From: an uncultured Gammaproteobacteria bacterium
Lineage (GTDB): Bacteria; Patescibacteriota; Microgenomatia; Levybacterales; GWA1-39-11
Assembly: GCA_964427615.1 (NCBI GenBank)
Contig: CAYRUR010000001.1
Coordinates: forward strand, 119,303 to 183,302
Direction: 5' to 3'
Length of the DNA stretch: 64,000 bases
Below are positions 1 through 64,000 of this stretch, one piece after another (within the stretch, counting starts at the first letter, position 1; each line of letters begins with the position of its first letter). Below the pieces are notes generated by a model. It had not been told where the DNA came from, searched no databases, and saw nothing but the letters and a program-made list of their open reading frames with translations. A program made the translations under genes and the position numbers.

Positions 1-7
1 AAAAACC

Positions 8-289
8 GTGATTATTATCTATCTTATTTTTGTTATTGCAAATACTATGTTTTCGAGTAAAAAAGACATGGAAGGAATGGTAGGACTTTTGATTATGATA
101 GTAATTCTTCTGGGAGGAGTTCTTTTTGCCGGTGGAGGACCATTTCTTATGGAGCAGGTTTTGGATGTTTTGCATAATAAAGACGTAGATTTTGTTCTTG
201 AACGTTTGATGTATTTTCTTTTATTTCCGTTAGGAATGAATGGATTTTTCCTCTTACTGCCTTTTATATTCTCTCAAAAGAAGATTTAA
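8..289 (+). CDS. Small hydrophobic protein; the ORF may continue upstream of the window, and the first in-frame start in view is a GTG
   Basis: Open frame from the window edge encoding 2-3 hydrophobic helices. No recognisable motif. Confidence 0.25.
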   Translation: MIIIYLIFVIANTMFSSKKDMEGMVGLLIMIVILLGGVLFAGGGPFLMEQVLDVLHNKDVDFVLERLMYFLLFPLGMNGFFLLLPFIFSQKKI

Positions 290-322
290 GAATTTCCTAG
301 TAGGATAAGCGCCTATTCTGTA

Positions 323-658
323 CTATGTGTTGCTGGGAGGCGTGATGTTTTCTGGGCTAACTCCTGTAAGTACCGTAATGAAGTTGAAGATGGTGAAAGA
401 AAGAAGAATAAAGACAAGTCCAATGATAGCATAAGTAAGTGTTTTTTTTGCATTAGCTATTTGTTCTTCATCTCCTCGAGATGTAATATATTTGATGCCT
501 GAGAAAATGATGAAAAAAAGAGCTACGACTGCAGATGCGCCAAGTGCGAAGTTAATGACGTTGCTCAAAACGACCCAAATACACGAAAGCGTAGGTACTC
601 CTTCTATTGTGCAGCTGTCCCAACTCAAAGAAGTAAATGAAGCAAAAAAGCTGTCCAT
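323..658 (-). CDS. Small membrane protein with conjugative-pilin (VirB2/TrbC-like) topology, paralog 1
   Basis: It shares a C-terminal block with the next three ORFs: a hydrophobic helix, a charged loop (ITSRGDEEQIANAKKTLTYAIIG), then a second hydrophobic helix. This two-helix hairpin around a charged loop is the VirB2/TrbC pilin architecture. Confidence 0.5.
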   Translation of the reverse strand: MDSFFASFTSLSWDSCTIEGVPTLSCIWVVLSNVINFALGASAVVALFFIIFSGIKYITSRGDEEQIANAKKTLTYAIIGLVFILLSFTIFNFITVLTGVSPENITPPSNT

Positions 659-715
659 ACAATACTATTTATTCTAGTGCAAAGAGAGAAAAAACACAAT
701 ATATGCTAAAAGTCA

Positions 716-1135
716 TTAAGGTCTAGGCTTAATAACGTTGGGAGGATCAGGCTCTGTAAGCGAAGGGATTGTAAGACCAGTGATTCCGTTGCCAGTTATA
801 AGTACAAGAACAAAATTTAATATGACATAGGAAAGTGCAACGAGGACTAAGCCAATAATAGCAGCGATAATAGTTCCTCGTGCTGTTTTCACTTTATCGT
901 CATCTCCTCCTGAAAGAATCCATCTAATTCCTCCATATATTAAGAAGACAAGAGCAATGAGGATAGCGAGCACAAAAGCAGCGTTAACGACAAAACTAAC
1001 CAGTTGTTGCGGGGTTACATTAGTAGGTATGCGAAAGAAAAAATTTAGATCTCTGTCTTCTTGAGCAAAAGCTTGAGGCACGAAAAGTAAAGCAAGAGCA
1101 AGGCTAGCAAAAGTGCTTGATACTATTTTTCTCAT
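716..1135 (-). CDS. Pilin-like (VirB2/TrbC-like) small membrane protein, paralog 2, with signal peptide
   Basis: N-terminal signal peptide (ALALALLFVPQAFA|QE). Conserved block GGIRWILSGGDDDKVKTARGTIIAAIIGLVLVALS flanked by two transmembrane helices. Confidence 0.55.
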   Translation of the reverse strand: MRKIVSSTFASLALALLFVPQAFAQEDRDLNFFFRIPTNVTPQQLVSFVVNAAFVLAILIALVFLIYGGIRWILSGGDDDKVKTARGTIIAAIIGLVLVALSYVILNFVLVLITGNGITGLTIPSLTEPDPPNVIKPRP

Positions 1136-1243
1136 ATCTGTATTTATTAGATCATGTTTTCACGCACTTGTCAAGGAGGAATTGCTTAATGTTATTAGTT
1201 TATAACTGAAAGAGATATAAATATTGTCTAGTATTTTGATTCA

Positions 1244-1585
1244 TCAATTGGATTGAGCACCAAGGTTTGCAACGAAATCAATTCCTAACAGTGTACCTAC
1301 AAATTGTATGATAACAGCACTCAGGAGTATTACTACAATTCCAATAATTGCATATGTCAGTGTTTTACGTGCTTTTTTGACTTTTTCCTCATCTCCTTGA
1401 GAAGTAATCCAAAGAATTCCTCCCCAGATAAGAAATATTAAAGTAAGGATAATGCCAATTACGAAAAGAATGTTTACTCCGAAAGAAACCAGATTTTCTA
1501 AGGTAACTTCAGGCACTCCAGCAGGAGCTTCTACTTCTACCTGCTTTCCTTCCAATCCAGGTACTTTTAGTGCTAGATACTTCAT
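1244..1585 (-). CDS. Pilin-like (VirB2/TrbC-like) small membrane protein, paralog 3
   Basis: Conserved block GGILWITSQGDEEKVKKARKTLTYAIIGIVVILLS between two hydrophobic helices. Confidence 0.55.
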   Translation of the reverse strand: MKYLALKVPGLEGKQVEVEAPAGVPEVTLENLVSFGVNILFVIGIILTLIFLIWGGILWITSQGDEEKVKKARKTLTYAIIGIVVILLSAVIIQFVGTLLGIDFVANLGAQSN

Positions 1586-1595
1586 ATTTTATTTA

Positions 1596-2534
1596 TTATC
1601 GTGAAAATCCAGGGAGTTGTAAAATATCAACTCCAATAATTTCTAGTATAGCAAAAGAAAGAAGAATAAAGATAAACCCAATAATAGCTGAGGTAATTGT
1701 TTCTCTTGCGCCTGCAATTTTTTCTTGATCTCCCCGAGAAGTGAGGATCTTATATCCTGCGTATATAAGGAGTACGATAAGAGAGAATGCGGCTATACCT
1801 ATAATCCAGCGGAAAAGAGAAGATATGATACTGGTAGCAGAGGAAGCATCAACTTCCCCAATAGCGGTTTTACACTTGTGGTCTTCAGTACAAGGGATAA
1901 CATTTTCTGGAACTTTTATAGTAGGGTATAGAAAGGCCGTTGATTCAGGAGGAGGGACATGAATATTCTCCTTTAGATAGGTATTGCATGTCTCTTCTGA
2001 AGTGAAAATACCTTGATTGGAACCGCTGCAAATATTCGTGCATTGGCTATTGATAATCACATAACAGGCATCTCCAGAGGGTGGTTGATTACCAGATGAA
2101 TCAACAAGACTCATAGAGCTTTTCGTAGTGCATTGTCCAATAATATGCTTGTCGTCTCCTTTATTGTAAATATAAGCAGTGAATTTATAGGCTGAAGGAG
2201 GGAGTTCCGTAGAAAACTGAAAAGTAACTGGTTTGGCATCAGTATTACTATACTCCTTTGAGGCGAGCTCTGAGTAGGCAATATTGTTGTAAGTTGCAGT
2301 GCTTCCTCCAGCTATTTTTACAATCCCTTCTTCTTTAGTAGGAAACACTCTTACCTCATATGGCTTTCCGTATTGGGCATTAAAAGATGACTCAATGGTA
2401 CACACTTCCTCTGCAAAAGTTGTTCTTGGTAGAAGGGAAAAAAAAGAAATTACAGATAGAAAAGAAAAGACAAAAAGGTAGGAGAAGACTCTCATCATAC
2501 TATCATCGTATAGCAATAAGGATGTGAAAATCAA
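1596..2534 (-). CDS. Pilin-like protein with a large Cys-rich N-terminal extracellular extension, paralog 4
   Basis: The C-terminal ~90 aa carry the same block (YKILTSRGDQEKIAGARETITSAIIGFIFILLS). It is preceded by a ~200-aa domain with at least 9 Cys and a signal-peptide-like start (MMRVFSYLFVFSFLSVISFFSLLP). The true start is probably the internal Met near 2498. Confidence 0.5.
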   Translation of the reverse strand: MIFTSLLLYDDSMMRVFSYLFVFSFLSVISFFSLLPRTTFAEEVCTIESSFNAQYGKPYEVRVFPTKEEGIVKIAGGSTATYNNIAYSELASKEYSNTDAKPVTFQFSTELPPSAYKFTAYIYNKGDDKHIIGQCTTKSSMSLVDSSGNQPPSGDACYVIINSQCTNICSGSNQGIFTSEETCNTYLKENIHVPPPESTAFLYPTIKVPENVIPCTEDHKCKTAIGEVDASSATSIISSLFRWIIGIAAFSLIVLLIYAGYKILTSRGDQEKIAGARETITSAIIGFIFILLSFAILEIIGVDILQLPGFSR

Positions 2535-2540
2535 CAGCTA

Positions 2541-3965
2541 TCATCGTGAAAGCTTAATGCCTTTCCCCTTTATGGTGTGCAGATACTGAGGATTATTGGG
2601 GTCTGGTTCTATTTTTTTTCTCAGACGGTAGATGATTTGGTCCAGTGCTTGGTCCGTAACTCCTTCGCGACTGACGGTATCACTCCACACAGCTTCAATA
2701 ATCTCATTTTTCTCACATACTTTTTCTTTGTTGATGACAAGAAAACGCAGAAGTCTGAATTCAAGGGGAGTAAGTTGTTGAGTTAGATCCGCATCTCCTT
2801 TAAAAAGAATATTCTTCTCCTCATCATAATAAATTTCTTGTTTCTCCTTTTGTTTAACTGTTTGTATGTAGGATGCGAAAAAAGGAATGGTAAGTGTGTT
2901 ATTTTGCACAAGTTGTAACAGTTGTAATAACTGGATATCCTCATCTTTAACTCCTTTTTTTAGATGTAAAATATGATTTTTTTCATGGGGAGTCAAGAAA
3001 TCCCATAATTCCTCTAGCGCGCGTTGCATTTGTCTTCTTTGTAACAGAAAAGAGGTGAGATCTTCTGCTGGATTTTTTTTAGGAAGCACTGCTTCTACAG
3101 CAATACGGGTGAGTTTGTTATGTCCTCCTGTAAGAGACAGTATCTCTTTTTCTGTTGCATTATCAAGTTTTTTTTCCAGTATTTCTTCTAGATATTCAAT
3201 ACGGTAGGTAATGCCAACAGTGTTATTAATAGGTATAAAAACAGTATTGCCTGCAAGGTACTGATGAAATTCAGCAAACGTCATAGTATCAAGTAGCAAA
3301 TCTAAAGGTCTGGGAAGAGAAAAAATGCATGAAAAACGGTCATGCATAAGTTCTTTTAAAATGGTAAGGTTGATAAAAAACTGCTCTGTAACATCCGGCA
3401 AATATAACTCGAACCTATCAATTAAAAAGACAAGGGTTAACTCTTCCTCAAGCGCAAGGTATTCTACTGCGTCTTTTAGAGCGCGGAATAACACCAGTTC
3501 ATCATCAGCAAGCTGTAGCGCTTTTTTGAATAAGTCATCTACGAAAGCTGCTTCTTTTATTTTTCTGCGTTCTGTTAAAGAATGGGAAAGAGAGATGAGG
3601 AAAAATTTAGTAATGTCTTTCAGGGGCCTTTTATGTACTTCTGAAAAGTCCAAATACACAAAGTGAAATGAAGCAGAGCGTTCTTTCAAGTGGTAATCTC
3701 GTACTGTTCTATTGTAGGCAAGTAATTTTAGGAGGGTACTTTTTCCAGATCCAGGTACTCCGACAATTTGGCATGAAACACCTGTTTTGATAAAGCTCAG
3801 TGCTTTCTCAATTTCTCTGGCCATAGTATCTTCTGGAAATTGTGCTTCAAAGTATCTGTCTTGCATATCCTTATTATAACTGAATTGTGAGGTTGTTGTG
3901 AGGAAAGTATCAAGTACAAAGAATGTTATTTTTTTACAATGTGCGCATGAGAGAAAGATTGACAC
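2541..3965 (-). CDS. AAA+/P-loop NTPase fused to an OmpR/PhoB-type winged-helix DNA-binding domain (putative transcriptional regulator)
   Basis: Walker A GVPGSGKSTLLKLL near the N-terminus. The C-terminal ~100 aa match the OmpR-type trans_reg_C pattern (LTPLEFRLLRFLVINKEKVCEKNEIIEAVW...LDQIIYRLRKKIE...IKGKGIKL). The start may be the internal Met (MQDRYF, ~3866). Confidence 0.6.
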   Translation of the reverse strand: MSIFLSCAHCKKITFFVLDTFLTTTSQFSYNKDMQDRYFEAQFPEDTMAREIEKALSFIKTGVSCQIVGVPGSGKSTLLKLLAYNRTVRDYHLKERSASFHFVYLDFSEVHKRPLKDITKFFLISLSHSLTERRKIKEAAFVDDLFKKALQLADDELVLFRALKDAVEYLALEEELTLVFLIDRFELYLPDVTEQFFINLTILKELMHDRFSCIFSLPRPLDLLLDTMTFAEFHQYLAGNTVFIPINNTVGITYRIEYLEEILEKKLDNATEKEILSLTGGHNKLTRIAVEAVLPKKNPAEDLTSFLLQRRQMQRALEELWDFLTPHEKNHILHLKKGVKDEDIQLLQLLQLVQNNTLTIPFFASYIQTVKQKEKQEIYYDEEKNILFKGDADLTQQLTPLEFRLLRFLVINKEKVCEKNEIIEAVWSDTVSREGVTDQALDQIIYRLRKKIEPDPNNPQYLHTIKGKGIKLSR

Positions 3966-6900
3966 TAGCTAAAACAATATCATATGCTGAATACAGTATG
4001 GAGCCAGCTGAAGTCTATAATGAGTCTCATGTGTCAGAAAGTGGAAAACTTTCCTCTAGTGGTACTTCTCATGAACATCAAAAGGGAAAAAGACCCTTTC
4101 TTCAAGTAGTTGCTCGAGATGGAGAGGCTGTAAGTGCTACAGGACAAGATAGCTTAGATGATGTAGCCGGTCCTGAACCTATTCTTTTTCCAAGCTACCT
4201 TCAAGAAGAACCCTCACCACTTTCTATAAATTCTCAAGAAAAAGGAAAGGTAAAACACGACCTCACACCTCATGAATTATTTGAAGAAGAAAGGTGGGAA
4301 GAATCTTCTTTAGAAGAGAAAATAAGAGAACGTGTGAGTCAAGTAAAAAGTAAAAGAGAAATGGAAAGCTACCTCAGTAAAAATGGTCCTTTAGTAAATG
4401 AAATGCGAAAAGCTATTCAAGAATATGCTAGTTTGCGACTTAATAATATAAGAGAGATAGATCGTATGACCGCAGAACTAACTGGAAAATTTTACCAACA
4501 GCTGGAAGAGGCAATTCATTCTATTGATGGTACTTTACTGGAAGAAGAATGGTTGCAAGAAGCTGAATCAAAACTAAATCCCTTTATTTACGGACTGCTG
4601 CATGCAAAAAATGAAGTAGAGGCATTGAGAATGGAGACAAATGTCTCCAATCCTTCCCCTGAGCCTAGTGGTAGTTTAAGTGCTACTACATCTATGCAGC
4701 CAGAGGAAGAAGGACCTGCGGGTGGTGGGGGAGCTGGTGGAGGAGAAGGAGGCGGCGGAGGAGCTGGTGGAGGATTTGAAGGAGGCTTTGATTATTGGTA
4801 TATCAGCCCTGAAAGAAAAAGGAGAAATCCTGAAGATATAGAGGATTTAGCGGTGGGAATTATGTTTTCAGACCCTCAAAAATGGGGAAGTCTTATGTAT
4901 GTGCGCGAGCGCTATGAAAGTGCTCCAGGAGAACGTGATGGAGCTATTGAAATAGTAGAAAATGGTACAACAAGAATATTAACGCAAGGAGAACATCCGA
5001 TGTTTGATACTGTTTATATACCAAATGAGGGAGAAAGAATTACCTTGAAAGATGGAGATCAAGTTATAGATGAAGAAGTTGGAGCGTCAACTGAACAAGG
5101 TAGAGTAAGAGGAAAGACTACAGAGATAGAAGTTTTAGAAATGAATAGATATATTATGCATGATGGACAAAAATATGAGGTTGGAACTTATGAAATAAGA
5201 AGAATTAAGGGAACTAACGATGTTGTGGATATTGATCCTCGAGATATAAAAGGAAAAATTACAGAGGTATTTAACAAGGATAACTTTTTAAGGTGGGATA
5301 GAGAGCGGGTAGTAACCATTGATATGCAAGATCCTTTTGCTCCGCAAAAATTTTATTCTGAAGTAGATGTGAGTGATCCTAACTGGCTGCGGGGGCATTT
5401 TCCAATGGGACAACTTATGAAAGAAGACAGATGGTGGTTGCTTAAAAATGGAGAAAAAGTTACCGATTTACAGGATGCAACTGTCGACGTGCTTTCTGGA
5501 GCTGGAAATATTCTTAATGGAGGAAAAGAATATAACTTTGTAATGCCTAAAGAATCAGAACTGGTAAAGTATCTCGATGGGGTATATTCTCAGAATACAT
5601 GGACACGAGAATCGGGTGGTATTAGTTATCTTCGTAGGATTTTTGAAATGCCACAAAATTTAAGTGATCACGGAGAATATGATGAGGTTGGGGGAGATAT
5701 TAAAGTTGGGAGTGCTATTAGAAGCATGACTTTGCATTGGTACTACTCGACAGATTTTGAAAAACTAGTGGAGTTATATGGTGAAGATTATACTTTTTTT
5801 AAACGTTCTTATTGGGAAAATGCGCTAAGCAAAGTTGCAAAACAAACAAGTTTTAAAAGTGACTTATCAGAAGAAGAGCTAAGAGCATCAGGTGATTGGG
5901 GTGGGCTTGTTCAATACGATATAAATACCTTTTTCAAAGGGGATGAGGATACTATGGATATCTTTAAAAGAAACAATGATGGGTCATTTGTATTAGAGAA
6001 TGGGAAAAAAGTTGTAGATCCTCAGAAGGCTATGGAAATAGTTAAAAAAATTAACATCTTTGTTCCTCAAAGACCTGACGCAGATAAGTTGGTTGTGAGA
6101 GATGTTTTAAAAAATGGTATTGGAGAATTTTATGGCCTTCAAGATGATAAAGACAACCTCAATTTCGCTGAACTAATCGCTTTTCGGATTTGTTATCCAA
6201 CAGGAATTAATGCCAGGAATGATATTGTACATGCAGGCATGGACGCTTGGGTAAAGTGGCAACGTACTTTTTGGTACCGTAATAAGCAATTGGATGGAGA
6301 TAGAGGAGGATCTGCCGGAAATTACTATAATATGCAAATTTTTAGACAACTAGGAGCAGATTTTTTTACAGGGATTGATACATTAACGGGTAATTCAATT
6401 CTCCAACTTATGGAGGAGGCAGAAAAAGAAGTTAGAAGAGATAGTGAAAATAATAGAGGTGTGAGGACACAAAAAATTTTGGATACCCAAAAAAAGTTGC
6501 GGTTCTCAGCTGATTCTCAGAGACAATTTCTTTCAAATCAAATTAAAAATGCTGCGGGAATGTACGAGAGTCTCACTGACCTAAAAGAAATAAGCTTCCA
6601 AAAATATTCAAAACTCGTTGAGGGTAGACTGGAAATAGATGAAGCAGCGTTTAGTGAAGACCTTAAAGGAGGAGTAATAAAACCTTTGCGTTATATGATT
6701 AGTACTTGGAAACAGCTTGATTTTGGAGAAGAAGAGAGAACAATGATTCCAATAATCAACGAGAAAGGAGAAGCAAAGGAGGGAGAATATAAGACAGTAA
6801 CAAGGCTTGAAGCATATTTTGGAGAAGCAACAGCAGCAGTTTTTAGGAATGATAAGGCCTGGGATTTTGGAGATGCATTAAAAGGGAGAATAGACAGTCT

Positions 6901-7522
6901 TTCCGAGGCGGATTCACGTAAGGCAATAGAAGATTATCTGTCATTTCTTGTTAACCCTAATCCCGAAAAAGATGAAGATAAAGGAAAAGCAGATAAAACG
7001 GCTAAAAAATTAGCATCAGCATACTCTCAAGAATTTATAGGAAAAGATTTTTCAGAACTCACTAGCATTGAGAGAAAGCAACTTTTAACTAAATTAACTG
7101 AAACAAAAGGAATGCTTTCCATTGGAGAAGCAAAAGTAGTAAATGATGTACATAGAACTCATCTTTTTAAATATGCAGTGGCATTTTACGCAGGTACTCA
7201 ATTGCTTGCTCATAGAAAAAATGTTAGCCGCAATTATTTTGAAAAATACGACATTATAGAAAGTCGTACCTTTTTACGTCTTCTTGATTCTATTCCTGGT
7301 AAAGCAATTTTTGATGAAGATGATCTGAGAAATACGCGAGTTGATGGAAATTTCTTTGGAAAAGATATGTATGGAAGGGACTATATGGAGTTTATTAAAG
7401 CACTGTCTAATACTACGACAGGTAAATTATGGACTGGTCACTTAATACTTTTGCTTTTAGGTGCAATGAGAGAAGCTTTTGGAGAGTCTACAGAAGAACT
7501 TACAAAAGGAATTGCTGCTTAA
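3923..7522 (+). CDS. Very large (about 1170-1200 aa) soluble protein of unknown function with an internal poly-Gly tract
   Basis: Uninterrupted 3.6-kb ORF with no transmembrane segments and acidic, coiled-coil-like N-terminal regions. Low-complexity GPAGGGGAGGGEGGGGGAGGGFEGGF tract near nt 4715-4790. A start at 3923 would overlap the upstream gene by 43 nt, so the ATG at 3998 (MEPAEV) is the more likely start. Confidence 0.6.
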   Translation: MLFFYNVRMRERLTLAKTISYAEYSMEPAEVYNESHVSESGKLSSSGTSHEHQKGKRPFLQVVARDGEAVSATGQDSLDDVAGPEPILFPSYLQEEPSPLSINSQEKGKVKHDLTPHELFEEERWEESSLEEKIRERVSQVKSKREMESYLSKNGPLVNEMRKAIQEYASLRLNNIREIDRMTAELTGKFYQQLEEAIHSIDGTLLEEEWLQEAESKLNPFIYGLLHAKNEVEALRMETNVSNPSPEPSGSLSATTSMQPEEEGPAGGGGAGGGEGGGGGAGGGFEGGFDYWYISPERKRRNPEDIEDLAVGIMFSDPQKWGSLMYVRERYESAPGERDGAIEIVENGTTRILTQGEHPMFDTVYIPNEGERITLKDGDQVIDEEVGASTEQGRVRGKTTEIEVLEMNRYIMHDGQKYEVGTYEIRRIKGTNDVVDIDPRDIKGKITEVFNKDNFLRWDRERVVTIDMQDPFAPQKFYSEVDVSDPNWLRGHFPMGQLMKEDRWWLLKNGEKVTDLQDATVDVLSGAGNILNGGKEYNFVMPKESELVKYLDGVYSQNTWTRESGGISYLRRIFEMPQNLSDHGEYDEVGGDIKVGSAIRSMTLHWYYSTDFEKLVELYGEDYTFFKRSYWENALSKVAKQTSFKSDLSEEELRASGDWGGLVQYDINTFFKGDEDTMDIFKRNNDGSFVLENGKKVVDPQKAMEIVKKINIFVPQRPDADKLVVRDVLKNGIGEFYGLQDDKDNLNFAELIAFRICYPTGINARNDIVHAGMDAWVKWQRTFWYRNKQLDGDRGGSAGNYYNMQIFRQLGADFFTGIDTLTGNSILQLMEEAEKEVRRDSENNRGVRTQKILDTQKKLRFSADSQRQFLSNQIKNAAGMYESLTDLKEISFQKYSKLVEGRLEIDEAAFSEDLKGGVIKPLRYMISTWKQLDFGEEERTMIPIINEKGEAKEGEYKTVTRLEAYFGEATAAVFRNDKAWDFGDALKGRIDSLSEADSRKAIEDYLSFLVNPNPEKDEDKGKADKTAKKLASAYSQEFIGKDFSELTSIERKQLLTKLTETKGMLSIGEAKVVNDVHRTHLFKYAVAFYAGTQLLAHRKNVSRNYFEKYDIIESRTFLRLLDSIPGKAIFDEDDLRNTRVDGNFFGKDMYGRDYMEFIKALSNTTTGKLWTGHLILLLLGAMREAFGESTEELTKGIAA
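4714..4791 (+). repeat. GGn/GGA low-complexity tract encoding a poly-Gly linker inside the 1199-aa ORF
   Basis: ggtgggggagctggtggaggagaaggaggcggcggaggagctggtggagga: short direct GGN/GCT repeats that are slippage-prone. Confidence 0.6.
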
Positions 7523-7570
7523 AAGAGAGATAGAGAGTCTATTCTTAGATTATCTTTCTTCTTCTCTTGT

Positions 7571-9397
7571 CTAGATCGGGCTCCGTTCTCTTCTACTAGA
7601 TCTACGATTTAGTAGTCTTCTTTTTTCATCATCTGTAAGATTTGGCAACCTTCTTATTTCCTCCTCAGTATATGGCTGCAAATCATCTCGCAGACCTAAC
7701 CCCCAATTTCTTAATGAACTGCTATTGCTGCGTGAAAGACGTTGAGCTAACGGTCGCTTTATTCTTTCATCATATGCAGTACTGAGAGGGCCTGTAGCTA
7801 CACCCTCTTTATTTCTTGCAAAGAGCACATTCTTAGGGATTCCTGCAAATGGTTTTACTACTTGTGCTCCAATCCCTAAGCTGTTTGGAATAGCTTGTGC
7901 ATATTTAAGTGAAGGAGTATTAAGCTTGTCTTTGATCATGTTAATAACTTCTGGGGTGATAAGAATAGTTGCCATACCAAAAAGAGCTGATAATGCTTCT
8001 GGAGCACCGGGATTACCAATAAGTGGAGGAGTGAAGTACTCTTCTCCTGGAGCAAAGGCGCTCATAAGCACCTTTGCAATCAAAAACATAAATATAGTTG
8101 CTGGAAATACAAGTAAGTACGTGATGATATATTTTAGCCATGCTCCGAAACCTAGACCTGAGTTAGGAATAATTCCCATGGCAATCCAAAAAGGAGAGAG
8201 TATAACTGCTAGAAGTACTCTGATGTAAGACGTAAGGAGTCGGAACCAAATTCGTACAAGTGTTATAAATATAGCTATAGATACAATGAAAAACATAATC
8301 ATTCCTCCTAATATCCCGGCCACACTACCAATAACATTGACGTCCTCGGTACAATCCCACATCGCATCAAGACTAATACCAGTAACCCGGGAGATAATAC
8401 CTCCATCTGATTCAATATGTTGAATTACACAATCTTGGTATACTGGACTGACTGACTGAGGTATGAGAAATATAATACGAGTAACAGTTTGGGTAATGGT
8501 ATTATGAAAAATTCCTAAATTATTTATTACATTGGAGATTACTTCTCCTGTACCCAAAGCTATCTTAAAAGGTATTATGAAAAATCCTATTCCGAGTTCG
8601 CTATCGGTGAAAGGAAGGGGAAGATTGTATAGGTGATTGGCAAAGCCAAAAGGAGTGTTAAAAGCATATTTAAGCATATTTCCTAATGCTCCTGATTCAT
8701 CAAGGGGTGAGAAAGTAGCAAATAAGAGCAGTAATAACACCCACATCATGTCTATCAGAAATCCTGCAATGGGAAAGGAAAAGGTGACAAGCACAAGCGT
8801 AATAATAATTTTAGGAATTTGATTTTGAACAGCCATTACTGCTCTATCATTGAGTTTAAATCTGAACATAATGCCAAGGCCAATGATAACTACAATAAGG
8901 CTAAAAAGAAGATACACAATATTTCTAAACTGTATCCAAATCTTCTGAATAGGTTTTAAGCCTTCAAACCCTATTCCTCCCTCTTCTGCAGCTTGTGCTT
9001 TTTTAGAAAACCCAAAGTTGTGAGAAAGGTAGGTGGCGTAATCATTGCTAGATATAGGGAAGTTGTACGTCATTCCTATAAGTTGTCCCATTTGATTGAC
9101 AGCACCACCATTATTATCTACATAGGTAATCTTCTTTGTTTGAGGATCAACTCCAAGGCATTTTCCGTTAGGTGAAATAGGATCTGCACCTATTACAAAA
9201 CAAGTATAAGTAGAAAAGAACTCAATGAATAAGCTCTGGGTGAATGTGTGGAGGTTTTTTGGTACCGATGCGTCTACATTGGGCTCCAGGTAGCTTGATG
9301 ACTCTATGTTTTGTGCGCTCACTGGAAAAACAAAAAACTTAGTAAAAAGAAGCGTAAAGACAAAAAAGGTCAAAATGGGCAATAACAACTTTTTCAT
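7571..9397 (-). CDS. Polytopic membrane protein with an N-terminal extracytoplasmic domain and a basic C-terminal tail; possible VirB6/TrbL-like channel component
   Basis: Signal peptide, then a ~130-aa Cys-containing soluble region, then at least six predicted transmembrane helices, then an Arg-rich disordered C-terminus (RRLLNRRSSRRERSPI). This architecture matches VirB6-family proteins. No diagnostic motif was seen, so the assignment is topological only. Confidence 0.4.
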   Translation of the reverse strand: MKKLLLPILTFFVFTLLFTKFFVFPVSAQNIESSSYLEPNVDASVPKNLHTFTQSLFIEFFSTYTCFVIGADPISPNGKCLGVDPQTKKITYVDNNGGAVNQMGQLIGMTYNFPISSNDYATYLSHNFGFSKKAQAAEEGGIGFEGLKPIQKIWIQFRNIVYLLFSLIVVIIGLGIMFRFKLNDRAVMAVQNQIPKIIITLVLVTFSFPIAGFLIDMMWVLLLLLFATFSPLDESGALGNMLKYAFNTPFGFANHLYNLPLPFTDSELGIGFFIIPFKIALGTGEVISNVINNLGIFHNTITQTVTRIIFLIPQSVSPVYQDCVIQHIESDGGIISRVTGISLDAMWDCTEDVNVIGSVAGILGGMIMFFIVSIAIFITLVRIWFRLLTSYIRVLLAVILSPFWIAMGIIPNSGLGFGAWLKYIITYLLVFPATIFMFLIAKVLMSAFAPGEEYFTPPLIGNPGAPEALSALFGMATILITPEVINMIKDKLNTPSLKYAQAIPNSLGIGAQVVKPFAGIPKNVLFARNKEGVATGPLSTAYDERIKRPLAQRLSRSNSSSLRNWGLGLRDDLQPYTEEEIRRLPNLTDDEKRRLLNRRSSRRERSPI

Positions 9398-9477
9398 AAG
9401 GTAGGAGAATTTTTAGTATTCATAGATAAGTATGGAGAAAAAAGAGGAGTAAAGTCAAGAATGGGAAAAGACTTTCG

Positions 9478-10083
9478 TTGACACTTTTTCCTATAATAGA
9501 GTATAGTATCAAAAATATGGTAAAAGGGGCTTTATTTTTAAGTATTGTAACCTTCTTCTTTTTGGTACAGCCTATTTTTGCCCAAAATACGCTAGATGCC
9601 ACAGAAAGTGCTGCGCCTTATGCCTCTGGTTCTGCAGTTAAAGAAGTTTCTGTTCAGTACGAATTGCCTTATCCAGGACTTTTACCAGATCATCCTCTTT
9701 ATTTCTTGAAAATGACACGGGATAAAATTGTGGGTTTATTGATCAATGATCCTTTAAAAAAAGCGGAATTTAATCTTTTAAACGCTGATAAGCGGATGCA
9801 TGCAGGAGTACTGCTAGTAAAAAAGAAAGAATATGATCTGGCAGTTACTACTATTTCTAAAAGTATCAATTATGTTGAAGAAGCACGGGTAGCGGAAATG
9901 AAGGCAAAGCAAGCCGGAAAATACACGCCTCCTTTTGAATCAAAGCTTGAAACAGCACTGGCAAAACATACAGAACTAACACAGATGCTTGTACAAAACA
10001 TGGACAAAAAATATGTGCAACAATTTAAAAATGAGTTGAAAAGAATGCGAGAATTGCAAAAAAGAATGGGAAAAAAGCATTAA
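9478..10083 (+). CDS. Secreted or membrane-anchored hypothetical protein
   Basis: Signal-peptide-like stretch (MVKGALFLSIVTFFFLVQPIFAQN, probable start near 9517) followed by a helical, Lys-rich region. Unknown family. Confidence 0.45.
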   Translation: MTLFPIIEYSIKNMVKGALFLSIVTFFFLVQPIFAQNTLDATESAAPYASGSAVKEVSVQYELPYPGLLPDHPLYFLKMTRDKIVGLLINDPLKKAEFNLLNADKRMHAGVLLVKKKEYDLAVTTISKSINYVEEARVAEMKAKQAGKYTPPFESKLETALAKHTELTQMLVQNMDKKYVQQFKNELKRMRELQKRMGKKH

Positions 10084-10336
10084 CTCTTCTATTTTGAGCC
10101 TGCCTTTTTGAATTGTCCTTTGGTTATTTATTTTCTTTGTTGAAAAGTGCATATGAGTTTCTCCATAGAAATAAGAGGAAAAATGATTCAAAAGAATAAT
10201 AAAAATGTACGTTTTTAGTTGCCAGAAATTGCTTTTTCTTTGTCAGAGCTCTTACATAATCAAATTGAAGCTAAAGCAAAAAATGATATAGTTTGTTATA
10301 TTGACTTAACAGATTTAGTGTTCTACTATTGTCTCT

Positions 10337-10352
10337 GACACTAGATGTAAAA
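10337..10352 (+). promoter_or_regulatory. Possible NrdR-box-like site upstream of nrdR-nrdJ
   Basis: acactagatgtaaaaag resembles the first half of the NrdR box consensus (acaCwAtATaTwGtgt). The match is weak and partial. Confidence 0.2.
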
Positions 10353-10417
10353 AGAAAATTTACATTTGGTAAAAGCTCTTTAATTAAGAAAGAAGCACCT
10401 TTAAAAATCGTAATACT

Positions 10418-10867
10418 ATGCTTTGCCCTTATTGCAGAAAAAATGGAACTGAAGTCGTTGAGACACGAATTGCCGAAGACGGAACAAATATTAGAAGAAG
10501 AAGATCATGTTCTTCCTGTGGCAAACGGTTTACTACTTATGAAAGAATTGAGAATGTAACATTAGTAGTAAAGAAAAAAGACGGAAGACGTGAGCAATTT
10601 GATAGAGATAAGTTACGAGCAGGAGTGATCCGGGCATGTGAGAAAACAAGTGTTTCAATTGATAAAATTCATGATATAGTAGATGTTATTGAAAGAGAAC
10701 TACGTAACGGTGAATCAGTAGAGGTTGAAAGTAGAAAGATAGGACAGCTTACGGCTGTTAAACTGAAAAAAGTAGATAAGGTAGCATATATTCGATTTGC
10801 AAGTGTTTTTAAGCGTTTTGTTGATTTAGACGATTTTGAGAAAGAATTAAAAAGATTATTAAAATAA
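10418..10867 (+). CDS. nrdR: Transcriptional repressor NrdR (Zn-ribbon plus ATP-cone)
   Basis: N-terminus MLCPYCRKNGTEVVETRIAEDGTNIRRRRSCSSCGKRFTTYERIE is a canonical NrdR zinc ribbon. It sits immediately upstream of an RNR gene. Confidence 0.9.
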   Translation: MLCPYCRKNGTEVVETRIAEDGTNIRRRRSCSSCGKRFTTYERIENVTLVVKKKDGRREQFDRDKLRAGVIRACEKTSVSIDKIHDIVDVIERELRNGESVEVESRKIGQLTAVKLKKVDKVAYIRFASVFKRFVDLDDFEKELKRLLK

Positions 10868-10868
10868 T

Positions 10869-13283
10869 ATGAAACTTGAAGGATTATCAGAAAAAGTATT
10901 TTTAGACAGATATGCTCTCAAAGATAAAAAGGGCAACCCTATCGAAAAAGACCCTCGCCAGATGTGGAGGAGAATTGCTAAGGCAGTAGCAGAGCAAGAA
11001 GAAGGAGAAAGTAAAAAGATTTGGGAAAAAGAATTTTATGAGGCTCTAAAGGGTTTTAAGTATGTTCCTGGCGGAAGAATCCATGCAGGCGCGGGAACTG
11101 GGTATCAAGTTACTTATTATAATTGTTTTGTAATTCCTTCTCCAAAAGATTCACGAGGTGGTATTATTGATACCCTCAAGCAAATGGTTGAAATTATGGC
11201 ACACGGTGGTGGTGTTGGTATCAACCTCTCCTCTCTTCGTCCTCGCGGTTTTCGAGTTAAGAAAGTAAATGGATTCTCCTCTGGTCCTTGTAACTGGGCA
11301 GAGCTGTTCTCTATTGCTACCAAAGATATTATTCAACAGGGTGGTACTCGTCGAGGTGCACTTATGTTAATGCTTTGGGACTGGCATCCTGATGTAGAAG
11401 AATTTATTACCGTAAAACAAGACTTACTCCGTATCAATGGAGCTAATCTTTCCGTATGTGTGTCTGATAAATTCATGGATGCAGTTGAAAAAGATGGAGA
11501 CTGGGATCTGGTTTTCCCTGATAAAGATGATCCAGATTATGATGAAAAATGGGATGGAGACCTAGAGGCTTGGAAAAAGCTTGGTAAAAAAGTAATAGTA
11601 CACAAAACAGTAAAGGCACGCAAGATATGGGATCTGATTGCTGAAGCTGCTTGGAAATCAGCAGAGCCAGGAGTAGTCTTCATGGAGCGCTACAACAAGC
11701 TATACAACAACTGGTACTGGAACAGCATCAATTGTGTAAATCCATGTGGAGAAGAAGGACTTCCACCATGGGGAGTATGTAACTTGGGTTCTATCAACCT
11801 TTCTGCTTTTGTCAAAGGGTATGAAGTAGATAAAAAAGGAGAGTTTGATTTTGAGACATTAAAGAAAGTAGTGAGAGTAGGAGTGAGATTCCAAGACAAT
11901 GTAGTGAGTATGGATCCATATATTTTTGAAGGAATTCGCAAGACACAGCTTGAGGGAGAAAGAAGAATTGGTCTTGGTACCATGGGTTTGGGAGATGCAC
12001 TAATTAAATTACACTTACGTTATGGTTCACCTGAAGCATTGGAGTTTATAGATGAAGTGTATAAGCTTATTAGAGACGAAGCATACAGAGCGTCATCTGA
12101 GATTGCCAAAGAAAAAGGAGCATTTCCAAAGTTTGATAAAGAACTTTTCCCACAAGGAGCATTTATCAAGCAACTTCCAAAAGACATCCAGAAGATGATT
12201 AAAGAGCAAGGGATTCGCAACTCGCTTCTTTTGATGCAAGCACCAACAGGGTCAATCTCTTTGATGGCTAACACCACTTCTGGTATAGAGCCGGTATATG
12301 AATTTGAATTTATCAGGAGAAGTAGAATTGGGGAGCATGTAATCAGACACCATTTGTATGATGAATGGTACAAAGTACATGATAAAGAACTGGAAGAAGG
12401 AAAAATACAAAGACCGGATTACTTTGTCTCTGCAAATGATCTTACTCCAGAAGAGCATGTGGAAACACAGGGTATCATCCAAAAATATGTGGATGCTTCT
12501 ATCTCAAAGACAGTAAATGCACCTAAGACGCATACTGTAGAGGATGTAAAAAGACTATATACCTTAGCTTACAAATTAGGTTGTAAAGGGATAACCTATA
12601 TGAGAGAAGGATCACGAGTCGGCGTATTAGAAAGAAAAGAGGACAAAAAAGAAGAAGTAAAGGAAGAAATAAAGCAATTACCACCTATTATGCGCAGGCC
12701 AATGGTCATGCAAGGAGTAACATATAAAACGCAAACACCACTGGGGAGTACCTTTATTACCATCAATGTAGACAAGGATGGTAATCCTTTTGAAGTCTTT
12801 ATTAATGCTGGGAAATCAGGTTCTGATGTCATGGCTATGGCAGAGGCATTAGGGCGCATGATTTCATTTGCTTTAAGAATGCAGGGTCCTATTGATTCAC
12901 GGGAAAAAATAGAAAGAATTATTGCCCAAATGACGGGTATCGGAGGTGCAAGAACAGTTGGCTTTGGTCCTAATAGAGTGAGATCTTTGCCTGATGCTGT
13001 AGCCAAGATCCTCGCTGATCACTTTGAATTTAAGGTAAATGGAAAAGTTACTGACGTAAAAAAGAATATAAAAGCTGATGCTATGGAGCCAGCTAGTCTT
13101 ACAAATGGACACGCAGCAGCAAATGAACATGCAGTGATGGCCTTACAACCATCTTTATTGCACGCTGAATCTGCTTCTTCTACAAATGATAGTTTTGATA
13201 TCTGTCCTGATTGTGGAACATCAGGTTTAGCACACGAAGAAGGTTGTATAAAATGTTACTCATGTGGATATTCCGCATGTTAA
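10869..13283 (+). CDS. nrdJ: Class II (adenosylcobalamin-dependent) ribonucleotide reductase with a C-terminal Zn-ribbon
   Basis: NrdJ-type N-terminus (VFLDRYALKDKKGNPIEKDPRQMWRRIAKAVA). Active-site region NPCGEEGLPPWGVCNLGSINL. C-terminal CPDCG...CIKCYSCG zinc ribbon. Length 804 aa. A start codon 2 nt after the nrdR stop indicates an operon. Confidence 0.85.
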   Translation: MKLEGLSEKVFLDRYALKDKKGNPIEKDPRQMWRRIAKAVAEQEEGESKKIWEKEFYEALKGFKYVPGGRIHAGAGTGYQVTYYNCFVIPSPKDSRGGIIDTLKQMVEIMAHGGGVGINLSSLRPRGFRVKKVNGFSSGPCNWAELFSIATKDIIQQGGTRRGALMLMLWDWHPDVEEFITVKQDLLRINGANLSVCVSDKFMDAVEKDGDWDLVFPDKDDPDYDEKWDGDLEAWKKLGKKVIVHKTVKARKIWDLIAEAAWKSAEPGVVFMERYNKLYNNWYWNSINCVNPCGEEGLPPWGVCNLGSINLSAFVKGYEVDKKGEFDFETLKKVVRVGVRFQDNVVSMDPYIFEGIRKTQLEGERRIGLGTMGLGDALIKLHLRYGSPEALEFIDEVYKLIRDEAYRASSEIAKEKGAFPKFDKELFPQGAFIKQLPKDIQKMIKEQGIRNSLLLMQAPTGSISLMANTTSGIEPVYEFEFIRRSRIGEHVIRHHLYDEWYKVHDKELEEGKIQRPDYFVSANDLTPEEHVETQGIIQKYVDASISKTVNAPKTHTVEDVKRLYTLAYKLGCKGITYMREGSRVGVLERKEDKKEEVKEEIKQLPPIMRRPMVMQGVTYKTQTPLGSTFITINVDKDGNPFEVFINAGKSGSDVMAMAEALGRMISFALRMQGPIDSREKIERIIAQMTGIGGARTVGFGPNRVRSLPDAVAKILADHFEFKVNGKVTDVKKNIKADAMEPASLTNGHAAANEHAVMALQPSLLHAESASSTNDSFDICPDCGTSGLAHEEGCIKCYSCGYSAC

Positions 13284-13289
13284 AAACAG

Positions 13290-13478
13290 TTAGTTTGTTG
13301 GTGTATGAAAAGTTAATAGTGAGTATTAGGTAAGAAGGGTGAAAATCCCTCACAGAGCCGCTACTGTTATAGTCAGAAAACGATACTCATGAGAAAGCCC
13401 GAGCTTGGCATTAAATATGGAGTCCTCTCGGGTGATCTTCTTTACTGAACAGGTAAAGAGAGAAACGAAGAGGATTTT
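13290..13478 (+). promoter_or_regulatory. Cobalamin (B12) riboswitch-like leader, copy 1
   Basis: Contains AAGGGUGAAAAUCCCUCACAGAGCCGCUACUGUUAUAG, which matches the conserved GGUGAAAAUCC...GC.G..CCGC.ACUGU core of Firmicutes B12 riboswitches. A B12-box-like AAAGCCCGAGCUUGGC follows, then a hairpin plus U-run before the ATG at 13482. Confidence 0.6.
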
Positions 13479-13481
13479 TTT

Positions 13482-13883
13482 ATGGCTACACTACTTAAAA
13501 ATAAAAAAGCTTTTTTAATACTCATCGGAATTACATTCGTTATTGTTGCTCTTGTTTTTGTTTTTCCAAGTATTCCTGCACAAAAGAGTGAAACAGAAAC
13601 TGTTATTACGCCAACAGTGGCTATTTCCAATCAAACTCAAAACATAGATTCTTTTACGTATCAAGGTGAAGAAGGTAAAAGTGCATTCGAGATCTTAGAA
13701 GTAAAAACAAAAGTAGAGATAGATAAAGTAGGTCTTGTTTCTGCTATCAATGGAAGAAAAGCAGATAACAGCAAAAGAGAGTTTTGGGCATTTTATGTCA
13801 ATGGCAAGTTAGCAGAAGTTGGTCCCAAAGATTACATTACGAAATCAACGGACAAAATAGAATGGAAAATAGAGACTTACTAA
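13482..13883 (+). CDS. Membrane-anchored DUF4430-like protein (putative transcobalamin-like cobalamin-binding protein)
   Basis: N-terminal transmembrane anchor. C-terminal region with the FWAFYVNGKLAEVGPKDY...IEWKIE pattern typical of DUF4430. First gene after the B12 riboswitch. Confidence 0.45.
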   Translation: MATLLKNKKAFLILIGITFVIVALVFVFPSIPAQKSETETVITPTVAISNQTQNIDSFTYQGEEGKSAFEILEVKTKVEIDKVGLVSAINGRKADNSKREFWAFYVNGKLAEVGPKDYITKSTDKIEWKIETY

Positions 13884-13884
13884 T

Positions 13885-14421
13885 ATGAAAAAATCCCACT
13901 TAGTAACTGCAACGCTGATTATTTTCTGTGGAGCACTTTTCCGATTTCTCCCTCATCCACCAAATTTTGCGCCTATTGCAGCTATGGCTCTTTTTGCAGG
14001 AGCGTATATGGACAAAAAATATGCTTTCTTTATTCCTTTTATAGCAATGTTTGTCTCAGATATTTTTCTGGGTTTTCATAATACGATGCCTTTTGTCTAT
14101 GTCAGCTTTTTTCTCGTAGGAGTTTTGGGAATGATGCTTAAAAAGCACTCTAAACCTCAAATGGTTATAGCAGCGGCTTTTGTGTCTTCCCTGTTATTTT
14201 TTGTGATTACCAATATTGGAGTATGGCTGAGTTCAGGGCTCTATGAGCAAAATACAAAAGGATTAGCGGAAGCATTTGTCCTTGCCATTCCTTTTTTCAA
14301 AAACACGCTGATGGGAGACTTGTTGTTTACTAGTGCTTTTTTTGCTCTGTTTGAATTTTTCAAAGCAACTTTGTTGAAAGAAAGGTTGTTGCATGAAAAA
14401 GCTTCTCAACCCAAAAGCTAA
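13885..14421 (+). CDS. Small polytopic membrane protein, ECF-transporter S-component-like (putative cobalamin or precursor uptake)
   Basis: 178 aa with about 5 predicted transmembrane helices. Start codon 2 nt after the previous stop. The context is a B12 riboswitch followed by PduO. Confidence 0.4.
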   Translation: MKKSHLVTATLIIFCGALFRFLPHPPNFAPIAAMALFAGAYMDKKYAFFIPFIAMFVSDIFLGFHNTMPFVYVSFFLVGVLGMMLKKHSKPQMVIAAAFVSSLLFFVITNIGVWLSSGLYEQNTKGLAEAFVLAIPFFKNTLMGDLLFTSAFFALFEFFKATLLKERLLHEKASQPKS

Positions 14422-14444
14422 ACAGTATTTTTACTATTTGCTAT

Positions 14445-15017
14445 TTGGTTTTTAATATTTCTATTATGCCTATTTATACAAAAACTGGAGACAAAGGAAA
14501 AACAGCATTACGGACTAATGAGCGGGTATGGAAAGATTCAGTACGCGTTGAAAGTTATGGAACAGTTGATGAGCTTAATGCGTATTTAGGGGTAGTGCTT
14601 TCTTATATTGATACAGATGCAAAAAAAGAATTGCGTTATGTAGCAGATCTAGTGGTTACAGTACAAAATGATTTGTTTTTTATTGGTTCTTATATTGCCA
14701 ACCCTGGTGAGAAGCGGGACCTGACAGTGCTTAACAAGCATATTACGTATTTTGAGGATGAGATAGATGGTATGACAGAGCAAATGCCAGAACTTAAAAA
14801 TTTTATTCTTCCAGGAGGAGGAAAGGTAGGAGCATCCTTGCAGTACGCACGTACTATTTCCAGAAGAGCGGAGAGAAAATTAGTTTCTTTGCACAAGGCA
14901 GAAGGGGTTGAAAAAGAAATTTTGCAGTATATAAATAGACTTTCTGACTTATTATTTACGTTGTCTCGCTTTGCCAATTACGTAGAAAAAAAGAAAGAGA
15001 TAATTTGGTCTTTGTAA
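14445..15017 (+). CDS. pduO: ATP:cob(I)alamin adenosyltransferase, PduO type
   Basis: N-terminus MPIYTKTGDKGKTALRTNERVWKDSVRVESYGTVDELNAYLG is the PduO-type ATR signature. Length about 190 aa. Confidence 0.85.
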   Translation: MVFNISIMPIYTKTGDKGKTALRTNERVWKDSVRVESYGTVDELNAYLGVVLSYIDTDAKKELRYVADLVVTVQNDLFFIGSYIANPGEKRDLTVLNKHITYFEDEIDGMTEQMPELKNFILPGGGKVGASLQYARTISRRAERKLVSLHKAEGVEKEILQYINRLSDLLFTLSRFANYVEKKKEIIWSL

Positions 15018-15256
15018 CGGGTGAATGAGGTGTAAATCCTCAGCTATGCCGTAGCTGTGATCTTAGGTAAATACTAAGAAAGTCAGATCCCCGTCTGTTT
15101 CAATATTTAATTTGAGAACAGGAAAAGTCTTTCGAGTCCATGTACCATGCGGTACAGGACCATGCGCTGAATAGTGCATGGCAAGAGCAATTTTGTATCC
15201 TTATCCTGCCTTCTCGAAATTCTGTTACAGAACAAAATGAGAAGGTTTTTTTATTG
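15018..15256 (+). promoter_or_regulatory. Cobalamin riboswitch-like leader, copy 2, with a rho-independent terminator as expression platform
   Basis: GAGGUGUAAAUCCUCAGCUAUGCCGUAGCUGUGAUCUUAGG parallels the copy-1 core (GGUG.AAAUCC...GC...CCG.AGCUGU). A B12-box-like AAGUCAGAUCCCCGUCUG follows. The terminator ccttctc...gagaagg plus TTTTTTT lies at 15209-15252, just before the ATG at 15265. Confidence 0.5.
15209..15252 (+). terminator. Intrinsic terminator (riboswitch expression platform)
   Basis: Stem CCTTCTC/GAGAAGG enclosing the sub-hairpin ttctgttacagaa, followed by a 7-T run. Confidence 0.55.
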
Positions 15257-15264
15257 TTATTGTT

Positions 15265-16665
15265 ATGGATCTTGAATCAAGAACAGTTACTTATCAAATA
15301 CAAAGAAATGAAGCTTTTTATGCTGATAATTCTTCTTTAGAAGGAGAATTTCATGATTTACAAAGAGAGTGGATTCGTGAAGAGGAAGATGAATGGTACT
15401 TGTTGCCTGGAACAGGATTTAATGTGAAGCTTCAAGTTGAGTTATTACGCAAGGATCTTGAAGAAGGATTAGAAAAAGGAGAATCGTATGAGGACATTAT
15501 TGAGAAGTGGCTCCAAAAAACAGAACAGGACATTCATGGGTTTAAAATTGAGTATTTGTGTGAGGGCTTGTTATTTCCTATTATGTTGGACAAAGAAGTA
15601 GTAAACGCAGAAGAAAGAATTGTTGCGCCTTTATATGGAGGAAAACTGTTTGTAGACACAGTGAGTGAGCAAGAGCGTTTGGGAAGTGTAAAAAAAGCTA
15701 TCGTGGGTGATCCAGAAACAGGCAAAGAAGGAATAGAACACTTTTTACTCACCGCTCATCCTGGATCTGTTTCAGTTATGACCAGTCCTCCTGGTTGGAG
15801 TGGTTTTGAAGGAATTACGTACCCTGACTCTCAGACTTATATTTGGCAGATACAGGAAGACAGGTCTATTAGAGGGTTTACGGTGCGTACTGATATGGAG
15901 GTAAAAGAAAACATAAAGTTATTAGAAACACTAGGTGAAGATATGAGTGCTATGAAAGGCAAAAATGAACAAGAAAGGTTGGCAGGAATTGTCGGAACAC
16001 CGGTGTTTTTAAGGGGAAATGATGAAAAGCAGTGGAGTATCGAAGATATTGTGAATGCTATTAGATCAGTAAAACACACAAAATCAGCGTATAAAGAAAG
16101 AGGTTTTGATGAAATTTATGATCAGCTTGAAAATCCTGAGTCTTTATGGACGCTTGATGAAACAACACGTAAGCTCGTTGCAGAGTTTAGAAGATATGTG
16201 TGGGATCAAGTATATAATGGTGAAGGAGATAGAGAGAAAAACATTCAAAGAGCATTGGGAATGACTGTTCTGGAACTGGCTAAGAGAATACGTAGACCTA
16301 AGAGAGAAGAGATAGCATACGACGATGAGTGGGTAGGTGAGGAATATAGTTTAGGAGGTGGATTAGTGTCAGGAGATCGGTATCGTGATGTTTTATCTGA
16401 TGTGCAACAATTAGGAGGATGTAATGGCGGAGGAGGTGAGGGTGAAAGTATGCCTGATAGCTATATTGTTAACTCTATTACTCCTCGAATTGGTGTGAGA
16501 AATGAAGTTGATTACTCGAAAGATCCAAATTTATGTAGATGTAGTAATAGCCTTCCTCATTTTCACTGTCCTGGTAAAAAAGAAGGAAAGCCTTGTAAAG
16601 AAAAAATTATCTATGGAAAAGGAATTAAAAAGTGTCCTAGTTGTGGAGAAGGAAAAAAATGTTAA
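15265..16665 (+). CDS. Hypothetical acidic cytoplasmic protein with a Cys-rich C-terminus; putatively B12-riboswitch-controlled
   Basis: 466-aa ORF with no transmembrane segments and no recognisable enzyme motif. C-terminal CRCSNSLPHFHCPGKKEGKPCKEKIIYGKGIKKCPSCGEGKKC suggests metal binding. Confidence 0.55.
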   Translation: MDLESRTVTYQIQRNEAFYADNSSLEGEFHDLQREWIREEEDEWYLLPGTGFNVKLQVELLRKDLEEGLEKGESYEDIIEKWLQKTEQDIHGFKIEYLCEGLLFPIMLDKEVVNAEERIVAPLYGGKLFVDTVSEQERLGSVKKAIVGDPETGKEGIEHFLLTAHPGSVSVMTSPPGWSGFEGITYPDSQTYIWQIQEDRSIRGFTVRTDMEVKENIKLLETLGEDMSAMKGKNEQERLAGIVGTPVFLRGNDEKQWSIEDIVNAIRSVKHTKSAYKERGFDEIYDQLENPESLWTLDETTRKLVAEFRRYVWDQVYNGEGDREKNIQRALGMTVLELAKRIRRPKREEIAYDDEWVGEEYSLGGGLVSGDRYRDVLSDVQQLGGCNGGGGEGESMPDSYIVNSITPRIGVRNEVDYSKDPNLCRCSNSLPHFHCPGKKEGKPCKEKIIYGKGIKKCPSCGEGKKC

Positions 16666-16814
16666 ACAAAAATTCGCAAGAGAATTGTGATGTCTGTTTT
16701 AAAATCAAATGTCGCGGATGTGGGTGGGAGCCAACAGAGGAAGAGGTAGCAAAAATCCAAGCAGGAGAACTGAGAACTTGTCCTTTGTGTGGTTGGCAGC
16801 CAGGAGAAAAATAA
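16659..16814 (+). CDS. Small (51 aa) zinc-ribbon protein, start overlapping the previous stop (ATGTTAA)
   Basis: MLNKNSQENCDVCFKIKCRGCGWEPTEEEVAKIQAGELRTCPLCGWQPGEK has a CxxC...CxxC...CPLCG arrangement. It is absent from the ORF track because it is under 60 aa. Confidence 0.4.
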   Translation: MLNKNSQENCDVCFKIKCRGCGWEPTEEEVAKIQAGELRTCPLCGWQPGEK

Positions 16815-16828
16815 GCTAGTATAAAAGA

Positions 16829-17533
16829 GTGAAGTCTTTTTTACTTAATCTCCTTTTTCCAAAACGCTGTATTCAGTGTAAAAGGCTTGGTTCTTTTGTC
16901 TGTTCTGATTGTTTTGCACACATTCAGTATGCTTCTTTGTCTCTTTGTCCCATGTGTCTTAGACCTTCAGTTGATGGTCTCACGCATCCTGCCTGTTCCA
17001 AACCTCTCGGACTTGATGGGCTGATTACGGTGGTAGAGTATAAAGGAATTATTAAGAAACTGCTCTACCAACTCAAATATGCACCTTATCTTACGAGCCT
17101 AACTACAGTTATTAAAAATCTTTCATATGAGGCATTAATTCAAGATGAAAGTTTTATGTATATTAAAGCCCAAAATCCTTTTCTTATTCCTGTGCCTTTG
17201 CATGTAAAAAAAGAAAGAAAAAGAGGGTATAACCAAGCAACACTTATTGCAAGGCAGATAGCAGATTCATTTGATCTTTCTCTTGAAAATAAAGTGCTTA
17301 TAAGAAGTAAACATACAAAGCCTCAATTTAAGCTCTCAAAAGAAGAAAGAAAAGAAAATATAAAAGATGCTTTTGAGGTGACTGCAAAAGGAAAGGAAGT
17401 TATAAATGGTGCTACCATTTTTGTAGTAGATGATATTGCTACTACCTGTTTTACCCTGCGTTCATGCGCTAAAATCCTCAAAAGAAATGGAGCAAAAAAA
17501 GTCTACGGTTTAGTATTTGCCAAGGAGTATTGA
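16829..17533 (+). CDS. comFC: ComF/ComFC-family phosphoribosyltransferase-domain protein (competence-related)
   Basis: N-terminal Cys cluster (CIQCKRLGSFVCSDCF...CPMC) and a C-terminal PRTase motif (TIFVVDDIATTCFTL). Confidence 0.7.
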   Translation: MKSFLLNLLFPKRCIQCKRLGSFVCSDCFAHIQYASLSLCPMCLRPSVDGLTHPACSKPLGLDGLITVVEYKGIIKKLLYQLKYAPYLTSLTTVIKNLSYEALIQDESFMYIKAQNPFLIPVPLHVKKERKRGYNQATLIARQIADSFDLSLENKVLIRSKHTKPQFKLSKEERKENIKDAFEVTAKGKEVINGATIFVVDDIATTCFTLRSCAKILKRNGAKKVYGLVFAKEY

Positions 17534-17555
17534 GTAAAAAATATTAGATTGTAAA

Positions 17556-17614
17556 AGGCAAAAGGGCACCTCAGATTTTGGAAAGTCGTAAGACTCCCTC
17601 GTCGTTGGTGCCCT
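17556..17614. terminator. Bidirectional intrinsic terminator between convergent genes
   Basis: aaaagggcacc...ggtgccctttt forms an 11-bp GC-rich stem with T-runs on both strands. It lies between the comFC-like stop (17533) and the stop of the GC-rich ORF (17714). Confidence 0.5.
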
Positions 17615-17713
17615 TTTACACTTATCAAAGTTTCGGAAAGTTGACTGATAACGGGTTCATCCGTCCTGCTTGTGCAAGCCCTCTGTACGAGGTTTAGTGT
17701 ATTAAGCTGTAAG

Positions 17714-18460
17714 TTACTCGTCGTTGAGTTGGATGCTGAGTAGGGCGGGATTGAGAACACCGCCGTTCTCGTTAGCTAGCTCGCCCTCGTTCCCGATTTG
17801 GGTGTCGAGGTTGTGCCAACGACGGAGCTGTTCCCCGTGTTTCCAGCAACGAGCGAGCATTGTGACAGCAGCGCCGAACATGAAGCCTGTGATGCCTTCA
17901 AGGTCCGCTTCGTGCGATGTAGCGGAAGCTACCTCTTCGAGGGTCTTCCCGTTAGATATCTCGACCTGCATGAGTCGCGCCCATCGTTGAGCGTATGTGA
18001 TAACGGCACCGCCGTAAGGATCTCGGTTGGCCAGCATGGCTTCTTCCCAAGCATCTGGGTTAGACTCCTCCATAGGAGGAGCACCTTTGAGCTTCGCCTC
18101 CAGAGCATTGCGCTTGGCTTTAGCTTGCGCCTCGTACTCAGCTTGCAGTTCCTGGCGTCTGCGCTCGTTCTTGGCTTCGACCTGGTTGTCATTCTCCTTC
18201 TCCTCGTCGGTAAGGACAAGGTTTGGGTAAGGACCGACGTTGGGGTCGATATAATGATGGAGCGCCCGATGCCAATCCCGAAAGATAAGATCAGGACTAG
18301 AGTCCTTGCGAACACTAACCCTTACCTCATTGAAGTCGAACGTAATGAGGCACCCATCTTCCTCGGCTGATAGAGCGATAGCTTCAACGATGGTATTGCG
18401 GATATGTGCTCCTGCACCAACCTCAAAGACAATTTCCTTCTTTCGCCAAAAGTTACTCAT
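17714..18460 (-). CDS. Hypothetical protein encoded on a compositionally foreign (GC-rich) segment
   Basis: 248-aa ORF in a stretch visibly far more G+C-rich than the rest of the window. GGAGG RBS 8 nt upstream of the ATG. Acidic, Ala/Glu-rich helical protein of unknown family. Spurious antisense ORFs in this stretch fit high GC. Confidence 0.55.
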   Translation of the reverse strand: MSNFWRKKEIVFEVGAGAHIRNTIVEAIALSAEEDGCLITFDFNEVRVSVRKDSSPDLIFRDWHRALHHYIDPNVGPYPNLVLTDEEKENDNQVEAKNERRRQELQAEYEAQAKAKRNALEAKLKGAPPMEESNPDAWEEAMLANRDPYGGAVITYAQRWARLMQVEISNGKTLEEVASATSHEADLEGITGFMFGAAVTMLARCWKHGEQLRRWHNLDTQIGNEGELANENGGVLNPALLSIQLNDE

Positions 18461-18836
18461 GATCTTTTCCTCCAGTCAATTCGGACATACTTACATTGGC
18501 TACCTCCAAATGGATAGCACTCTAAACACAATAATAATTTGTGCTCAAGGTGCTACCCATTTAAGGTTTAATACTTTCCGTAAACTATCAAAGTGCAAGT
18601 AATTATAGATACAAATGAAGTAAGAAACAGACAGCAGTATGAGTCTATTCACACTTCAAATGTAAGTACGAAGTATAGCACAGAAGGCACAAAATATCAA
18701 TATTATAGGATTATGTTTTGGTATTTTTACATTGAAGGAGGTTTTTAGACACTTTCAGAAAGAGTGTGTTTTAAAGCTTGTTTCATTTGTCTTCTTCCGA
18801 ATCCATTTTTTAAAATACTTCACAAAAGTGAGGTTG

Positions 18837-19073
18837 TTATATCAGCCGTTTGTTACGAAATGCAAAGCCAGAACCTGTTTTTAAGTAGTTTTCAAATGAA
18901 AGTGCTTTCTTTTTAGTAGAAAATGCAGCGTAAAAAATGAGAGTAATAGGACGAAGGTTTTTAGTTGATTCTACTTTACCATTTTCGTGAGCCAAAATTC
19001 GTTGTTTCAGGTTATCTGAAAAGCCATGATAGTAAAAATTATCACTTAGTTTGAGAATGTACACATAGTACAT
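18837..19073 (-). CDS. GIY-YIG nuclease-family small protein (UPF0213/YhbQ-like)
   Basis: MYYVYILKLSDNFYYHGFSDNLKQRILAHENG matches the GIY-YIG signature (YxVYIL...G.YYxG.T.NL.RR...H). Length 78 aa. Confidence 0.75.
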   Translation of the reverse strand: MYYVYILKLSDNFYYHGFSDNLKQRILAHENGKVESTKNLRPITLIFYAAFSTKKKALSFENYLKTGSGFAFRNKRLI

Positions 19074-19238
19074 ATGTTTATTGTATAGTAAGTCCCACTA
19101 CACTTCCACTTCCGCTAAAGCTCCAGTGGACAAGAAAGTTTCGTGGGACACACTTCGCAGAGGCCAATTGAGGGAGTAGTGGAATATTGAGTGGCTGTGC
19201 CACACGAAGCTCTGTACTGTAAAGTACGGAGCGAAGTG

Positions 19239-19646
19239 TGGAGATGGGGAGGAGTGACCTCCCGTCCAAAAAATACAAATCACAACGTCTACAAGCATAG
19301 TCAGTTTTTAAGTGTCGTCATATCCTTATCCAACTGACAGGAAAAAATATGACCAAGGCTTTTTAAGAGCACAAAAGACAAGCCAAATCTTTTGCTCTTT
19401 CCTCACCTGGGTTATTGCCTATAAGGAAGCGATGAGGGACTCATCTTATAGACAGCTCGCATTAAGCTGCGAATGCAAAAGCGGGAGTTACCCCAACTTT
19501 TGGCATGGCATCAGCAAAAACTTGCCTGATACCGCGGCTGATGGATTTACCTTCAGCATGTATTATTTGATCCTGTTTTATGACGCATGAATCAACGTCA
19601 GCTTGCTGTTGTAAAAGTGCATTTCCTGTCGAATCAATTCATCCCC
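19239..19646 (-). ncRNA. ssrA: tmRNA (SsrA)
   Basis: Read on the minus strand, the 5' end GGGGAUGAAUUGAUUCGACAGGAAAUGC matches the tmRNA consensus GGGG.UGA.U.GGAUUCGAC.GG. The 3' end GGACGGGAGGUCACUCCUCCCCAUCUCCACA forms a T-arm and an acceptor stem. The acceptor 5'-GGGGAUG pairs with 3'-CAUCUCC, giving the G3:U70 Ala identity pair. An internal tag-like frame ends ...PAFAFAA-TAA and is followed by a hairpin. The gene abuts smpB. Confidence 0.7.
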
Positions 19647-20106
19647 GTCGTGAAAATCGCTTCAGCTCTTCTTGTGCTTCTCTGTCCAAATCTCTTTGTC
19701 TTAACTCTTTTTTGCGTTCAAATTTCTTTTTTCCTTTGACTAAGGCAATTTCAAGCTTGATTAAGACTCCCGTAGTATAAAGGGCGGTAGGGATGATTGT
19801 CAAGTTACCCTGATCCATTTTTGATTTTAGGGCAAGAATTTGTTTTTTATGCAGTAACAGTTTGCGAGTTCTGCCTTCATCATATCCATCGGTGCGAGCG
19901 AATTGGTATGGATAAATTTTAGCATTCACCAAATGTGCTTCTGAATTCATAATTCGCACATACGATGCAGAGAGATCAGCATGGCCTAGTTTTACTGCTT
20001 TTACTTCTTGTCCGGTCAGCGCAATACCTGCTTCTAATTTTTCTAAAATAGTAAATTCTGCTGGTGCTTTTTTATTTACAATTCTCATATGCCCCTTTGC
20101 TTTCAA
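19639..20106 (-). CDS. smpB: SsrA-binding protein SmpB
   Basis: 155 aa; EAGIALTGQEVKAVKLGHADLSASYVRI...LLLHKKQILALKSK is a typical SmpB core. Its last codons overlap the tmRNA 5' end. Confidence 0.9.
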   Translation of the reverse strand: MKAKGHMRIVNKKAPAEFTILEKLEAGIALTGQEVKAVKLGHADLSASYVRIMNSEAHLVNAKIYPYQFARTDGYDEGRTRKLLLHKKQILALKSKMDQGNLTIIPTALYTTGVLIKLEIALVKGKKKFERKKELRQRDLDREAQEELKRFSRRG

Positions 20107-20332
20107 AGTTTAAATACATAATACCAAACGGAGCTTTGTATGGGTAGTATTGTGAGCTTGTAATGTCAGTGCTGCTTTCGTTTTGAAAGCTACGGTAGGC
20201 ATATACAAATTTGTAATACAAAGCAGAGTGATATAAGTAGGTGTATTGTAGCGCAAATAGGGTAAAATGTGAAAGAGTACAAGTTACGACAAAAAAGAAT
20301 TGTTTGTAAGCCTTACATTACTTACACCATTT

Positions 20333-20368
20333 CCTCTCCCTTTCTAAGGGAGAGGATGAAGGTGAGGG
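20333..20368 (+). repeat. Left imperfect terminal inverted repeat flanking the DUF559 gene
   Basis: cctctccctttctaagggagaggatgaaggtgaggg matches the reverse complement of 20735-20771 (ccttctccctttttaagggagaaggtagggatgaggg) at about 31 of 36 positions. Each copy also contains its own hairpin. Confidence 0.6.
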
Positions 20369-20380
20369 TTGATACATACG

Positions 20381-20776
20381 ATGCCAAACCGTAGAAATGA
20401 GGAAAACATACCTGTTGCCAAGAAGCTGAGAAGGAACCAAACTAACTCTGAAAAATTATTATGGTCTTATTTAAGAAATAGGAATATTGATGGGGTAAAA
20501 TTTAGACGACAGTATCCAATAGGAGTGTATGTTCTTGATTTTGTAAGCATTGAAAAGAAACTTGTGGTAGAAATTGATGGAGGACAACACAATGAACAAG
20601 ATCATAAGGAGTATGATGATATACGTTCATCTTGGTTACAACAAGAAGGGTTTCGAGTATTGAGGTTTTGGAATAATGAAATTTTAGAAAATAGTGAAGG
20701 AGTGGTTTTCAAAATAAGAGAAGAATTAGGTAAACCCTCATCCCTACCTTCTCCCTTAAAAAGGGAGAAGGAGTAA
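20381..20776 (+). CDS. DUF559 (Vsr/restriction-endonuclease-like fold) domain protein
   Basis: LRRNQTNSEKLLWSYLRNRNIDGVKFRRQYPIGVYVLDFVSIEKKLVVEIDGGQHN...FRVLRFWNNEI is the characteristic DUF559 pattern. An alternative TTG start lies at 20369. Confidence 0.8.
   Translation: MPNRRNEENIPVAKKLRRNQTNSEKLLWSYLRNRNIDGVKFRRQYPIGVYVLDFVSIEKKLVVEIDGGQHNEQDHKEYDDIRSSWLQQEGFRVLRFWNNEILENSEGVVFKIREELGKPSSLPSPLKREKE
20735..20771 (+). repeat. Right imperfect terminal inverted repeat (lies inside the last 13 codons of the DUF559 ORF)
   Basis: See left repeat. The sequence ccctcatccctaccttctcccttaaaaagggagaagg encodes PSSLPSPLKREKE. Confidence 0.6.
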
Positions 20777-20858
20777 ATTAAGACAGCTTTTCTTAAAAGG
20801 GAAAGAGACGCTACTTGGGAGAAAATATTTTAGGCAGAGTTCTGGTAGGAGTTTTCGT

Positions 20859-22712
20859 TTAGAGTGAAAAAGTATAAATTTTGGAGTTGCTTACAACATA
20901 TAACGTGTGATTTGGTTCATCTACTGCAAATGAGGTGGCATTTTTAAAAATATCTGAAGTATATTGTTTGGCAAACGAACCACTTTTTTGGATAGATACC
21001 ATTCGTTTTCCAGAGGGGTCAAGTACATAAAGATTTGCATAATCAACATCGGTGTAAATACTGCTTCCTTTGCCAATAGAGGTGGGAAGCCCTTGTATAG
21101 AGAAAGCATCTTTGCTGCCTCGTGTATATTTTTGAATACTTCCATCATCTAAAAGAACCCAGACAGAGGCATCAATACTAAATGATACGGGATTTTTAGA
21201 AAAATCAGGTTCTTGGCTAAAATAATCAGTGTCATTATATGCTTCAGGAATAAATTTTTTAATAGTATTTTGGCGCGTATCCAGCACGTAAATGTTATTT
21301 CCAAAGGTACTAATACTTTTTGGAGCTTGTAGGTCTTCTATAATTGTTTCGTTTTCTTTTTCATTCTTTTCTTGTTTGATAACAGAGTCATTAGTAAGCA
21401 TGTAAAAATAGTCTTCATCTGCACTAATATCTACCACCCGTGTTGATTCACCTTCAAAAAATTGTTCTATTTCTCCGCTTTTAGAAAGTAAAACAGCAGA
21501 AGTATTATTTGTTCCTGTGGCAATAATACTGCCCCCTTTAATAGTAATATGCCCAACTTGTTTTATTTTTTCCTGAGATGGATCAAAAAAGAGTTTTTCT
21601 CCTCCCAGTTGTTCTCCTCCTCCTAGTTTTTGAATCTCAGCATTTACTTTTTCAAGGAGGGTATCTAATTGTTCTCGTTCAGGAGTGCCTTGAGGGAATT
21701 TGTCCTGTTCTGCAAGGAGTATTTTTTTGGCTTCATACAGTGTTTCAAGAGCAAGTGGTTTATTTAAAGATGCAAGCGCTATTGCTTCATCCAACTGTTG
21801 CTGGGTAGGTGCAAGAATATGGGCAAACTCTTCTTGTAACTGTTTTTTTTCTTTATTCATGTTTTCATGTATAATTCCGCCTATTAATATACTTAAAAGA
21901 ACAGCGATACCAATACCAATAAGCACATTTTTTTTCAAAAGCACCTCTTTTTTTGGTATATGAAGGTTTTTGATAAAAGAAGAAAGAGTAGCAGGATGAG
22001 GTATGCGCTCTTTAAGGGTGGTGATAAAAGATGGTTTTAGGGCTTCTGGTTTTTCTTGTTTTTGCTCTTCGTCTTTTTCTACTTCTTCGAAAGTTTCCTC
22101 ATCTGCTAAATAGCTTGCATCGTGGCTTTGAATTTGCAGGACTATAGCTGCTTCTGTGCCTTGTGGTTCTGTACTGATAAGCGGAGCAAGTGTTTCTGCA
22201 ATATCCAGGATGTTGATAGTTTTGGTAAAGGTTTGATAGAGGGAGGGATCTATCTTCTGGGCAAAGCCTGGCGTTTGCAGAAAAAGCATATCGTTGTGAC
22301 GTAGCTCTCCTGAAAAGCCAGTAATGCTTTGTGGTTCTGCTTCTGCAATAATTCCAATAGTCTCATCTCTTTTTAAGAGTACTTTTCCGGCTGATGAGAT
22401 AATAATATAAGCAACTCCTTCAATGATCGTTACCAAAACAAGTGAGTGCTCTATTTCAGCAGGGATAATAGATACAGTATTTTCTACTGCTTGTTTTATG
22501 GTAGATAGATTTTTTTCGTCAATTGCAAAGTATTCTCGTTGTAGTTTTTCAAGGACTTCTTTTCCTAAAGTAGTGGGTTGGATATCTGATTCACCCTGTT
22601 TTTTAAGGCTGACTACAACAAACACATGTAACGTGGAAAAAGCCTGCGCCCAGGTTTTTTCTGTTGTATTTGAAACGAGTTTTTCGTGAACAATAGTATA
22701 GTTTTGGTTCAT
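20859..22712 (-). CDS. Hypothetical bitopic membrane protein with a C-terminal beta-propeller-like repeat region
   Basis: One central transmembrane helix (VLIGIGIAVLLSILIGGII), a coiled-coil segment, and repeated YVLD / YMLTND / YVVSN beta-strand motifs. Unknown family. Confidence 0.5.
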   Translation of the reverse strand: MNQNYTIVHEKLVSNTTEKTWAQAFSTLHVFVVVSLKKQGESDIQPTTLGKEVLEKLQREYFAIDEKNLSTIKQAVENTVSIIPAEIEHSLVLVTIIEGVAYIIISSAGKVLLKRDETIGIIAEAEPQSITGFSGELRHNDMLFLQTPGFAQKIDPSLYQTFTKTINILDIAETLAPLISTEPQGTEAAIVLQIQSHDASYLADEETFEEVEKDEEQKQEKPEALKPSFITTLKERIPHPATLSSFIKNLHIPKKEVLLKKNVLIGIGIAVLLSILIGGIIHENMNKEKKQLQEEFAHILAPTQQQLDEAIALASLNKPLALETLYEAKKILLAEQDKFPQGTPEREQLDTLLEKVNAEIQKLGGGEQLGGEKLFFDPSQEKIKQVGHITIKGGSIIATGTNNTSAVLLSKSGEIEQFFEGESTRVVDISADEDYFYMLTNDSVIKQEKNEKENETIIEDLQAPKSISTFGNNIYVLDTRQNTIKKFIPEAYNDTDYFSQEPDFSKNPVSFSIDASVWVLLDDGSIQKYTRGSKDAFSIQGLPTSIGKGSSIYTDVDYANLYVLDPSGKRMVSIQKSGSFAKQYTSDIFKNATSFAVDEPNHTLYVVSNSKIYTFSL

Positions 22713-22948
22713 AGAAATAGCACAATACCAAATAAAAGTAGTATAGAAAGTATGGCGTGGACATGGGCAAAGGTAGCAAAGATAGGAGAAAAAGAAACTT
22801 GGTCAATGATGCGCGAAAGCGTACGGATTTGATTTGCTAAAATCAGAGCAAATAGAGTGTAGAGAAGCAGTAATACAATAAGCGCAATCTTAAATAAGAA
22901 ATCTTGGTTGAGTGAAAGGGAAAGTAATTGAAAGAATTCTTCGTTCAT
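22709..22948 (-). CDS. Small two-helix membrane protein
   Basis: 79 aa, hydrophobic. Overlaps the downstream gene by 4 nt, suggesting an operon. Confidence 0.35.
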   Translation of the reverse strand: MNEEFFQLLSLSLNQDFLFKIALIVLLLLYTLFALILANQIRTLSRIIDQVSFSPIFATFAHVHAILSILLLFGIVLFL

Positions 22949-22957
22949 ATATACTAA

Positions 22958-23617
22958 TTATATTATAAGGTTTGTGATAATTCTGGCAACTCGAGCAGGT
23001 TGCGGAATTCTATCAAATTCAACATTTACATGCGGCCCAGCGGTTTGGATAGAGACTGAGCCTAGTCCAAAGATAGCATGTAAGCCACCCACTTGTTTGT
23101 AACTAACGTCTTCTATTAGATTCAGTTTTGTCTCTGCAATATCACGTACTAAAATCCCATTCAAGTCTACATCAATAGCACGTTTGTTAGTAATAAGTCC
23201 TACATGAAAGTACCAGAGGGTAAAATTAAGTAGGATAAATCCAGATACGATCAAATAATAAAAAAGTAAAAAGGCAGTAGTCGTAGTAGAGGAAGGGTTA
23301 AAGAATGGAAAGACAGAAAGAAGAGAGGGTAAAAAGAAAGGAACCAAAACCATCACAAATGCACCCAAAATCCAGGTGAGGTTAGTAATAAATCCTCTTC
23401 TGATAAGCAAGATTATCTCTTCATCTTCCTCCTGATATTGGTAATGGACTCCTTTGGGACGGGCAACTAAAGAGCTGTAAAAATGGGGAGAGTGGGGAGT
23501 TGTGATATCAAGATCTTCTACCTCAGTAGTTTTCTTTTTTCCAGAAGTTGTAGAATGAGATTTGGTATCTGATAAATGAAATTCTCCTTTCAGTGGTGAG
23601 TGCGTATCTTTTTCCAT
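22958..23617 (-). CDS. Membrane protein with a bacterial PH (bPH_2/DUF304, YdbT-like) domain
   Basis: Two adjacent transmembrane helices followed by TNKRAIDVDLNGILVRDIAETKLNLIEDVSYKQVGGLHAIFGLGSVSIQTAG, a typical bPH_2 fold pattern. Confidence 0.55.
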   Translation of the reverse strand: MEKDTHSPLKGEFHLSDTKSHSTTSGKKKTTEVEDLDITTPHSPHFYSSLVARPKGVHYQYQEEDEEIILLIRRGFITNLTWILGAFVMVLVPFFLPSLLSVFPFFNPSSTTTTAFLLFYYLIVSGFILLNFTLWYFHVGLITNKRAIDVDLNGILVRDIAETKLNLIEDVSYKQVGGLHAIFGLGSVSIQTAGPHVNVEFDRIPQPARVARIITNLII

Positions 23618-23634
23618 ACAACGTATAAATGTGA

Positions 23635-25365
23635 TTATTTGTGTTCTATATTAAAGAATGCCCAGCCACCTTCACAGGTGCTTTGTGGGATACGAATATA
23701 TCCAGGTGCTCTAAGGCAAACTGCCCTTTTGAATTCGAGACCAGTCATGCTGATATTATTGATTATAACCCGGTTTGTAGTATTATTTCCTTGTTCGATT
23801 TTCACACTTGTTGCTGAGCTTATCCCTCCATGAGTGCTTACGAGATTTCTTAACTCTTCCATGCTATACGGGTTTTTTTCTGGCCAGCAGGAAGTAGTAA
23901 CTGGAGCAATTCTTGAAGTATCAATACCTCCTACCTTGAGAGCAATTGCAGCATTAGCAATATCTGCCATTTCTTCAGGAGAAAGCCATGGATTTGTACG
24001 CCCACAGGTATCACCATACTTGCTTGTACCATTTCTCCACCAAGCTTTATATCCCCATGGAGATCCTGCTGTTTTTTCATACGTCTTATCCATGAAATTT
24101 TCTCCGCGTTGACCATCTGTAGTATCCCAGCCTGATGTATTTAGCCAACCTCCTGTTATGGCTGAATATTGTCTATTATTTATACCTCCTGTCATAATCA
24201 TTCCCTCAGTTTCTTTTACCGCTTGTTTCCATGTGTCAGTATTTTCTTCAAGTTTTACTTCTTGACAGTCTTGATTTGGGCAGACAGTAGATTTACCGTA
24301 TGCATAACTCCTTGCAGCAATTGCTTGCACCTTCAATACTTCTAATGGCCATGATCCAGGCATTTCGTAAATATGTTTTAAATAGTCTTCAAGTTGATAT
24401 GATACGTTGTTGAAATTTTGTCCGTATGTATTTGTTCCATTAACTGTAATAGTTTGATTAGTATCTACCTTGGTAATTTCTACACCAGGATAATAGTGTT
24501 TTAATATTTGCTCTGCTGATTGTCCTTGTTGGACTCTTCCGAGTGCTCCGTATTGGCTCATACCATTTCTATGTGTATATGCGCCTATAGAGAATATTGC
24601 AAAATATCCACTAGGGGCAGTATCTTGAAAACCTTTCAGAGAAGATAGGTATTCATCAGCTAATTCACCACTGCCTATACTAATAGTAAAGTTCCCACTT
24701 CTAGCAGACATGATTTGTTTTTGTTTTGCACTCAATTCTGCAATTTGACTGGAGACTGAGGCTTGATAATTTTTTGCACCAGCTACAACTTCTTCAATCT
24801 TTTGTCTTTCTGCAGCAAGTCTTGTTTTTACACTGCTGAGTCTTTTTTCCTCGCTTTCCAATGTTTTTTTTCGTTGTTCTAAGTCTGCAATTTTGATAGC
24901 TGTGTTGGTGATAATTGCTTTATTTATATCTGCTTTTTGTTTTTGAAATGTTATGGCCTGTATTAGCTCTGAGGCACTGGCACTTGAGAGAAAGATAAGA
25001 ATGGGTGGAAAACTTGCGTTTTGCATGTAGTACTCTCTGCTTGCTCTACTGAAAAGATCTCTTTGTTTTTCAAAATCTTTATATCCTTCTTCGATGTCTT
25101 TTTTCTTACGTACGATATCATTTTCTATAAATGCAATTTGGTTTTCAATGCCTGCGATTTGTTTCTTCATACTTGCGATTTGTGACTCAAGTGGAGTAGT
25201 GGCTTTTTTTGATGCCTCCAGTGCTTGTTGTAGCTCGCTTAATTTCCGATTAATATCATCCAATTCATCAGAGTAAGCAGAAGGCACAGAAGTAGTAAGA
25301 GTGAAAATGACAATAGCAAAGAGTCCACAGGAGAGCAGGAGCAGCTTTTTCATAGGTAGCAACAT
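23635..25365 (-). CDS. Secreted coiled-coil protein with a SpoIID/LytB-like domain (putative peptidoglycan-remodelling lytic factor)
   Basis: Signal peptide; a ~230-aa heptad-rich coiled coil; then GYFAIFSIGAYTHRNGMSQYGALGRVQQGQSAEQILKHYYPGVEI, which matches the SpoIID motif (G.SQ.GA...A..G..Y..IL..YY.G). Confidence 0.6.
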   Translation of the reverse strand: MLLPMKKLLLLSCGLFAIVIFTLTTSVPSAYSDELDDINRKLSELQQALEASKKATTPLESQIASMKKQIAGIENQIAFIENDIVRKKKDIEEGYKDFEKQRDLFSRASREYYMQNASFPPILIFLSSASASELIQAITFQKQKADINKAIITNTAIKIADLEQRKKTLESEEKRLSSVKTRLAAERQKIEEVVAGAKNYQASVSSQIAELSAKQKQIMSARSGNFTISIGSGELADEYLSSLKGFQDTAPSGYFAIFSIGAYTHRNGMSQYGALGRVQQGQSAEQILKHYYPGVEITKVDTNQTITVNGTNTYGQNFNNVSYQLEDYLKHIYEMPGSWPLEVLKVQAIAARSYAYGKSTVCPNQDCQEVKLEENTDTWKQAVKETEGMIMTGGINNRQYSAITGGWLNTSGWDTTDGQRGENFMDKTYEKTAGSPWGYKAWWRNGTSKYGDTCGRTNPWLSPEEMADIANAAIALKVGGIDTSRIAPVTTSCWPEKNPYSMEELRNLVSTHGGISSATSVKIEQGNNTTNRVIINNISMTGLEFKRAVCLRAPGYIRIPQSTCEGGWAFFNIEHK

Positions 25366-25397
25366 TATAGCAGAAGGAGAAAATTATGCCAAAAGAT

Positions 25398-26105
25398 TTA
25401 CTTCTGTATTTCTTTTACGTTTTTATATACCAGGTACATAAAAATAATACCCAGAGGAGTGATAATCAGACTTACGAGGGAATCCAAAATAGTGAGAACA
25501 ATCATATCTCTAATACCAAAGATAGTAGATAGAATACCAAGTACTAAATAAGTCCCTATGAAGAAGAAAACAAGAAAAACTATTTTGCCAAAGACTGCAA
25601 ACCAAAGACCGGTAACATACTGTTTGCTTTTCTTAAACGATTCAACAATACCTGTATTTTCAAATACTAAAGTGTATGTTGCCAGACTGAACCACACCAA
25701 CAAAATGATGCCCGGAATAATCAACAGTAAAAATCCTCCAAAGACAGCAAGTCCAGCAAGCAGCAGGACAGCAAAGTAAGGAAGTATTTTATTGGGAGTT
25801 TTTTTATAAGCTTCAGAAATGGTAAGTGTTTTGGATGGTATAGCATAGAGCGTAGCAATGCTAGAGGCAATGGTAGCTACCAAATACAAAAGACTCAATG
25901 GCAGAATAAGGAAATCAATAGAGTCTATGGTATTTGTCATATTATTTCTGTCCGGGGTTATCAAAGCGATAATGATATTTAAAATAACGGGGATTGCAGT
26001 AATACCAATAAAAAGTTGATATTTTTCTTTGAAAATGTTTACTGTTTTATCAAAAAGGTCAAATGAACTTGGAAGTTGTTTGGAATGAGAATTGTCAGAT
26101 GCCAC
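25398..26105 (-). CDS. Small polytopic membrane protein of unknown function
   Basis: At least 5 transmembrane helices. The track ORF extends to 26219, but its first ~38 codons merely read through the tRNA gene. The real start is probably a GTG/TTG or Met nearer 26100 or below. Confidence 0.45.
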   Translation of the reverse strand: MASDNSHSKQLPSSFDLFDKTVNIFKEKYQLFIGITAIPVILNIIIALITPDRNNMTNTIDSIDFLILPLSLLYLVATIASSIATLYAIPSKTLTISEAYKKTPNKILPYFAVLLLAGLAVFGGFLLLIIPGIILLVWFSLATYTLVFENTGIVESFKKSKQYVTGLWFAVFGKIVFLVFFFIGTYLVLGILSTIFGIRDMIVLTILDSLVSLIITPLGIIFMYLVYKNVKEIQK

Positions 26106-26142
26106 AACTTTAGTAAACCAGGAATTACCGAGAGTGTCAAGT

Positions 26143-26215
26143 GTGCGCCCGGATGGATTCGAACCATCGACATCTACTTTATAAGAGTAGCGCTCTGCCC
26201 CTGAGCTACGGGCGC
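26143..26215 (-). tRNA. tRNA with anticodon UAU (Ile, AUA-decoding), CCA not encoded
   Basis: Minus strand GCGCCCG-UA-GCUC-AGGGGCA-GAGC-G-CUACU-CUUAUAA-AGUAG-AUGUC-GAUGG-UUCGAAU-CCAUC-CGGGCGC-A. Perfect 7-bp acceptor, U8, GG in the D-loop, U33 and A37, and a TUCGAAU T-loop. Confidence 0.6.
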
Positions 26216-26258
26216 CCAACGTGGGGATATTATATCAAATAACGTAGGCAAAAAAACG

Positions 26259-28658
26259 TTATGATCTTTTCATGCCTGGTGGAAGTTCTCCTGAATCATT
26301 ATCTTCTAAGGCTTCAAACATGCGGGAGCGTCTTGCAATATCTGCTCCGACTAGCTCTTTTGGTTTGCCATATTTAAGGCGGGAGAGTTCCCTGACTAGT
26401 TCTGCAATGCGTGGATTATCAAGTTTTTTCTCTTCTTCCATGTTTCTTGTGAAATCAACAGAAAATGGTAGAGCTGGTTCACCATCAATCAATGTTCTCA
26501 TATAGGCATGGTATCGTTCTATATTGATAAGGTCTGCTTCTGAAAAAGTAGGCTGGAATTCATGCTGTAAGTAGTTGGCATCAGTTACTCCTACGCGGAA
26601 GGAAACGATTGTTCCTACATTACCAAAGATAGCATTTTTTACTTCTTCTTCCATTTGTCCGATAAATTGGTTGGCTACAATCAGATTAAGACGGTATTTT
26701 CTAGCCTCAGAAAGAATTTGGGCAAAGTCAGGGGTGGCAAAGTTTTGGAACTCATCTACATATAGATAAAAATCTTTTCTTTGGCTCATAGGTATATCTT
26801 GTCGAGACATAGCAGCAATTAAAATACGAGGTACTAAAATAAGTCCTAAGAAGCTGGAGTTTTCTTCTCCAATTTTTCCTTTGGCAAGATTGACTAACAG
26901 AATTTTTTGCTGATCCATGACTTCACGGAAATTAAATGCACTTTGGCCTTGTCCTATGATATTACGCATCATGGTATTGGTAACAAATCGTCCGAATTTG
27001 GAAGTAATGTAATCCAGTGTTTCTGATTTATGGAAGTCGTTCGTTTGGGCAATTTGATCTGTCCAGTAACGCCTGATAATTGGGTCTTGAACTTTTGGCA
27101 ACAGTTCTTGTACAAAAGAAGAGTCAGTGAGGGCACGCATTACTTCTACCAAAGTATTCCCCTTTTCTGCCATAACGGTTAACATTGCGTTGCGTACTGC
27201 GTGTTCAAATCGAGGACCCACGATACCGGTCTTATGAGGATCAAAAAGCTTGTACATCAAGCCAATAATAGAGGATACGACAAAGTGTTTTTGCTCTTCA
27301 TCTGTTGCCTCAAGCATATTCAGTCCCATAGGTCTTTGCGTATCAGAAGGGTCAAAAAGAATAACATCCTCAGCTCTTTCCGGTGGAATACGCAGGAGCA
27401 CGTCATCTATCAAGTCTCCGTGTGGGTCAATAGCAGCTATTCCTTTGCCATTTTGGATATCCTGCAGGATCATAGATTTTAACAGTTCTGATTTTCCGAC
27501 ACCTGTTTTTCCAATAATATACATATGTCTTCTCCTGTCATCATCACTCATGTAAATTTGCCTTTCCATGCCTCTATAAGTGCTTTTTCCAATATAGAGT
27601 CCTGAAGTAGGGATGTTAGCAGGTGCAGGTGCACTTCTGGCTGCCAGCCAGTGAATCTGAGAGTTTTCAACGCTTTTATTAGGCAAATGGAAGAGGGTGG
27701 CAAGCTCTTCAGTATTCAGTACGGAACCAGCTCCTACCAGTGGAAGATAGCGGTAAATAAAATCAATCATAAATAACCCTTTGAAAAAACGGATTTTATC
27801 TCTCTCAAATGAGTTATAAGAAGCAAATTGGGCAAAGGCACTTTCAATGTTGGATAAGTGCATATCAGCAGCATCTTTGGTAGAAGAGGAGACTACAATA
27901 CGAATATAGGTGTTAAATCCAGGTTTGGTGATTTTCTGCTCAATTGCTTCTAGCTCTTTTTGATCTGTTGAGTATTTGGCAGTTTCAGGGTCCGCCTCTT
28001 TTTTCTTCGTACTTGAGATGTAGGCTCTCCCTGCTTTTCTCCAGCCAGAACCAGCAGGTGTTATGACGAATTGAATAACAGCTCCTTCTCCTTCCTGCAT
28101 CTTACTTAAGGTGCTGGTAATCATAGAAAGAGGGTCTACTGCTAGATCTTTGTAAGTCTTCAAAGGTTTATAAGAGGCTTCTTCTAATTTCAAACCAGCA
28201 TAGGCTACAGCCCCATTCTCACTAAAAATATTATATTCTTCAACTTCTTTGATAAGCGCATCAGGGTAGGAACCATGAATTTGTTTTTCTACCATGTCCT
28301 TGATATGGCGTGGGACACTAACATGAAAGCGAATATCACCAGGTCGTGCTACTATCTCAAAAGCAATACTGTCAGGAATTTTGAAAAAGGCAAGCCTTCC
28401 TTTTGCGGTCTTTAAAGAGGTAAGACCCGCAAATAGCTGCTCTGCTGCATCAATTTTGATTTCATTTTCTCGGGGCAAGGCGATTTCTAAGAGAACTGAG
28501 TTGAGTGATTTTTTATGCCTTGCATTATTTTTGCGCCAAAGCCCAAATAAAAAAGCAAGACCTACCAGAGAAAACACAACTAAAGAAGAGATAAAAATCC
28601 CGAGTAAAAAGAGTAGTAAAAAGTCGATTATGCCGGTTCCAAACGCATCAATTTGCAT
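26259..28658 (-). CDS. Type IV secretion/conjugation-type ATPase (VirD4/TraG coupling-protein-like or VirB4-like) with an N-terminal transmembrane anchor
   Basis: N-terminal transmembrane helices. Walker A IIGKTGVGKS is followed ~25 aa later by AAIDPHGDL, the DP[KHN]GD motif of TrwB/VirD4/VirB4 ATPases. Walker B FYLYVDEFQNF. Length 799 aa. Confidence 0.65.
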   Translation of the reverse strand: MQIDAFGTGIIDFLLLFLLGIFISSLVVFSLVGLAFLFGLWRKNNARHKKSLNSVLLEIALPRENEIKIDAAEQLFAGLTSLKTAKGRLAFFKIPDSIAFEIVARPGDIRFHVSVPRHIKDMVEKQIHGSYPDALIKEVEEYNIFSENGAVAYAGLKLEEASYKPLKTYKDLAVDPLSMITSTLSKMQEGEGAVIQFVITPAGSGWRKAGRAYISSTKKKEADPETAKYSTDQKELEAIEQKITKPGFNTYIRIVVSSSTKDAADMHLSNIESAFAQFASYNSFERDKIRFFKGLFMIDFIYRYLPLVGAGSVLNTEELATLFHLPNKSVENSQIHWLAARSAPAPANIPTSGLYIGKSTYRGMERQIYMSDDDRRRHMYIIGKTGVGKSELLKSMILQDIQNGKGIAAIDPHGDLIDDVLLRIPPERAEDVILFDPSDTQRPMGLNMLEATDEEQKHFVVSSIIGLMYKLFDPHKTGIVGPRFEHAVRNAMLTVMAEKGNTLVEVMRALTDSSFVQELLPKVQDPIIRRYWTDQIAQTNDFHKSETLDYITSKFGRFVTNTMMRNIIGQGQSAFNFREVMDQQKILLVNLAKGKIGEENSSFLGLILVPRILIAAMSRQDIPMSQRKDFYLYVDEFQNFATPDFAQILSEARKYRLNLIVANQFIGQMEEEVKNAIFGNVGTIVSFRVGVTDANYLQHEFQPTFSEADLINIERYHAYMRTLIDGEPALPFSVDFTRNMEEEKKLDNPRIAELVRELSRLKYGKPKELVGADIARRSRMFEALEDNDSGELPPGMKRS

Positions 28659-29037
28659 GAATAATTCCTCCTCTCATTTCTTGAGCACGTTCATCAGTTA
28701 TTTTTATCCATTCTCCACTTTCGTTGGTGTTGAATATACGTAAAAGGCTAACTGCTTCCATGAAAAGTCCACCAAGAGTATGTCTGGCAGGAGCCATTGT
28801 TTGAGCTTTTCGTTTTACCTGAATTATTTGTGGGTTTTTAATAATTTCTTGAGGTAGTACTGCAGGTCCAGAATGTGTTAAAGGCGTTTTGCCACCTGTT
28901 TCTGCAAAGTGTTTGTTTATCACTTCTTGACCGGCTTCTTCATCAGGAAATATGCCTGCTTTTTTTAATTCAGGATCAACAGGTAGAACCTCCGTAACAG
29001 GAGCTATATATTGAGTATTTTCAACTTCATTATGCAT
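28648..29037 (-). CDS. Hypothetical protein, probably co-transcribed with the ATPase (11-nt overlap)
   Basis: 129-aa ORF with no motif recognised. Confidence 0.4.
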   Translation of the reverse strand: MHNEVENTQYIAPVTEVLPVDPELKKAGIFPDEEAGQEVINKHFAETGGKTPLTHSGPAVLPQEIIKNPQIIQVKRKAQTMAPARHTLGGLFMEAVSLLRIFNTNESGEWIKITDERAQEMRGGIIHAN

Positions 29038-29238
29038 AGTTTCATGATATCAAAATAGACCTTGCACTACAATCAATTCAGGTAGTTTGTGAGGCTGTTG
29101 TGAGGTACTTGAAAGGTACAAAACAAAAAGAAGGGAAAAGAGAAGAATTTTATTATATTTGGTATAATAGGGGTCGTTTACGAGATCTTTGGAGGAGTCG
29201 TCCTTACAGGACTTCTCACTTACTAAGAATCAATCAAT

Positions 29239-29328
29239 GGAGGAGTCGCATAGCTGGTCCATTGCGGGGGTTTGCTAAACCCCTGAGCCTTTTGGCTCGC
29301 GCAGGTTCGAATCCTGTCTCCTCCGCCA
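29239..29328 (+). tRNA. tRNA-Ser (anticodon GCU) with long variable arm, CCA encoded
   Basis: GGAGGAG...anticodon stem GGGGU/ACCCC with loop UUGCUAA...variable arm UGAGCCUUUUGGCUCGC...GCAGG-UUCGAAU-CCUGU-CUCCUCC-G-CCA. Confidence 0.8.
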
Positions 29329-29373
29329 AAATTGTTTTTTTGGTTTTAACATCTATAAAGCTCTTATACGAGG

Positions 29374-30147
29374 TTATTTAGATGAAGCGTTAAAAAGTTC
29401 TATAAGCTTAGTTTGTTCTTTCATTTTGAGCAAATCATTCATATTATTAATAATACTTCTTTGCTGTAGTTTTGGATTACTAAAGCCTATTTTTTTACAA
29501 AAAATATCTATATCTTTATCATTACTAATATAAAGGGAGTTTTTTAATGAAAGGGTAGGTCTGATCCCAAGGCTCAAAAGAGAATCTCTAACAAACAAAA
29601 TAAGTTCTTTATTATAATTTCTAAAATTTAACTGTTTGTAGAGAGAGGTTCCTTTCTTACTTCTGTAATCTTTGAAGGAAATTGATCCTTCAGTATCAAA
29701 AAGTCCTCTTATGCAAGCACTTCTGTATTCTTCTTTAGAATAAATCCAAGAGGGCACTGTTTTTCTTTTGGGTATTATTCCCATATTAAGTAAAAATTCT
29801 GCAACTATTTTTGAGCTTATTCTTATATCTGTCGCATTTTCTTTTTTTCTCTTTATGAGAGAAATTTTAATTTCCGGAAATAATGTACTTATTAAATTTA
29901 CAACATAAGGGATATACTGCTTGTCTGCTTCTGAATTAAGGGTTATCGCAATTTGGTAAGGAGAAACGTACCCATCTCCTAAACAAATACCAACAAGCTC
30001 AGCTAAACGAGTACTCACACTAGGAAGTAAAACATTTTTTAACCCATTTTTATTAAAGTTATTCGCACACTTTAGTGAACAAAACTTGTATTTCCTTTCT
30101 CGCTTTCTGAATTCTTTCTTGCAAAAAGTACATTGTCCTAGTATCAT
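29374..30147 (-). CDS. Free-standing double-motif LAGLIDADG homing-endonuclease-like protein with an N-terminal Cys4 zinc finger
   Basis: Two LAGLIDADG-type motifs (LVGICLGDGYVS and IRGLFDTEGSIS) about 100 aa apart. N-terminal CTFC...CSLKC. Confidence 0.7.
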   Translation of the reverse strand: MILGQCTFCKKEFRKRERKYKFCSLKCANNFNKNGLKNVLLPSVSTRLAELVGICLGDGYVSPYQIAITLNSEADKQYIPYVVNLISTLFPEIKISLIKRKKENATDIRISSKIVAEFLLNMGIIPKRKTVPSWIYSKEEYRSACIRGLFDTEGSISFKDYRSKKGTSLYKQLNFRNYNKELILFVRDSLLSLGIRPTLSLKNSLYISNDKDIDIFCKKIGFSNPKLQQRSIINNMNDLLKMKEQTKLIELFNASSK

Positions 30148-30218
30148 ACACTAAACCACCCTGCAATAAGTATACAGATTATTATTTTTGTTTACAATTT
30201 GTTACAATAATTGGACTC

Positions 30219-30305
30219 GGAGAGGTGCTGGAGTGGACGATCAGGAAGGTCTTGAAAACCTTTGTGGGTGCAAGCTCACCGTGGGTTCGAATCCCACCCT
30301 CTCCG
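30219..30305 (+). tRNA. tRNA-Ser (anticodon UGA) with long variable arm
   Basis: GGAGAGG...anticodon stem AAGGU/ACCUU with loop CUUGAAA...variable arm UGUGGGUGCAAGCUCACCG...GUGGG-UUCGAAU-CCCAC-CCUCUCC-G. Confidence 0.8.
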
Positions 30306-30332
30306 CATAGGTGATATAGGTAAACGCCTTAT

Positions 30333-30902
30333 ATGCAAAAAGTTCCTAAAAAAATCTCCTCAAAAGAAATTTATTCCAATACTTATTTGTCTGTAAAAGT
30401 AGATACACTTGAGTCTGAAGGGTATGTGTGGGAGCAGGCTTATTTTACCAAACCCAACAAAGATAGTGTAGTCATTATTGCCACAGATAGAAAAGGTGTT
30501 TATTTAATTCATCAATATCGCTATGCATCGGCAAAGTACTTTTGGCAGCTTCCTGCAGGGATGATAGAAATGGGAAAATCAGAGATTGATGCAGCTCAGG
30601 CAGAGCTAAAGGAAGAAGCAGGCATCAAAGCTCAAAAATGGAAAAAAATAGGCTCTTTTAATGCAGAGCCGGGTATGAGCAACCAAATGGCACACGTTTT
30701 TGTGGCAGAAGGGCTTACTAAAGGAAAAAAAGAGCTATCTCCAACAGAAAAGGGGATAGAGGTGGTCTATTTTCCATTTGAAAAGATTCAGGAGATGATC
30801 CAAAAAGGGGAAATAGAGTGTGGATTTACGCTTAGTAGTCTTCTTTTGTTTCAGAATAATTATTTGCAAAACCTTCATTTAGGTAAAAATAACAGGAGCT
30901 GA
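30333..30902 (+). CDS. NUDIX hydrolase (ADP-ribose pyrophosphatase-like)
   Basis: Nudix box GMIEMGKSEIDAAQAELKEEAGI (GX5EX7REUXEEXGU). Confidence 0.8.
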   Translation: MQKVPKKISSKEIYSNTYLSVKVDTLESEGYVWEQAYFTKPNKDSVVIIATDRKGVYLIHQYRYASAKYFWQLPAGMIEMGKSEIDAAQAELKEEAGIKAQKWKKIGSFNAEPGMSNQMAHVFVAEGLTKGKKELSPTEKGIEVVYFPFEKIQEMIQKGEIECGFTLSSLLLFQNNYLQNLHLGKNNRS

Positions 30903-31343
30903 GTAGGGAGGAGAGTGGTGGAAGAGGAGTATATTTTGCCTTTTAGGGTATCACTGAAACTTGTTTTGTACCTAGTTTCACTAAAAATTGGAAAAAATGA
31001 AAAAAAGTCGAAACTATATCCCCCTGCCTATGTCGCACAATATAGACTAAAAAATGGTACTCTGGCTTTTTTGCCTCAAAATACCTTTTCTTTTCACGAA
31101 TGTGGAAAACTTTAGTTGATACTTTTCACAGCATATAATATACACAGGTATAAAAAGAAAGAAAAAGATACAGATAGGAGTATGTTAGTGATAAGCATGT
31201 TATCTTTTTTGTTTTTTTAGATGTTTTAAAAGGACAATAAATAATTTGTTTTTTATAAAAATAATAGTAGTAGAAGAAAATTAAAACAAAGATCTCTACC
31301 CTCTACTCTTTCTTTTCTTGCCAAAAATTTGTCATAATGGTAA

Positions 31344-32180
31344 TTGATGCAGAGACCAATATTTGTGATTAAAAAGTCAGGTGACAGAGAACCATTTTCA
31401 GAGGAGAAGGTGATGCGCTCTATGCAACGGGCAGGGTTGCCGAGCCATTTATACGATACTGTTCTTGCCCACATTAAAAGTAAGCTCCATCCTGACATTG
31501 AAACTGCAGAGATTTTTGCACATATCCAGGAGTATCTGGAAAAAGAGGATAAGCCCTCCTCTCTTCGTTTTAATCTCAAAAGAGCTATTTTTGAATTAGG
31601 ACCTACAGGATTTCCTTTTGAGGTGTATATTAGCAAAGTATTTACTTCACAAGGATATAACTGTGAGGTGGGACTCATATTGCAAGGAGACTGTGTAAAG
31701 CATGAGGTGGACTTGTTGATAGAAAAGGATGGAAACAAAGAGATTATGGAAGCAAAATTTCATAACCAGCAAGGGACCAAAACTGATGTGCAAGTAGCAC
31801 TCTACACTCACGCTCGATTTTTAGATTTAAAAAATCAACATGATTTGTCCGGTGTATGGATTGTTACTAATACAAAGCTAACGGAGGATGCTACGCAATA
31901 TGCTCGATGTAAAGGGGTGAAAATGATTGGTTGGAATTATCCTGCAAAAGGGAATTTACAAGACTTTGTGGAAAACCCACAGATGTATCCAATAACGATT
32001 CTGGACAGTTTGACATTGGATGAAAAAAGAAAGTTATTGGAAGAAGATATTGTGTTATGTAAGGACTTGGCAGAAGCGCCTGATTATATTTTATATGAGA
32101 AACTGTTGCTGGATAAAAAAAGAATGGAATATGCCAAAGAACATGCTCGAATGATCTACGCTACTCCTCAACTCGCCTGA
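31344..32180 (+). CDS. ATP-cone domain protein fused to a restriction-endonuclease-like (Mrr-type) C-terminal domain
   Basis: The N-terminal ~90 aa (IFVIKKSGDREPFSEEKVMRSMQRAGL...) look like an ATP-cone. The C-terminal region has a PD-(D/E)xK-like core (VDLLIEKDGNKEIMEAKFH...). Domain calls were made by eye only. Confidence 0.45.
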   Translation: MMQRPIFVIKKSGDREPFSEEKVMRSMQRAGLPSHLYDTVLAHIKSKLHPDIETAEIFAHIQEYLEKEDKPSSLRFNLKRAIFELGPTGFPFEVYISKVFTSQGYNCEVGLILQGDCVKHEVDLLIEKDGNKEIMEAKFHNQQGTKTDVQVALYTHARFLDLKNQHDLSGVWIVTNTKLTEDATQYARCKGVKMIGWNYPAKGNLQDFVENPQMYPITILDSLTLDEKRKLLEEDIVLCKDLAEAPDYILYEKLLLDKKRMEYAKEHARMIYATPQLA

Positions 32181-32189
32181 TCATCAATT

Positions 32190-33578
32190 TTACTTATAAC
32201 AGGAAAATACGTTAATTCTATTGGTAACTCCTTCTGCTTGTATTGGTACAGAATCTAAAAGTTCACATTCCTTAAGAATCTTGTGCTTATCAACAATTTC
32301 ATCTAACACAAACTCTTGGACGTTATATTGAGGATAAAAGGCACCGTGTGTAATAATTACTGTCTTTTTTTGTAGCGCATCTGTGGTAAGCGTGGAGGCA
32401 TTCAAAAATCCTTTTCTAAAAATATTAGTATTGGTATCAACTATATTGTTTAACAGCGGGGTATTGGTAAGGTAAGCCAGAGCAGGCGTAATATCATTGG
32501 GTCCGTATAAAAAGGAAGGTTCTGCTTTTTGTATAGATTTTTTTAAATCTTCTATATGCTCTACTCTTTGTAATGTGTGAAAGCCTGAAAAATAGGAAAA
32601 AAGATTGATGCAGACAAAAAAGAGAATAAGTGTGGGAACGATTCCTGATTGTATCGGTATTTTTCGGTGAATTGAGGTATGCAGTGAGGCATAAGAGAGC
32701 GCCAGAAAAGGTACAGCAAAATTGAGATACAAATAATAGATGTCCTGATATGCAAAGAAAAAAGTAATGCCAAATAGTGCAGCTAATCCAAAAAAGAGTT
32801 GTTTGCGAATGAGAAAAATGCTCCAGACGAGTAAAAGAAAAAGCAAGATATCATGAAAAATAAAAAACTGTCCGATATCCCACTTAGGAATACCAGCTCC
32901 TCTCGTAAGTGAGTAAGCAAACACATCGGTTAGAAAATCATTTCTGGCAAAGAGAAGAGATGGGGTAAGTACAACGAGTATTGTAGCGAGCATGCTGATG
33001 GATAAAAAGAGAAAAGGTTTTATTTTTTTCTGCAAAAGCAGTGCAACAAAAAAAGCAAAAGCCACAGGTAGAAAATAGGCTTTTATCATGAGGGTTAACC
33101 CTAGAAAAACACCTGCAAAGATGTATCGTTTTGTATCAAACAATATAAAAGCCAAGACAGCACACAGGGAGGCAATAAAAACGCCTGTTTGGTGGTCTGT
33201 AGTTGATAGGACAAGAAAAGAAAACAAGTACACTACTCCACTTAAGGTGGCAGGTATATACTGTCTGGTTTTATAAAGGGTATAGCCAGAGATAAGCGTT
33301 CCGGTAATGATAGCTTCCAAAGCAGGGGTAAGAAAAAAGAGGTTCAAATTGCCTTGCAGTAAAAAGACATAAAAAGCAGAAATATAAGCAAATAGAGGGA
33401 AGTTAGTAAAGAAAATATCTCTGTAGAGCATATTGCCTTGCAGAAGCTCGTAGCCTGTGTACCAGTAAATGTTGGAGTCTGAAAGTCTGATGCCAAATGT
33501 TGAAAGTTTTATCAAGAAAAAGAGAAGGACAAAAAGGAAAAAGGGAATAATTTTGGGGGTGGACAGTAGTTTTAGCAT
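32190..33578 (-). CDS. Polytopic membrane protein, GT-C-like glycosyltransferase (ArnT/PMT-like) candidate
   Basis: At least 10 transmembrane helices, an early extracytoplasmic loop, and a C-terminal soluble domain. No strong motif was seen. Confidence 0.35.
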   Translation of the reverse strand: MLKLLSTPKIIPFFLFVLLFFLIKLSTFGIRLSDSNIYWYTGYELLQGNMLYRDIFFTNFPLFAYISAFYVFLLQGNLNLFFLTPALEAIITGTLISGYTLYKTRQYIPATLSGVVYLFSFLVLSTTDHQTGVFIASLCAVLAFILFDTKRYIFAGVFLGLTLMIKAYFLPVAFAFFVALLLQKKIKPFLFLSISMLATILVVLTPSLLFARNDFLTDVFAYSLTRGAGIPKWDIGQFFIFHDILLFLLLVWSIFLIRKQLFFGLAALFGITFFFAYQDIYYLYLNFAVPFLALSYASLHTSIHRKIPIQSGIVPTLILFFVCINLFSYFSGFHTLQRVEHIEDLKKSIQKAEPSFLYGPNDITPALAYLTNTPLLNNIVDTNTNIFRKGFLNASTLTTDALQKKTVIITHGAFYPQYNVQEFVLDEIVDKHKILKECELLDSVPIQAEGVTNRINVFSCYK

Positions 33579-33580
33579 AT

Positions 33581-34618
33581 TTACTTTTTAAGCCGTAGAA
33601 GTATCCACCGCAGCTTATCCGCTACTTTATATGCTTGATACAAGGCAGGGTTAATTACTAGATCAAAGCTGCCGACGAATTCAGTCAGTTCTCCGCCATA
33701 CCCTTCCTTAAACCGATGAAATCCATACCAGGGGTCCTTTTTATCAGGATCAGGACTCAGCGCACCCCACATGTCAAACTGCTGTAGCTGCATGCTTCTG
33801 CCAAAACGTATTGCTTCCCATGCTATGAGATTAGAGGCCATTAGTTCTCTGTGTTCACTGCTTGAGGCACCATAAGGATAGTACAGCATGTCTTTAAAAG
33901 CAAAAAGTACCCATGAGACAAGTGTTTTTGTCTTTCCTGATTCATCTTTAAAGCGAGCATGAAACAAATGGTAAGTAAGGCTTTTAGTGTTGATATCATT
34001 GGAAAGTGTCTTCCAGAGTGTTTTATGGTAAGTAGGCGTGTGGGCATAAAATTTTTGCCGTGTAGTGGTTTCTTGCGTAAGGCGCATATACTCGGCAAAG
34101 GCTTTTTCAGAATTATCTTCCTCTACATACACCCCTTTGCGCTGTGCAAGACGAATGTTATAACGTGTTTTTGAATGCATGTTTTTGAGTAATGTCTCTT
34201 CATCAGGACTGATATCAAGGATAAATGTAAATTGGGTGAAAAGTGGATGAAAAGAAGGTCTGAGACTGTATTTTTTGTACCAGTTCTTACTTGTGTTTTT
34301 TTTGATAACATTGGGTTCTAGCTGGATAAAAATACAACGATGTTCTTTGGCAATGTCTTTGAGTGTTTGGATTAGTTTTTTAGAAGGCAGATTTCCTTTG
34401 GGTAAATAGCCTACGGTAAAAGGAGTATGAGGAATACGGTGAATGGTAATCGTAAAAGCTTCGGTTAACGCTTCGTTTTCAACTATTCCTTTGCGTATTA
34501 CGGTAACACCTGTTTTTTTTCTAAACTCTCCCCACTCAAATGATTGCAATGGGTGATTAACCACTGCATTATATGCTTCTTTTTCAGCTGCTGTAATATC
34601 AATAACACCGTTGACCAT
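33581..34618 (-). CDS. FemAB-family (GNAT-fold) peptidyl/aminoacyl-transferase-like protein
   Basis: N-terminal QSFEWGEF, and C-terminal DMLYYPYGASSSEHRELMASNLIAWEAIRFGRSMQLQQFDMWGA matching the FemABX pattern (YYxYGAS..E.R.L.A..L..WEAI.....G...YDFxG). Confidence 0.55.
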   Translation of the reverse strand: MVNGVIDITAAEKEAYNAVVNHPLQSFEWGEFRKKTGVTVIRKGIVENEALTEAFTITIHRIPHTPFTVGYLPKGNLPSKKLIQTLKDIAKEHRCIFIQLEPNVIKKNTSKNWYKKYSLRPSFHPLFTQFTFILDISPDEETLLKNMHSKTRYNIRLAQRKGVYVEEDNSEKAFAEYMRLTQETTTRQKFYAHTPTYHKTLWKTLSNDINTKSLTYHLFHARFKDESGKTKTLVSWVLFAFKDMLYYPYGASSSEHRELMASNLIAWEAIRFGRSMQLQQFDMWGALSPDPDKKDPWYGFHRFKEGYGGELTEFVGSFDLVINPALYQAYKVADKLRWILLRLKK

Positions 34619-36480
34619 TAAAAATATTCTGGCATATCTTTGTCTTGCATTGCAAAACTTTGTTCACGTATTTCTTCAGGGAGTTCAAATAAAAAGCGGG
34701 AAACAGTATTTGAAGTTCTTTGTCCAAAAAAAAGTCGGCGTTTGGCATACGTTAAGTATAACTTGTGTTTTGCCCGGGTAATGCCTACATAGCAGAGTCT
34801 TCTTTCTTCTTCAACATCTGACTCATCAAAAAATGATTGGCTATGTGGGAAAAGACCTTCTTCCATACCTACCATAAAGACTACCGGAAATTCGAGCCCT
34901 TTGGCAGCATGAAAAGTCATAAGTGTGATTGCATTGGGTTTTTCTTCATTTTGAGATTTATCAGGCATGTATTCCTGCTCTACCAGAGAAACATTTTCCA
35001 AAAATTGCACAAGATTGGTAAAGGAAATAGCTACAGAACGCAGCTCTTTGATATTCTCAAGCCGTGCTTTGTCTTCTGGGTCATTGGCATCATACAGTCC
35101 TAGATAATCTACTTGTTTTATCACTTCATCTAAAATTTCAATGGTGGATTTTTCTTCCAGATAATTTTTTTGGTTAAATTCCTCAACGTATTCTAAGAAT
35201 AGTTTTGCTCTTCTCTTACCGATTTTCTCAATGCGAGAAAAAGCAACAGTGTCTTTTTGATTAGCTAGAAAAGAAAGAAATGAAAGTACATCTTTGATCT
35301 CTTTTCTTTCATAAAATCGGGTGCCTCCTACCAGCTTGTATGGTATACCGTGATGGAGCAAGACTTCCTCAAGAGCACGGGATTGAGCATTCATACGGTA
35401 TAACACGGCAACGTCAGAAAGGCTGAAAGAAGGATCTTGTCGAGAACGCTGGAGTATTTCTTGAATAATAAATTCTGCTTCATTTTGTTCACTTTCTGTC
35501 TCATGAATTTCTATCTCTTCTCCTGTAGGGTTTTGGGTCCAGAGAGCAAGAATAGGATGCGTGTTATTATGCTTGATAACGGTATACGCAGCATCTAAAA
35601 TGTTTTGGGTGGAGCGATAATTTTGGGATAAAGGAAACGTTTTAGCCTCAGTAAAGTCCTTTTTAAATTTTTCTAAGTTTCGGAAATCAGCACCGCGAAA
35701 ACTATAAATGCTTTGAGCAAAGTCTCCCACAATACACACATTACGATGCTTTTCTCCCAGTAGTTTAGTAAGTGTGTACTGGGCGTGGTTCGTATCCTGA
35801 TACTCATCCACCAAAATGTATTGATAGAGCTCCTGATATTTTTCCAGCACGGAAGGATTATCTTTTAATAGCCTGATTGTCTCAAGCAGTAAATCATCAA
35901 AATCAAGTGCATTATTTTCTCTTAAGAGATGCTGATAAAGTGGATAGACACGGGCCACTGTTTCTTGAAAATAACCTCTGGCGTATGAAGAGTACGTAGT
36001 TGGATCAAGCATTTGATTTTTAGCAGCAGAGATAGATTGGTGTACTGACTTAGGACGAATATTTTTAGGTGAAATATCCAATTTCTTAAATACTTCTTTG
36101 ACAATAGCCTGTTGGTCCTGGACATCATAAATAACAAAGTTACTTGGGATGCCAATGTGTTTTCCGTCACGGCGCAATAGACGAGCACATAATGAGTGAA
36201 AGGTGCCGACAGTTGGCAATGCGTACGTACCAATGTCCGTATGGTGTTGCCCTAATATCGTTTTTATTCGCTCAAGCATTTCATTGGCTGCTTTGTTGGT
36301 AAAGGTAACCATGAGAATGTGGGAAGGGTGAATATTTTTTTCAAGAATCAAATAAAGGACTTTGTACACGAGTACTCGTGTTTTACCACTGCCTGCTCCT
36401 GCCAACACAATTTGCGGACCCTGGGTAGTCTTTACTGCTTCTTGTTGTTCTTTGTTTAGCTCATTGAGAAACTGATTCAT
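34618..36480 (-). CDS. UvrD/PcrA/Rep-family ATP-dependent DNA helicase
   Basis: Motif I AGAGSGKTRVL, motif II VDEYQDTN, and later helicase motifs (VGDFAQSIYSFRGA, YRS). Confidence 0.85.
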   Translation of the reverse strand: MNQFLNELNKEQQEAVKTTQGPQIVLAGAGSGKTRVLVYKVLYLILEKNIHPSHILMVTFTNKAANEMLERIKTILGQHHTDIGTYALPTVGTFHSLCARLLRRDGKHIGIPSNFVIYDVQDQQAIVKEVFKKLDISPKNIRPKSVHQSISAAKNQMLDPTTYSSYARGYFQETVARVYPLYQHLLRENNALDFDDLLLETIRLLKDNPSVLEKYQELYQYILVDEYQDTNHAQYTLTKLLGEKHRNVCIVGDFAQSIYSFRGADFRNLEKFKKDFTEAKTFPLSQNYRSTQNILDAAYTVIKHNNTHPILALWTQNPTGEEIEIHETESEQNEAEFIIQEILQRSRQDPSFSLSDVAVLYRMNAQSRALEEVLLHHGIPYKLVGGTRFYERKEIKDVLSFLSFLANQKDTVAFSRIEKIGKRRAKLFLEYVEEFNQKNYLEEKSTIEILDEVIKQVDYLGLYDANDPEDKARLENIKELRSVAISFTNLVQFLENVSLVEQEYMPDKSQNEEKPNAITLMTFHAAKGLEFPVVFMVGMEEGLFPHSQSFFDESDVEEERRLCYVGITRAKHKLYLTYAKRRLFFGQRTSNTVSRFLFELPEEIREQSFAMQDKDMPEYF

Positions 36481-36567
36481 AACTTGCTATAATGAAGATT
36501 GCTTAAATAAGGGTGGGCACGTTATCAGTGCTTCTCCTTTGATTATACCAGATCCTCTCCACAAAGC

Positions 36568-37236
36568 ATGGAAAAAAAACTATATATCGGCAATTGGAAA
36601 TCACACAAAACGAGTGATCAGACTAGAGTTTTTTGGCAGCAATTTGCTAAAGAAATCGAAAACATTTCCCTTACCCATCAAGAAGTAGTTGTCTGTCCTT
36701 CTTTTACAGCACTTGGTGTGAGCAGAGAACTAATCAGATACCATGCTTTGCCAGTAAAACTGGGATCACAAGATATTTCCCCTTTTCCAGAAGGAGCCTA
36801 CACAGGTGAGGTAGCAGGATCTCAGCTGAAAGAATTAGCAGATTATGTTATTATTGGTCATTCAGAACGTCGGAATTTATTGAATGAAACCGATAAAGAT
36901 GTAGAAGAGAAAGTAACACAGGCAAAAGCACAGGGTCTTATTCCTGTTGTATGTGTTCAGGGATCAGAGACACCAATTCCAGCTGAAAGCAAGTATGTGG
37001 CCTACGAGCCAGTAACAGCCATTGGTACTGGTAATCCTGATAGCCCTGAAAATATTGCAGCAGTTTTTTCTGCTATTCATAGGGACCGGCCGGATGTTAC
37101 CCTGCTCTATGGTGGCAGTGTTAATGAGGAAAATGTAAAAAATTTTATGCACATTCCTCTTTTGTCTGGTTTTTTAATTGGGGGTGCAAGCCTTGATCCA
37201 GGTACGTTTGCCCGCATTATTCAATCTCATGAGTAA
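36568..37236 (+). CDS. tpiA: Triosephosphate isomerase
   Basis: IGNWKSHKT, IIGHSERR and YEPVTAIGTG active-site motifs. Confidence 0.9.
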   Translation: MEKKLYIGNWKSHKTSDQTRVFWQQFAKEIENISLTHQEVVVCPSFTALGVSRELIRYHALPVKLGSQDISPFPEGAYTGEVAGSQLKELADYVIIGHSERRNLLNETDKDVEEKVTQAKAQGLIPVVCVQGSETPIPAESKYVAYEPVTAIGTGNPDSPENIAAVFSAIHRDRPDVTLLYGGSVNEENVKNFMHIPLLSGFLIGGASLDPGTFARIIQSHE

Positions 37237-38365
37237 AAGAAGAAAAATTACGATTATTGCTGTCAGTACTCTTCTGCTTTTAGGTGGAATACTTTTTTAT
37301 TTTAGAGCATTTTTGCCTCTTTTTGTAACGGTTGCATCCCCTATCCCCTTGCAAACACCACAAGAAGAAAAAGATTTTAATGTACTGTTGCTCGGTAAAG
37401 GTGGAGCACGTCATGATGGACCAGATTTAACAGACACGATTATGGTAGCCAATGTGCAGCCTGCCAAAAATAGAGTAAATCTGATTTCTCTTCCTCGTGA
37501 TCTATGGATCCCGCATATTCCTGGAAAGATTAACACTGCTTATGCTTTTGGACAAGAAAAGGGAGATGGAAAAGGTATGCTACTAGCAAAAGCTGTAGTA
37601 CAGAGAGTAACAGGAGTAGATATTGATTACGTCTTTGTTCTGGATTTTGATGGCTTTACTACGCTAATAGACCATTTGGGTGGTATTGATGTAAATGTGA
37701 AGCGGTCATTTGATGATTATGAATACCCCGTAGAAGGAAATGAAGCAGACTTATGTGGCCATACAGAGGAAGAAGCTGCACGCCTGGCAACTGAGTCAGC
37801 AAGCATGCTTGAAGTTTTCCCATGCCGATATAAGCATCTGCATTTTGATAAAGGTGTGCAGCATATGGATGGAAATACAGCGCTTGAATTTGTTCGTTCC
37901 CGTCATGCATTGGGTCCTGAAGGAAGTGATTTTGCCCGCAGTGCCCGTCAGCAGGAAGTGATTAAAGCTACCCGTGAAAAAGCACTCTCTCTTAACATTT
38001 TGTTAAATCCGGTAAAAGTGTTAGGTATTTATGATATTGTAAAACAAAATATTGACACTGATATTCCTGTAGAACAGTATGATAAATTTGCCAAAATTGC
38101 AAAGAGAATGAGTGACGTAACTATTAAAAGTTTTGTTATCTCAGAAGATGATCTCAGTAATGATACCTATGGATTGCTTACCAACCCTCCTACGGCAAAA
38201 GAATATGGATACCAGTGGGTACTTGCTCCCAGAGCTGGTAATGGTGCCTTTGATGAGATTCGGGAGTATGTAGCCTGTGTTATCAGTGGTAATAACTGTC
38301 TTATCACCAAAACAGGTATTAGTAGTATGCCAGCAACTGGTTCAGCAGAACTATCAACGCACTAA
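37229..38365 (+). CDS. LytR-CpsA-Psr (LCP) family cell-wall glycopolymer ligase
   Basis: N-terminal transmembrane helix, then LLLGKGGARHDGPDLTDTIMVANVQPAKNRVNLISLPRDLWIP, the LCP core. The ATG at 37229 overlaps the tpiA stop (ATGAGTAA). Confidence 0.75.
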   Translation: MSKRRKITIIAVSTLLLLGGILFYFRAFLPLFVTVASPIPLQTPQEEKDFNVLLLGKGGARHDGPDLTDTIMVANVQPAKNRVNLISLPRDLWIPHIPGKINTAYAFGQEKGDGKGMLLAKAVVQRVTGVDIDYVFVLDFDGFTTLIDHLGGIDVNVKRSFDDYEYPVEGNEADLCGHTEEEAARLATESASMLEVFPCRYKHLHFDKGVQHMDGNTALEFVRSRHALGPEGSDFARSARQQEVIKATREKALSLNILLNPVKVLGIYDIVKQNIDTDIPVEQYDKFAKIAKRMSDVTIKSFVISEDDLSNDTYGLLTNPPTAKEYGYQWVLAPRAGNGAFDEIREYVACVISGNNCLITKTGISSMPATGSAELSTH

Positions 38366-40512
38366 TTACGGACTTTATAAATGGTTACCCCTGGATTTTG
38401 ATAGATCACACTCCCTAACGTTTGTAACTGTTCTTCTTTGAGGAATGGATATTTTTCTCGCTCCAGGTTGCCTACATAAATGTATGAAACATTGTACTTT
38501 TTAAGTACTGCTCTTGCTTGTGGAAGGGTACCTTCATAAATAGTTTTTACCTCGTTGATACGAGGAGAAACCATTTCATAGGTTCCTCTCCAGAGCCATT
38601 CATGTACAGTCCACCCCATGATAGTAGGAAGACCAGTATTGGCAGAAATGCGCTCGTAGTCTGTATATGATTCTCCCTGTGCTTCAACCATAATAGGTTG
38701 TCCATTAATGTTTTTGTTGATCCAGTCAATCGCTTCTTTATCGTATGGGTGAAGAATATCTAAATAAGCAAGTCCATTCAGTCCTTTATAGGCAGAAAGG
38801 TTGTTGTAATAAGAAGAAATTGCAAAGTATGGGTAAGCAAAGATGGAAACTAACAGCACAATACTTGCAAGCATCAGTATTGTATTGCGAGCTGGTTTTA
38901 TGACTGAAATGATCACGGCAGAAGATACTAAGGAAAGCATAATAAACGCTTGATAGCCAAGCTTAAACATAGTATTAGCGCGATAATGTTGGGGGTAAAT
39001 ATCTTTTACATAGATAAATTCAGGTGCCAACAAAAGCAGTAGTGAAAGAAAAAGTAAGGCAAGTACAAATAACGACTCTCCTTTTTGTACTTTTATTTTT
39101 AGGGTTAAGAAGTAATAGATAAAAACAGCCCCAAAAAAGAGGAAAAAGCCATGCAAAATGAAAAATTGCCACCAGACAGAGCGTTGACAATGGTTTTGCT
39201 CAAAAAGAAGGGGTCCTAGTTTGCCAAGATGGGTTAAAAAGTCAGGAGCACAAATTACACCAACTCCAGAGACAAAAGGTGAAAAATGCAGACTAAAAGG
39301 CAAAGAAAAAAGGAAAAAACCAATAACAAGCGTTGCCATAGAGGCAAAAAGAGGAAGCAAAGTATTAGAAATTCTCTGGATATTTTTTGGAAGTGAGATG
39401 GATATTTTTTTAAAAAGAGAGATAGTTCGTGATCCTTTGAAACGTAGACGAGGGATAAAAAGCAGGAGAAAGATCAAAAAGCTAAGAGTCAAGTAGATAG
39501 CCCCATCCCAGGCATTGGTCATGTACAGCACTGCTATAACCAGTGATAAGAGAATGAGGAGTGGAAGGTGGACATTCTTGGTTTTGTAGATGGATAAAAG
39601 AAGTGCAATAGTGAGTAATACAAATGGAATATCAAGCACATGTCCATGCAAATCTGAGACAACAAAAGAGTAAATCGGAAATTCGTGGATAGTAAAAGGA
39701 ATAAAACGAGTTGCATTTGGGTACCAATAATCATTCGGAAATGTTTGTAATGAAAAGGCAAGGTTCCAAAAAGGAAGGGGGTTATCAGCAGGGTAGGAAG
39801 TGAAAAAAGCATACAGAGTGTGCAGGTTACCTCCTAGCGAAACCAAGAATCCAGCAAGAATTCCCTGTACTACTCTATTTGTTGTAAGTTTTTTGGTAGC
39901 GGTAAGCAGATGGAGTCCAATTGAAAAACTTAAAGAAAATGTGAACGCAAAAAGAGTGGCAACCATGAGGTTAAAGGTAATAAAAGCAGGGATACTGCTT
40001 ATTTTGGTAAGGACTGCGGTAACCAGATGCCCAAAGTAGTAATAATTAATGGAAAGAGGTGCAAACCACATATCCTTAGGCGGAAAATACTCGCTTCTTA
40101 AAATCGAGTTAATAAAGCCAAAATCCATGTATTTCTCAAGTCCTTGGATACTTGGCTCGTGTCCTCTGATATATACCCAAAAAAGAAAGGTTGCTAAGAA
40201 AAGTAATTCTTCTGCAACCAACAATTTTTTATTAACGGTACTAACAGATAAAAAGTTCTTTTTTAACAAAAGGCTATTGATGCCAAAAGCAATGAATAAT
40301 ACAGTGAGTATGGTGTAAAAATGAAACGGCGCAATATGAAAAATACCCAGAAGAAAGATAGTGTAGGATAACAAAAGAACTCCTAATACTTTGGAAAACA
40401 GGTAACCTCTATCCAAAAATGACGGAAAAAGAAGTGCCGTAAGTGGAAAAAAAATAACACCGATATAAAATAAAAGCAGCCACCATTGTGTAATAAAGAG
40501 TATGTCGCTCAT
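38362..40512 (-). CDS. DUF2298 / Chlor_Arch_YYY-domain polytopic membrane protein (GT-C-like)
   Basis: 716 aa with at least 12 transmembrane helices, the hallmark INYYYFGH motif, and a C-terminal soluble domain. Confidence 0.55.
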   Translation of the reverse strand: MSDILFITQWWLLLFYIGVIFFPLTALLFPSFLDRGYLFSKVLGVLLLSYTIFLLGIFHIAPFHFYTILTVLFIAFGINSLLLKKNFLSVSTVNKKLLVAEELLFLATFLFWVYIRGHEPSIQGLEKYMDFGFINSILRSEYFPPKDMWFAPLSINYYYFGHLVTAVLTKISSIPAFITFNLMVATLFAFTFSLSFSIGLHLLTATKKLTTNRVVQGILAGFLVSLGGNLHTLYAFFTSYPADNPLPFWNLAFSLQTFPNDYWYPNATRFIPFTIHEFPIYSFVVSDLHGHVLDIPFVLLTIALLLSIYKTKNVHLPLLILLSLVIAVLYMTNAWDGAIYLTLSFLIFLLLFIPRLRFKGSRTISLFKKISISLPKNIQRISNTLLPLFASMATLVIGFFLFSLPFSLHFSPFVSGVGVICAPDFLTHLGKLGPLLFEQNHCQRSVWWQFFILHGFFLFFGAVFIYYFLTLKIKVQKGESLFVLALLFLSLLLLLAPEFIYVKDIYPQHYRANTMFKLGYQAFIMLSLVSSAVIISVIKPARNTILMLASIVLLVSIFAYPYFAISSYYNNLSAYKGLNGLAYLDILHPYDKEAIDWINKNINGQPIMVEAQGESYTDYERISANTGLPTIMGWTVHEWLWRGTYEMVSPRINEVKTIYEGTLPQARAVLKKYNVSYIYVGNLEREKYPFLKEEQLQTLGSVIYQNPGVTIYKVRN

Positions 40513-40568
40513 AGCTATATTATTTTCTGTTTCGTTTTTTTGATATTATGCAGGTAGAAAAAGCTTTT

Positions 40569-41138
40569 TTATTTTTTCTTTTTTTCAAAATACAGATTAT
40601 AAAATTCCAGTAAGTCATGAATAGGAGTAATATTTTTTGGTAATCTCTTTTGAGGTAACCTCTCTCCATTTTTTACCCAATAGAACTGTATTTTAGGGTT
40701 TTGTTTAGCAAGATACAGGAGTAAATCTAAATCATCATCAATAAAAGTATCGATTTTTGTTTTTTGGATAACTCTATTTTTTTCCAAATGGGGTTGTTTA
40801 TTTTTAAAATTAAAATGAATTTCTTTAAAAAGAGGTTGCATATTGTGTCTTATTATCCATTCCTCTGTTTTTTGTTTTAAAAAACCGAATCTTCCAGATA
40901 TTAAGTAAAGGTCATGATTATTTTGTTTGGCTATTTTTTGCAGAATCTGGACATTTTTTGTAATAGGTTTGCGCAACACTGGGTGGTGGGAAAGAATGCG
41001 TACTTTTTGTTCTATTTTTCCAGGAATACGGTATGACAGTCTTCTTGTTCTTTTTTTATACAGAAAATGAACAAGAGACGTGGGAATAAATGGCGGGAAA
41101 TTTACAAACACTTTGTCAAAATCAAATCCTATTTTCAT
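40569..41138 (-). CDS. Hypothetical protein (possible HAD-like or nucleotidase fold)
   Basis: 189-aa ORF starting MKIGFDFDKVF. Weak resemblance only. Confidence 0.3.
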   Translation of the reverse strand: MKIGFDFDKVFVNFPPFIPTSLVHFLYKKRTRRLSYRIPGKIEQKVRILSHHPVLRKPITKNVQILQKIAKQNNHDLYLISGRFGFLKQKTEEWIIRHNMQPLFKEIHFNFKNKQPHLEKNRVIQKTKIDTFIDDDLDLLLYLAKQNPKIQFYWVKNGERLPQKRLPKNITPIHDLLEFYNLYFEKKKK

Positions 41139-42184
41139 AAAAATTTGTTAATAATTTCGAGTAGCTTAAAATTCCAAATTGTTTTATGGGTTTTGCCGAC
41201 AGTATGTAAAAACTCTTTGCGATGTTCTTTATACCAATCATAACTTTCAATGAGAATTTCTTTATTTGATTTGGTAGGAGTAAACCGTAACTGCTTTTTA
41301 GCTTTTTCAATACTGACATAGGAATTAACGGGAAAGGTTTTGTAATGCCAGGCAACAATAGGAGATAAATGCAGTTTTTCCAAAATTGCCAGAGCTGTTT
41401 GGGTAGGCAGTACGGGTAAAGATAAAATTTTGGACTGTGATTTGGCGTGCTTGATAAGTGCTGAGAGATCTTTTTTCCAGGTATCATAGCGATCAGTACC
41501 TACATTGAAAATTTCACCATCTTTTTTAGTAAGGAGCGCAGATTCGATTGCACGACAGAGATCTTGTACTTCAAGGAGTTGGTAGAGGTTATTTCCTTTG
41601 CCTAAAATAAACACGGGCTTATTGTTATATATTGCTTCAAACCACAGGGTAAAAACACCTAGTCGTTCTGGCCCTAAAAATGTTTTGGGACGCAGAATGT
41701 TAAGGGATAATCCTTTTTTATGATATTGAAAGCACAATTTTTCTCCCGCAGCTTTTGATTCTCCATAATAACCGATAGGATAAATTTCGTCTGTCTCTTC
41801 TTCAGGTAATTTTTTGGGTACTCCATACATAGCGGTAGTAGAGATAAAGATAAGTCGTTTTACTTTTTGTTGTAAAGTTGCCTCAAGTACATTTCTGGTA
41901 CCCTTTACATTGACATCAAAAATATACTCTCTATTTTGATGAATAGGTAGTGCTGCTGCAGCATGGACTACGTAGTCTACTCCTTTTGTGGCTGCTAGTA
42001 TTTTTTTCTTATCTCGAATATCAGCTGTAATAACCGTAACTTTTCCTTCTAAGTCTTTGGCAGCAAGTGGAGCAATGTCATAAAGGATGACGTTATACTG
42101 TTGTTTTAAAAAATGGCGAGCCAAATGGGTCCCTAAAAAACCAGTTCCTCCAGTTATTAAAATAGTCTTTTTTCGTTTTGGCAT
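41135..42184 (-). CDS. NAD-dependent epimerase/dehydratase (extended SDR) family protein
   Basis: ILITGGTGFLGTHLARHFL Rossmann motif, and YGESKAAGE (YxxxK). Confidence 0.8.
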   Translation of the reverse strand: MPKRKKTILITGGTGFLGTHLARHFLKQQYNVILYDIAPLAAKDLEGKVTVITADIRDKKKILAATKGVDYVVHAAAALPIHQNREYIFDVNVKGTRNVLEATLQQKVKRLIFISTTAMYGVPKKLPEEETDEIYPIGYYGESKAAGEKLCFQYHKKGLSLNILRPKTFLGPERLGVFTLWFEAIYNNKPVFILGKGNNLYQLLEVQDLCRAIESALLTKKDGEIFNVGTDRYDTWKKDLSALIKHAKSQSKILSLPVLPTQTALAILEKLHLSPIVAWHYKTFPVNSYVSIEKAKKQLRFTPTKSNKEILIESYDWYKEHRKEFLHTVGKTHKTIWNFKLLEIINKFL

Positions 42185-42256
42185 ATACGTATTGTACTAT
42201 GGTACGTAAGAAAAATAAAATCCTTCATGTCTTTGTTTAACAAGTAAGACTGACTT

Positions 42257-43942
42257 TTATAGGCGTTTAAAGATAATAACATGGGGATGATCATAAACCG
42301 TAAATGATTCATCAGCGCTTTGATCATTGATTGTTATATTCGTAAAGGGAATAGTAGGAAAACTAGTAAATTCTGCCACTTTTTGAAAACCTAATGCTCC
42401 TGTTAATAACTGGTGATAATAGGCTGCTGTAAGGGGATAGCAGAAGTTAGGAGATAATTTTTGGCAGTTAGTCAACTTTTGTAGAGGCTCAGCAAGTCTT
42501 TGAGAAGAAAGAATAATATAATCTGTCTCTAACAACTGTTCTCGAATCAAGTGCCATTTTTGAGTGGTATCAGGTTGATAAAGATCTAACGTGATAAAGG
42601 TATATTTATTGCTATCATACAGTGGCAAGGCATCATCCCAGTACTCTACTGCTAGGCTGCTGTCTGCAGGAATGGAGCGATGGATCCAGTCAGAGGCTTG
42701 CATACGCGTATGGTCTTTTGTGTAAATCTGCATAAAGCTTAAAGGCCAGATAAGAAGAAGTAAAGATAAAACAATACCTAGCGCAAGACTTTTTTTAAAT
42801 GAAAAAAAAGCAAGTATTTTTTCAAAAAGGATGGCAGCAAAGAGAACAATCAATGGATAGACAGGCAACATATATCGCATCCACCCTACAGCAAAACTAC
42901 CCACTATTGCTAAGTGGAGCAAGAAAAATATCAGCACAATAACCAGTGGTAATTTCTCTTTTTTCTTTTTCCAAATACTAACCAGAAGATAGAAAAAACC
43001 TGTTGCAGCAAAAAGAGATAACAAGGGTCCTAGTCCCCACAGAAAGATTTGTTTTAGCTGATACCAGTAGGGAGTAATGCCTACATACTGCAAGGTGTAA
43101 GGAAATGTGAAAGCACTCTTGGTCATGACTGCTTGTTCTGTTGTTTGCTGCCAGAATGAGTCAAAATCAATAAAGGCATAGGGTTCAAAAAGAAAAAGAA
43201 AAAGTACCCCTACACCAGTAAAAAAAAGTGCCTGCGTTAAAAATAAAGAAATACTTTTTTTTAAGTTTTTTTGTTTTTTGGCAAGATGGGGATAGATGGT
43301 TTTTGCCATCAGTGCTATGCCAAGCGGTGCAATAAGAAGAATAGCACTTATTTTGGTAGCTATGGCTGCAGCTGTAAAAATAGCCAGTAAAAGTATGTTT
43401 TGCAAAGAAGGAGTTTGTAAGTAGCGGATGATTTGCCATAAGGTAAGGATAGTAAAAAAAGTGAGAAGAATATCAACTGCATAAAAGTGGGATGTTTGGA
43501 TAGGAAAAACAGCAGTGGTATACAAGGCAGCTACAAGAAGCCCTGTTTTTTCTGAAAATAATTTTTTTCCTATAAAAAACAATACTAACACAGTTCCAGT
43601 ATCTGCCAAAGCTGATAAGAGTCGGCCTAAAATATTAATCTTAGTGTAATTGCCAAAATCAGGATCAAGAAAAGAGAAAGGATAGGCAAAAAGTTTTAAT
43701 AGGTAAAAAGGCAGACTGCCGTAAGCAAAAAAATGAGGATTCAAAGGACTTTGCTCAGAAAAAAAAGCAGACAACGAAGAGGGTAAGGAGAGTTTTTCTA
43801 CAGTCATCACAATAGCTCTTTCATCAGGATGTAAATGCGTTCCTTTATCCCAATTGATGTTGTATGTTCTGAGCAGAAAAGCCAAGAAGAGAATGGCAAG
43901 TAATATTCCTTTGGTGATGGGAGTAAGATGTTTTTTATTCAT
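42257..43942 (-). CDS. GT-C-fold polytopic membrane glycosyltransferase candidate (paralog A)
   Basis: 561 aa, at least 11 transmembrane helices, an acidic first-loop motif HLHPDERAIVMT, and a soluble C-terminal domain. Paralogous to 43935..45638. Confidence 0.5.
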   Translation of the reverse strand: MNKKHLTPITKGILLAILFLAFLLRTYNINWDKGTHLHPDERAIVMTVEKLSLPSSLSAFFSEQSPLNPHFFAYGSLPFYLLKLFAYPFSFLDPDFGNYTKINILGRLLSALADTGTVLVLFFIGKKLFSEKTGLLVAALYTTAVFPIQTSHFYAVDILLTFFTILTLWQIIRYLQTPSLQNILLLAIFTAAAIATKISAILLIAPLGIALMAKTIYPHLAKKQKNLKKSISLFLTQALFFTGVGVLFLFLFEPYAFIDFDSFWQQTTEQAVMTKSAFTFPYTLQYVGITPYWYQLKQIFLWGLGPLLSLFAATGFFYLLVSIWKKKKEKLPLVIVLIFFLLHLAIVGSFAVGWMRYMLPVYPLIVLFAAILFEKILAFFSFKKSLALGIVLSLLLLIWPLSFMQIYTKDHTRMQASDWIHRSIPADSSLAVEYWDDALPLYDSNKYTFITLDLYQPDTTQKWHLIREQLLETDYIILSSQRLAEPLQKLTNCQKLSPNFCYPLTAAYYHQLLTGALGFQKVAEFTSFPTIPFTNITINDQSADESFTVYDHPHVIIFKRL

Positions 43943-45638
43943 GTTTTACTTCAAAAAGATACACAGTAGGTCTGTCAAAAACATATGCTGTCTCTTCAAG
44001 ATATGTTTCAAAACCACCCAGATAAGCAATTCTACAAAATAGGTTGCAGTTTGTTTTATAGACCAATTCATACTTTTTTTCATCAAAAAGCCCAGTGTAA
44101 AAAGAATGTCCTGCAGGAAATTGCTCAGGCTGGGAAAGACGAGATTTTAACACTCTTTGGCTCGGAAGTAGCACGTAATTTGTCATCTGTAACTGCTGTT
44201 GTAAAAGTTCTTTTTTTGCAGAGTCTTGGTCAAGTGAGTAAAAATCAAAAATAGTAATAGTTTGGGGCAGTTCTTGAAAGGCGGTAAGTCCTACATCATA
44301 CGGTTCACTTAAGAGGTGTTGTTGAGGAGGAAGGTTTTGTTTCATCCAAGATGAGGCATCTACTCTCGTATCTGGATATAAATATACAGTAACGAAAAAG
44401 GATATGCCAAATAAGGCACTGATGACACTTATCGTTACAAATGCAAGGTACTTATCTACAGCAAGTGAAAAAGGTTGAATAAGTTTCGGCACTCTCTCAT
44501 ATGGAAATCGAGCTACCAGAAGAGCAATAAAAAGGTATATAAATGGCAGTAATGGCACCATGTAACGGGTCCATTTCACAAATAAAAATGCTTGCGAAGC
44601 AAAAAGAATAAAAAAAGCTAGCAAATATATGCCAAAAGAATTTTTATATTGTATGCTTTTCACAAAAAAGAACACTAAAGCAGGAAGCATAAGAAGGGTT
44701 AGAAGTGGATTAAGTAAAAAAGGAAAGACTTTAAAGAGCTGAAAGACAACAGGTGTAGTATCAATAAATCCTTGAGTATAAAAAACAGGAAGACTGCCTG
44801 TAGCAACAGAAGACTCATATTGCATGCTGGCTAAAAACGAAGTGGTATCTAACAAAACATATGGATTGCTTACGACAAAAATACTTACTGGAATAACAAA
44901 AAGAAAAACAGTGTAGGCAATAGATGTGTATATTTTTTGGGATAAAGGTGTTGCTTGATGGATAAGATCATACAGCAACACAATAAAAGGTAATGCCAGT
45001 AGTGGTAAAGACGAGACTTTTAGGGCAATACTTATTCCTAGACAGATAGTAGAGATTAGGAAAAAGAGCAATCTTTTGTTTTTTATATAGAGTACTAAAG
45101 TATATACAAAGGCAAAGTAAAAAAAGGTAAGCCACATTTCATAGGTCCCAAAATGAGTATATTGGATAAGTCCTGTGCTTACTGTTGCCAAGAAAAGGGC
45201 AAAAATGCCTGTGCTCTGCTGATCTAGTTGTTTTGCAGCTTTATAAATGAGGATAAGTAGTAAGGTTGAGAAAAGAACGGAAAGAAAACGAAGTATTAAA
45301 ATAGCTTGCTCAAAAGTAGCTTGAAAAGGAGAAATGCTCTGTCCAGTAAGCCTATTCCACACAACGGCTGTTGCATACGTGAGATAAATAGGCAAACTAC
45401 CATAAGCAAAAAAATGAGGATTAAGGTTATCAGGATAGGATAGATTTACAACAGCTGAGGCAATGTTGCGTTCATCAGGATGAAAATAGTAAGGAGCACC
45501 CCAATTAAGGTTATAGAAACGTAGCAAAAATCCAAGGGCAACAATGAGAAAGAGAAAAAAAGAAACGGAACGTGGATAACTTTTCATGTTTCTATGCTTT
45601 TTGATCCTCCACCATGATCTGAGCTGCTTTTTCACCAA
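43935..45638 (-). CDS. GT-C-fold polytopic membrane glycosyltransferase candidate (paralog B)
   Basis: 567 aa, first-loop FHPDERNIASAV motif, and the same architecture as paralog A. The two genes are in tandem and overlap by 8 nt. Confidence 0.5.
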   Translation of the reverse strand: MVKKQLRSWWRIKKHRNMKSYPRSVSFFLFLIVALGFLLRFYNLNWGAPYYFHPDERNIASAVVNLSYPDNLNPHFFAYGSLPIYLTYATAVVWNRLTGQSISPFQATFEQAILILRFLSVLFSTLLLILIYKAAKQLDQQSTGIFALFLATVSTGLIQYTHFGTYEMWLTFFYFAFVYTLVLYIKNKRLLFFLISTICLGISIALKVSSLPLLALPFIVLLYDLIHQATPLSQKIYTSIAYTVFLFVIPVSIFVVSNPYVLLDTTSFLASMQYESSVATGSLPVFYTQGFIDTTPVVFQLFKVFPFLLNPLLTLLMLPALVFFFVKSIQYKNSFGIYLLAFFILFASQAFLFVKWTRYMVPLLPFIYLFIALLVARFPYERVPKLIQPFSLAVDKYLAFVTISVISALFGISFFVTVYLYPDTRVDASSWMKQNLPPQQHLLSEPYDVGLTAFQELPQTITIFDFYSLDQDSAKKELLQQQLQMTNYVLLPSQRVLKSRLSQPEQFPAGHSFYTGLFDEKKYELVYKTNCNLFCRIAYLGGFETYLEETAYVFDRPTVYLFEVKHE

Positions 45639-46884
45639 TTTCTACTGCATAATTGGTTCCTCTATCCCATGGATAGACTTGTTGCATATTGGCAAGGTAC
45701 ACATTTTGAAGAGGAGTTTTAATAGAAGGAATCATCTTGGAATAATTAACCGGTACAATAGGTTGTGCAAACGGTGCTTTGAAGATATGTGCTTGGATAA
45801 GCGTTTTACGGTAGTCCGTGTTGATCTGTTTTAAGAATGGATCAAAGCGTTTTAATAATTCTTCTGCACTGAGCGAAAAATGAGGATGATTGGCAGGAAG
45901 ATAATTGCCTAAATATACTAAGTGGTCATTGTTGTAATGCTTTTTGTTCATAAAATGCGTGTGTTCTACAATAGCCATCACAGGTGCATTTTTCTGACAA
46001 ATACTGAGCCAATAGGTATTGCTAGGCAAGAATTCTTTTTTAAGTCGCAATACCAGATTGATGGCTCCTAATCCATTAAGTTTTGCCAGTTTTTTACTGT
46101 AGGCAGTAGGAAGGTCAGGAGTTATCTGATCAAAAAGAGCTGAAGGAAGGGTTACTAACACTTTATCAAATTCCTGCACTGTTTTTTTTGTCTTTTTTTG
46201 GGTGTGTACCGTGATTTTATTGCGTTTGGGTTCTATACGAGTTACCTGTGTCTCAAAGTAAAAGGTAGCATTTTTGTTAGATAAAAAAGAGACAAGATGT
46301 TCTGCAAACCGCAGAAAACCACCCTCAGGATAGGCAAGAGAACTGGTTCTTTTTTTGATACGCGCCCAAAACCAGGCAAGTGAAACATCTGTGTGGTAAT
46401 CTCCAAATTTATTGACGAGCTGCGGTTCCCAAATAGTTTTATATGCTTTTTTTCCCATGAGTTTTGGTAGCATAGTTGCTGCATTAACCTGCTCGAGCGG
46501 TTGCCAAAATGGATCAAAGCGTAGTGCTGCCAGAACTCCGGCCATACGTAGGCGCTCAACCAGTGACAACTGAGGAAATGTCAGGATGTGTAAAGGAGAG
46601 TCAAGTTGGAAAATTTGATTATCAAGATAGACTGATGTTTTTGGGCGCTTAATAAGAACAGGATACTGTATGTCTGAGGCTAGTTTGAGAATTGCTTTAT
46701 CATTAGTAAACCAGTGATGATAGTGCTGCTCTAAAGTCCAGTTCCATTTATCAGTTTGAAATCCAAGGGCCAGTCCACCTGCAGTCTTATCTCTTTCAAA
46801 CAGAGTTACGGTGTGCCCTTTTTGAATTAATGTATAAGCAGCTGATAAACCCGTAAAACCGGCTCCAATAATTGCAATATTCAT
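45592..46884 (-). CDS. FAD-dependent oxidoreductase (amine-oxidase/CrtI-like fold; UDP-galactopyranose-mutase-like is possible)
   Basis: N-terminal dinucleotide-binding motif MNIAIIGAGFTGLSAAYTL...LFERDKTAGG. Length 430 aa. Confidence 0.6.
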   Translation of the reverse strand: MNIAIIGAGFTGLSAAYTLIQKGHTVTLFERDKTAGGLALGFQTDKWNWTLEQHYHHWFTNDKAILKLASDIQYPVLIKRPKTSVYLDNQIFQLDSPLHILTFPQLSLVERLRMAGVLAALRFDPFWQPLEQVNAATMLPKLMGKKAYKTIWEPQLVNKFGDYHTDVSLAWFWARIKKRTSSLAYPEGGFLRFAEHLVSFLSNKNATFYFETQVTRIEPKRNKITVHTQKKTKKTVQEFDKVLVTLPSALFDQITPDLPTAYSKKLAKLNGLGAINLVLRLKKEFLPSNTYWLSICQKNAPVMAIVEHTHFMNKKHYNNDHLVYLGNYLPANHPHFSLSAEELLKRFDPFLKQINTDYRKTLIQAHIFKAPFAQPIVPVNYSKMIPSIKTPLQNVYLANMQQVYPWDRGTNYAVEIGEKAAQIMVEDQKA

Positions 46885-46887
46885 GTG

Positions 46888-48303
46888 TTACAGAAGAAAT
46901 AGTATGGTTGCTCCCGTAACTATAAAAACGAGGGAAGCAAAAGTCAAGACAAGTGTTTGAGTCTCTCCTCCTGGCTCATCAATAGGTTGACGAGTAGGAG
47001 CAGTAGTGATGATAGGTGCTGTAGTAGGGGCGGTGGTGATAATAGGCGTAGGCTCCAGGGTAGGTGCCGGAGCTTCAGTTGGCGTAATCTCAATAGTAGG
47101 AACCGCTGTTGGCAGTGGAGTTGGTGTGGCTATAACAGTAGTCGGTGTAGGGGTAGGTACTTCAGTTGGTTGAGCAGAAGGAGTGGCACTGTCCGCAATT
47201 TGAGAGCCTGAGGAAAAAATAGTGACCGTGTGAGTTACTTGTCTGGCAATGCCTATGTTATCCTGTGTTTTGATGGTAATGTCGTGTTCTCCGATTGATA
47301 ATGGAATTTGAGGACGGTAAGACCAGAAGCCTGAGCCGTTGGCAGTAAGAGTAGTCTCTATGGTGCTGTTGGAAATAGAAAGATCTACCTCTTTATAAGG
47401 AACAGCAGTTCCTTGGATACGGGGACGCTCATCAGTCAGTGAGCTTCCATTTGTAGGTGAGGATATTTGAATAGGAGAAAGACGCGTCTTTTTCTCTTCT
47501 GGTACGTCAAAAGAAGCAGAAGGCGTGGCAGTTGTATCATCTTGCTCTGCAATAAAAGCAGTAAAATCATAGTCATTGGTCAAGGTGATAAGGGGAACAG
47601 CAGAAGCATCTTGTACAAAAATAGAAACATTTGACTCAGAGTCTTGTTGCAAAAATTGCAAGTGAACTTTTTCATCTGGATCTATGCTGAAGTACTCTTG
47701 CAAAGATTCATTTCTTATTTCTTGTAGAGAAAAAGTATAGTTTCCCTTTTCATCAGTCAGGGTTGCGATAGGCTGTGAGGAACCAACAGTTGCAATGACG
47801 ACTGTGTCAGTCCCCTCTGCTCCATCAGGTAGTATAAGAGTTCCTGTTATTGTTTGCTCTTTTTGGGTAGAAGGTTGTGCTAATTTTGGAGCAGTACGTG
47901 CCTGATATGGATTTTCCCCATCTAAGAAAACTTTCCCATCAGAGATAATAGAGAAGGAATAGTCAGTATCAGGATCTAGGTTATCAACCGAAATCAGATG
48001 TGAATAATAGGTGGCTTGTGCTCCATTTTTTTCTTTATTTCTCGTATCAAAATAAACTTTGTTCTCTCCATTTTGAGTAAGTTGAATAGCAGCATTTGTT
48101 TTACTAGTGGTGGTAAAAACCACAGTAAAGGATTTTTCCGTAACATTTACCACCCGTACGTATTTTGGTTCTGGTTGGGGAGTCGCTTTGGTAACCACAA
48201 AAACACCTGTCTGTACTACATAAGAAGTTATGGCAATACTACCTACTACCAAAAGGAGTGCAGCAAAGGTTGGAATTCTAATATGCCATATTTTTTTCTT
48301 CAT
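46888..48303 (-). CDS. Cell-surface protein with Ig-like beta domains, a Pro/Thr-rich stalk and a C-terminal transmembrane anchor
   Basis: N-terminal signal/anchor; a long PT-rich linker (TPTPTTVIATPTPLPTAVPTIEITPTEAPAPTLEPTP...); and a C-terminal hydrophobic helix. Confidence 0.45.
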   Translation of the reverse strand: MKKKIWHIRIPTFAALLLVVGSIAITSYVVQTGVFVVTKATPQPEPKYVRVVNVTEKSFTVVFTTTSKTNAAIQLTQNGENKVYFDTRNKEKNGAQATYYSHLISVDNLDPDTDYSFSIISDGKVFLDGENPYQARTAPKLAQPSTQKEQTITGTLILPDGAEGTDTVVIATVGSSQPIATLTDEKGNYTFSLQEIRNESLQEYFSIDPDEKVHLQFLQQDSESNVSIFVQDASAVPLITLTNDYDFTAFIAEQDDTTATPSASFDVPEEKKTRLSPIQISSPTNGSSLTDERPRIQGTAVPYKEVDLSISNSTIETTLTANGSGFWSYRPQIPLSIGEHDITIKTQDNIGIARQVTHTVTIFSSGSQIADSATPSAQPTEVPTPTPTTVIATPTPLPTAVPTIEITPTEAPAPTLEPTPIITTAPTTAPIITTAPTRQPIDEPGGETQTLVLTFASLVFIVTGATILFLL

Positions 48304-48318
48304 ATCTGTTTTTTATTC

Positions 48319-48621
48319 TTATAGTTCTGCAGCTGGTGTGGCTGTTGGTATTTCAGATGTATCGGGAATAGTTTCCTCAGGTGTAGTTGAGGCTGCTTTA
48401 CTAGCTACAGGGCTTTTTTCTTCTAGGTTAGCAGGGATAATTTTTCTACCCGAAAGCGAATTGACAGTTGCAGTATCAAATGAAGGAGCAATGGGTTTGA
48501 TACGGGATGTTGTTTCGGGCAAAATGGTTGATTCAGTAGCACTAAGATAGATAGTAACTACGGTAAAAATTAGTACCATTGCTGCAATAGATGCTGATAA
48601 GTAAAGGATGTTGCGTATCAT
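48319..48621 (-). CDS. Small secreted or membrane-anchored protein
   Basis: 100 aa, N-terminal hydrophobic helix, Thr/Pro-rich. Confidence 0.3.
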   Translation of the reverse strand: MIRNILYLSASIAAMVLIFTVVTIYLSATESTILPETTSRIKPIAPSFDTATVNSLSGRKIIPANLEEKSPVASKAASTTPEETIPDTSEIPTATPAAEL

Positions 48622-49244
48622 GGATTTGGTTTATAAAAATAGGTTCTTCCTGTAATGAGTGCTTCCTGATTTTCTCCAGTTGTGCCGGTAGTAACTCTTT
48701 CTAAGGTAATGATACGGTTAAAATTGATCAGGTCTTGCATAAAAGCATTGATTTGTGTTGTCCCACCTTGTAAAGACATGGTAAAGGTGAATGAAAAAAT
48801 GGATGCATTTTTTTTCACTCCTGGGTATAGTTCTATCGTACCAAAATCAAGCCGTTGTATCGAGAGATTATGGGTTGAGGCCAACATTTCCAATTGACGA
48901 GTCAGGGTAGGAATCTCAGGTGAGGATGGAATAGCATCCTGGATAAGAGTAGCTGTTTGACCCAAACTGGCATATGCACCATCTAATTTTTGCAAAGCTG
49001 CCAGTTTGGTCTCAAGAGCTTCTAGTACTAATTGGCTATCTTCTTTTTGTTTGTTTAGATTTGAGATAGTAGCCAATGTGGGTCTGATAGCAAAAAGAGT
49101 AAAAAATGACACAGTCAAAAGGGATAAAATAATATAAAAGGTTCCCTCAACTCTTTTTTGCTGCTGTTGCTTGAAAATTATTCTGTATTTTTTCCTATAC
49201 AGATTATAATATTTTTTTAATTCTGGTCTTAGTGTACTGATCAT
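48618..49244 (-). CDS. Bitopic membrane protein with coiled coil (PilO/PilN-like architecture)
   Basis: Cytoplasmic basic N-terminus, one transmembrane helix, then coiled coil plus a beta-rich periplasmic domain. Overlaps neighbours by 4 nt. There is no PilM-like gene upstream, so the function is uncertain. Confidence 0.35.
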   Translation of the reverse strand: MISTLRPELKKYYNLYRKKYRIIFKQQQQKRVEGTFYIILSLLTVSFFTLFAIRPTLATISNLNKQKEDSQLVLEALETKLAALQKLDGAYASLGQTATLIQDAIPSSPEIPTLTRQLEMLASTHNLSIQRLDFGTIELYPGVKKNASIFSFTFTMSLQGGTTQINAFMQDLINFNRIITLERVTTGTTGENQEALITGRTYFYKPNP

Positions 49245-49810
49245 AAGAGATTTTCTAGTTCTTTTTTCAATTCTACTGTTAGTTTAAATTTAATGCCCAG
49301 AGGTGTGCTGTTGATTTCGTTTACTCCAAGAGACTGAATTTCATCTTTATGTTTTTTTACTAACTCATCAATGGCACTATTGAGCTGAAAAATGGTAAAA
49401 GTGCCTCCGTCAATGGTGATGGTGTTTTGAAAAATAATAAGATTGGTAGCAGTAAAGGTGCCGTTATTAATTTTTGCAAGCAAATCTTCCATAACTGCCA
49501 ATTTGCTTGCTGTTTCTTGATTGGTACGTTTTATAAGGGTTAATCGTTCTTGGATGCTGCGGTACCGCTCTTCTTTGTCTTTTTGTGCTTTCACAAATAC
49601 TTCTTGTTTTCTAATTTGATCATGTAAATCAGTGATTTGTCTATCAATAGCAAAACGGTACATCAATGCTCCCAGTGCAATAAGTTCTGTTACTACAATA
49701 ATAATTCTACCTGCATGAACAGCCCACTGAAAAAAAATGTTTTCAAAATTTTTCTTAGGTCTTCCACTGAGATCAATTTGGATGCGTTGAGGGTTATTTG
49801 AGCTTCCCAT
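49241..49810 (-). CDS. Bitopic membrane protein with coiled coil (PilN-like architecture)
   Basis: Same architecture as the previous gene and co-directional with it in a 4-gene operon. Confidence 0.35.
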   Translation of the reverse strand: MGSSNNPQRIQIDLSGRPKKNFENIFFQWAVHAGRIIIVVTELIALGALMYRFAIDRQITDLHDQIRKQEVFVKAQKDKEERYRSIQERLTLIKRTNQETASKLAVMEDLLAKINNGTFTATNLIIFQNTITIDGGTFTIFQLNSAIDELVKKHKDEIQSLGVNEINSTPLGIKFKLTVELKKELENLL

Positions 49811-49868
49811 ACATCTTAAAGTTTAGAAGCTTTTTGCTGTTTTGTAAAGGAAGAGATAAGGGAAAGTA

Positions 49869-50186
49869 TTAGGCTTTTTTCTTAGAAGAAGTTGCTGTTT
49901 TTTTCTTCGTTACTGTTTTTGTAGTTTTTTTAACAGTAGAGGTAGCAGCAACAGTTGTCCCTTCTGCTTGTTTTGATAAGGATGATTTAAGTCTTGCAGC
50001 TTTATTTAGATGGATAAGTCTTTTTTTAGCTGCTTTATCAATTACGGAAAATGCCTCACTAAGGGTCTTTTCTCCCTTTTTGGCATTTTTTACAATATCT
50101 TTTACTTTTCTTCTCAAAGAGTCATTAAGTATTTCTCTTTTTACATCTTGTCGAAGCTTTTTAATAGCTGATTTTGTTACTGGCAT
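49869..50186 (-). CDS. rpsT: 30S ribosomal protein S20
   Basis: MPVTKSAIKKLRQDVKREILNDSLRRKVKDIVKNAKK... is an S20-like basic helical protein, with a Lys-rich C-terminal extension. Confidence 0.75.
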   Translation of the reverse strand: MPVTKSAIKKLRQDVKREILNDSLRRKVKDIVKNAKKGEKTLSEAFSVIDKAAKKRLIHLNKAARLKSSLSKQAEGTTVAATSTVKKTTKTVTKKKTATSSKKKA

Positions 50187-50231
50187 GGGAGTATTTTACC
50201 ATGGTATACTTAAAAAAACAATAAACATACC

Positions 50232-51878
50232 ATGGTAAGAGATCTTTTCAGGAAAAGCCTGAGTGCCTTAACAGCAAAGCAGACCAATATATTTTCCGCA
50301 GCATTCTATATTTTTGCCACCACCATTCTGGCGCAGCTTCTAGGTATTTTTAAGTACAGACTTTTGGTCTCTGTATTTGGAGCTTCAGATAATCTTGGTG
50401 TTTTTTTTGCTGCTTTTAGGATTCCTGATGTTATTATGCAAGTTTTAATTACTGCTGCTGTTTCTTCAGCATTTATCCCTCTTTTTTCTGATTTTTTAGT
50501 TAAAGATAAGAAGGAAGAAGCCTATTCATTTACCTCCACTCTTATCACATTAGGTCTTGTAGCCTACATTGTTATTGCGCTGTTTGTGTCTATTTTTGCT
50601 CAACAGCTTTCAATGCTTATTGCGCCTGGTTTTTCTCCTGCACAGCTAGAGTTGATGACTCAACTTACGCGTATTATTTTGCTTTCTCAGGTATTCATGA
50701 TTTTAGGAACAGTAGTAACTGCAGTTCTGCAGTCTTTTCAGCATTTCTTAATTCCGGGAATTGCTGCTGCACTGTATAACTTAGGTATTATTGTAGGGTT
50801 GCTTCTTTTTACGCCTCTTTTTGGTATTTATGGAGCTGCAATAGGTGTGGTTTTAGGATCTGTTCTTTTTTTCCTTTTCCAGCTTCCGTTAATGAAGGGC
50901 TCTTGGTCTATTTTTAAGCCACGGTTTGCATTTACCACGGAAATTAAAAAACTATATGCACTTTCTATTCCCAGAGGTCTTACTCTTTTAGTAGTGGGAC
51001 TTGGTTCTATGGTGAGTGTTTTTTTTGCTTCCTTTATTTCTCCTAAAAGCTATGTGTATTTTGATCTTGCCCAAACCTTGATGCTTGCACCAGTACTTCT
51101 TTTTGGGCAATCAATTGCACAAGCTAGTTTTCCAGCACTTGCTCAAAAAGTGCATGATAAAAAAGAGTTTGTATCTATTTTCTTAAGTTCTTTTGGTCAA
51201 ATTGTGTATTTAACGTTGCCGGTTAGTGTGCTTTTTATTGTGTTGCGTATTCCTTTAGTCCGTTTGTTTTATGGTGCATCTCGCTTTGACTGGGAAGCAA
51301 CTGTTGCTACTGGTATGACTCTTTCTTTTTTTGCTTTGTCTATTTTTGCCCAAGCTCTCATTTATTTATTCTCACGGGTATTTTATGCGTATAAAGATAC
51401 CAAAACACCACTCATTGTTACAGTCGGCTCCATTGGTATTTATATTTTCTTAGCATACATATTTATTTTGGTAGGTGGTCAATCAATTCACTATTTAGCC
51501 TTTTCTTATTCGGTGGCTAATATTTTTAGTGTTATCGTCCTGTTGTGGTATGTAAATAAGAGAATTGAGTTGCCGAAATGGTTGATGGTAAAAGATTTTA
51601 TAAAAATTGCAGTTGCAACTATTATTATGGGAATTTGTTTGTATATTCCTATCAAGTTGTTGGATCAGCTTGTTTTTGATACGACTCGTACTATCAATCT
51701 TATGATGCTTACCGGTATTGCCTCAGCTGCTGGATTTGCTGCATTCATTTTTTTCACCTGGTTACTTAATATTAAAGAAGCATATGTGATTATTGCTGTT
51801 TTAAAGAAATTTGGGAAATGGGATAAGATGCTTAAGCAACTCCGTGAGCCAATTGAGGGTTCACGCCTCAATCCCTAA
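50232..51878 (+). CDS. murJ: Lipid II flippase MurJ (MviN)
   Basis: 548 aa with 14 predicted transmembrane helices. The N-terminal region SAAFYIFATTILAQLLGIFKYRLLVSVFGASDNLGVFFAAFRIPD...AFIPLFS is typical MurJ. Confidence 0.85.
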   Translation: MVRDLFRKSLSALTAKQTNIFSAAFYIFATTILAQLLGIFKYRLLVSVFGASDNLGVFFAAFRIPDVIMQVLITAAVSSAFIPLFSDFLVKDKKEEAYSFTSTLITLGLVAYIVIALFVSIFAQQLSMLIAPGFSPAQLELMTQLTRIILLSQVFMILGTVVTAVLQSFQHFLIPGIAAALYNLGIIVGLLLFTPLFGIYGAAIGVVLGSVLFFLFQLPLMKGSWSIFKPRFAFTTEIKKLYALSIPRGLTLLVVGLGSMVSVFFASFISPKSYVYFDLAQTLMLAPVLLFGQSIAQASFPALAQKVHDKKEFVSIFLSSFGQIVYLTLPVSVLFIVLRIPLVRLFYGASRFDWEATVATGMTLSFFALSIFAQALIYLFSRVFYAYKDTKTPLIVTVGSIGIYIFLAYIFILVGGQSIHYLAFSYSVANIFSVIVLLWYVNKRIELPKWLMVKDFIKIAVATIIMGICLYIPIKLLDQLVFDTTRTINLMMLTGIASAAGFAAFIFFTWLLNIKEAYVIIAVLKKFGKWDKMLKQLREPIEGSRLNP

Positions 51879-51910
51879 TTGCATTCCTCTTTTTTCTTCT
51901 CCAGGCAGTC

Positions 51911-53704
51911 TTGTCTGAGGTCTGGTATAATCGTGAAGCTATGCAAACAGAAAAAATAAGAAATTTTGCCATTATTGCCCATGTAGATCATGGAAAATCT
52001 ACTTTAGCCGATAGACTTTTGGAATTAACCGGTACGATAACCAAGGAAAAAATTGGTGAACAGTTCTTGGATTCCAATCCTATTGCGCGAGAACATGGTA
52101 TTACCATCAAACTTGCCCCTGTCAGAATGGACTACCAGCTAGAGGGAAAGCCGTACGTACTTAATTTAATTGATACTCCGGGACACGTGGACTTTTCTTA
52201 TGAGGTAATTCGTACGCTGTATGCGTGTGAAGGTGCAGTATTGGTGGTTGATGCTACCAAAGGAATTCAGGCGCAAACTATTGCAAATTTTACTCATGCT
52301 TTTAACTTAGGACTAACCATTATTCCGGTTATTAATAAAGTTGATTTACCTACTGCAAATGTAGAAAAAGTAGAAAAGGAACTGGGGGAAGCATTTGGGT
52401 TTGATAAATCCGAGATACTGCATATTTCAGCAAAAACTGGGCTAGGTGTAGAAGCTGTAATTAAAGCAATTATCGATCGTATCCCTGCACCTAAAGCAGA
52501 TGCTAGTAAGTCGACTCAAGCTTTTATTTTTGACTCAGTCTATGATACACATCGGGGAATTGTGATTTATGCCAAAGTAGCCAATGGAGTGGTGAGAAAA
52601 GGAGAAGAAATTGTGTTTTTGTCTGATGGCTCAAAAGCCTTGGTTATGGATGTGGGATACATGAAACCTTCTTTTACCTCTGCTGAGGAATTGACTGCAG
52701 GAAACGTAGGTTATATTTTGACCAATATTAAAGATATTAGCCAAGCAAAAGTAGGAGACACGTTGACGCATGAGCTGGCAAAAGGAGAAGCGCTTCCTGG
52801 GTACAAACCATTAAAGCCATTTGTATTTTTAAGTATTTATCCTTCTGAAAGTACGAATGTAGAGTTGTTGAGAAAAGCGCTATTTTCACTCAAACTCAAT
52901 GATGCATCACTTGAATTTACACCTGATTACTCAACTATTTTGGGCACTGGTTTTCGCTGTGGATTTTTAGGACTACTGCATGCACAAATTATTGTCGAAC
53001 GAATAGAAAAAGAGTATGGCATTGATGTCTACACTGCTCCTCCCAATATTGCCTATATGGTAAACGGTGAAATGATTACTTCTGCGAAAGAATTTGATAT
53101 CAGCCAAAAAGATATTAAAGAACCCTATGTAAGAGCAGAAATTTATACCCCGGAAGAATACTTGGGTGGATTTATGGATCTTATTTATCAACGGCGTGGA
53201 GAGAATACAGATGTGGAGTACTACGCTTCTCAGATAAAAATTACGTTTGAGATTCCGCTTGCCAGTATTGTATATGACTTTTTTGATCGTTTGAAAAGCA
53301 TCTCATCAGGGTATGCTTCTTTTGATTATGAGTTTCTGGATTATCGCAGTTCTGATTTAGTACGGGTAGATATTGCAGTCAATGATGTTTTAGTTCCTGA
53401 ATTTTCATTTGTAGTGCATAAAGGAGAAGCAGACAGTTTTGCCCGTAAAATTACCAAAACCTTATCAGAATCTATTCCGAAACACATGTTTATCATCACA
53501 GTACAGGCCAGAATTGGAGGGCGCATTTTAGCAAGCGAAAAAATTGCGTCATTATCTAAAAACGTAACAGCAAAGTTATATGGTGGCGATATTACGCGAA
53601 AAATGAAGCTGATAGAAAAACAGAGAGAAGGAAAGAAAAAAATGAAAACAATTGGTAAAGTCAGTATCCCCAAAGAAGCTTTTCTTTCAGTATTAAAAAT
53701 TTAA
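51911..53704 (+). CDS. lepA: Elongation factor 4 (LepA)
   Basis: IRNFAIIAHVDHGKSTLADRLLELTG G1 motif, DTPGHVDF, NKVD, and the LepA-specific C-terminal domain. The start may be the Met at about 51941. Confidence 0.9.
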   Translation: MSEVWYNREAMQTEKIRNFAIIAHVDHGKSTLADRLLELTGTITKEKIGEQFLDSNPIAREHGITIKLAPVRMDYQLEGKPYVLNLIDTPGHVDFSYEVIRTLYACEGAVLVVDATKGIQAQTIANFTHAFNLGLTIIPVINKVDLPTANVEKVEKELGEAFGFDKSEILHISAKTGLGVEAVIKAIIDRIPAPKADASKSTQAFIFDSVYDTHRGIVIYAKVANGVVRKGEEIVFLSDGSKALVMDVGYMKPSFTSAEELTAGNVGYILTNIKDISQAKVGDTLTHELAKGEALPGYKPLKPFVFLSIYPSESTNVELLRKALFSLKLNDASLEFTPDYSTILGTGFRCGFLGLLHAQIIVERIEKEYGIDVYTAPPNIAYMVNGEMITSAKEFDISQKDIKEPYVRAEIYTPEEYLGGFMDLIYQRRGENTDVEYYASQIKITFEIPLASIVYDFFDRLKSISSGYASFDYEFLDYRSSDLVRVDIAVNDVLVPEFSFVVHKGEADSFARKITKTLSESIPKHMFIITVQARIGGRILASEKIASLSKNVTAKLYGGDITRKMKLIEKQREGKKKMKTIGKVSIPKEAFLSVLKI

Positions 53705-53711
53705 GGTGTGT

Positions 53712-54791
53712 TTATAAAGTAAACAGGAAGATGCCTCCTAGAACAGTAAGTAGGATTCCTCCAATAACACCAATGGTTGTAGCAACACTACCAGTAGCCG
53801 GAAGGGTTGGTTTTGCAGTATCCGTAGGCGCAGTAGGAGCTTGGGTAGGCTCTTCAGTTGGAGCCCCAGCTGCTACACTAATTGTTTGAGTACAGGACTG
53901 GCTAATGGCTCCTTTGTCATCTGTGAAGACAACAGATGCGTTAAATGTTCCCATATTCTGATAGGTATGTGTAACTTGTGAGCTGACAGTAGCAATATTC
54001 ATGCCGTCAGTTACATCTTGTGCTTGTCCATCACCAAAATCAAACGTTGCTTTACTAATAAGTCCATCTGAGTCAGATCCATTGGCTGAAAGTGTAACAG
54101 AAAGTGGTGCAGAACCTGATGCTTGAGGGGCAACCAGCAAATTGGTACAAACTGGTGCATTATTTAAGTCACTTACTTGTGTGGTAGGAGATGGGATGAT
54201 ACTAGGAGAGGGTGCAGGTGTGGTAGAGGGAGTAGCACCTTGTAAAACAGTAACATTGGCAGGTGAGGCATTGGCTAGCACATTTTCTCCTGCTTGATCA
54301 TCTGAGGAAAGAGATAAGACTTGGGTCGCACCAGGATCAAAGGTCACCTGTATGGCCTGTCCTCCTGTCTCTTGCAGGGCTTTAAAAGTTACTACCGCAA
54401 CATCAGTAGGAGCTTGAATGGCTTTGGTGACATCAGAACCAATACCCAGAGAAATAACAGTACTTCCTGAGGTAATAGTGGGTCCTTCAAGGGTAAGTGG
54501 AAATGAGGTGGAAGGAGTTATTGTAACCACTTCCAATTTTTGTGGGTCATAGAGTAAATTGAATTTTACATAGGACACAATATTTTTCCCAGGATCAAGA
54601 CGCACGGTAATAGGAAACTCTTCTCCTGCTGATATAGTAGAGTCAGGAGGAGTAAGCGTAAGGGTGCTGGTAGGAGCAGCTTGGGTACGTACATCTTGCT
54701 GCTGTTTTACAAAGTACATCGTTAGTGGGATGCTAATAAGGAGAAGGGCAATAACACCCAGAAAAAAATATTTATTGGCTACATTTTTCAT
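53712..54791 (-). CDS. Surface protein with cohesin/PKD-like domains and a C-terminal LPATG motif followed by a hydrophobic segment (sortase-type sorting signal)
   Basis: N-terminal signal/anchor. FDFGDGQ PKD-like motif. C-terminal ...AKPTLPATGSVATTIGVIGGILLTVLGGIFLFTL. Confidence 0.5.
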   Translation of the reverse strand: MKNVANKYFFLGVIALLLISIPLTMYFVKQQQDVRTQAAPTSTLTLTPPDSTISAGEEFPITVRLDPGKNIVSYVKFNLLYDPQKLEVVTITPSTSFPLTLEGPTITSGSTVISLGIGSDVTKAIQAPTDVAVVTFKALQETGGQAIQVTFDPGATQVLSLSSDDQAGENVLANASPANVTVLQGATPSTTPAPSPSIIPSPTTQVSDLNNAPVCTNLLVAPQASGSAPLSVTLSANGSDSDGLISKATFDFGDGQAQDVTDGMNIATVSSQVTHTYQNMGTFNASVVFTDDKGAISQSCTQTISVAAGAPTEEPTQAPTAPTDTAKPTLPATGSVATTIGVIGGILLTVLGGIFLFTL

Positions 54792-55000
54792 GTTTTAAGG
54801 CAAGGATACTATAAAATAGCGTAGATGATTTTACGTGGTAAGTCAATAAGCTTGCCCTGTCAGAATAAGCTAATAGATTTAGATTATGAACATAAGGTAA
54901 AGATAACAGGAAAAATATTATAGGTTATTGACAAGAATTTTAAATTCTTGTAATATTTTAGCACTTAGACATTTTAATTGATAGAATTCTTTTAGAGATT

Positions 55001-55303
55001 ATGGCAACAACAGCAAACAACCTAAAGCCGCTTTTTACCAATGTACTGATAAAACCAGTAGAAGCTGAAGCAACCACTGCAAGTGGTATTGTCCTTCCTG
55101 ATACTGCACAAGAAAAACCACAAATGGGTATTATTATGGCAGTTGGTGAGGGAGATACTACTGCTGAAGGAAAAAAAATTGAAATGAAAGTAAAGGTTGG
55201 ACAAAAAGTAGTATACAAAAAGTGGGGAGGCAATGAAGTCAAAGTAGGAACAGAAGAATGGACAATTATTGATCAACGTGATATCTTAGCAATTGTAGAA
55301 TAA
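55001..55303 (+). CDS. groES: Co-chaperonin GroES
   Basis: LKPLFTNVLIKPVEAEATTASGIVLPDTAQEKPQMGIIMAVGEG is the typical Cpn10 pattern. Lies 15 nt upstream of groEL. Confidence 0.9.
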   Translation: MATTANNLKPLFTNVLIKPVEAEATTASGIVLPDTAQEKPQMGIIMAVGEGDTTAEGKKIEMKVKVGQKVVYKKWGGNEVKVGTEEWTIIDQRDILAIVE

Positions 55304-56992
<1,689 letters not shown>

Positions 56993-57062
56993 TAAGTAGT
57001 GCTGTACTTTTCCTCAGAAAACTCTTCCTTATTTTTCCTTAATTTTTTACAATATATCTTGT

Positions 57063-57869
57063 ATGACTGATTCTCATTGTCATTTAAATTTTGAAGCCTT
57101 TTCAACCGATGTTGAGGAAGTAATTAAGCGAGCTCAAGACGCAGGAGTAAAAAGAATTGTCAATGTCGGCACAAAATTAGACTCAAGCAAATGGGCGGTA
57201 GATTTAGCTCATCAGTATCAAGGACTTCTGGCTATTGTCGGTATTCACCCACACCACGCTGATAAAGTAGAAAAAGGTTGGGAAAAAGAACTTAAAAATC
57301 TGGCACAAGATACAAAAGTCATTGCTATTGGAGAAATTGGACTTGATTATTTTAGTTATAAATCAAATGGTGTGGTAGATCCTAAAGTGCAAAGAGAGGT
57401 TTTTGAAACACAAATTGCTCTAGCTCACTCATTGCATCTTCCACTTCAAATTCATACCCGTCTGGCTTGGGATGATGTGTACGAAGTATTATCTTCTCAT
57501 CGTAATATATTGCAAAGCGTTCCCGGTATGTTTCATTGTTTTTCAGGAGACATTGCTTTTTTAAAGAAGGTCTTGGACTTAGGGTTTTATGTAGGGTTTG
57601 ATGGAAATGTTACTTACCCTGGGGTGCCAAAAGGAGAAACAACTGCTATAAAAGAGCTTGCATTATATGCTCCTGCTGATAGAATACTAATAGAAACAGA
57701 TAGCCCTTATTTGACGCCTGTGCCTATGCGTGGATTAAGAAATGAGCCAAAGCATGCTATAATTGTGGCAGAGTATCTTGCTAAGCTAAAACAAATCCCA
57801 TATCAAGATTTCTGTTATCAGCTGGAGAACAATTTTGAAACATGTTTTGCGTTAAAAGGAGAACAGTAG
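57063..57869 (+). CDS. tatD: TatD-family metal-dependent DNase/hydrolase
   Basis: DSHCHLNF start, and the HxH / E / H / H / D metal-ligand pattern (IGEIGLDY, HCFSG, IETDSPYL). Confidence 0.85.
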   Translation: MTDSHCHLNFEAFSTDVEEVIKRAQDAGVKRIVNVGTKLDSSKWAVDLAHQYQGLLAIVGIHPHHADKVEKGWEKELKNLAQDTKVIAIGEIGLDYFSYKSNGVVDPKVQREVFETQIALAHSLHLPLQIHTRLAWDDVYEVLSSHRNILQSVPGMFHCFSGDIAFLKKVLDLGFYVGFDGNVTYPGVPKGETTAIKELALYAPADRILIETDSPYLTPVPMRGLRNEPKHAIIVAEYLAKLKQIPYQDFCYQLENNFETCFALKGEQ

Positions 57870-57872
57870 TGT

Positions 57873-59369
57873 ATGATGTACGATTTTTTTGATAATTTTT
57901 TTCAGAGGCATCCGGTAAAATCAATTCGATTGTTGGAGATTATTCCTCCGGTTGCTTCTCTTTTTTTAATTAGCCTTCCGTTTTGGGGCTCTTTAGTATT
58001 TCCTATTTTTGTTGCCTACTTTATTATTTTCTTTGATATCTACTGGCTGTATAAATCATTTACGTTGGCAGTATACTCTTACTTTGGAACGCGTAAAGTA
58101 AACGAGGCAGAAAAAGCTGACTGGTTGGCCAAAGCTAAAGGTTGTAACAACTTTGAAAAAATACATCATATTATTGTTATTCCCAATTACAAAGAAAAAA
58201 TAGAAAAGTTGCGGGAAACACTTGAGACTCTAAAGTTACAAACCTTTCCTCATAAAAGAATTCATATTTTTCTTGCTATGGAAAATCGGGAGAAAGAAGC
58301 TTCTCAAAAAGCAAGAACCTTACAAAAAGAATTTCAAAATGACTTTGGAGGAGTATATTACACCATGCATCCTATCAAAAAAGGTGAAGTAGCAGGTAAA
58401 TCATCAAATCAAGCATATGCTGCTCGAAGAGCTTATGAGACTCTTGTTGCAGAGAAAAAATTAGACATCAATTACCTTACGATTTCCTCAACTGATGCTG
58501 ATGCCAAATTTGATCCTCAATACTTTGCCTATCTTTCTTATGGTTTTCTGACAAGTGAAGAACCTCATTTGCGTATTTGGCAGTCTGCCATTGTTTTTTA
58601 TAATAACTTTTGGCAAGTACCTTCCTTTACTCGGATTATCTCATTTTTTGGTAGCCTATGGAGAACAGCACTCTTGCTGCAGCAAGTAAAACTCTTGCCT
58701 CATGCTACTTACTCACTATCATTTAAACTCTTAAAAGATATTGGTTATTGGGATACTGATGTGATCCCAGAAGATTACCGAACCTTTTTTAAAGCCTTTT
58801 TTAAAACACAAGGAAAGGTGGAGGTTGAGCCCATTTTTCTCAAAACGTCTGTTGATGCTGCTCAGTCTTCCACTTATAAAAGCAGTCTTATGAATCGATA
58901 TCATCAAGAAAGAAGATGGTCATGGGGAGTCTCAGACGTAGCAGTGTATTTTAAATGGGGGTTGACGGTAAAGGGAGTTTCTTTTTGGCGCAAGGCTTTT
59001 CTACTGGGAAATGTGTTAAGTGACCATGTCTTGTGGCCTGCGTACTGGTATATTATTACGATTTCTGCAAACTTAGTCGTTATCTTTAACCCAGTATTTA
59101 GTAGAACAAGTTTGGGATACATGTTGCCTCGTGTTTCTGGTCTTATTTTAACGGTCTGTTTGCTTTCTTTACTTATTATGATTTATGTTGATTATATCTT
59201 GCAGGCGCGTCATACAAAGCCATCCAAAGTGCGCAGGCTTATTTTTCCTTTTGAATTTTTACTCATGCCAGTTGCAGGATTTTTTCTTTCCTCTCTCCCT
59301 GCACTTATTTCCCATGTACAGCTTATTATGGGAAAACGGCTTGAATATAAAGTTACTGAAAAAGTATGA
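57873..59369 (+). CDS. Membrane-embedded GT2-family (GT-A fold) glycosyltransferase
   Basis: N-terminal transmembrane helices; IVIPNYKEKIEKL...; TISSTDADAKFD (DxD); QxxRW-like RRWSWG; and C-terminal transmembrane helices. The architecture resembles processive or integral GT2 synthases. Confidence 0.55.
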   Translation: MMYDFFDNFFQRHPVKSIRLLEIIPPVASLFLISLPFWGSLVFPIFVAYFIIFFDIYWLYKSFTLAVYSYFGTRKVNEAEKADWLAKAKGCNNFEKIHHIIVIPNYKEKIEKLRETLETLKLQTFPHKRIHIFLAMENREKEASQKARTLQKEFQNDFGGVYYTMHPIKKGEVAGKSSNQAYAARRAYETLVAEKKLDINYLTISSTDADAKFDPQYFAYLSYGFLTSEEPHLRIWQSAIVFYNNFWQVPSFTRIISFFGSLWRTALLLQQVKLLPHATYSLSFKLLKDIGYWDTDVIPEDYRTFFKAFFKTQGKVEVEPIFLKTSVDAAQSSTYKSSLMNRYHQERRWSWGVSDVAVYFKWGLTVKGVSFWRKAFLLGNVLSDHVLWPAYWYIITISANLVVIFNPVFSRTSLGYMLPRVSGLILTVCLLSLLIMIYVDYILQARHTKPSKVRRLIFPFEFLLMPVAGFFLSSLPALISHVQLIMGKRLEYKVTEKV

Positions 59370-60883
59370 ATAGAGCAAAATCTTTCTTAGGGAAAAAAGC
59401 ACAATTTTTACAAAAGGAAGTTGTGTTTTTACCTCTTTGCCTTATTACCTTTATTTTTCTGCGAATGCCTTCTTTATGGGAACCTGCTTGGTATGGGGAT
59501 GAGGCAATTTATCAAGTGATTGGGATGGCACTTAATGAGGGAAGAGTGTTATATCTTGATATTTGGGACAACAAACCCCCTCTTTTGTACTGGATATACG
59601 CCTTTGCCCATGCTGATCTTTTTTCAGTGAAGTTATTATCTCTTTTAGCTGGATTACTTTCTGTTATTGTTTTTTTCTTGTTGGCAAAGGTGGTGCTCAA
59701 GAAAACACCGGCAGTTTATCTAGCAACAGCAGTGTACAGCGTATTATTTGGCCTACCCTTATTAGAAGGCAATATTGCTAATGCAGAAAATTTTATGCAT
59801 CTTCCTATTTTTCTTGCTTTTTTTATATTACTTTTTTCCTTGCAAAAAATATCAGGTCGATCTTATACCAAAAAGTTGTTTTTTCCTTTTGCGTTTGCCG
59901 GGTTATTATTATCAATTGCGTTTAGTATTAAAATAGTGGCTCTTTTTGATTTTTTGGCACTTTTTATCATGGCTTTTACCATGATGCTTCCTGAAAAAAT
60001 ATCCCTGCAAAGTATTACAAAAATGGTGTGGGAAAAAGGTCACCTTTTTCTTATTTTTCTTTTATCTTTTACTGTTACGCCACTTCTTTTTATACTTTAT
60101 TTTGCTTATCATCATGCTTTGGCTGAGTATTTGGCAGGGGTATATTTTTCCAATGTTGGTTATGTAAATGTAGAAAATCATTTTATTATCCCGCTGGGAC
60201 TGGTGAGTATTAAAGCAATAGTAGCTTTTATTGCCATAGTGTTAGTAGTCTTGTCTCGTAAAAGACTGTCCATGAGTGGTCTGGTGATTTACATTTGGTG
60301 TATCTTTTCTCTTTTTAGTACCTTTTTTTCTGATAGACCTTACACCCATTACATGTTGATGTTTCTCCCTGCATTTTCTTTGCTTTTAGGTTATGTAATA
60401 CAAGTAAAGAAAAAAGCACAAATAGTTGCTATGAGTATCGTAGTAGGGAGTACAGTGCTTCTTTGGTGGCAGTTTCCTTTGTATACTAAAGTGGGTGCTT
60501 ACTATCAAAATGCGGTTGATTTTGTTCTTCGTACCAAGTCAGTTGAAGCATACCAAGCCTTTTTTGATGCCAGTACTCCTCAAGATTATGCACTTGCTCA
60601 ATTTATTCAAAGTTACACTACAAAAAACGATACTATATTTGTGTGGAGCGATCATGCTCAAATCTATTCGTTATCAGATAAGCTGCCTCCTGGAAAATAT
60701 GCAGTTGCATATCACATTACGTTTTATGAGAATGCTCTCAAACAAACACAAGATGTTTTATCTTTCACTCGTCCTAAGTTAATTATTCAAACTAAAAACA
60801 CGCCTGAAATAAAATACTTTTTGCCAGGATATCGTTTACAGTATAAAATGGGAGAAGCTTTAATTTATGAAAGAGAAATTTAA
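59366..60883 (+). CDS. ArnT/PMT-like GT-C glycosyltransferase (polyprenyl-phosphate-sugar dependent)
   Basis: First-loop acidic motif PAWYGDEAIYQVIGMAL...DIWDNKPPLLYW, typical of ArnT/GT39/GT83 enzymes. About 12 transmembrane helices. Confidence 0.55.
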   Translation: MNRAKSFLGKKAQFLQKEVVFLPLCLITFIFLRMPSLWEPAWYGDEAIYQVIGMALNEGRVLYLDIWDNKPPLLYWIYAFAHADLFSVKLLSLLAGLLSVIVFFLLAKVVLKKTPAVYLATAVYSVLFGLPLLEGNIANAENFMHLPIFLAFFILLFSLQKISGRSYTKKLFFPFAFAGLLLSIAFSIKIVALFDFLALFIMAFTMMLPEKISLQSITKMVWEKGHLFLIFLLSFTVTPLLFILYFAYHHALAEYLAGVYFSNVGYVNVENHFIIPLGLVSIKAIVAFIAIVLVVLSRKRLSMSGLVIYIWCIFSLFSTFFSDRPYTHYMLMFLPAFSLLLGYVIQVKKKAQIVAMSIVVGSTVLLWWQFPLYTKVGAYYQNAVDFVLRTKSVEAYQAFFDASTPQDYALAQFIQSYTTKNDTIFVWSDHAQIYSLSDKLPPGKYAVAYHITFYENALKQTQDVLSFTRPKLIIQTKNTPEIKYFLPGYRLQYKMGEALIYEREI

Positions 60884-61220
60884 AATACTAACCAGTGACA
60901 AAACTATCAAATATTCACTTATCGTGTCAATAATTGTGTGGTTATTAGCAACAGTAATGATTGCTGTTTTACAAACCATGTTGCCACCACTTATTCCTTT
61001 TTTTAACAGCATGCCATGGGGAGAAGAACGGCTTGCTAGTTCCTGGTGGGTTTTGTCTTTACCTGTTATTTTTTTATGTATTCTGGTTGCCAATTATATT
61101 CTCAGCGGATTTTTTTATAAAAATCATCCTTTAATGGCGCGTTTACTCGTTTTTAATGCTTTGCTTTTTTTGCTACTGGGATTGCTCGCTTACTTGCAAA
61201 TTGTATTCCTGGTATTATAA
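60867..61220 (+). CDS. Small three-helix membrane protein
   Basis: 117 aa, hydrophobic. Overlaps the upstream gene by 17 nt. Confidence 0.35.
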   Translation: MKEKFKILTSDKTIKYSLIVSIIVWLLATVMIAVLQTMLPPLIPFFNSMPWGEERLASSWWVLSLPVIFLCILVANYILSGFFYKNHPLMARLLVFNALLFLLLGLLAYLQIVFLVL

Positions 61221-61225
61221 ATACT

Positions 61226-62281
61226 ATGCAACCTATTTTTATTCTGTCGCTTTTTGCCTCCTTTTTTATAACTGCTTGTCTTATTCCATTAACCATACGC
61301 TTCGCTAAAAAGTACCAGCTAATTGATGACCCAAAGAAGCGTGTTCATCCTGCTGCTGTGCATACCAAACCTATTCCCCGAGCAGGTGGGTTGGCTATTT
61401 ACCTCGGCATATTGGGTGCTAGTCTTATTTTTCTTCCTTTTGATAGAATATTTGGCTCTATTCTTTTTGCTGGAGCTTTAGTTGTTATAGTTGGATTGTT
61501 GGATGATAAATATGATTTATCTCCTTACTTACGGTTTTTAACGAATATTTTTGCTGCTTCTTTTGTGGTATTTCAAGGGATTACGGTCCCTTACATTACC
61601 AATCCTTTTGGCGGATTTTTGGAGTTTGCTAATATGCAGATTTCACTGTTTGGTATGTCTGTATTTTCACTTCCAGCAATTCTTGCGATAGTGTGGATTG
61701 TTTGGGTGATGAATATGCTTAATTGGAGTAAAGGGGTAGACGGACAGATGCCAGGTATTGCAGCAGTTGCTGCTATCGTAATTGGCATAGCCTCACTTCG
61801 TTTTGATACGCTCGCTATGTTGAACATACACACAGCAGTCTTAGCCTTTATTGTGGCGGGAGCTTCCTTAGGCTTTTTACTTTTCAATGTGTATCCTGCG
61901 CGGATTTTTCCTGGGTATAGTGCCACAATTCTGGGCTTTGTTATTGGTATTCTTGCTATTCTTTCGAGTGTAAAATTAGCCACGGCGCTGCTTGTTATGG
62001 GAGTGCCAGCTGCAGATGCTTTATTTACGGTAGTAAGAAGAGTTTTATCCAAGAAATCACCTTTTTGGCACGATAGGGGACATTTACATCATCATCTGCT
62101 CAATTTAGGTTGGGGACATCGGCAGATTGCCTTTTTTTACTGGTCAGTTTCTGTTCTTTTAGGCGTTATAGCACTAAATCTTAGCAGTAAAGGGAAGTTA
62201 TTTGTTATAATCTTAGTGTTGGTTATGGTAACAGGTGGTATCATAGGTTTGAAGATTTTTTTGAAGCAAAAACACACATAA
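61226..62281 (+). CDS. Polyprenyl-phosphate N-acetylhexosamine-1-phosphate transferase (MraY/WecA family)
   Basis: GLLDDKYDL (DDxxD), NMLNWSKGVDGQ, and VYPARIFPG motifs. 351 aa with about 10 transmembrane helices. Confidence 0.75.
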   Translation: MQPIFILSLFASFFITACLIPLTIRFAKKYQLIDDPKKRVHPAAVHTKPIPRAGGLAIYLGILGASLIFLPFDRIFGSILFAGALVVIVGLLDDKYDLSPYLRFLTNIFAASFVVFQGITVPYITNPFGGFLEFANMQISLFGMSVFSLPAILAIVWIVWVMNMLNWSKGVDGQMPGIAAVAAIVIGIASLRFDTLAMLNIHTAVLAFIVAGASLGFLLFNVYPARIFPGYSATILGFVIGILAILSSVKLATALLVMGVPAADALFTVVRRVLSKKSPFWHDRGHLHHHLLNLGWGHRQIAFFYWSVSVLLGVIALNLSSKGKLFVIILVLVMVTGGIIGLKIFLKQKHT

Positions 62282-63226
62282 ATGGAGAAATCGTATTGGT
62301 TTTATGTTTTTAAGCTCTTGCGCCCACGTCAATGGATTAAGAACTTGGCGCTTTTTGCAGCGATTGTTTTTGGTGAATTGCTTTTTGATGTTCCCACTCT
62401 TTTTCAGGTATCTTTAGGGTTTTTTGCCTTTTGTTTTCTTTCCTCAATTACCTATATTATCAATGATATTTTTGATGTAAAAAAGGATCGATTGCATCCC
62501 TTCAAAAAGAATCGACCGATTGCCAGTGGTAAAGTTGCGATTAAAGAGGCTGTTTTTATTCTCCTCATTTTAGTGTTAGGAGTTGTGGTAACTGCAGCTT
62601 CTCTTCCACCTGCTTTTTGGCTAATTGCTCTGTTATATCTGGCTATTCAATTTCTGTACTCTTTCTTTTTTAAGGCAGTAGTTATTTTTGATATTTTTAC
62701 CATTGCGACAGGATATATTTTACGTGTTTTGGCAGGGGAGATAATTACTGGGTACCATATTTCTGTCTGGCTGTTGCTTACCACCATTGCATTGTCACTC
62801 TTTTTGGCAGTAGCAAAAAGAAGGTCTGAACTCACTTTGCTAAAAAGTGTTAAAAGTACTGATATTGCAGAGATTAGAAAAAGTCTTTCTCATTACTCAG
62901 AAGGATTGTTGGATGCTTTCTCTGCAATGTTTGCTACTGCTACTTTTATTTTTTACTCAATGTTTACTTTTTTGGAGAACCCAACAGGCGTAAAAATTAA
63001 CTTAACAGTATTGTTGCCTGATTTTCTGCCATACTATTTACAAAGAAAATGGTTGATGATTACTATCTTTCCCGTAATTTATGGGCTGATGAAGTATTTG
63101 CAAGATGTTTATGAAAAAAATGAAGGAGAAAGTCCTGATAGAGTCATCCTTGCAGATAAATCATTACTTGCTTCAGTAGTACTGTGGGCGTTTCTCGTAA
63201 TTGTTATTATTTACTTTATTGGCTAG
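62282..63226 (+). CDS. UbiA-family decaprenyl-phosphate phosphoribosyltransferase (DPPR synthase)-like enzyme
   Basis: LRPRQWIKNLALFAA...YIINDIFDVKKDRLHPFKKNRPIASG...IRKSLSHYS closely parallels the mycobacterial Rv3806c pattern (IRPRQWVKN...YLVNDVRDVEADREHPTKRFRPIAAG...IRKSLESYT). Confidence 0.7.
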   Translation: MEKSYWFYVFKLLRPRQWIKNLALFAAIVFGELLFDVPTLFQVSLGFFAFCFLSSITYIINDIFDVKKDRLHPFKKNRPIASGKVAIKEAVFILLILVLGVVVTAASLPPAFWLIALLYLAIQFLYSFFFKAVVIFDIFTIATGYILRVLAGEIITGYHISVWLLLTTIALSLFLAVAKRRSELTLLKSVKSTDIAEIRKSLSHYSEGLLDAFSAMFATATFIFYSMFTFLENPTGVKINLTVLLPDFLPYYLQRKWLMITIFPVIYGLMKYLQDVYEKNEGESPDRVILADKSLLASVVLWAFLVIVIIYFIG

Positions 63227-64000
63227 TTTTTGTTGCATAGCGACTACTGATCCATCCAGTAGTATTTTCATCTACTTGTATTTGGTACCAGCCGGTTTGT
63301 TCTTCTAAAAGGGTATATGTTTCTCCTGGTTTTACTTGAGTAATCTCAGAGGAGGAAAGTGAAGCACCACTTCTGACCCGCAGAAAACCAGTAGGAGTGT
63401 CAGAGATGGTCACCTTTTCTTGGTCGTCTTCAATCGACGTTGGAGTGGGTGTGGGCTCTTGAGTGGGGCCAGCAGATTTAAGAATTTCTTCAGTATTACC
63501 TTCTGTTCCTAAGGTTACATTCACAACCACTTTGTAGCCTTCTATGGTTTTGACGCGTAACGTTTTTTTGCTAAACCCCTGTTTTTGGATTTCTATTTCA
63601 TGTTCGGAAGGGGGGATTTTTTTCTGCAAGTAAGGTGTTGCTCCTGAAGGAATGCCATCAATTAATACCATAGCTCCTTCTGGAATAGAGCTAACTAAAA
63701 TCTGTGCATCTTTTGAACCCGCTTTTTCCAAGGTGATAGTAGAAGTACTGGCCAAGGATCCAGGCAAAAAGATTCTTTCTACTGCAGTAAGCAGATCTGG
63801 TTTTACCTCCACTTTGGTAATGAAAGGAGTCATGCTGTTATCTTGGGGAACGAGTTTTATTTCGTATTCTCCTGCTTTAATGGTGTTGTTTTGCTCACAC
63901 TTACAAAAAGGCGTTTCACCTATTTCTTTACCATTAAGAAATACAGTGCTTTTGATGTTAGCAGTAACTTGTAGTCCTCCTTTTTGAGCAGGCCGTAACA
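63216..64000 (-). CDS. PEGA-domain / SH3b-domain secreted protein (3' part; ORF runs off the window end)
   Basis: PEGAMVLIDGIPSGATPY PEGA motif, and a C-terminal GWYQI...GWIS SH3b-like region. The frame stays open upstream to nt 64000, with a second PEGA-like segment. Confidence 0.55.
   Translation of the reverse strand, partial: LRPAQKGGLQVTANIKSTVFLNGKEIGETPFCKCEQNNTIKAGEYEIKLVPQDNSMTPFITKVEVKPDLLTAVERIFLPGSLASTSTITLEKAGSKDAQILVSSIPEGAMVLIDGIPSGATPYLQKKIPPSEHEIEIQKQGFSKKTLRVKTIEGYKVVVNVTLGTEGNTEEILKSAGPTQEPTPTPTSIEDDQEKVTISDTPTGFLRVRSGASLSSSEITQVKPGETYTLLEEQTGWYQIQVDENTTGWISSRYATKTSQ

Follow-up and report, generated by a model that had tools for sequence, protein, structure and literature searches.

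A conserved Levybacteria operon as the probable core of a cell-envelope pathway around a lipid-linked pentofuranose donor

Introduction

Does a Levybacterial gene block that carries a homolog of the mycobacterial phosphoribosyltransferase Rv3806c belong to an arabinan-like pathway, or to another use of a lipid-linked pentose? The block (positions 57873-63226) lies within a 64-kb window, the whole stretch of DNA analyzed here, and was read in the initial annotation as the signature of an arabinan-like pathway. The mycobacterial decaprenyl-phospho-arabinose (DPA) pathway comprises Rv3806c, Rv3807c, DprE1/DprE2, the Emb/Aft GT-Cs, WecA, and Lcp1. An Rv3806c-type enzyme transfers ribose-5-phosphate from PRPP to polyprenyl phosphate at the cytoplasmic face of the membrane. 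Kelly et al. (PNAS 2024) described three-component extracytoplasmic pentofuranose systems, among them ORF15-ORF14-ORF12, with or without ORF13, of Citrobacter youngae O1/O2 (PMC11127046). In Citrobacter, the combination of a polyprenyl-phosphate 5-phosphoribosyltransferase (PPPRS), a phosphatase, a flippase, and a GT-C, optionally joined by an SDR epimerase, has been characterized experimentally (PMC11127046).

The block is probably the core of a Microgenomates-wide cell-envelope glycan pathway with a lipid-linked pentofuranose donor at its center. Pathways of this kind are known, but the lineage (uncultured Levybacteria, candidate phyla radiation [CPR]) is new and the partner genes are unusual.

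The gene block and its phosphoribosyltransferase

The gene block as first described is real: its five genes are co-directional, neighbors overlap or lie at most 5 nt apart, and a TatD gene ends 3 nt ahead of the first. The genes of the string and its convergent neighbor are:

57063-57869, + strand: TatD-family metal-dependent hydrolase, first gene of the conserved string (PF01026, 2.1e-78; TIGR00010, 267.5 bits, cutoff 206)
57873-59369, + strand: integral-membrane GT2 resembling the processive synthases of hyaluronan, cellulose, chitin or PNAG, by fold and motifs
59366-60883, + strand: GT-C fold glycosyltransferase (505 aa, confident GT-C fold)
60867-61220, + strand: sm117, a small 3-TM membrane protein of an uncharacterized family, by positional conservation
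61226-62281, + strand: divergent member of the polyprenyl-phosphate N-acetylhexosamine-1-P transferase (MraY/WecA, PNPT) family (PF00953, 3.5e-24)
62282-63226, + strand: PPPRS, a DPPR-synthase (DPPRS) type UbiA enzyme, by profiles, Rv3806c match, and residues
63216-63833, - strand: PEGA + SH3b wall-binding protein (PF08239, 6e-16; PF08308, 3e-10)

The UbiA protein scores 226.8 bits against NF008977 (cutoff 234) and 197.8 bits against NF008978 (cutoff 207), whereas the best prenyltransferase model reaches only 55.9 bits; some orthologs score above the curated DPPRS cutoffs. Within the PDB, it matches the Rv3806c structure 8j8j at 1.7e-34, with 36% identity over Rv3806c residues 17-240. The 14 functional residues of Rv3806c defined in PMC10994848, which bind PRPP, Mg, and the lipid phosphate, are identical in the window protein (14/14), and 10 of them are invariant across 83 orthologs. 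The residues by which Rv3806c differs from UbiA prenyltransferases (K28, Y70, Q135, Y157, R22, K87, R90, and K143), which bind phosphoribose and pyrophosphate, are likewise all present. Thus, the initial assignment to the DPPR-synthase type holds, and the idea of an ordinary aromatic or heme prenyltransferase (menaquinone, ubiquinone or heme O), suggested by the label '4-hydroxybenzoate polyprenyltransferase' on orthologs in some source annotations, has practically no chance of being right, being effectively refuted by these scores and binding residues. Its sequence makes it almost certain that the enzyme uses PRPP to produce a lipid-linked ribose donor for extracytoplasmic sugar transferases.

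Conservation of the operon

The operon is syntenic in about 80 Microgenomates genomes. Among 68 full-length loci, the MraY/WecA-like gene is found in 65, sm117 in 61 (directly ahead of the MraY/WecA-like gene), the GT2 gene in 61, TatD in 58, and the GT-C gene in 46; the 22 loci whose operon lacks the GT-C belong to Collier- and Daviesbacteria. The MraY/WecA-like gene abuts UbiA with a 0-nt gap, the two are neighbors in 78 of 82 loci, and sm117 accompanies this pair. Of 63 related loci, 59 have TatD beside the GT2 gene, and loci without GT2 always lack TatD. In most of 80 loci, the PEGA + SH3b gene lies directly downstream of UbiA, in convergent orientation. The overlapping or abutting genes and the synteny bear out the original view that a MraY/WecA-family gene, an integral GT2, a GT-C, and UbiA share one operon.

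It is unlikely that these are simply co-located envelope genes, with the GT2 (and TatD) making an independent exopolymer, the GT-C using another donor such as a polyprenyl-P-hexose, and the PPPRS serving only GT-Cs elsewhere. Such an arrangement would fit the existence of two modules, TatD-GT2 and (GT-C)-sm117-MraY/WecA-like-UbiA, which are separate in some genomes: unrelated genes are inserted between them in L044 and L051, and L046, L054, and L069 have no GT2 nearby. It would also fit the variable presence of the GT-C and the fact that CPR genomes retain much housekeeping synteny, GroEL, LepA, CysS, and DnaK genes flanking the block. However, the overlaps imply translational coupling of all five genes, several class-level lineages keep their order even where UbiA identity has fallen to about 41%, and UbiA outside the operon repeatedly adjoins GT-Cs (L067, L089, L091, L106).

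The glycosyltransferases and small membrane protein

The AF2 model of the GT2 (pLDDT 83.7) matches hyaluronan synthase (HAS; 8smn, 9yq5) and BcsA (5ej1, 4p00) best in a Foldseek search of the PDB (E~1e-8), followed by chitin synthases. Its fold, its topology with the GT-A domain flanked by TM helices on either side, and its D, DxD, ED, and QxxRW motifs are those of BcsA, class I HAS, chitin synthase, and PgaC/IcaA, at an identity of about 11-16%; D208, D210, E/D300-D301, and Q345xxR348W349 are invariant across 69 orthologs, and orthologs carry PF13632. Fold and motifs thus uphold its description as an integral GT2. Unlike those of BcsA/PgaC-type synthases, its locus contains no PilZ, BcsB or PgaD-type partner. 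The adjoining TatD protein may be a housekeeping nuclease or phosphoesterase.

The operon GT-C is PMT/PMT_2-like by Pfam, and its predicted donor, used outside the membrane, is a polyprenyl-phosphate sugar. Its nearest folds are mannosyltransferases, but the fold leaves the donor undecided, and since the gene is missing from the operon in about a third of the loci (22/68), this donor need not be the PPPRS product. Over 91 aa, its N-terminus shares 31% identity with a Halostagnicola GT-C (E 4e-4).

Sm117 has no match in Pfam, even at E=10. Its family contains 577 clusters at 50% identity, and the 150 members listed are all stand-alone proteins of about 90-170 aa. The predicted topology places the N-terminus inside and a loop with the conserved motif LPPxIPxFxSxPWGE outside; the protein could act as a flippase or serve as an accessory subunit.

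The upstream block

A second set of envelope genes lies upstream, with 15-20 kb between the operon and the SDR/HAD-like/GT-C genes, a distance that speaks against a joint pathway:

37178-38365, + strand: LCP glycopolymer-to-peptidoglycan ligase (PF03816, 2.2e-34)
38362-40512, - strand: DUF2298/Chlor_Arch_YYY large membrane protein (TIGR03662, 527 bits)
40569-41138, - strand: hyp189, a probable divergent HAD-type phosphatase (HAD motifs I-IV)
41135-42184, - strand: extended SDR of a PPPRS-associated subfamily (PF01370, 7.7e-47)
42257-43942 and 43935-45638, - strand: two paralogous PMT_2-type GT-Cs (PF13231, 2e-12 and 1.4e-9)
45592-46884, - strand: FAD-dependent oxidoreductase, amine-oxidase/CrtI-like, PRK07233 (NF005560, 404.7 bits; PF01593, 1.9e-25)

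This block belongs to the pathway of the operon. In three metagenomic relatives (L089, L091, L106), the FAD gene and the GT-Cs directly flank a PPPRS paralog that keeps the catalytic residues. L035 has SDR, HAD-like, DUF2298, and LCP genes after its UbiA operon, the last two within 6 kb downstream of UbiA; in L067, UbiA is found among four GT-Cs and is adjoined by DUF2298 and, divergently, by hyp189. The SDR subfamily adjoins PPPRS in haloarchaea, actinomycetes (Streptomyces, Nonomuraea), and rhizobia. The window SDR is 37% identical over its full length to a haloarchaeal PPPRS-adjacent SDR (2e-78), 34% to the Streptomyces SDR, and 32% to that of the NGR234 cluster, and a PPPRS gene lies no more than about 6 kb away on at least 11 of the 15 plasmids with an SDR homolog at E<=1e-30. 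Together, these gene arrangements and the SDR subfamily support a functional tie between the operon and the LCP/GT-C/FAD block. The SDR is a candidate epimerase or oxidoreductase acting on polyprenyl-P-ribose.

Motifs I-IV of the HAD family (D6xD8xV, S/T81, K120, and D134-D136) occur in 14 of 14 hyp189 orthologs, while profile and hhalign tests are not significant (Acid_phosphat_B, 0.025; HAD_2, 0.081), making this an assignment by motifs. Hyp189 is present in 11 of 14 loci with the upstream GT-Cs and in 1 of 15 without them (Fisher p=1e-4); it is a candidate for dephosphorylating the PPPRS product at the 5' position. The two upstream GT-Cs share 27% identity and probably consume the lipid-linked pentose. 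The FAD oxidoreductase, which has no close solved structure, is a constant member of the block, and the LCP and DUF2298 genes stand at the end of this FAD block in 24-28 of 48 loci.

A proposed pathway and the arabinan alternative

In the proposed pathway, UbiA would convert PRPP and polyprenyl phosphate to lipid-linked ribose-5-phosphate at the cytoplasmic face. The HAD-like (40569-41138) or TatD-like (57063-57869) protein is a candidate for removal of the 5'-phosphate, the ribose might be epimerized by the SDR (41135-42184), and the lipid-linked pentose would then be flipped, with the 3-TM protein (60867-61220) as candidate flippase. Outside the membrane, the GT-Cs (59366-60883 and 42257-45638) would add the pentose to a wall glycan, as decoration or as extension. 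Polymerization and export of a beta-linked backbone are most likely the task of the HAS/BcsA-like GT2 (57873-59369), and a lipid-linked primer most likely comes from the atypical MraY/WecA-like protein (61226-62281). Linkage of the product to peptidoglycan would fall to the LCP enzyme (37178-38365). Candidates for the final sugar are Ribf, Xylf or Araf. One point against this pathway is that the window and 165 related loci contain no recognized flippase of the GtrA, SMR, EamA, MATE or LPG_synthase_TM types and no PAP2, PHP or EEP phosphatase.

Of the arabinan-like reading, the DPPR synthase, its operon partners, and the upstream tie stand; DprE1, DprE2, and Emb/Aft-type enzymes are absent from the 64 kb, as is the PAP2 phosphatase. 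A true arabinan-like pathway, in which polyprenyl-P-ribose is 2'-epimerized to polyprenyl-P-arabinofuranose and GT-Cs build a WecA-primed, LCP-attached polymer, is rather improbable. It would require the FAD oxidoreductase (45592-46884) and the SDR to be non-orthologous stand-ins for DprE1/DprE2. Window enzymes of comparable class do exist for most mycobacterial steps (PPPRS, HAD-like, FAD oxidoreductase, SDR, GT-Cs, PNPT, and LCP), the flippase step having no counterpart; the FAD gene directly adjoins the PPPRS paralog in three loci; and rhizobial PPPRS clusters likewise combine SDRs with a flavoenzyme other than DprE1 (GMC family). However, the subfamily of the window SDR occurs without a flavoenzyme in the haloarchaeal and Streptomyces clusters, so a single GalE-like epimerase suffices there and the FAD enzyme may act otherwise. 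Being CrtI/HpnE-like, it could act on lipid, and its gene persists where the SDR, the HAD-like gene, and the GT-Cs u1/u2 are lost. In addition, the GT-C structures are nearer ALG3, PMT, and ArnT than Aft or Emb, and SDR-only systems correlate with Xylf, DprE1/E2 systems with Araf (Kelly et al., PMC11127046).

The MraY/WecA-like protein

A profile of 22 orthologs of this protein matches MraY structures at 3e-19. With MraY, WecA, and GPT it shares the Pfam GT4 domain, the DD motif (D93-D94), the second Asp of DGxDG (D172), and HxHH (H286xH288H289). Membership in the family is therefore as initially stated, but a plain initiator role is not secure because two canonical acidic residues are replaced: the Asp of the MraY 'MGD' by Y231 and the first Asp of DGxDG by K169. 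Across 82 sequences, position 231 is Y in 52, F in 25, and D in 4; in most orthologs, the equivalents of MraY_AA D265 and D193 are Tyr or Phe and Lys or Ser, respectively. Since the Mg-binding Asp of MraY/GPT is lost except in Curtissbacteria, the primer role is uncertain.

There is a slim chance that this atypical PNPT makes no polyprenyl-PP-HexNAc and acts instead on the PPPRS product to give a new lipid-linked primer, for example with the free 5-phosphate of polyprenyl-P-ribose-5-P as phosphate nucleophile. This would explain an operon without a dedicated phosphatase and is in keeping with the gapless pairing with UbiA, the accompanying sm117, and the strong constraint that persists despite the lost acidic residues (33 invariant positions over 22 orthologs, including D264, R272, and K250). 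The idea is pure inference, without precedent; the Asp kept in Curtissbacteria suggests ordinary ancestral chemistry, and UbiA occurs without PNPT in L067 and as the FAD-adjacent paralog.

Relation to known systems

The pentofuranose pathway favored here fits best among the three-component systems, as a variant of them (Kelly et al. 2024). In common with C. youngae O1/O2, the window has a PRPP-using UbiA-type PPPRS, a GT-C transferase, a HAD-type phosphatase (here separate rather than fused, and supported by motifs), and an extended-SDR partner that could set pentose identity. It differs in having no recognizable MATE, SMR or GtrA flippase, in its PMT/PMT_2-like GT-C, and in its coupling to the atypical PNPT, 3-TM protein, HAS-like synthase, and TatD. 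Furthermore, it is a clade-wide core locus among housekeeping genes, not a serotype-variable O-antigen module.

In kind, the three-component logic is also that of mycobacterial DPA use, the window differing in accessory proteins. The first enzymes are homologous, with all substrate-binding residues conserved, and both systems would pass a lipid-linked pentose to GT-Cs outside the membrane and then to LCP attachment.

PPPRS homologs are also found on 103 plasmids, including those of Lactococcus, Vibrio, rhizobia, Streptomyces, and haloarchaea. The uncharacterized clusters of Halostagnicola, Haloterrigena, Streptomyces sp. SAT1, and pNGR234a combine PPPRS with the same SDR subfamily (32-37% identity), and PMT-like GT-C genes are adjacent in the haloarchaeal ones. 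The haloarchaeal, Streptomyces, and rhizobial clusters carry PHP or EEP phosphoesterases or fused HAD domains, and LPG_synthase_TM, SMR or EamA proteins, homologs of which are absent from the window and related loci. Lactococcus cremoris plasmid pF27D carries PPPRS, a stand-alone 187-aa HAD (HAD-IB), an LCP gene, and, unlike the window, a GtrA flippase. Although hhalign detects no homology between its HAD and hyp189, the separate HAD and LCP genes beside PPPRS in this monoderm parallel the 189-aa HAD-like gene and LCP of the window.

Organization and conservation of the operon

The co-directional operon described in the initial annotation, with UbiA, MraY/WecA-family, GT2, and GT-C genes, is confirmed, and it comprises five plus-strand genes, one of which (sm117) was absent from that annotation. 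The genes and their immediate neighbors are as follows.

Genes of the operon and its flanks
57063-57869, TatD-family gene, whose stop lies 3 nt before the GT2 gene
57873-59369, +, GT2 (membrane glycosyltransferase), 498 aa
59366-60883, +, GT-C glycosyltransferase, 505 aa
60867-61220, +, sm117 (small membrane protein), 117 aa
61226-62281, +, GT4 (MraY/WecA family, PNPT), 351 aa
62282-63226, +, UbiA-family protein (polyprenyl-phosphate 5-phosphoribosyltransferase, PPPRS), 314 aa
63216-63833, -, PEGA and SH3b gene, convergent with the UbiA gene and overlapping it by 11 nt

In order, the genes overlap by 4 nt and 17 nt at the first two operon junctions and are separated by 5 nt and 0 nt at the last two; this close spacing indicates a single transcription unit. 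A scan of 54800-64000 for consensus promoters and terminators gave counts near the shuffled expectation and is uninformative. The G+C content of the window is ~37%, and the closest relatives of its proteins are in Candidatus Levybacteria (Microgenomates, Patescibacteria/CPR).

In a scan of one genome per species, the UbiA protein had more than 570 relatives, and the best 80 loci were compared. These loci belong to Levy-, Collier-, Davies-, Curtiss-, Gottesman-, Shapiro-, and Cerribacteria and to WWE3, with UbiA identities ranging from 68% down to 41%. Among the 68 loci having at least 6.5 kb 5' of UbiA, an adjoining GT4 gene is present in 65, an sm117-like gene in 61, GT2 in 61, TatD in 58, and GT-C in 46. 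TatD adjoins GT2 in 59 of 63 loci, and loci that lack GT2 lack TatD as well; the gene string consists of two modules, TatD-GT2 and (GT-C)-sm117-GT4-UbiA. In Curtissbacteria, the modules are separated by an insertion encoding DUF2079, a chitinase-like GH18 protein, an S11 DD-carboxypeptidase, and a second GT-C of the PMT_2 type (L044 1151-6978; L051 1718-6983), and the GH18 gene beside the synthase hints at a GlcNAc-containing polymer. The surroundings of the locus (LepA, GroES/EL, CysS, HrcA-GrpE-DnaK) are those of housekeeping genes, and it is thus a core locus rather than a variable island.

Directly 3' of UbiA, one Levybacteria lineage carries an inserted gene for an MFS transporter (L001 11002-12177; L002 1388-2563), possibly a lineage-specific flippase or exporter. 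About 25 of the loci, in addition to L010, L013, L015, and L019, come from records titled "uncultured Gammaproteobacteria" or "Pseudomonadales"; since they match named Microgenomates loci in gene order and in identities, such titles look like labelling artefacts.

The UbiA-family protein

Pfam places this protein in the UbiA superfamily only, and a finer split required NCBIfam. Three decaprenyl-phosphate phosphoribosyltransferase models score 226.8 (NF008977), 197.8 (NF008978), and 147.7 bits, and PRK08238, a model of HAD-fused PPPRS-like proteins, scores 170.8 bits, versus 55.9 bits for the best genuine prenyltransferase model. The NF008977 and NF008978 scores are slightly below the curated cutoffs (234 and 207); those of the orthologs in L050 and L066 are above them. 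The sole strong PDB match is the mycobacterial enzyme Rv3806c (8j8j, E=1.7e-34).

The cryo-EM work on Rv3806c assigns K28, Y157, and K191 to the lipid-phosphate site; K28, Y70, and Y157 to the 5-phosphate site; N73 and Q135 to the ribose site; N73 and D77 to the Mg2+ site; and R22, K87, R90, Y138, K143, and K208 to the pyrophosphate site, and ordinary UbiA prenyltransferases do not conserve the phosphoribose sites (PMC10994848). In the alignment with Rv3806c, all 14 functional residues (this set and D81) recur unchanged in the window protein: R22, K28, Y70, N73, D77, D81, and K87 correspond to R14, K20, Y58, N61, D65, D69, and K75, and R90, Q135, Y138, K143, Y157, K191, and K208 to R78, Q123, Y126, K131, Y145, K179, and K200. 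Ten of the 14 are invariant among 83 UbiA orthologs, and at the Y157 position Tyr and Phe alternate, as they do in some mycobacteria.

The profiles and the conserved phosphoribose-site residues together rule out placement in a quinone or heme UbiA subfamily, and the earlier proposal that 62282-63226 is of the DPPR-synthase type, a predicted PPPRS with an intact active site, stands. Such an enzyme would convert PRPP and polyprenyl-P to polyprenyl-P-ribose-5-P. In some of these genomes, this central enzyme is already annotated automatically.

The MraY/WecA-family protein

The GT4 protein matches PF00953 at 3.5e-24, and a 22-sequence GT4 profile matches MraY structures at 3e-19. It retains the DDxxD motif (D93, D94), D172, and the HxHH motif (H286, H288, H289), but two acidic residues of the family are replaced. 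The Mg-binding "MGD" Asp (D265 in MraY_AA) is Y231 in the window protein; among 82 sequences, 52 have Y here, 25 have F, and 4, all from Curtissbacteria, have D. The first Asp of NxxNxxDGxDG is K169, with K in 63 orthologs and S in 13. For both positions, aligning the single sequence or the profile to three MraY structures gives the same result. Thus, the family assignment made initially holds, but without the canonical Mg-binding Asp and the first DGxDG Asp the protein is a PNPT family member with an atypical active site.

The GT2, GT-C, and sm117 proteins

Pfam support for the window GT2 is weak (E=0.0075), and its orthologs contain PF13632. Its AlphaFold model (pLDDT 83.7) gives full-length matches to hyaluronan synthases (HAS), BcsA, and chitin synthases (Chs) at E~1e-8, with modest TM-scores of 0.44-0.56. 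D208xD210, [E/D]300-D301, and Q345xxR348W349 are invariant in 69 orthologs. The protein has the D, DxD, (T)ED, and QxxRW motifs of a processive membrane synthase and a GT-A domain between TM helices, and in the predicted structure this is the signature of a processive enzyme that would also export its own polymer. The operon GT-C has a confident GT-C fold prediction, and it is encoded together with PPPRS, as in the three-component system of Kelly et al. 2024.

The sm117 protein has three TM helices, a predicted internal N-terminus, and an external loop whose sequence, LPPxIPxFxSxPWGE, is conserved. In public data, this family of small proteins amounts to 577 clusters. As a GtrA-like flippase it was rejected, given that it has no Pfam match even at E=10 and that no fusion proteins occur among 150 listed of the 577 clusters. 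A role as a synthase subunit like IcaD or PgaD is less likely because sm117 keeps with GT4-UbiA where GT2 is missing. Both sm117 and the Asp-less PNPT are conserved and tightly coupled to PPPRS.

The upstream block

A block at 37178-46884 also encodes an LCP protein and DUF2298. Its features discussed here, and the gene next to it, are listed below.

Features of the upstream block
40569-41138, -, hyp189, unannotated, 189 aa, starting IGFDFDKVF
41135-42184, SDR
42257-45638, two GT-Cs (u1 and u2)
45592-46884, -, FAD oxidoreductase, PRK07233-type (404 bits, a "hypothetical protein" model)
46888-48303, -, fn3/Ig-like surface protein, neighbor of the FAD gene

The link between the two blocks suspected from the initial annotation is borne out, and the upstream block belongs to the PPPRS pathway on four lines of evidence. 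First, a metagenome scan with the FAD protein recovers a conserved block, fn3-FAD-[GT-C, GT-C]-[SDR]-hyp189-DUF2298-LCP, and in three loci a second PPPRS paralog lies between the FAD gene and the GT-Cs (L089 11316-12221, L091 7690-8595, L106 11386-12291). This paralog has 301 aa, is ~44% identical to the window UbiA protein, and has DPPRS models as its top profiles; its substrate residues are largely kept, with Q135 replaced by His and K208 not conserved. Second, the two blocks meet in some genomes: within 6 kb 3' of the UbiA operon of L035 are the SDR (64% identical), hyp189, DUF2298, and LCP genes, and in L067 UbiA lies amid four GT-Cs, an ALG10-like protein, and DUF2298. In L046, the DUF2298 gene is upstream.

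Third, the SDR is strongly associated with PPPRS genes in four distant lineages, across domains of life. The window SDR shares 37% identity, along its whole length (E=2e-78), with an SDR adjoining PPPRS in Halostagnicola, 32% with that of the PPPRS cluster of pNGR234a, and 34% with that of Streptomyces sp. SAT1; its top PDB matches (NSDHL, GalE-type) reach only ~1e-21. In a survey of 72,556 plasmids, of which only 103 carry a PPPRS homolog of any kind, 15 have an SDR homolog at E<=1e-30, and PPPRS is within ~6 kb in at least 11 of these and within less than 700 bp in six. By these comparisons, the window SDR represents a PPPRS-dedicated subfamily common to archaea, actinomycetes, rhizobia, and CPR. 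Fourth, hyp189 co-varies with the GT-Cs: of the 14 loci with u1/u2 GT-Cs between FAD and DUF2298, 11 have it, against 1 of the 15 without them (Fisher p=1e-4, phylogeny ignored). The SDR is confined to loci having both hyp189 and the u1/u2 GT-Cs.

Nearly everywhere, the FAD gene comes after a gene for an fn3/Ig-like protein and before the DUF2298 and LCP genes, the distance to the latter two being variable. In the PDB, the FAD protein matches Rossmann motifs only. Because it is CrtI/HpnE-like, it may act on the lipid carrier.

Comparison with known pentofuranose systems

In the three-component scheme of Kelly et al. 2024, PPPRS and a HAD phosphatase produce undecaprenyl-P-Ribf, which is exported by a flippase and then used by a GT-C to modify a glycan outside the membrane; without an epimerase the product is Ribf, with an SDR (ORF13) it is Xylf, and with DprE1/E2 it is Araf (PMC11127046). 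Given this framework, PPPRS with GT-C outside the Corynebacterineae is not new in itself, and the novelty first attached to it was overstated. The present finding is a variant of known pentofuranose systems and no new kind of system. Literature searches combining CPR/Patescibacteria with DPPR synthase, decaprenyl, or GT-C gave no relevant result.

The "arabinan-like" label given earlier is right as to enzyme classes and overstated as to arabinan. Pfam was run on 51 of the larger ORFs in the 64-kb window, and NCBIfam on selected ORFs; among the 51 there is no DprE1-type (FAD_binding_4/ALO) protein, no DprE2-type (adh_short, classical SDR) protein, no PAP2 phosphatase, and no Emb or Aft domain. 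DprE1/DprE2 are also missing among the neighbors of the operon orthologs. This absence, together with one dedicated SDR, argues against the mycobacterial route to Araf; Araf made by a one-enzyme 2-epimerase would still be compatible with the gene content of the window.

PPPRS clusters elsewhere differ in their other members.

Composition of PPPRS clusters elsewhere
Lactococcus pF27D: hypothetical 462-aa protein (possibly GT-C), PPPRS, 187-aa HAD-IB, GtrA, LCP
Vibrio: HAD::PPPRS fusion, EamA, 486-aa membrane protein
Rhizobial: HAD::PPPRS fusion, NAD oxidoreductase, 658-aa protein, GMC flavoenzyme, SMR, SDR
Haloarchaeal: GT39, PMT-like GT-C, SDR, PPPRS, PHP phosphoesterase, LPG_synthase_TM
Streptomyces: SDR, PPPRS, GT2, EEP phosphoesterase, second GT2, LPG_synthase_TM

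In these clusters, the accessory proteins are interchangeable. Other than PPPRS and SDR, they have no accessory protein with a homolog in the window or the 165 related loci. The CPR version thus retains the two diagnostic enzymes, PPPRS and SDR, and would rely on not-yet-recognised proteins for the phosphatase and flippase steps.

Phosphatase and flippase steps

For the 5'-phosphatase, hyp189 has the four HAD motifs, D6xD8 (DxDxV, residues 6-10), S/T81 (S81 in the window), K120, and DDD134-136, kept in 14 of 14 orthologs. Profile support for HAD is weak and not significant, and hhalign comparison with known PPPRS-linked HAD domains is likewise not significant; thus, we infer a putative HAD assignment from the motifs. 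The TatD protein is attractive for this step in view of the nuclease-like phosphoesterases (PHP, EEP) encoded in other PPPRS clusters. However, TatD co-varies with GT2 rather than with UbiA and is a bona fide member of the TatD family, leaving it a low-probability candidate. In the haloarchaeal and Streptomyces clusters, PHP/EEP phosphoesterases occupy the place expected of a 5'-phosphatase (L169 8890-9570, L171 7919-8599, L170 10025-11401), an arrangement echoed by TatD at the start of the CPR operon.

As to the flippase, the operon encodes no MATE, SMR, or GtrA-type Pfam family, and tblastn with GtrA, SMR, EamA, and LPG_synthase_TM comparators found nothing in the window or the 165 loci. The remaining candidates are only MurJ (50232-51878) and the 3-TM sm117.

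Predicted pathway and its relevance

Because few members have been cultured, the envelopes of CPR/Patescibacteria are almost unknown. In the proposed pathway, the PPPRS product would be dephosphorylated by hyp189 or TatD, epimerized by the SDR (41135-42184), flipped as a lipid-linked pentose, perhaps by sm117, and consumed by three GT-Cs. GT2 would make a beta-glycan backbone, GT4 would supply the primer, and the LCP enzyme would attach the product to peptidoglycan.

The most far-reaching reading has two parts, and that both hold together seems to us rather improbable: that a peptidoglycan-anchored pentofuranose (ribo-, xylo-, or arabinofuranose) wall polymer, made via PPPRS, might be a clade-wide core component of Microgenomates, and that its unrecognised accessories might be a 3-TM flippase or coupling subunit, a HAD- or TatD-like 5'-phosphatase, and an Asp-less PNPT that perhaps acts on the phosphoribosyl-lipid.

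The operon, conserved and set among housekeeping genes, points to a lipid-linked pentofuranose donor together with several GT-Cs and an LCP ligase. It so offers a concrete, testable prediction on Microgenomates wall chemistry and singles out candidate surface epitopes of relevance to host attachment. The SDR subfamily, sm117, and the Asp-less PNPT widen the 2024 catalogue of parts for pentofuranose glycosylation. The relevance for CPR envelope biology is moderate.

Other features of the window

No Pfam match at E<=1e-3 or 1e-4 was obtained for five large ORFs of 462-1199 aa.

Large ORFs without a Pfam match
3923-7522, +
7571-9397, -
15265-16665, +
20859-22712, -
32190-33578, -

A protein with a Tad4 (type I Thoeris inhibitor) domain is encoded at 17714-18460 (-; PF25186, 8.8e-28), a phage-type anti-defence domain here found in a CPR chromosome window, and a free-standing LAGLIDADG_3 homing-endonuclease-like ORF lies at 29374-30147 (-; 2.6e-11). 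Pilus and secretion components are dispersed over the window: a T4SS-pilin-domain protein (1596-2534, -), a TrwB/VirD4-like coupling ATPase (26259-28658, -), and a PilO-like protein (48618-49244, -). Finally, an LPXTG-anchored cohesin/PKD surface protein (53712-54791, -) and a FemAB-family peptidyl transferase (33581-34618, -) would both fit a wall of the Gram-positive type that has sortase substrates and interpeptide bridges.
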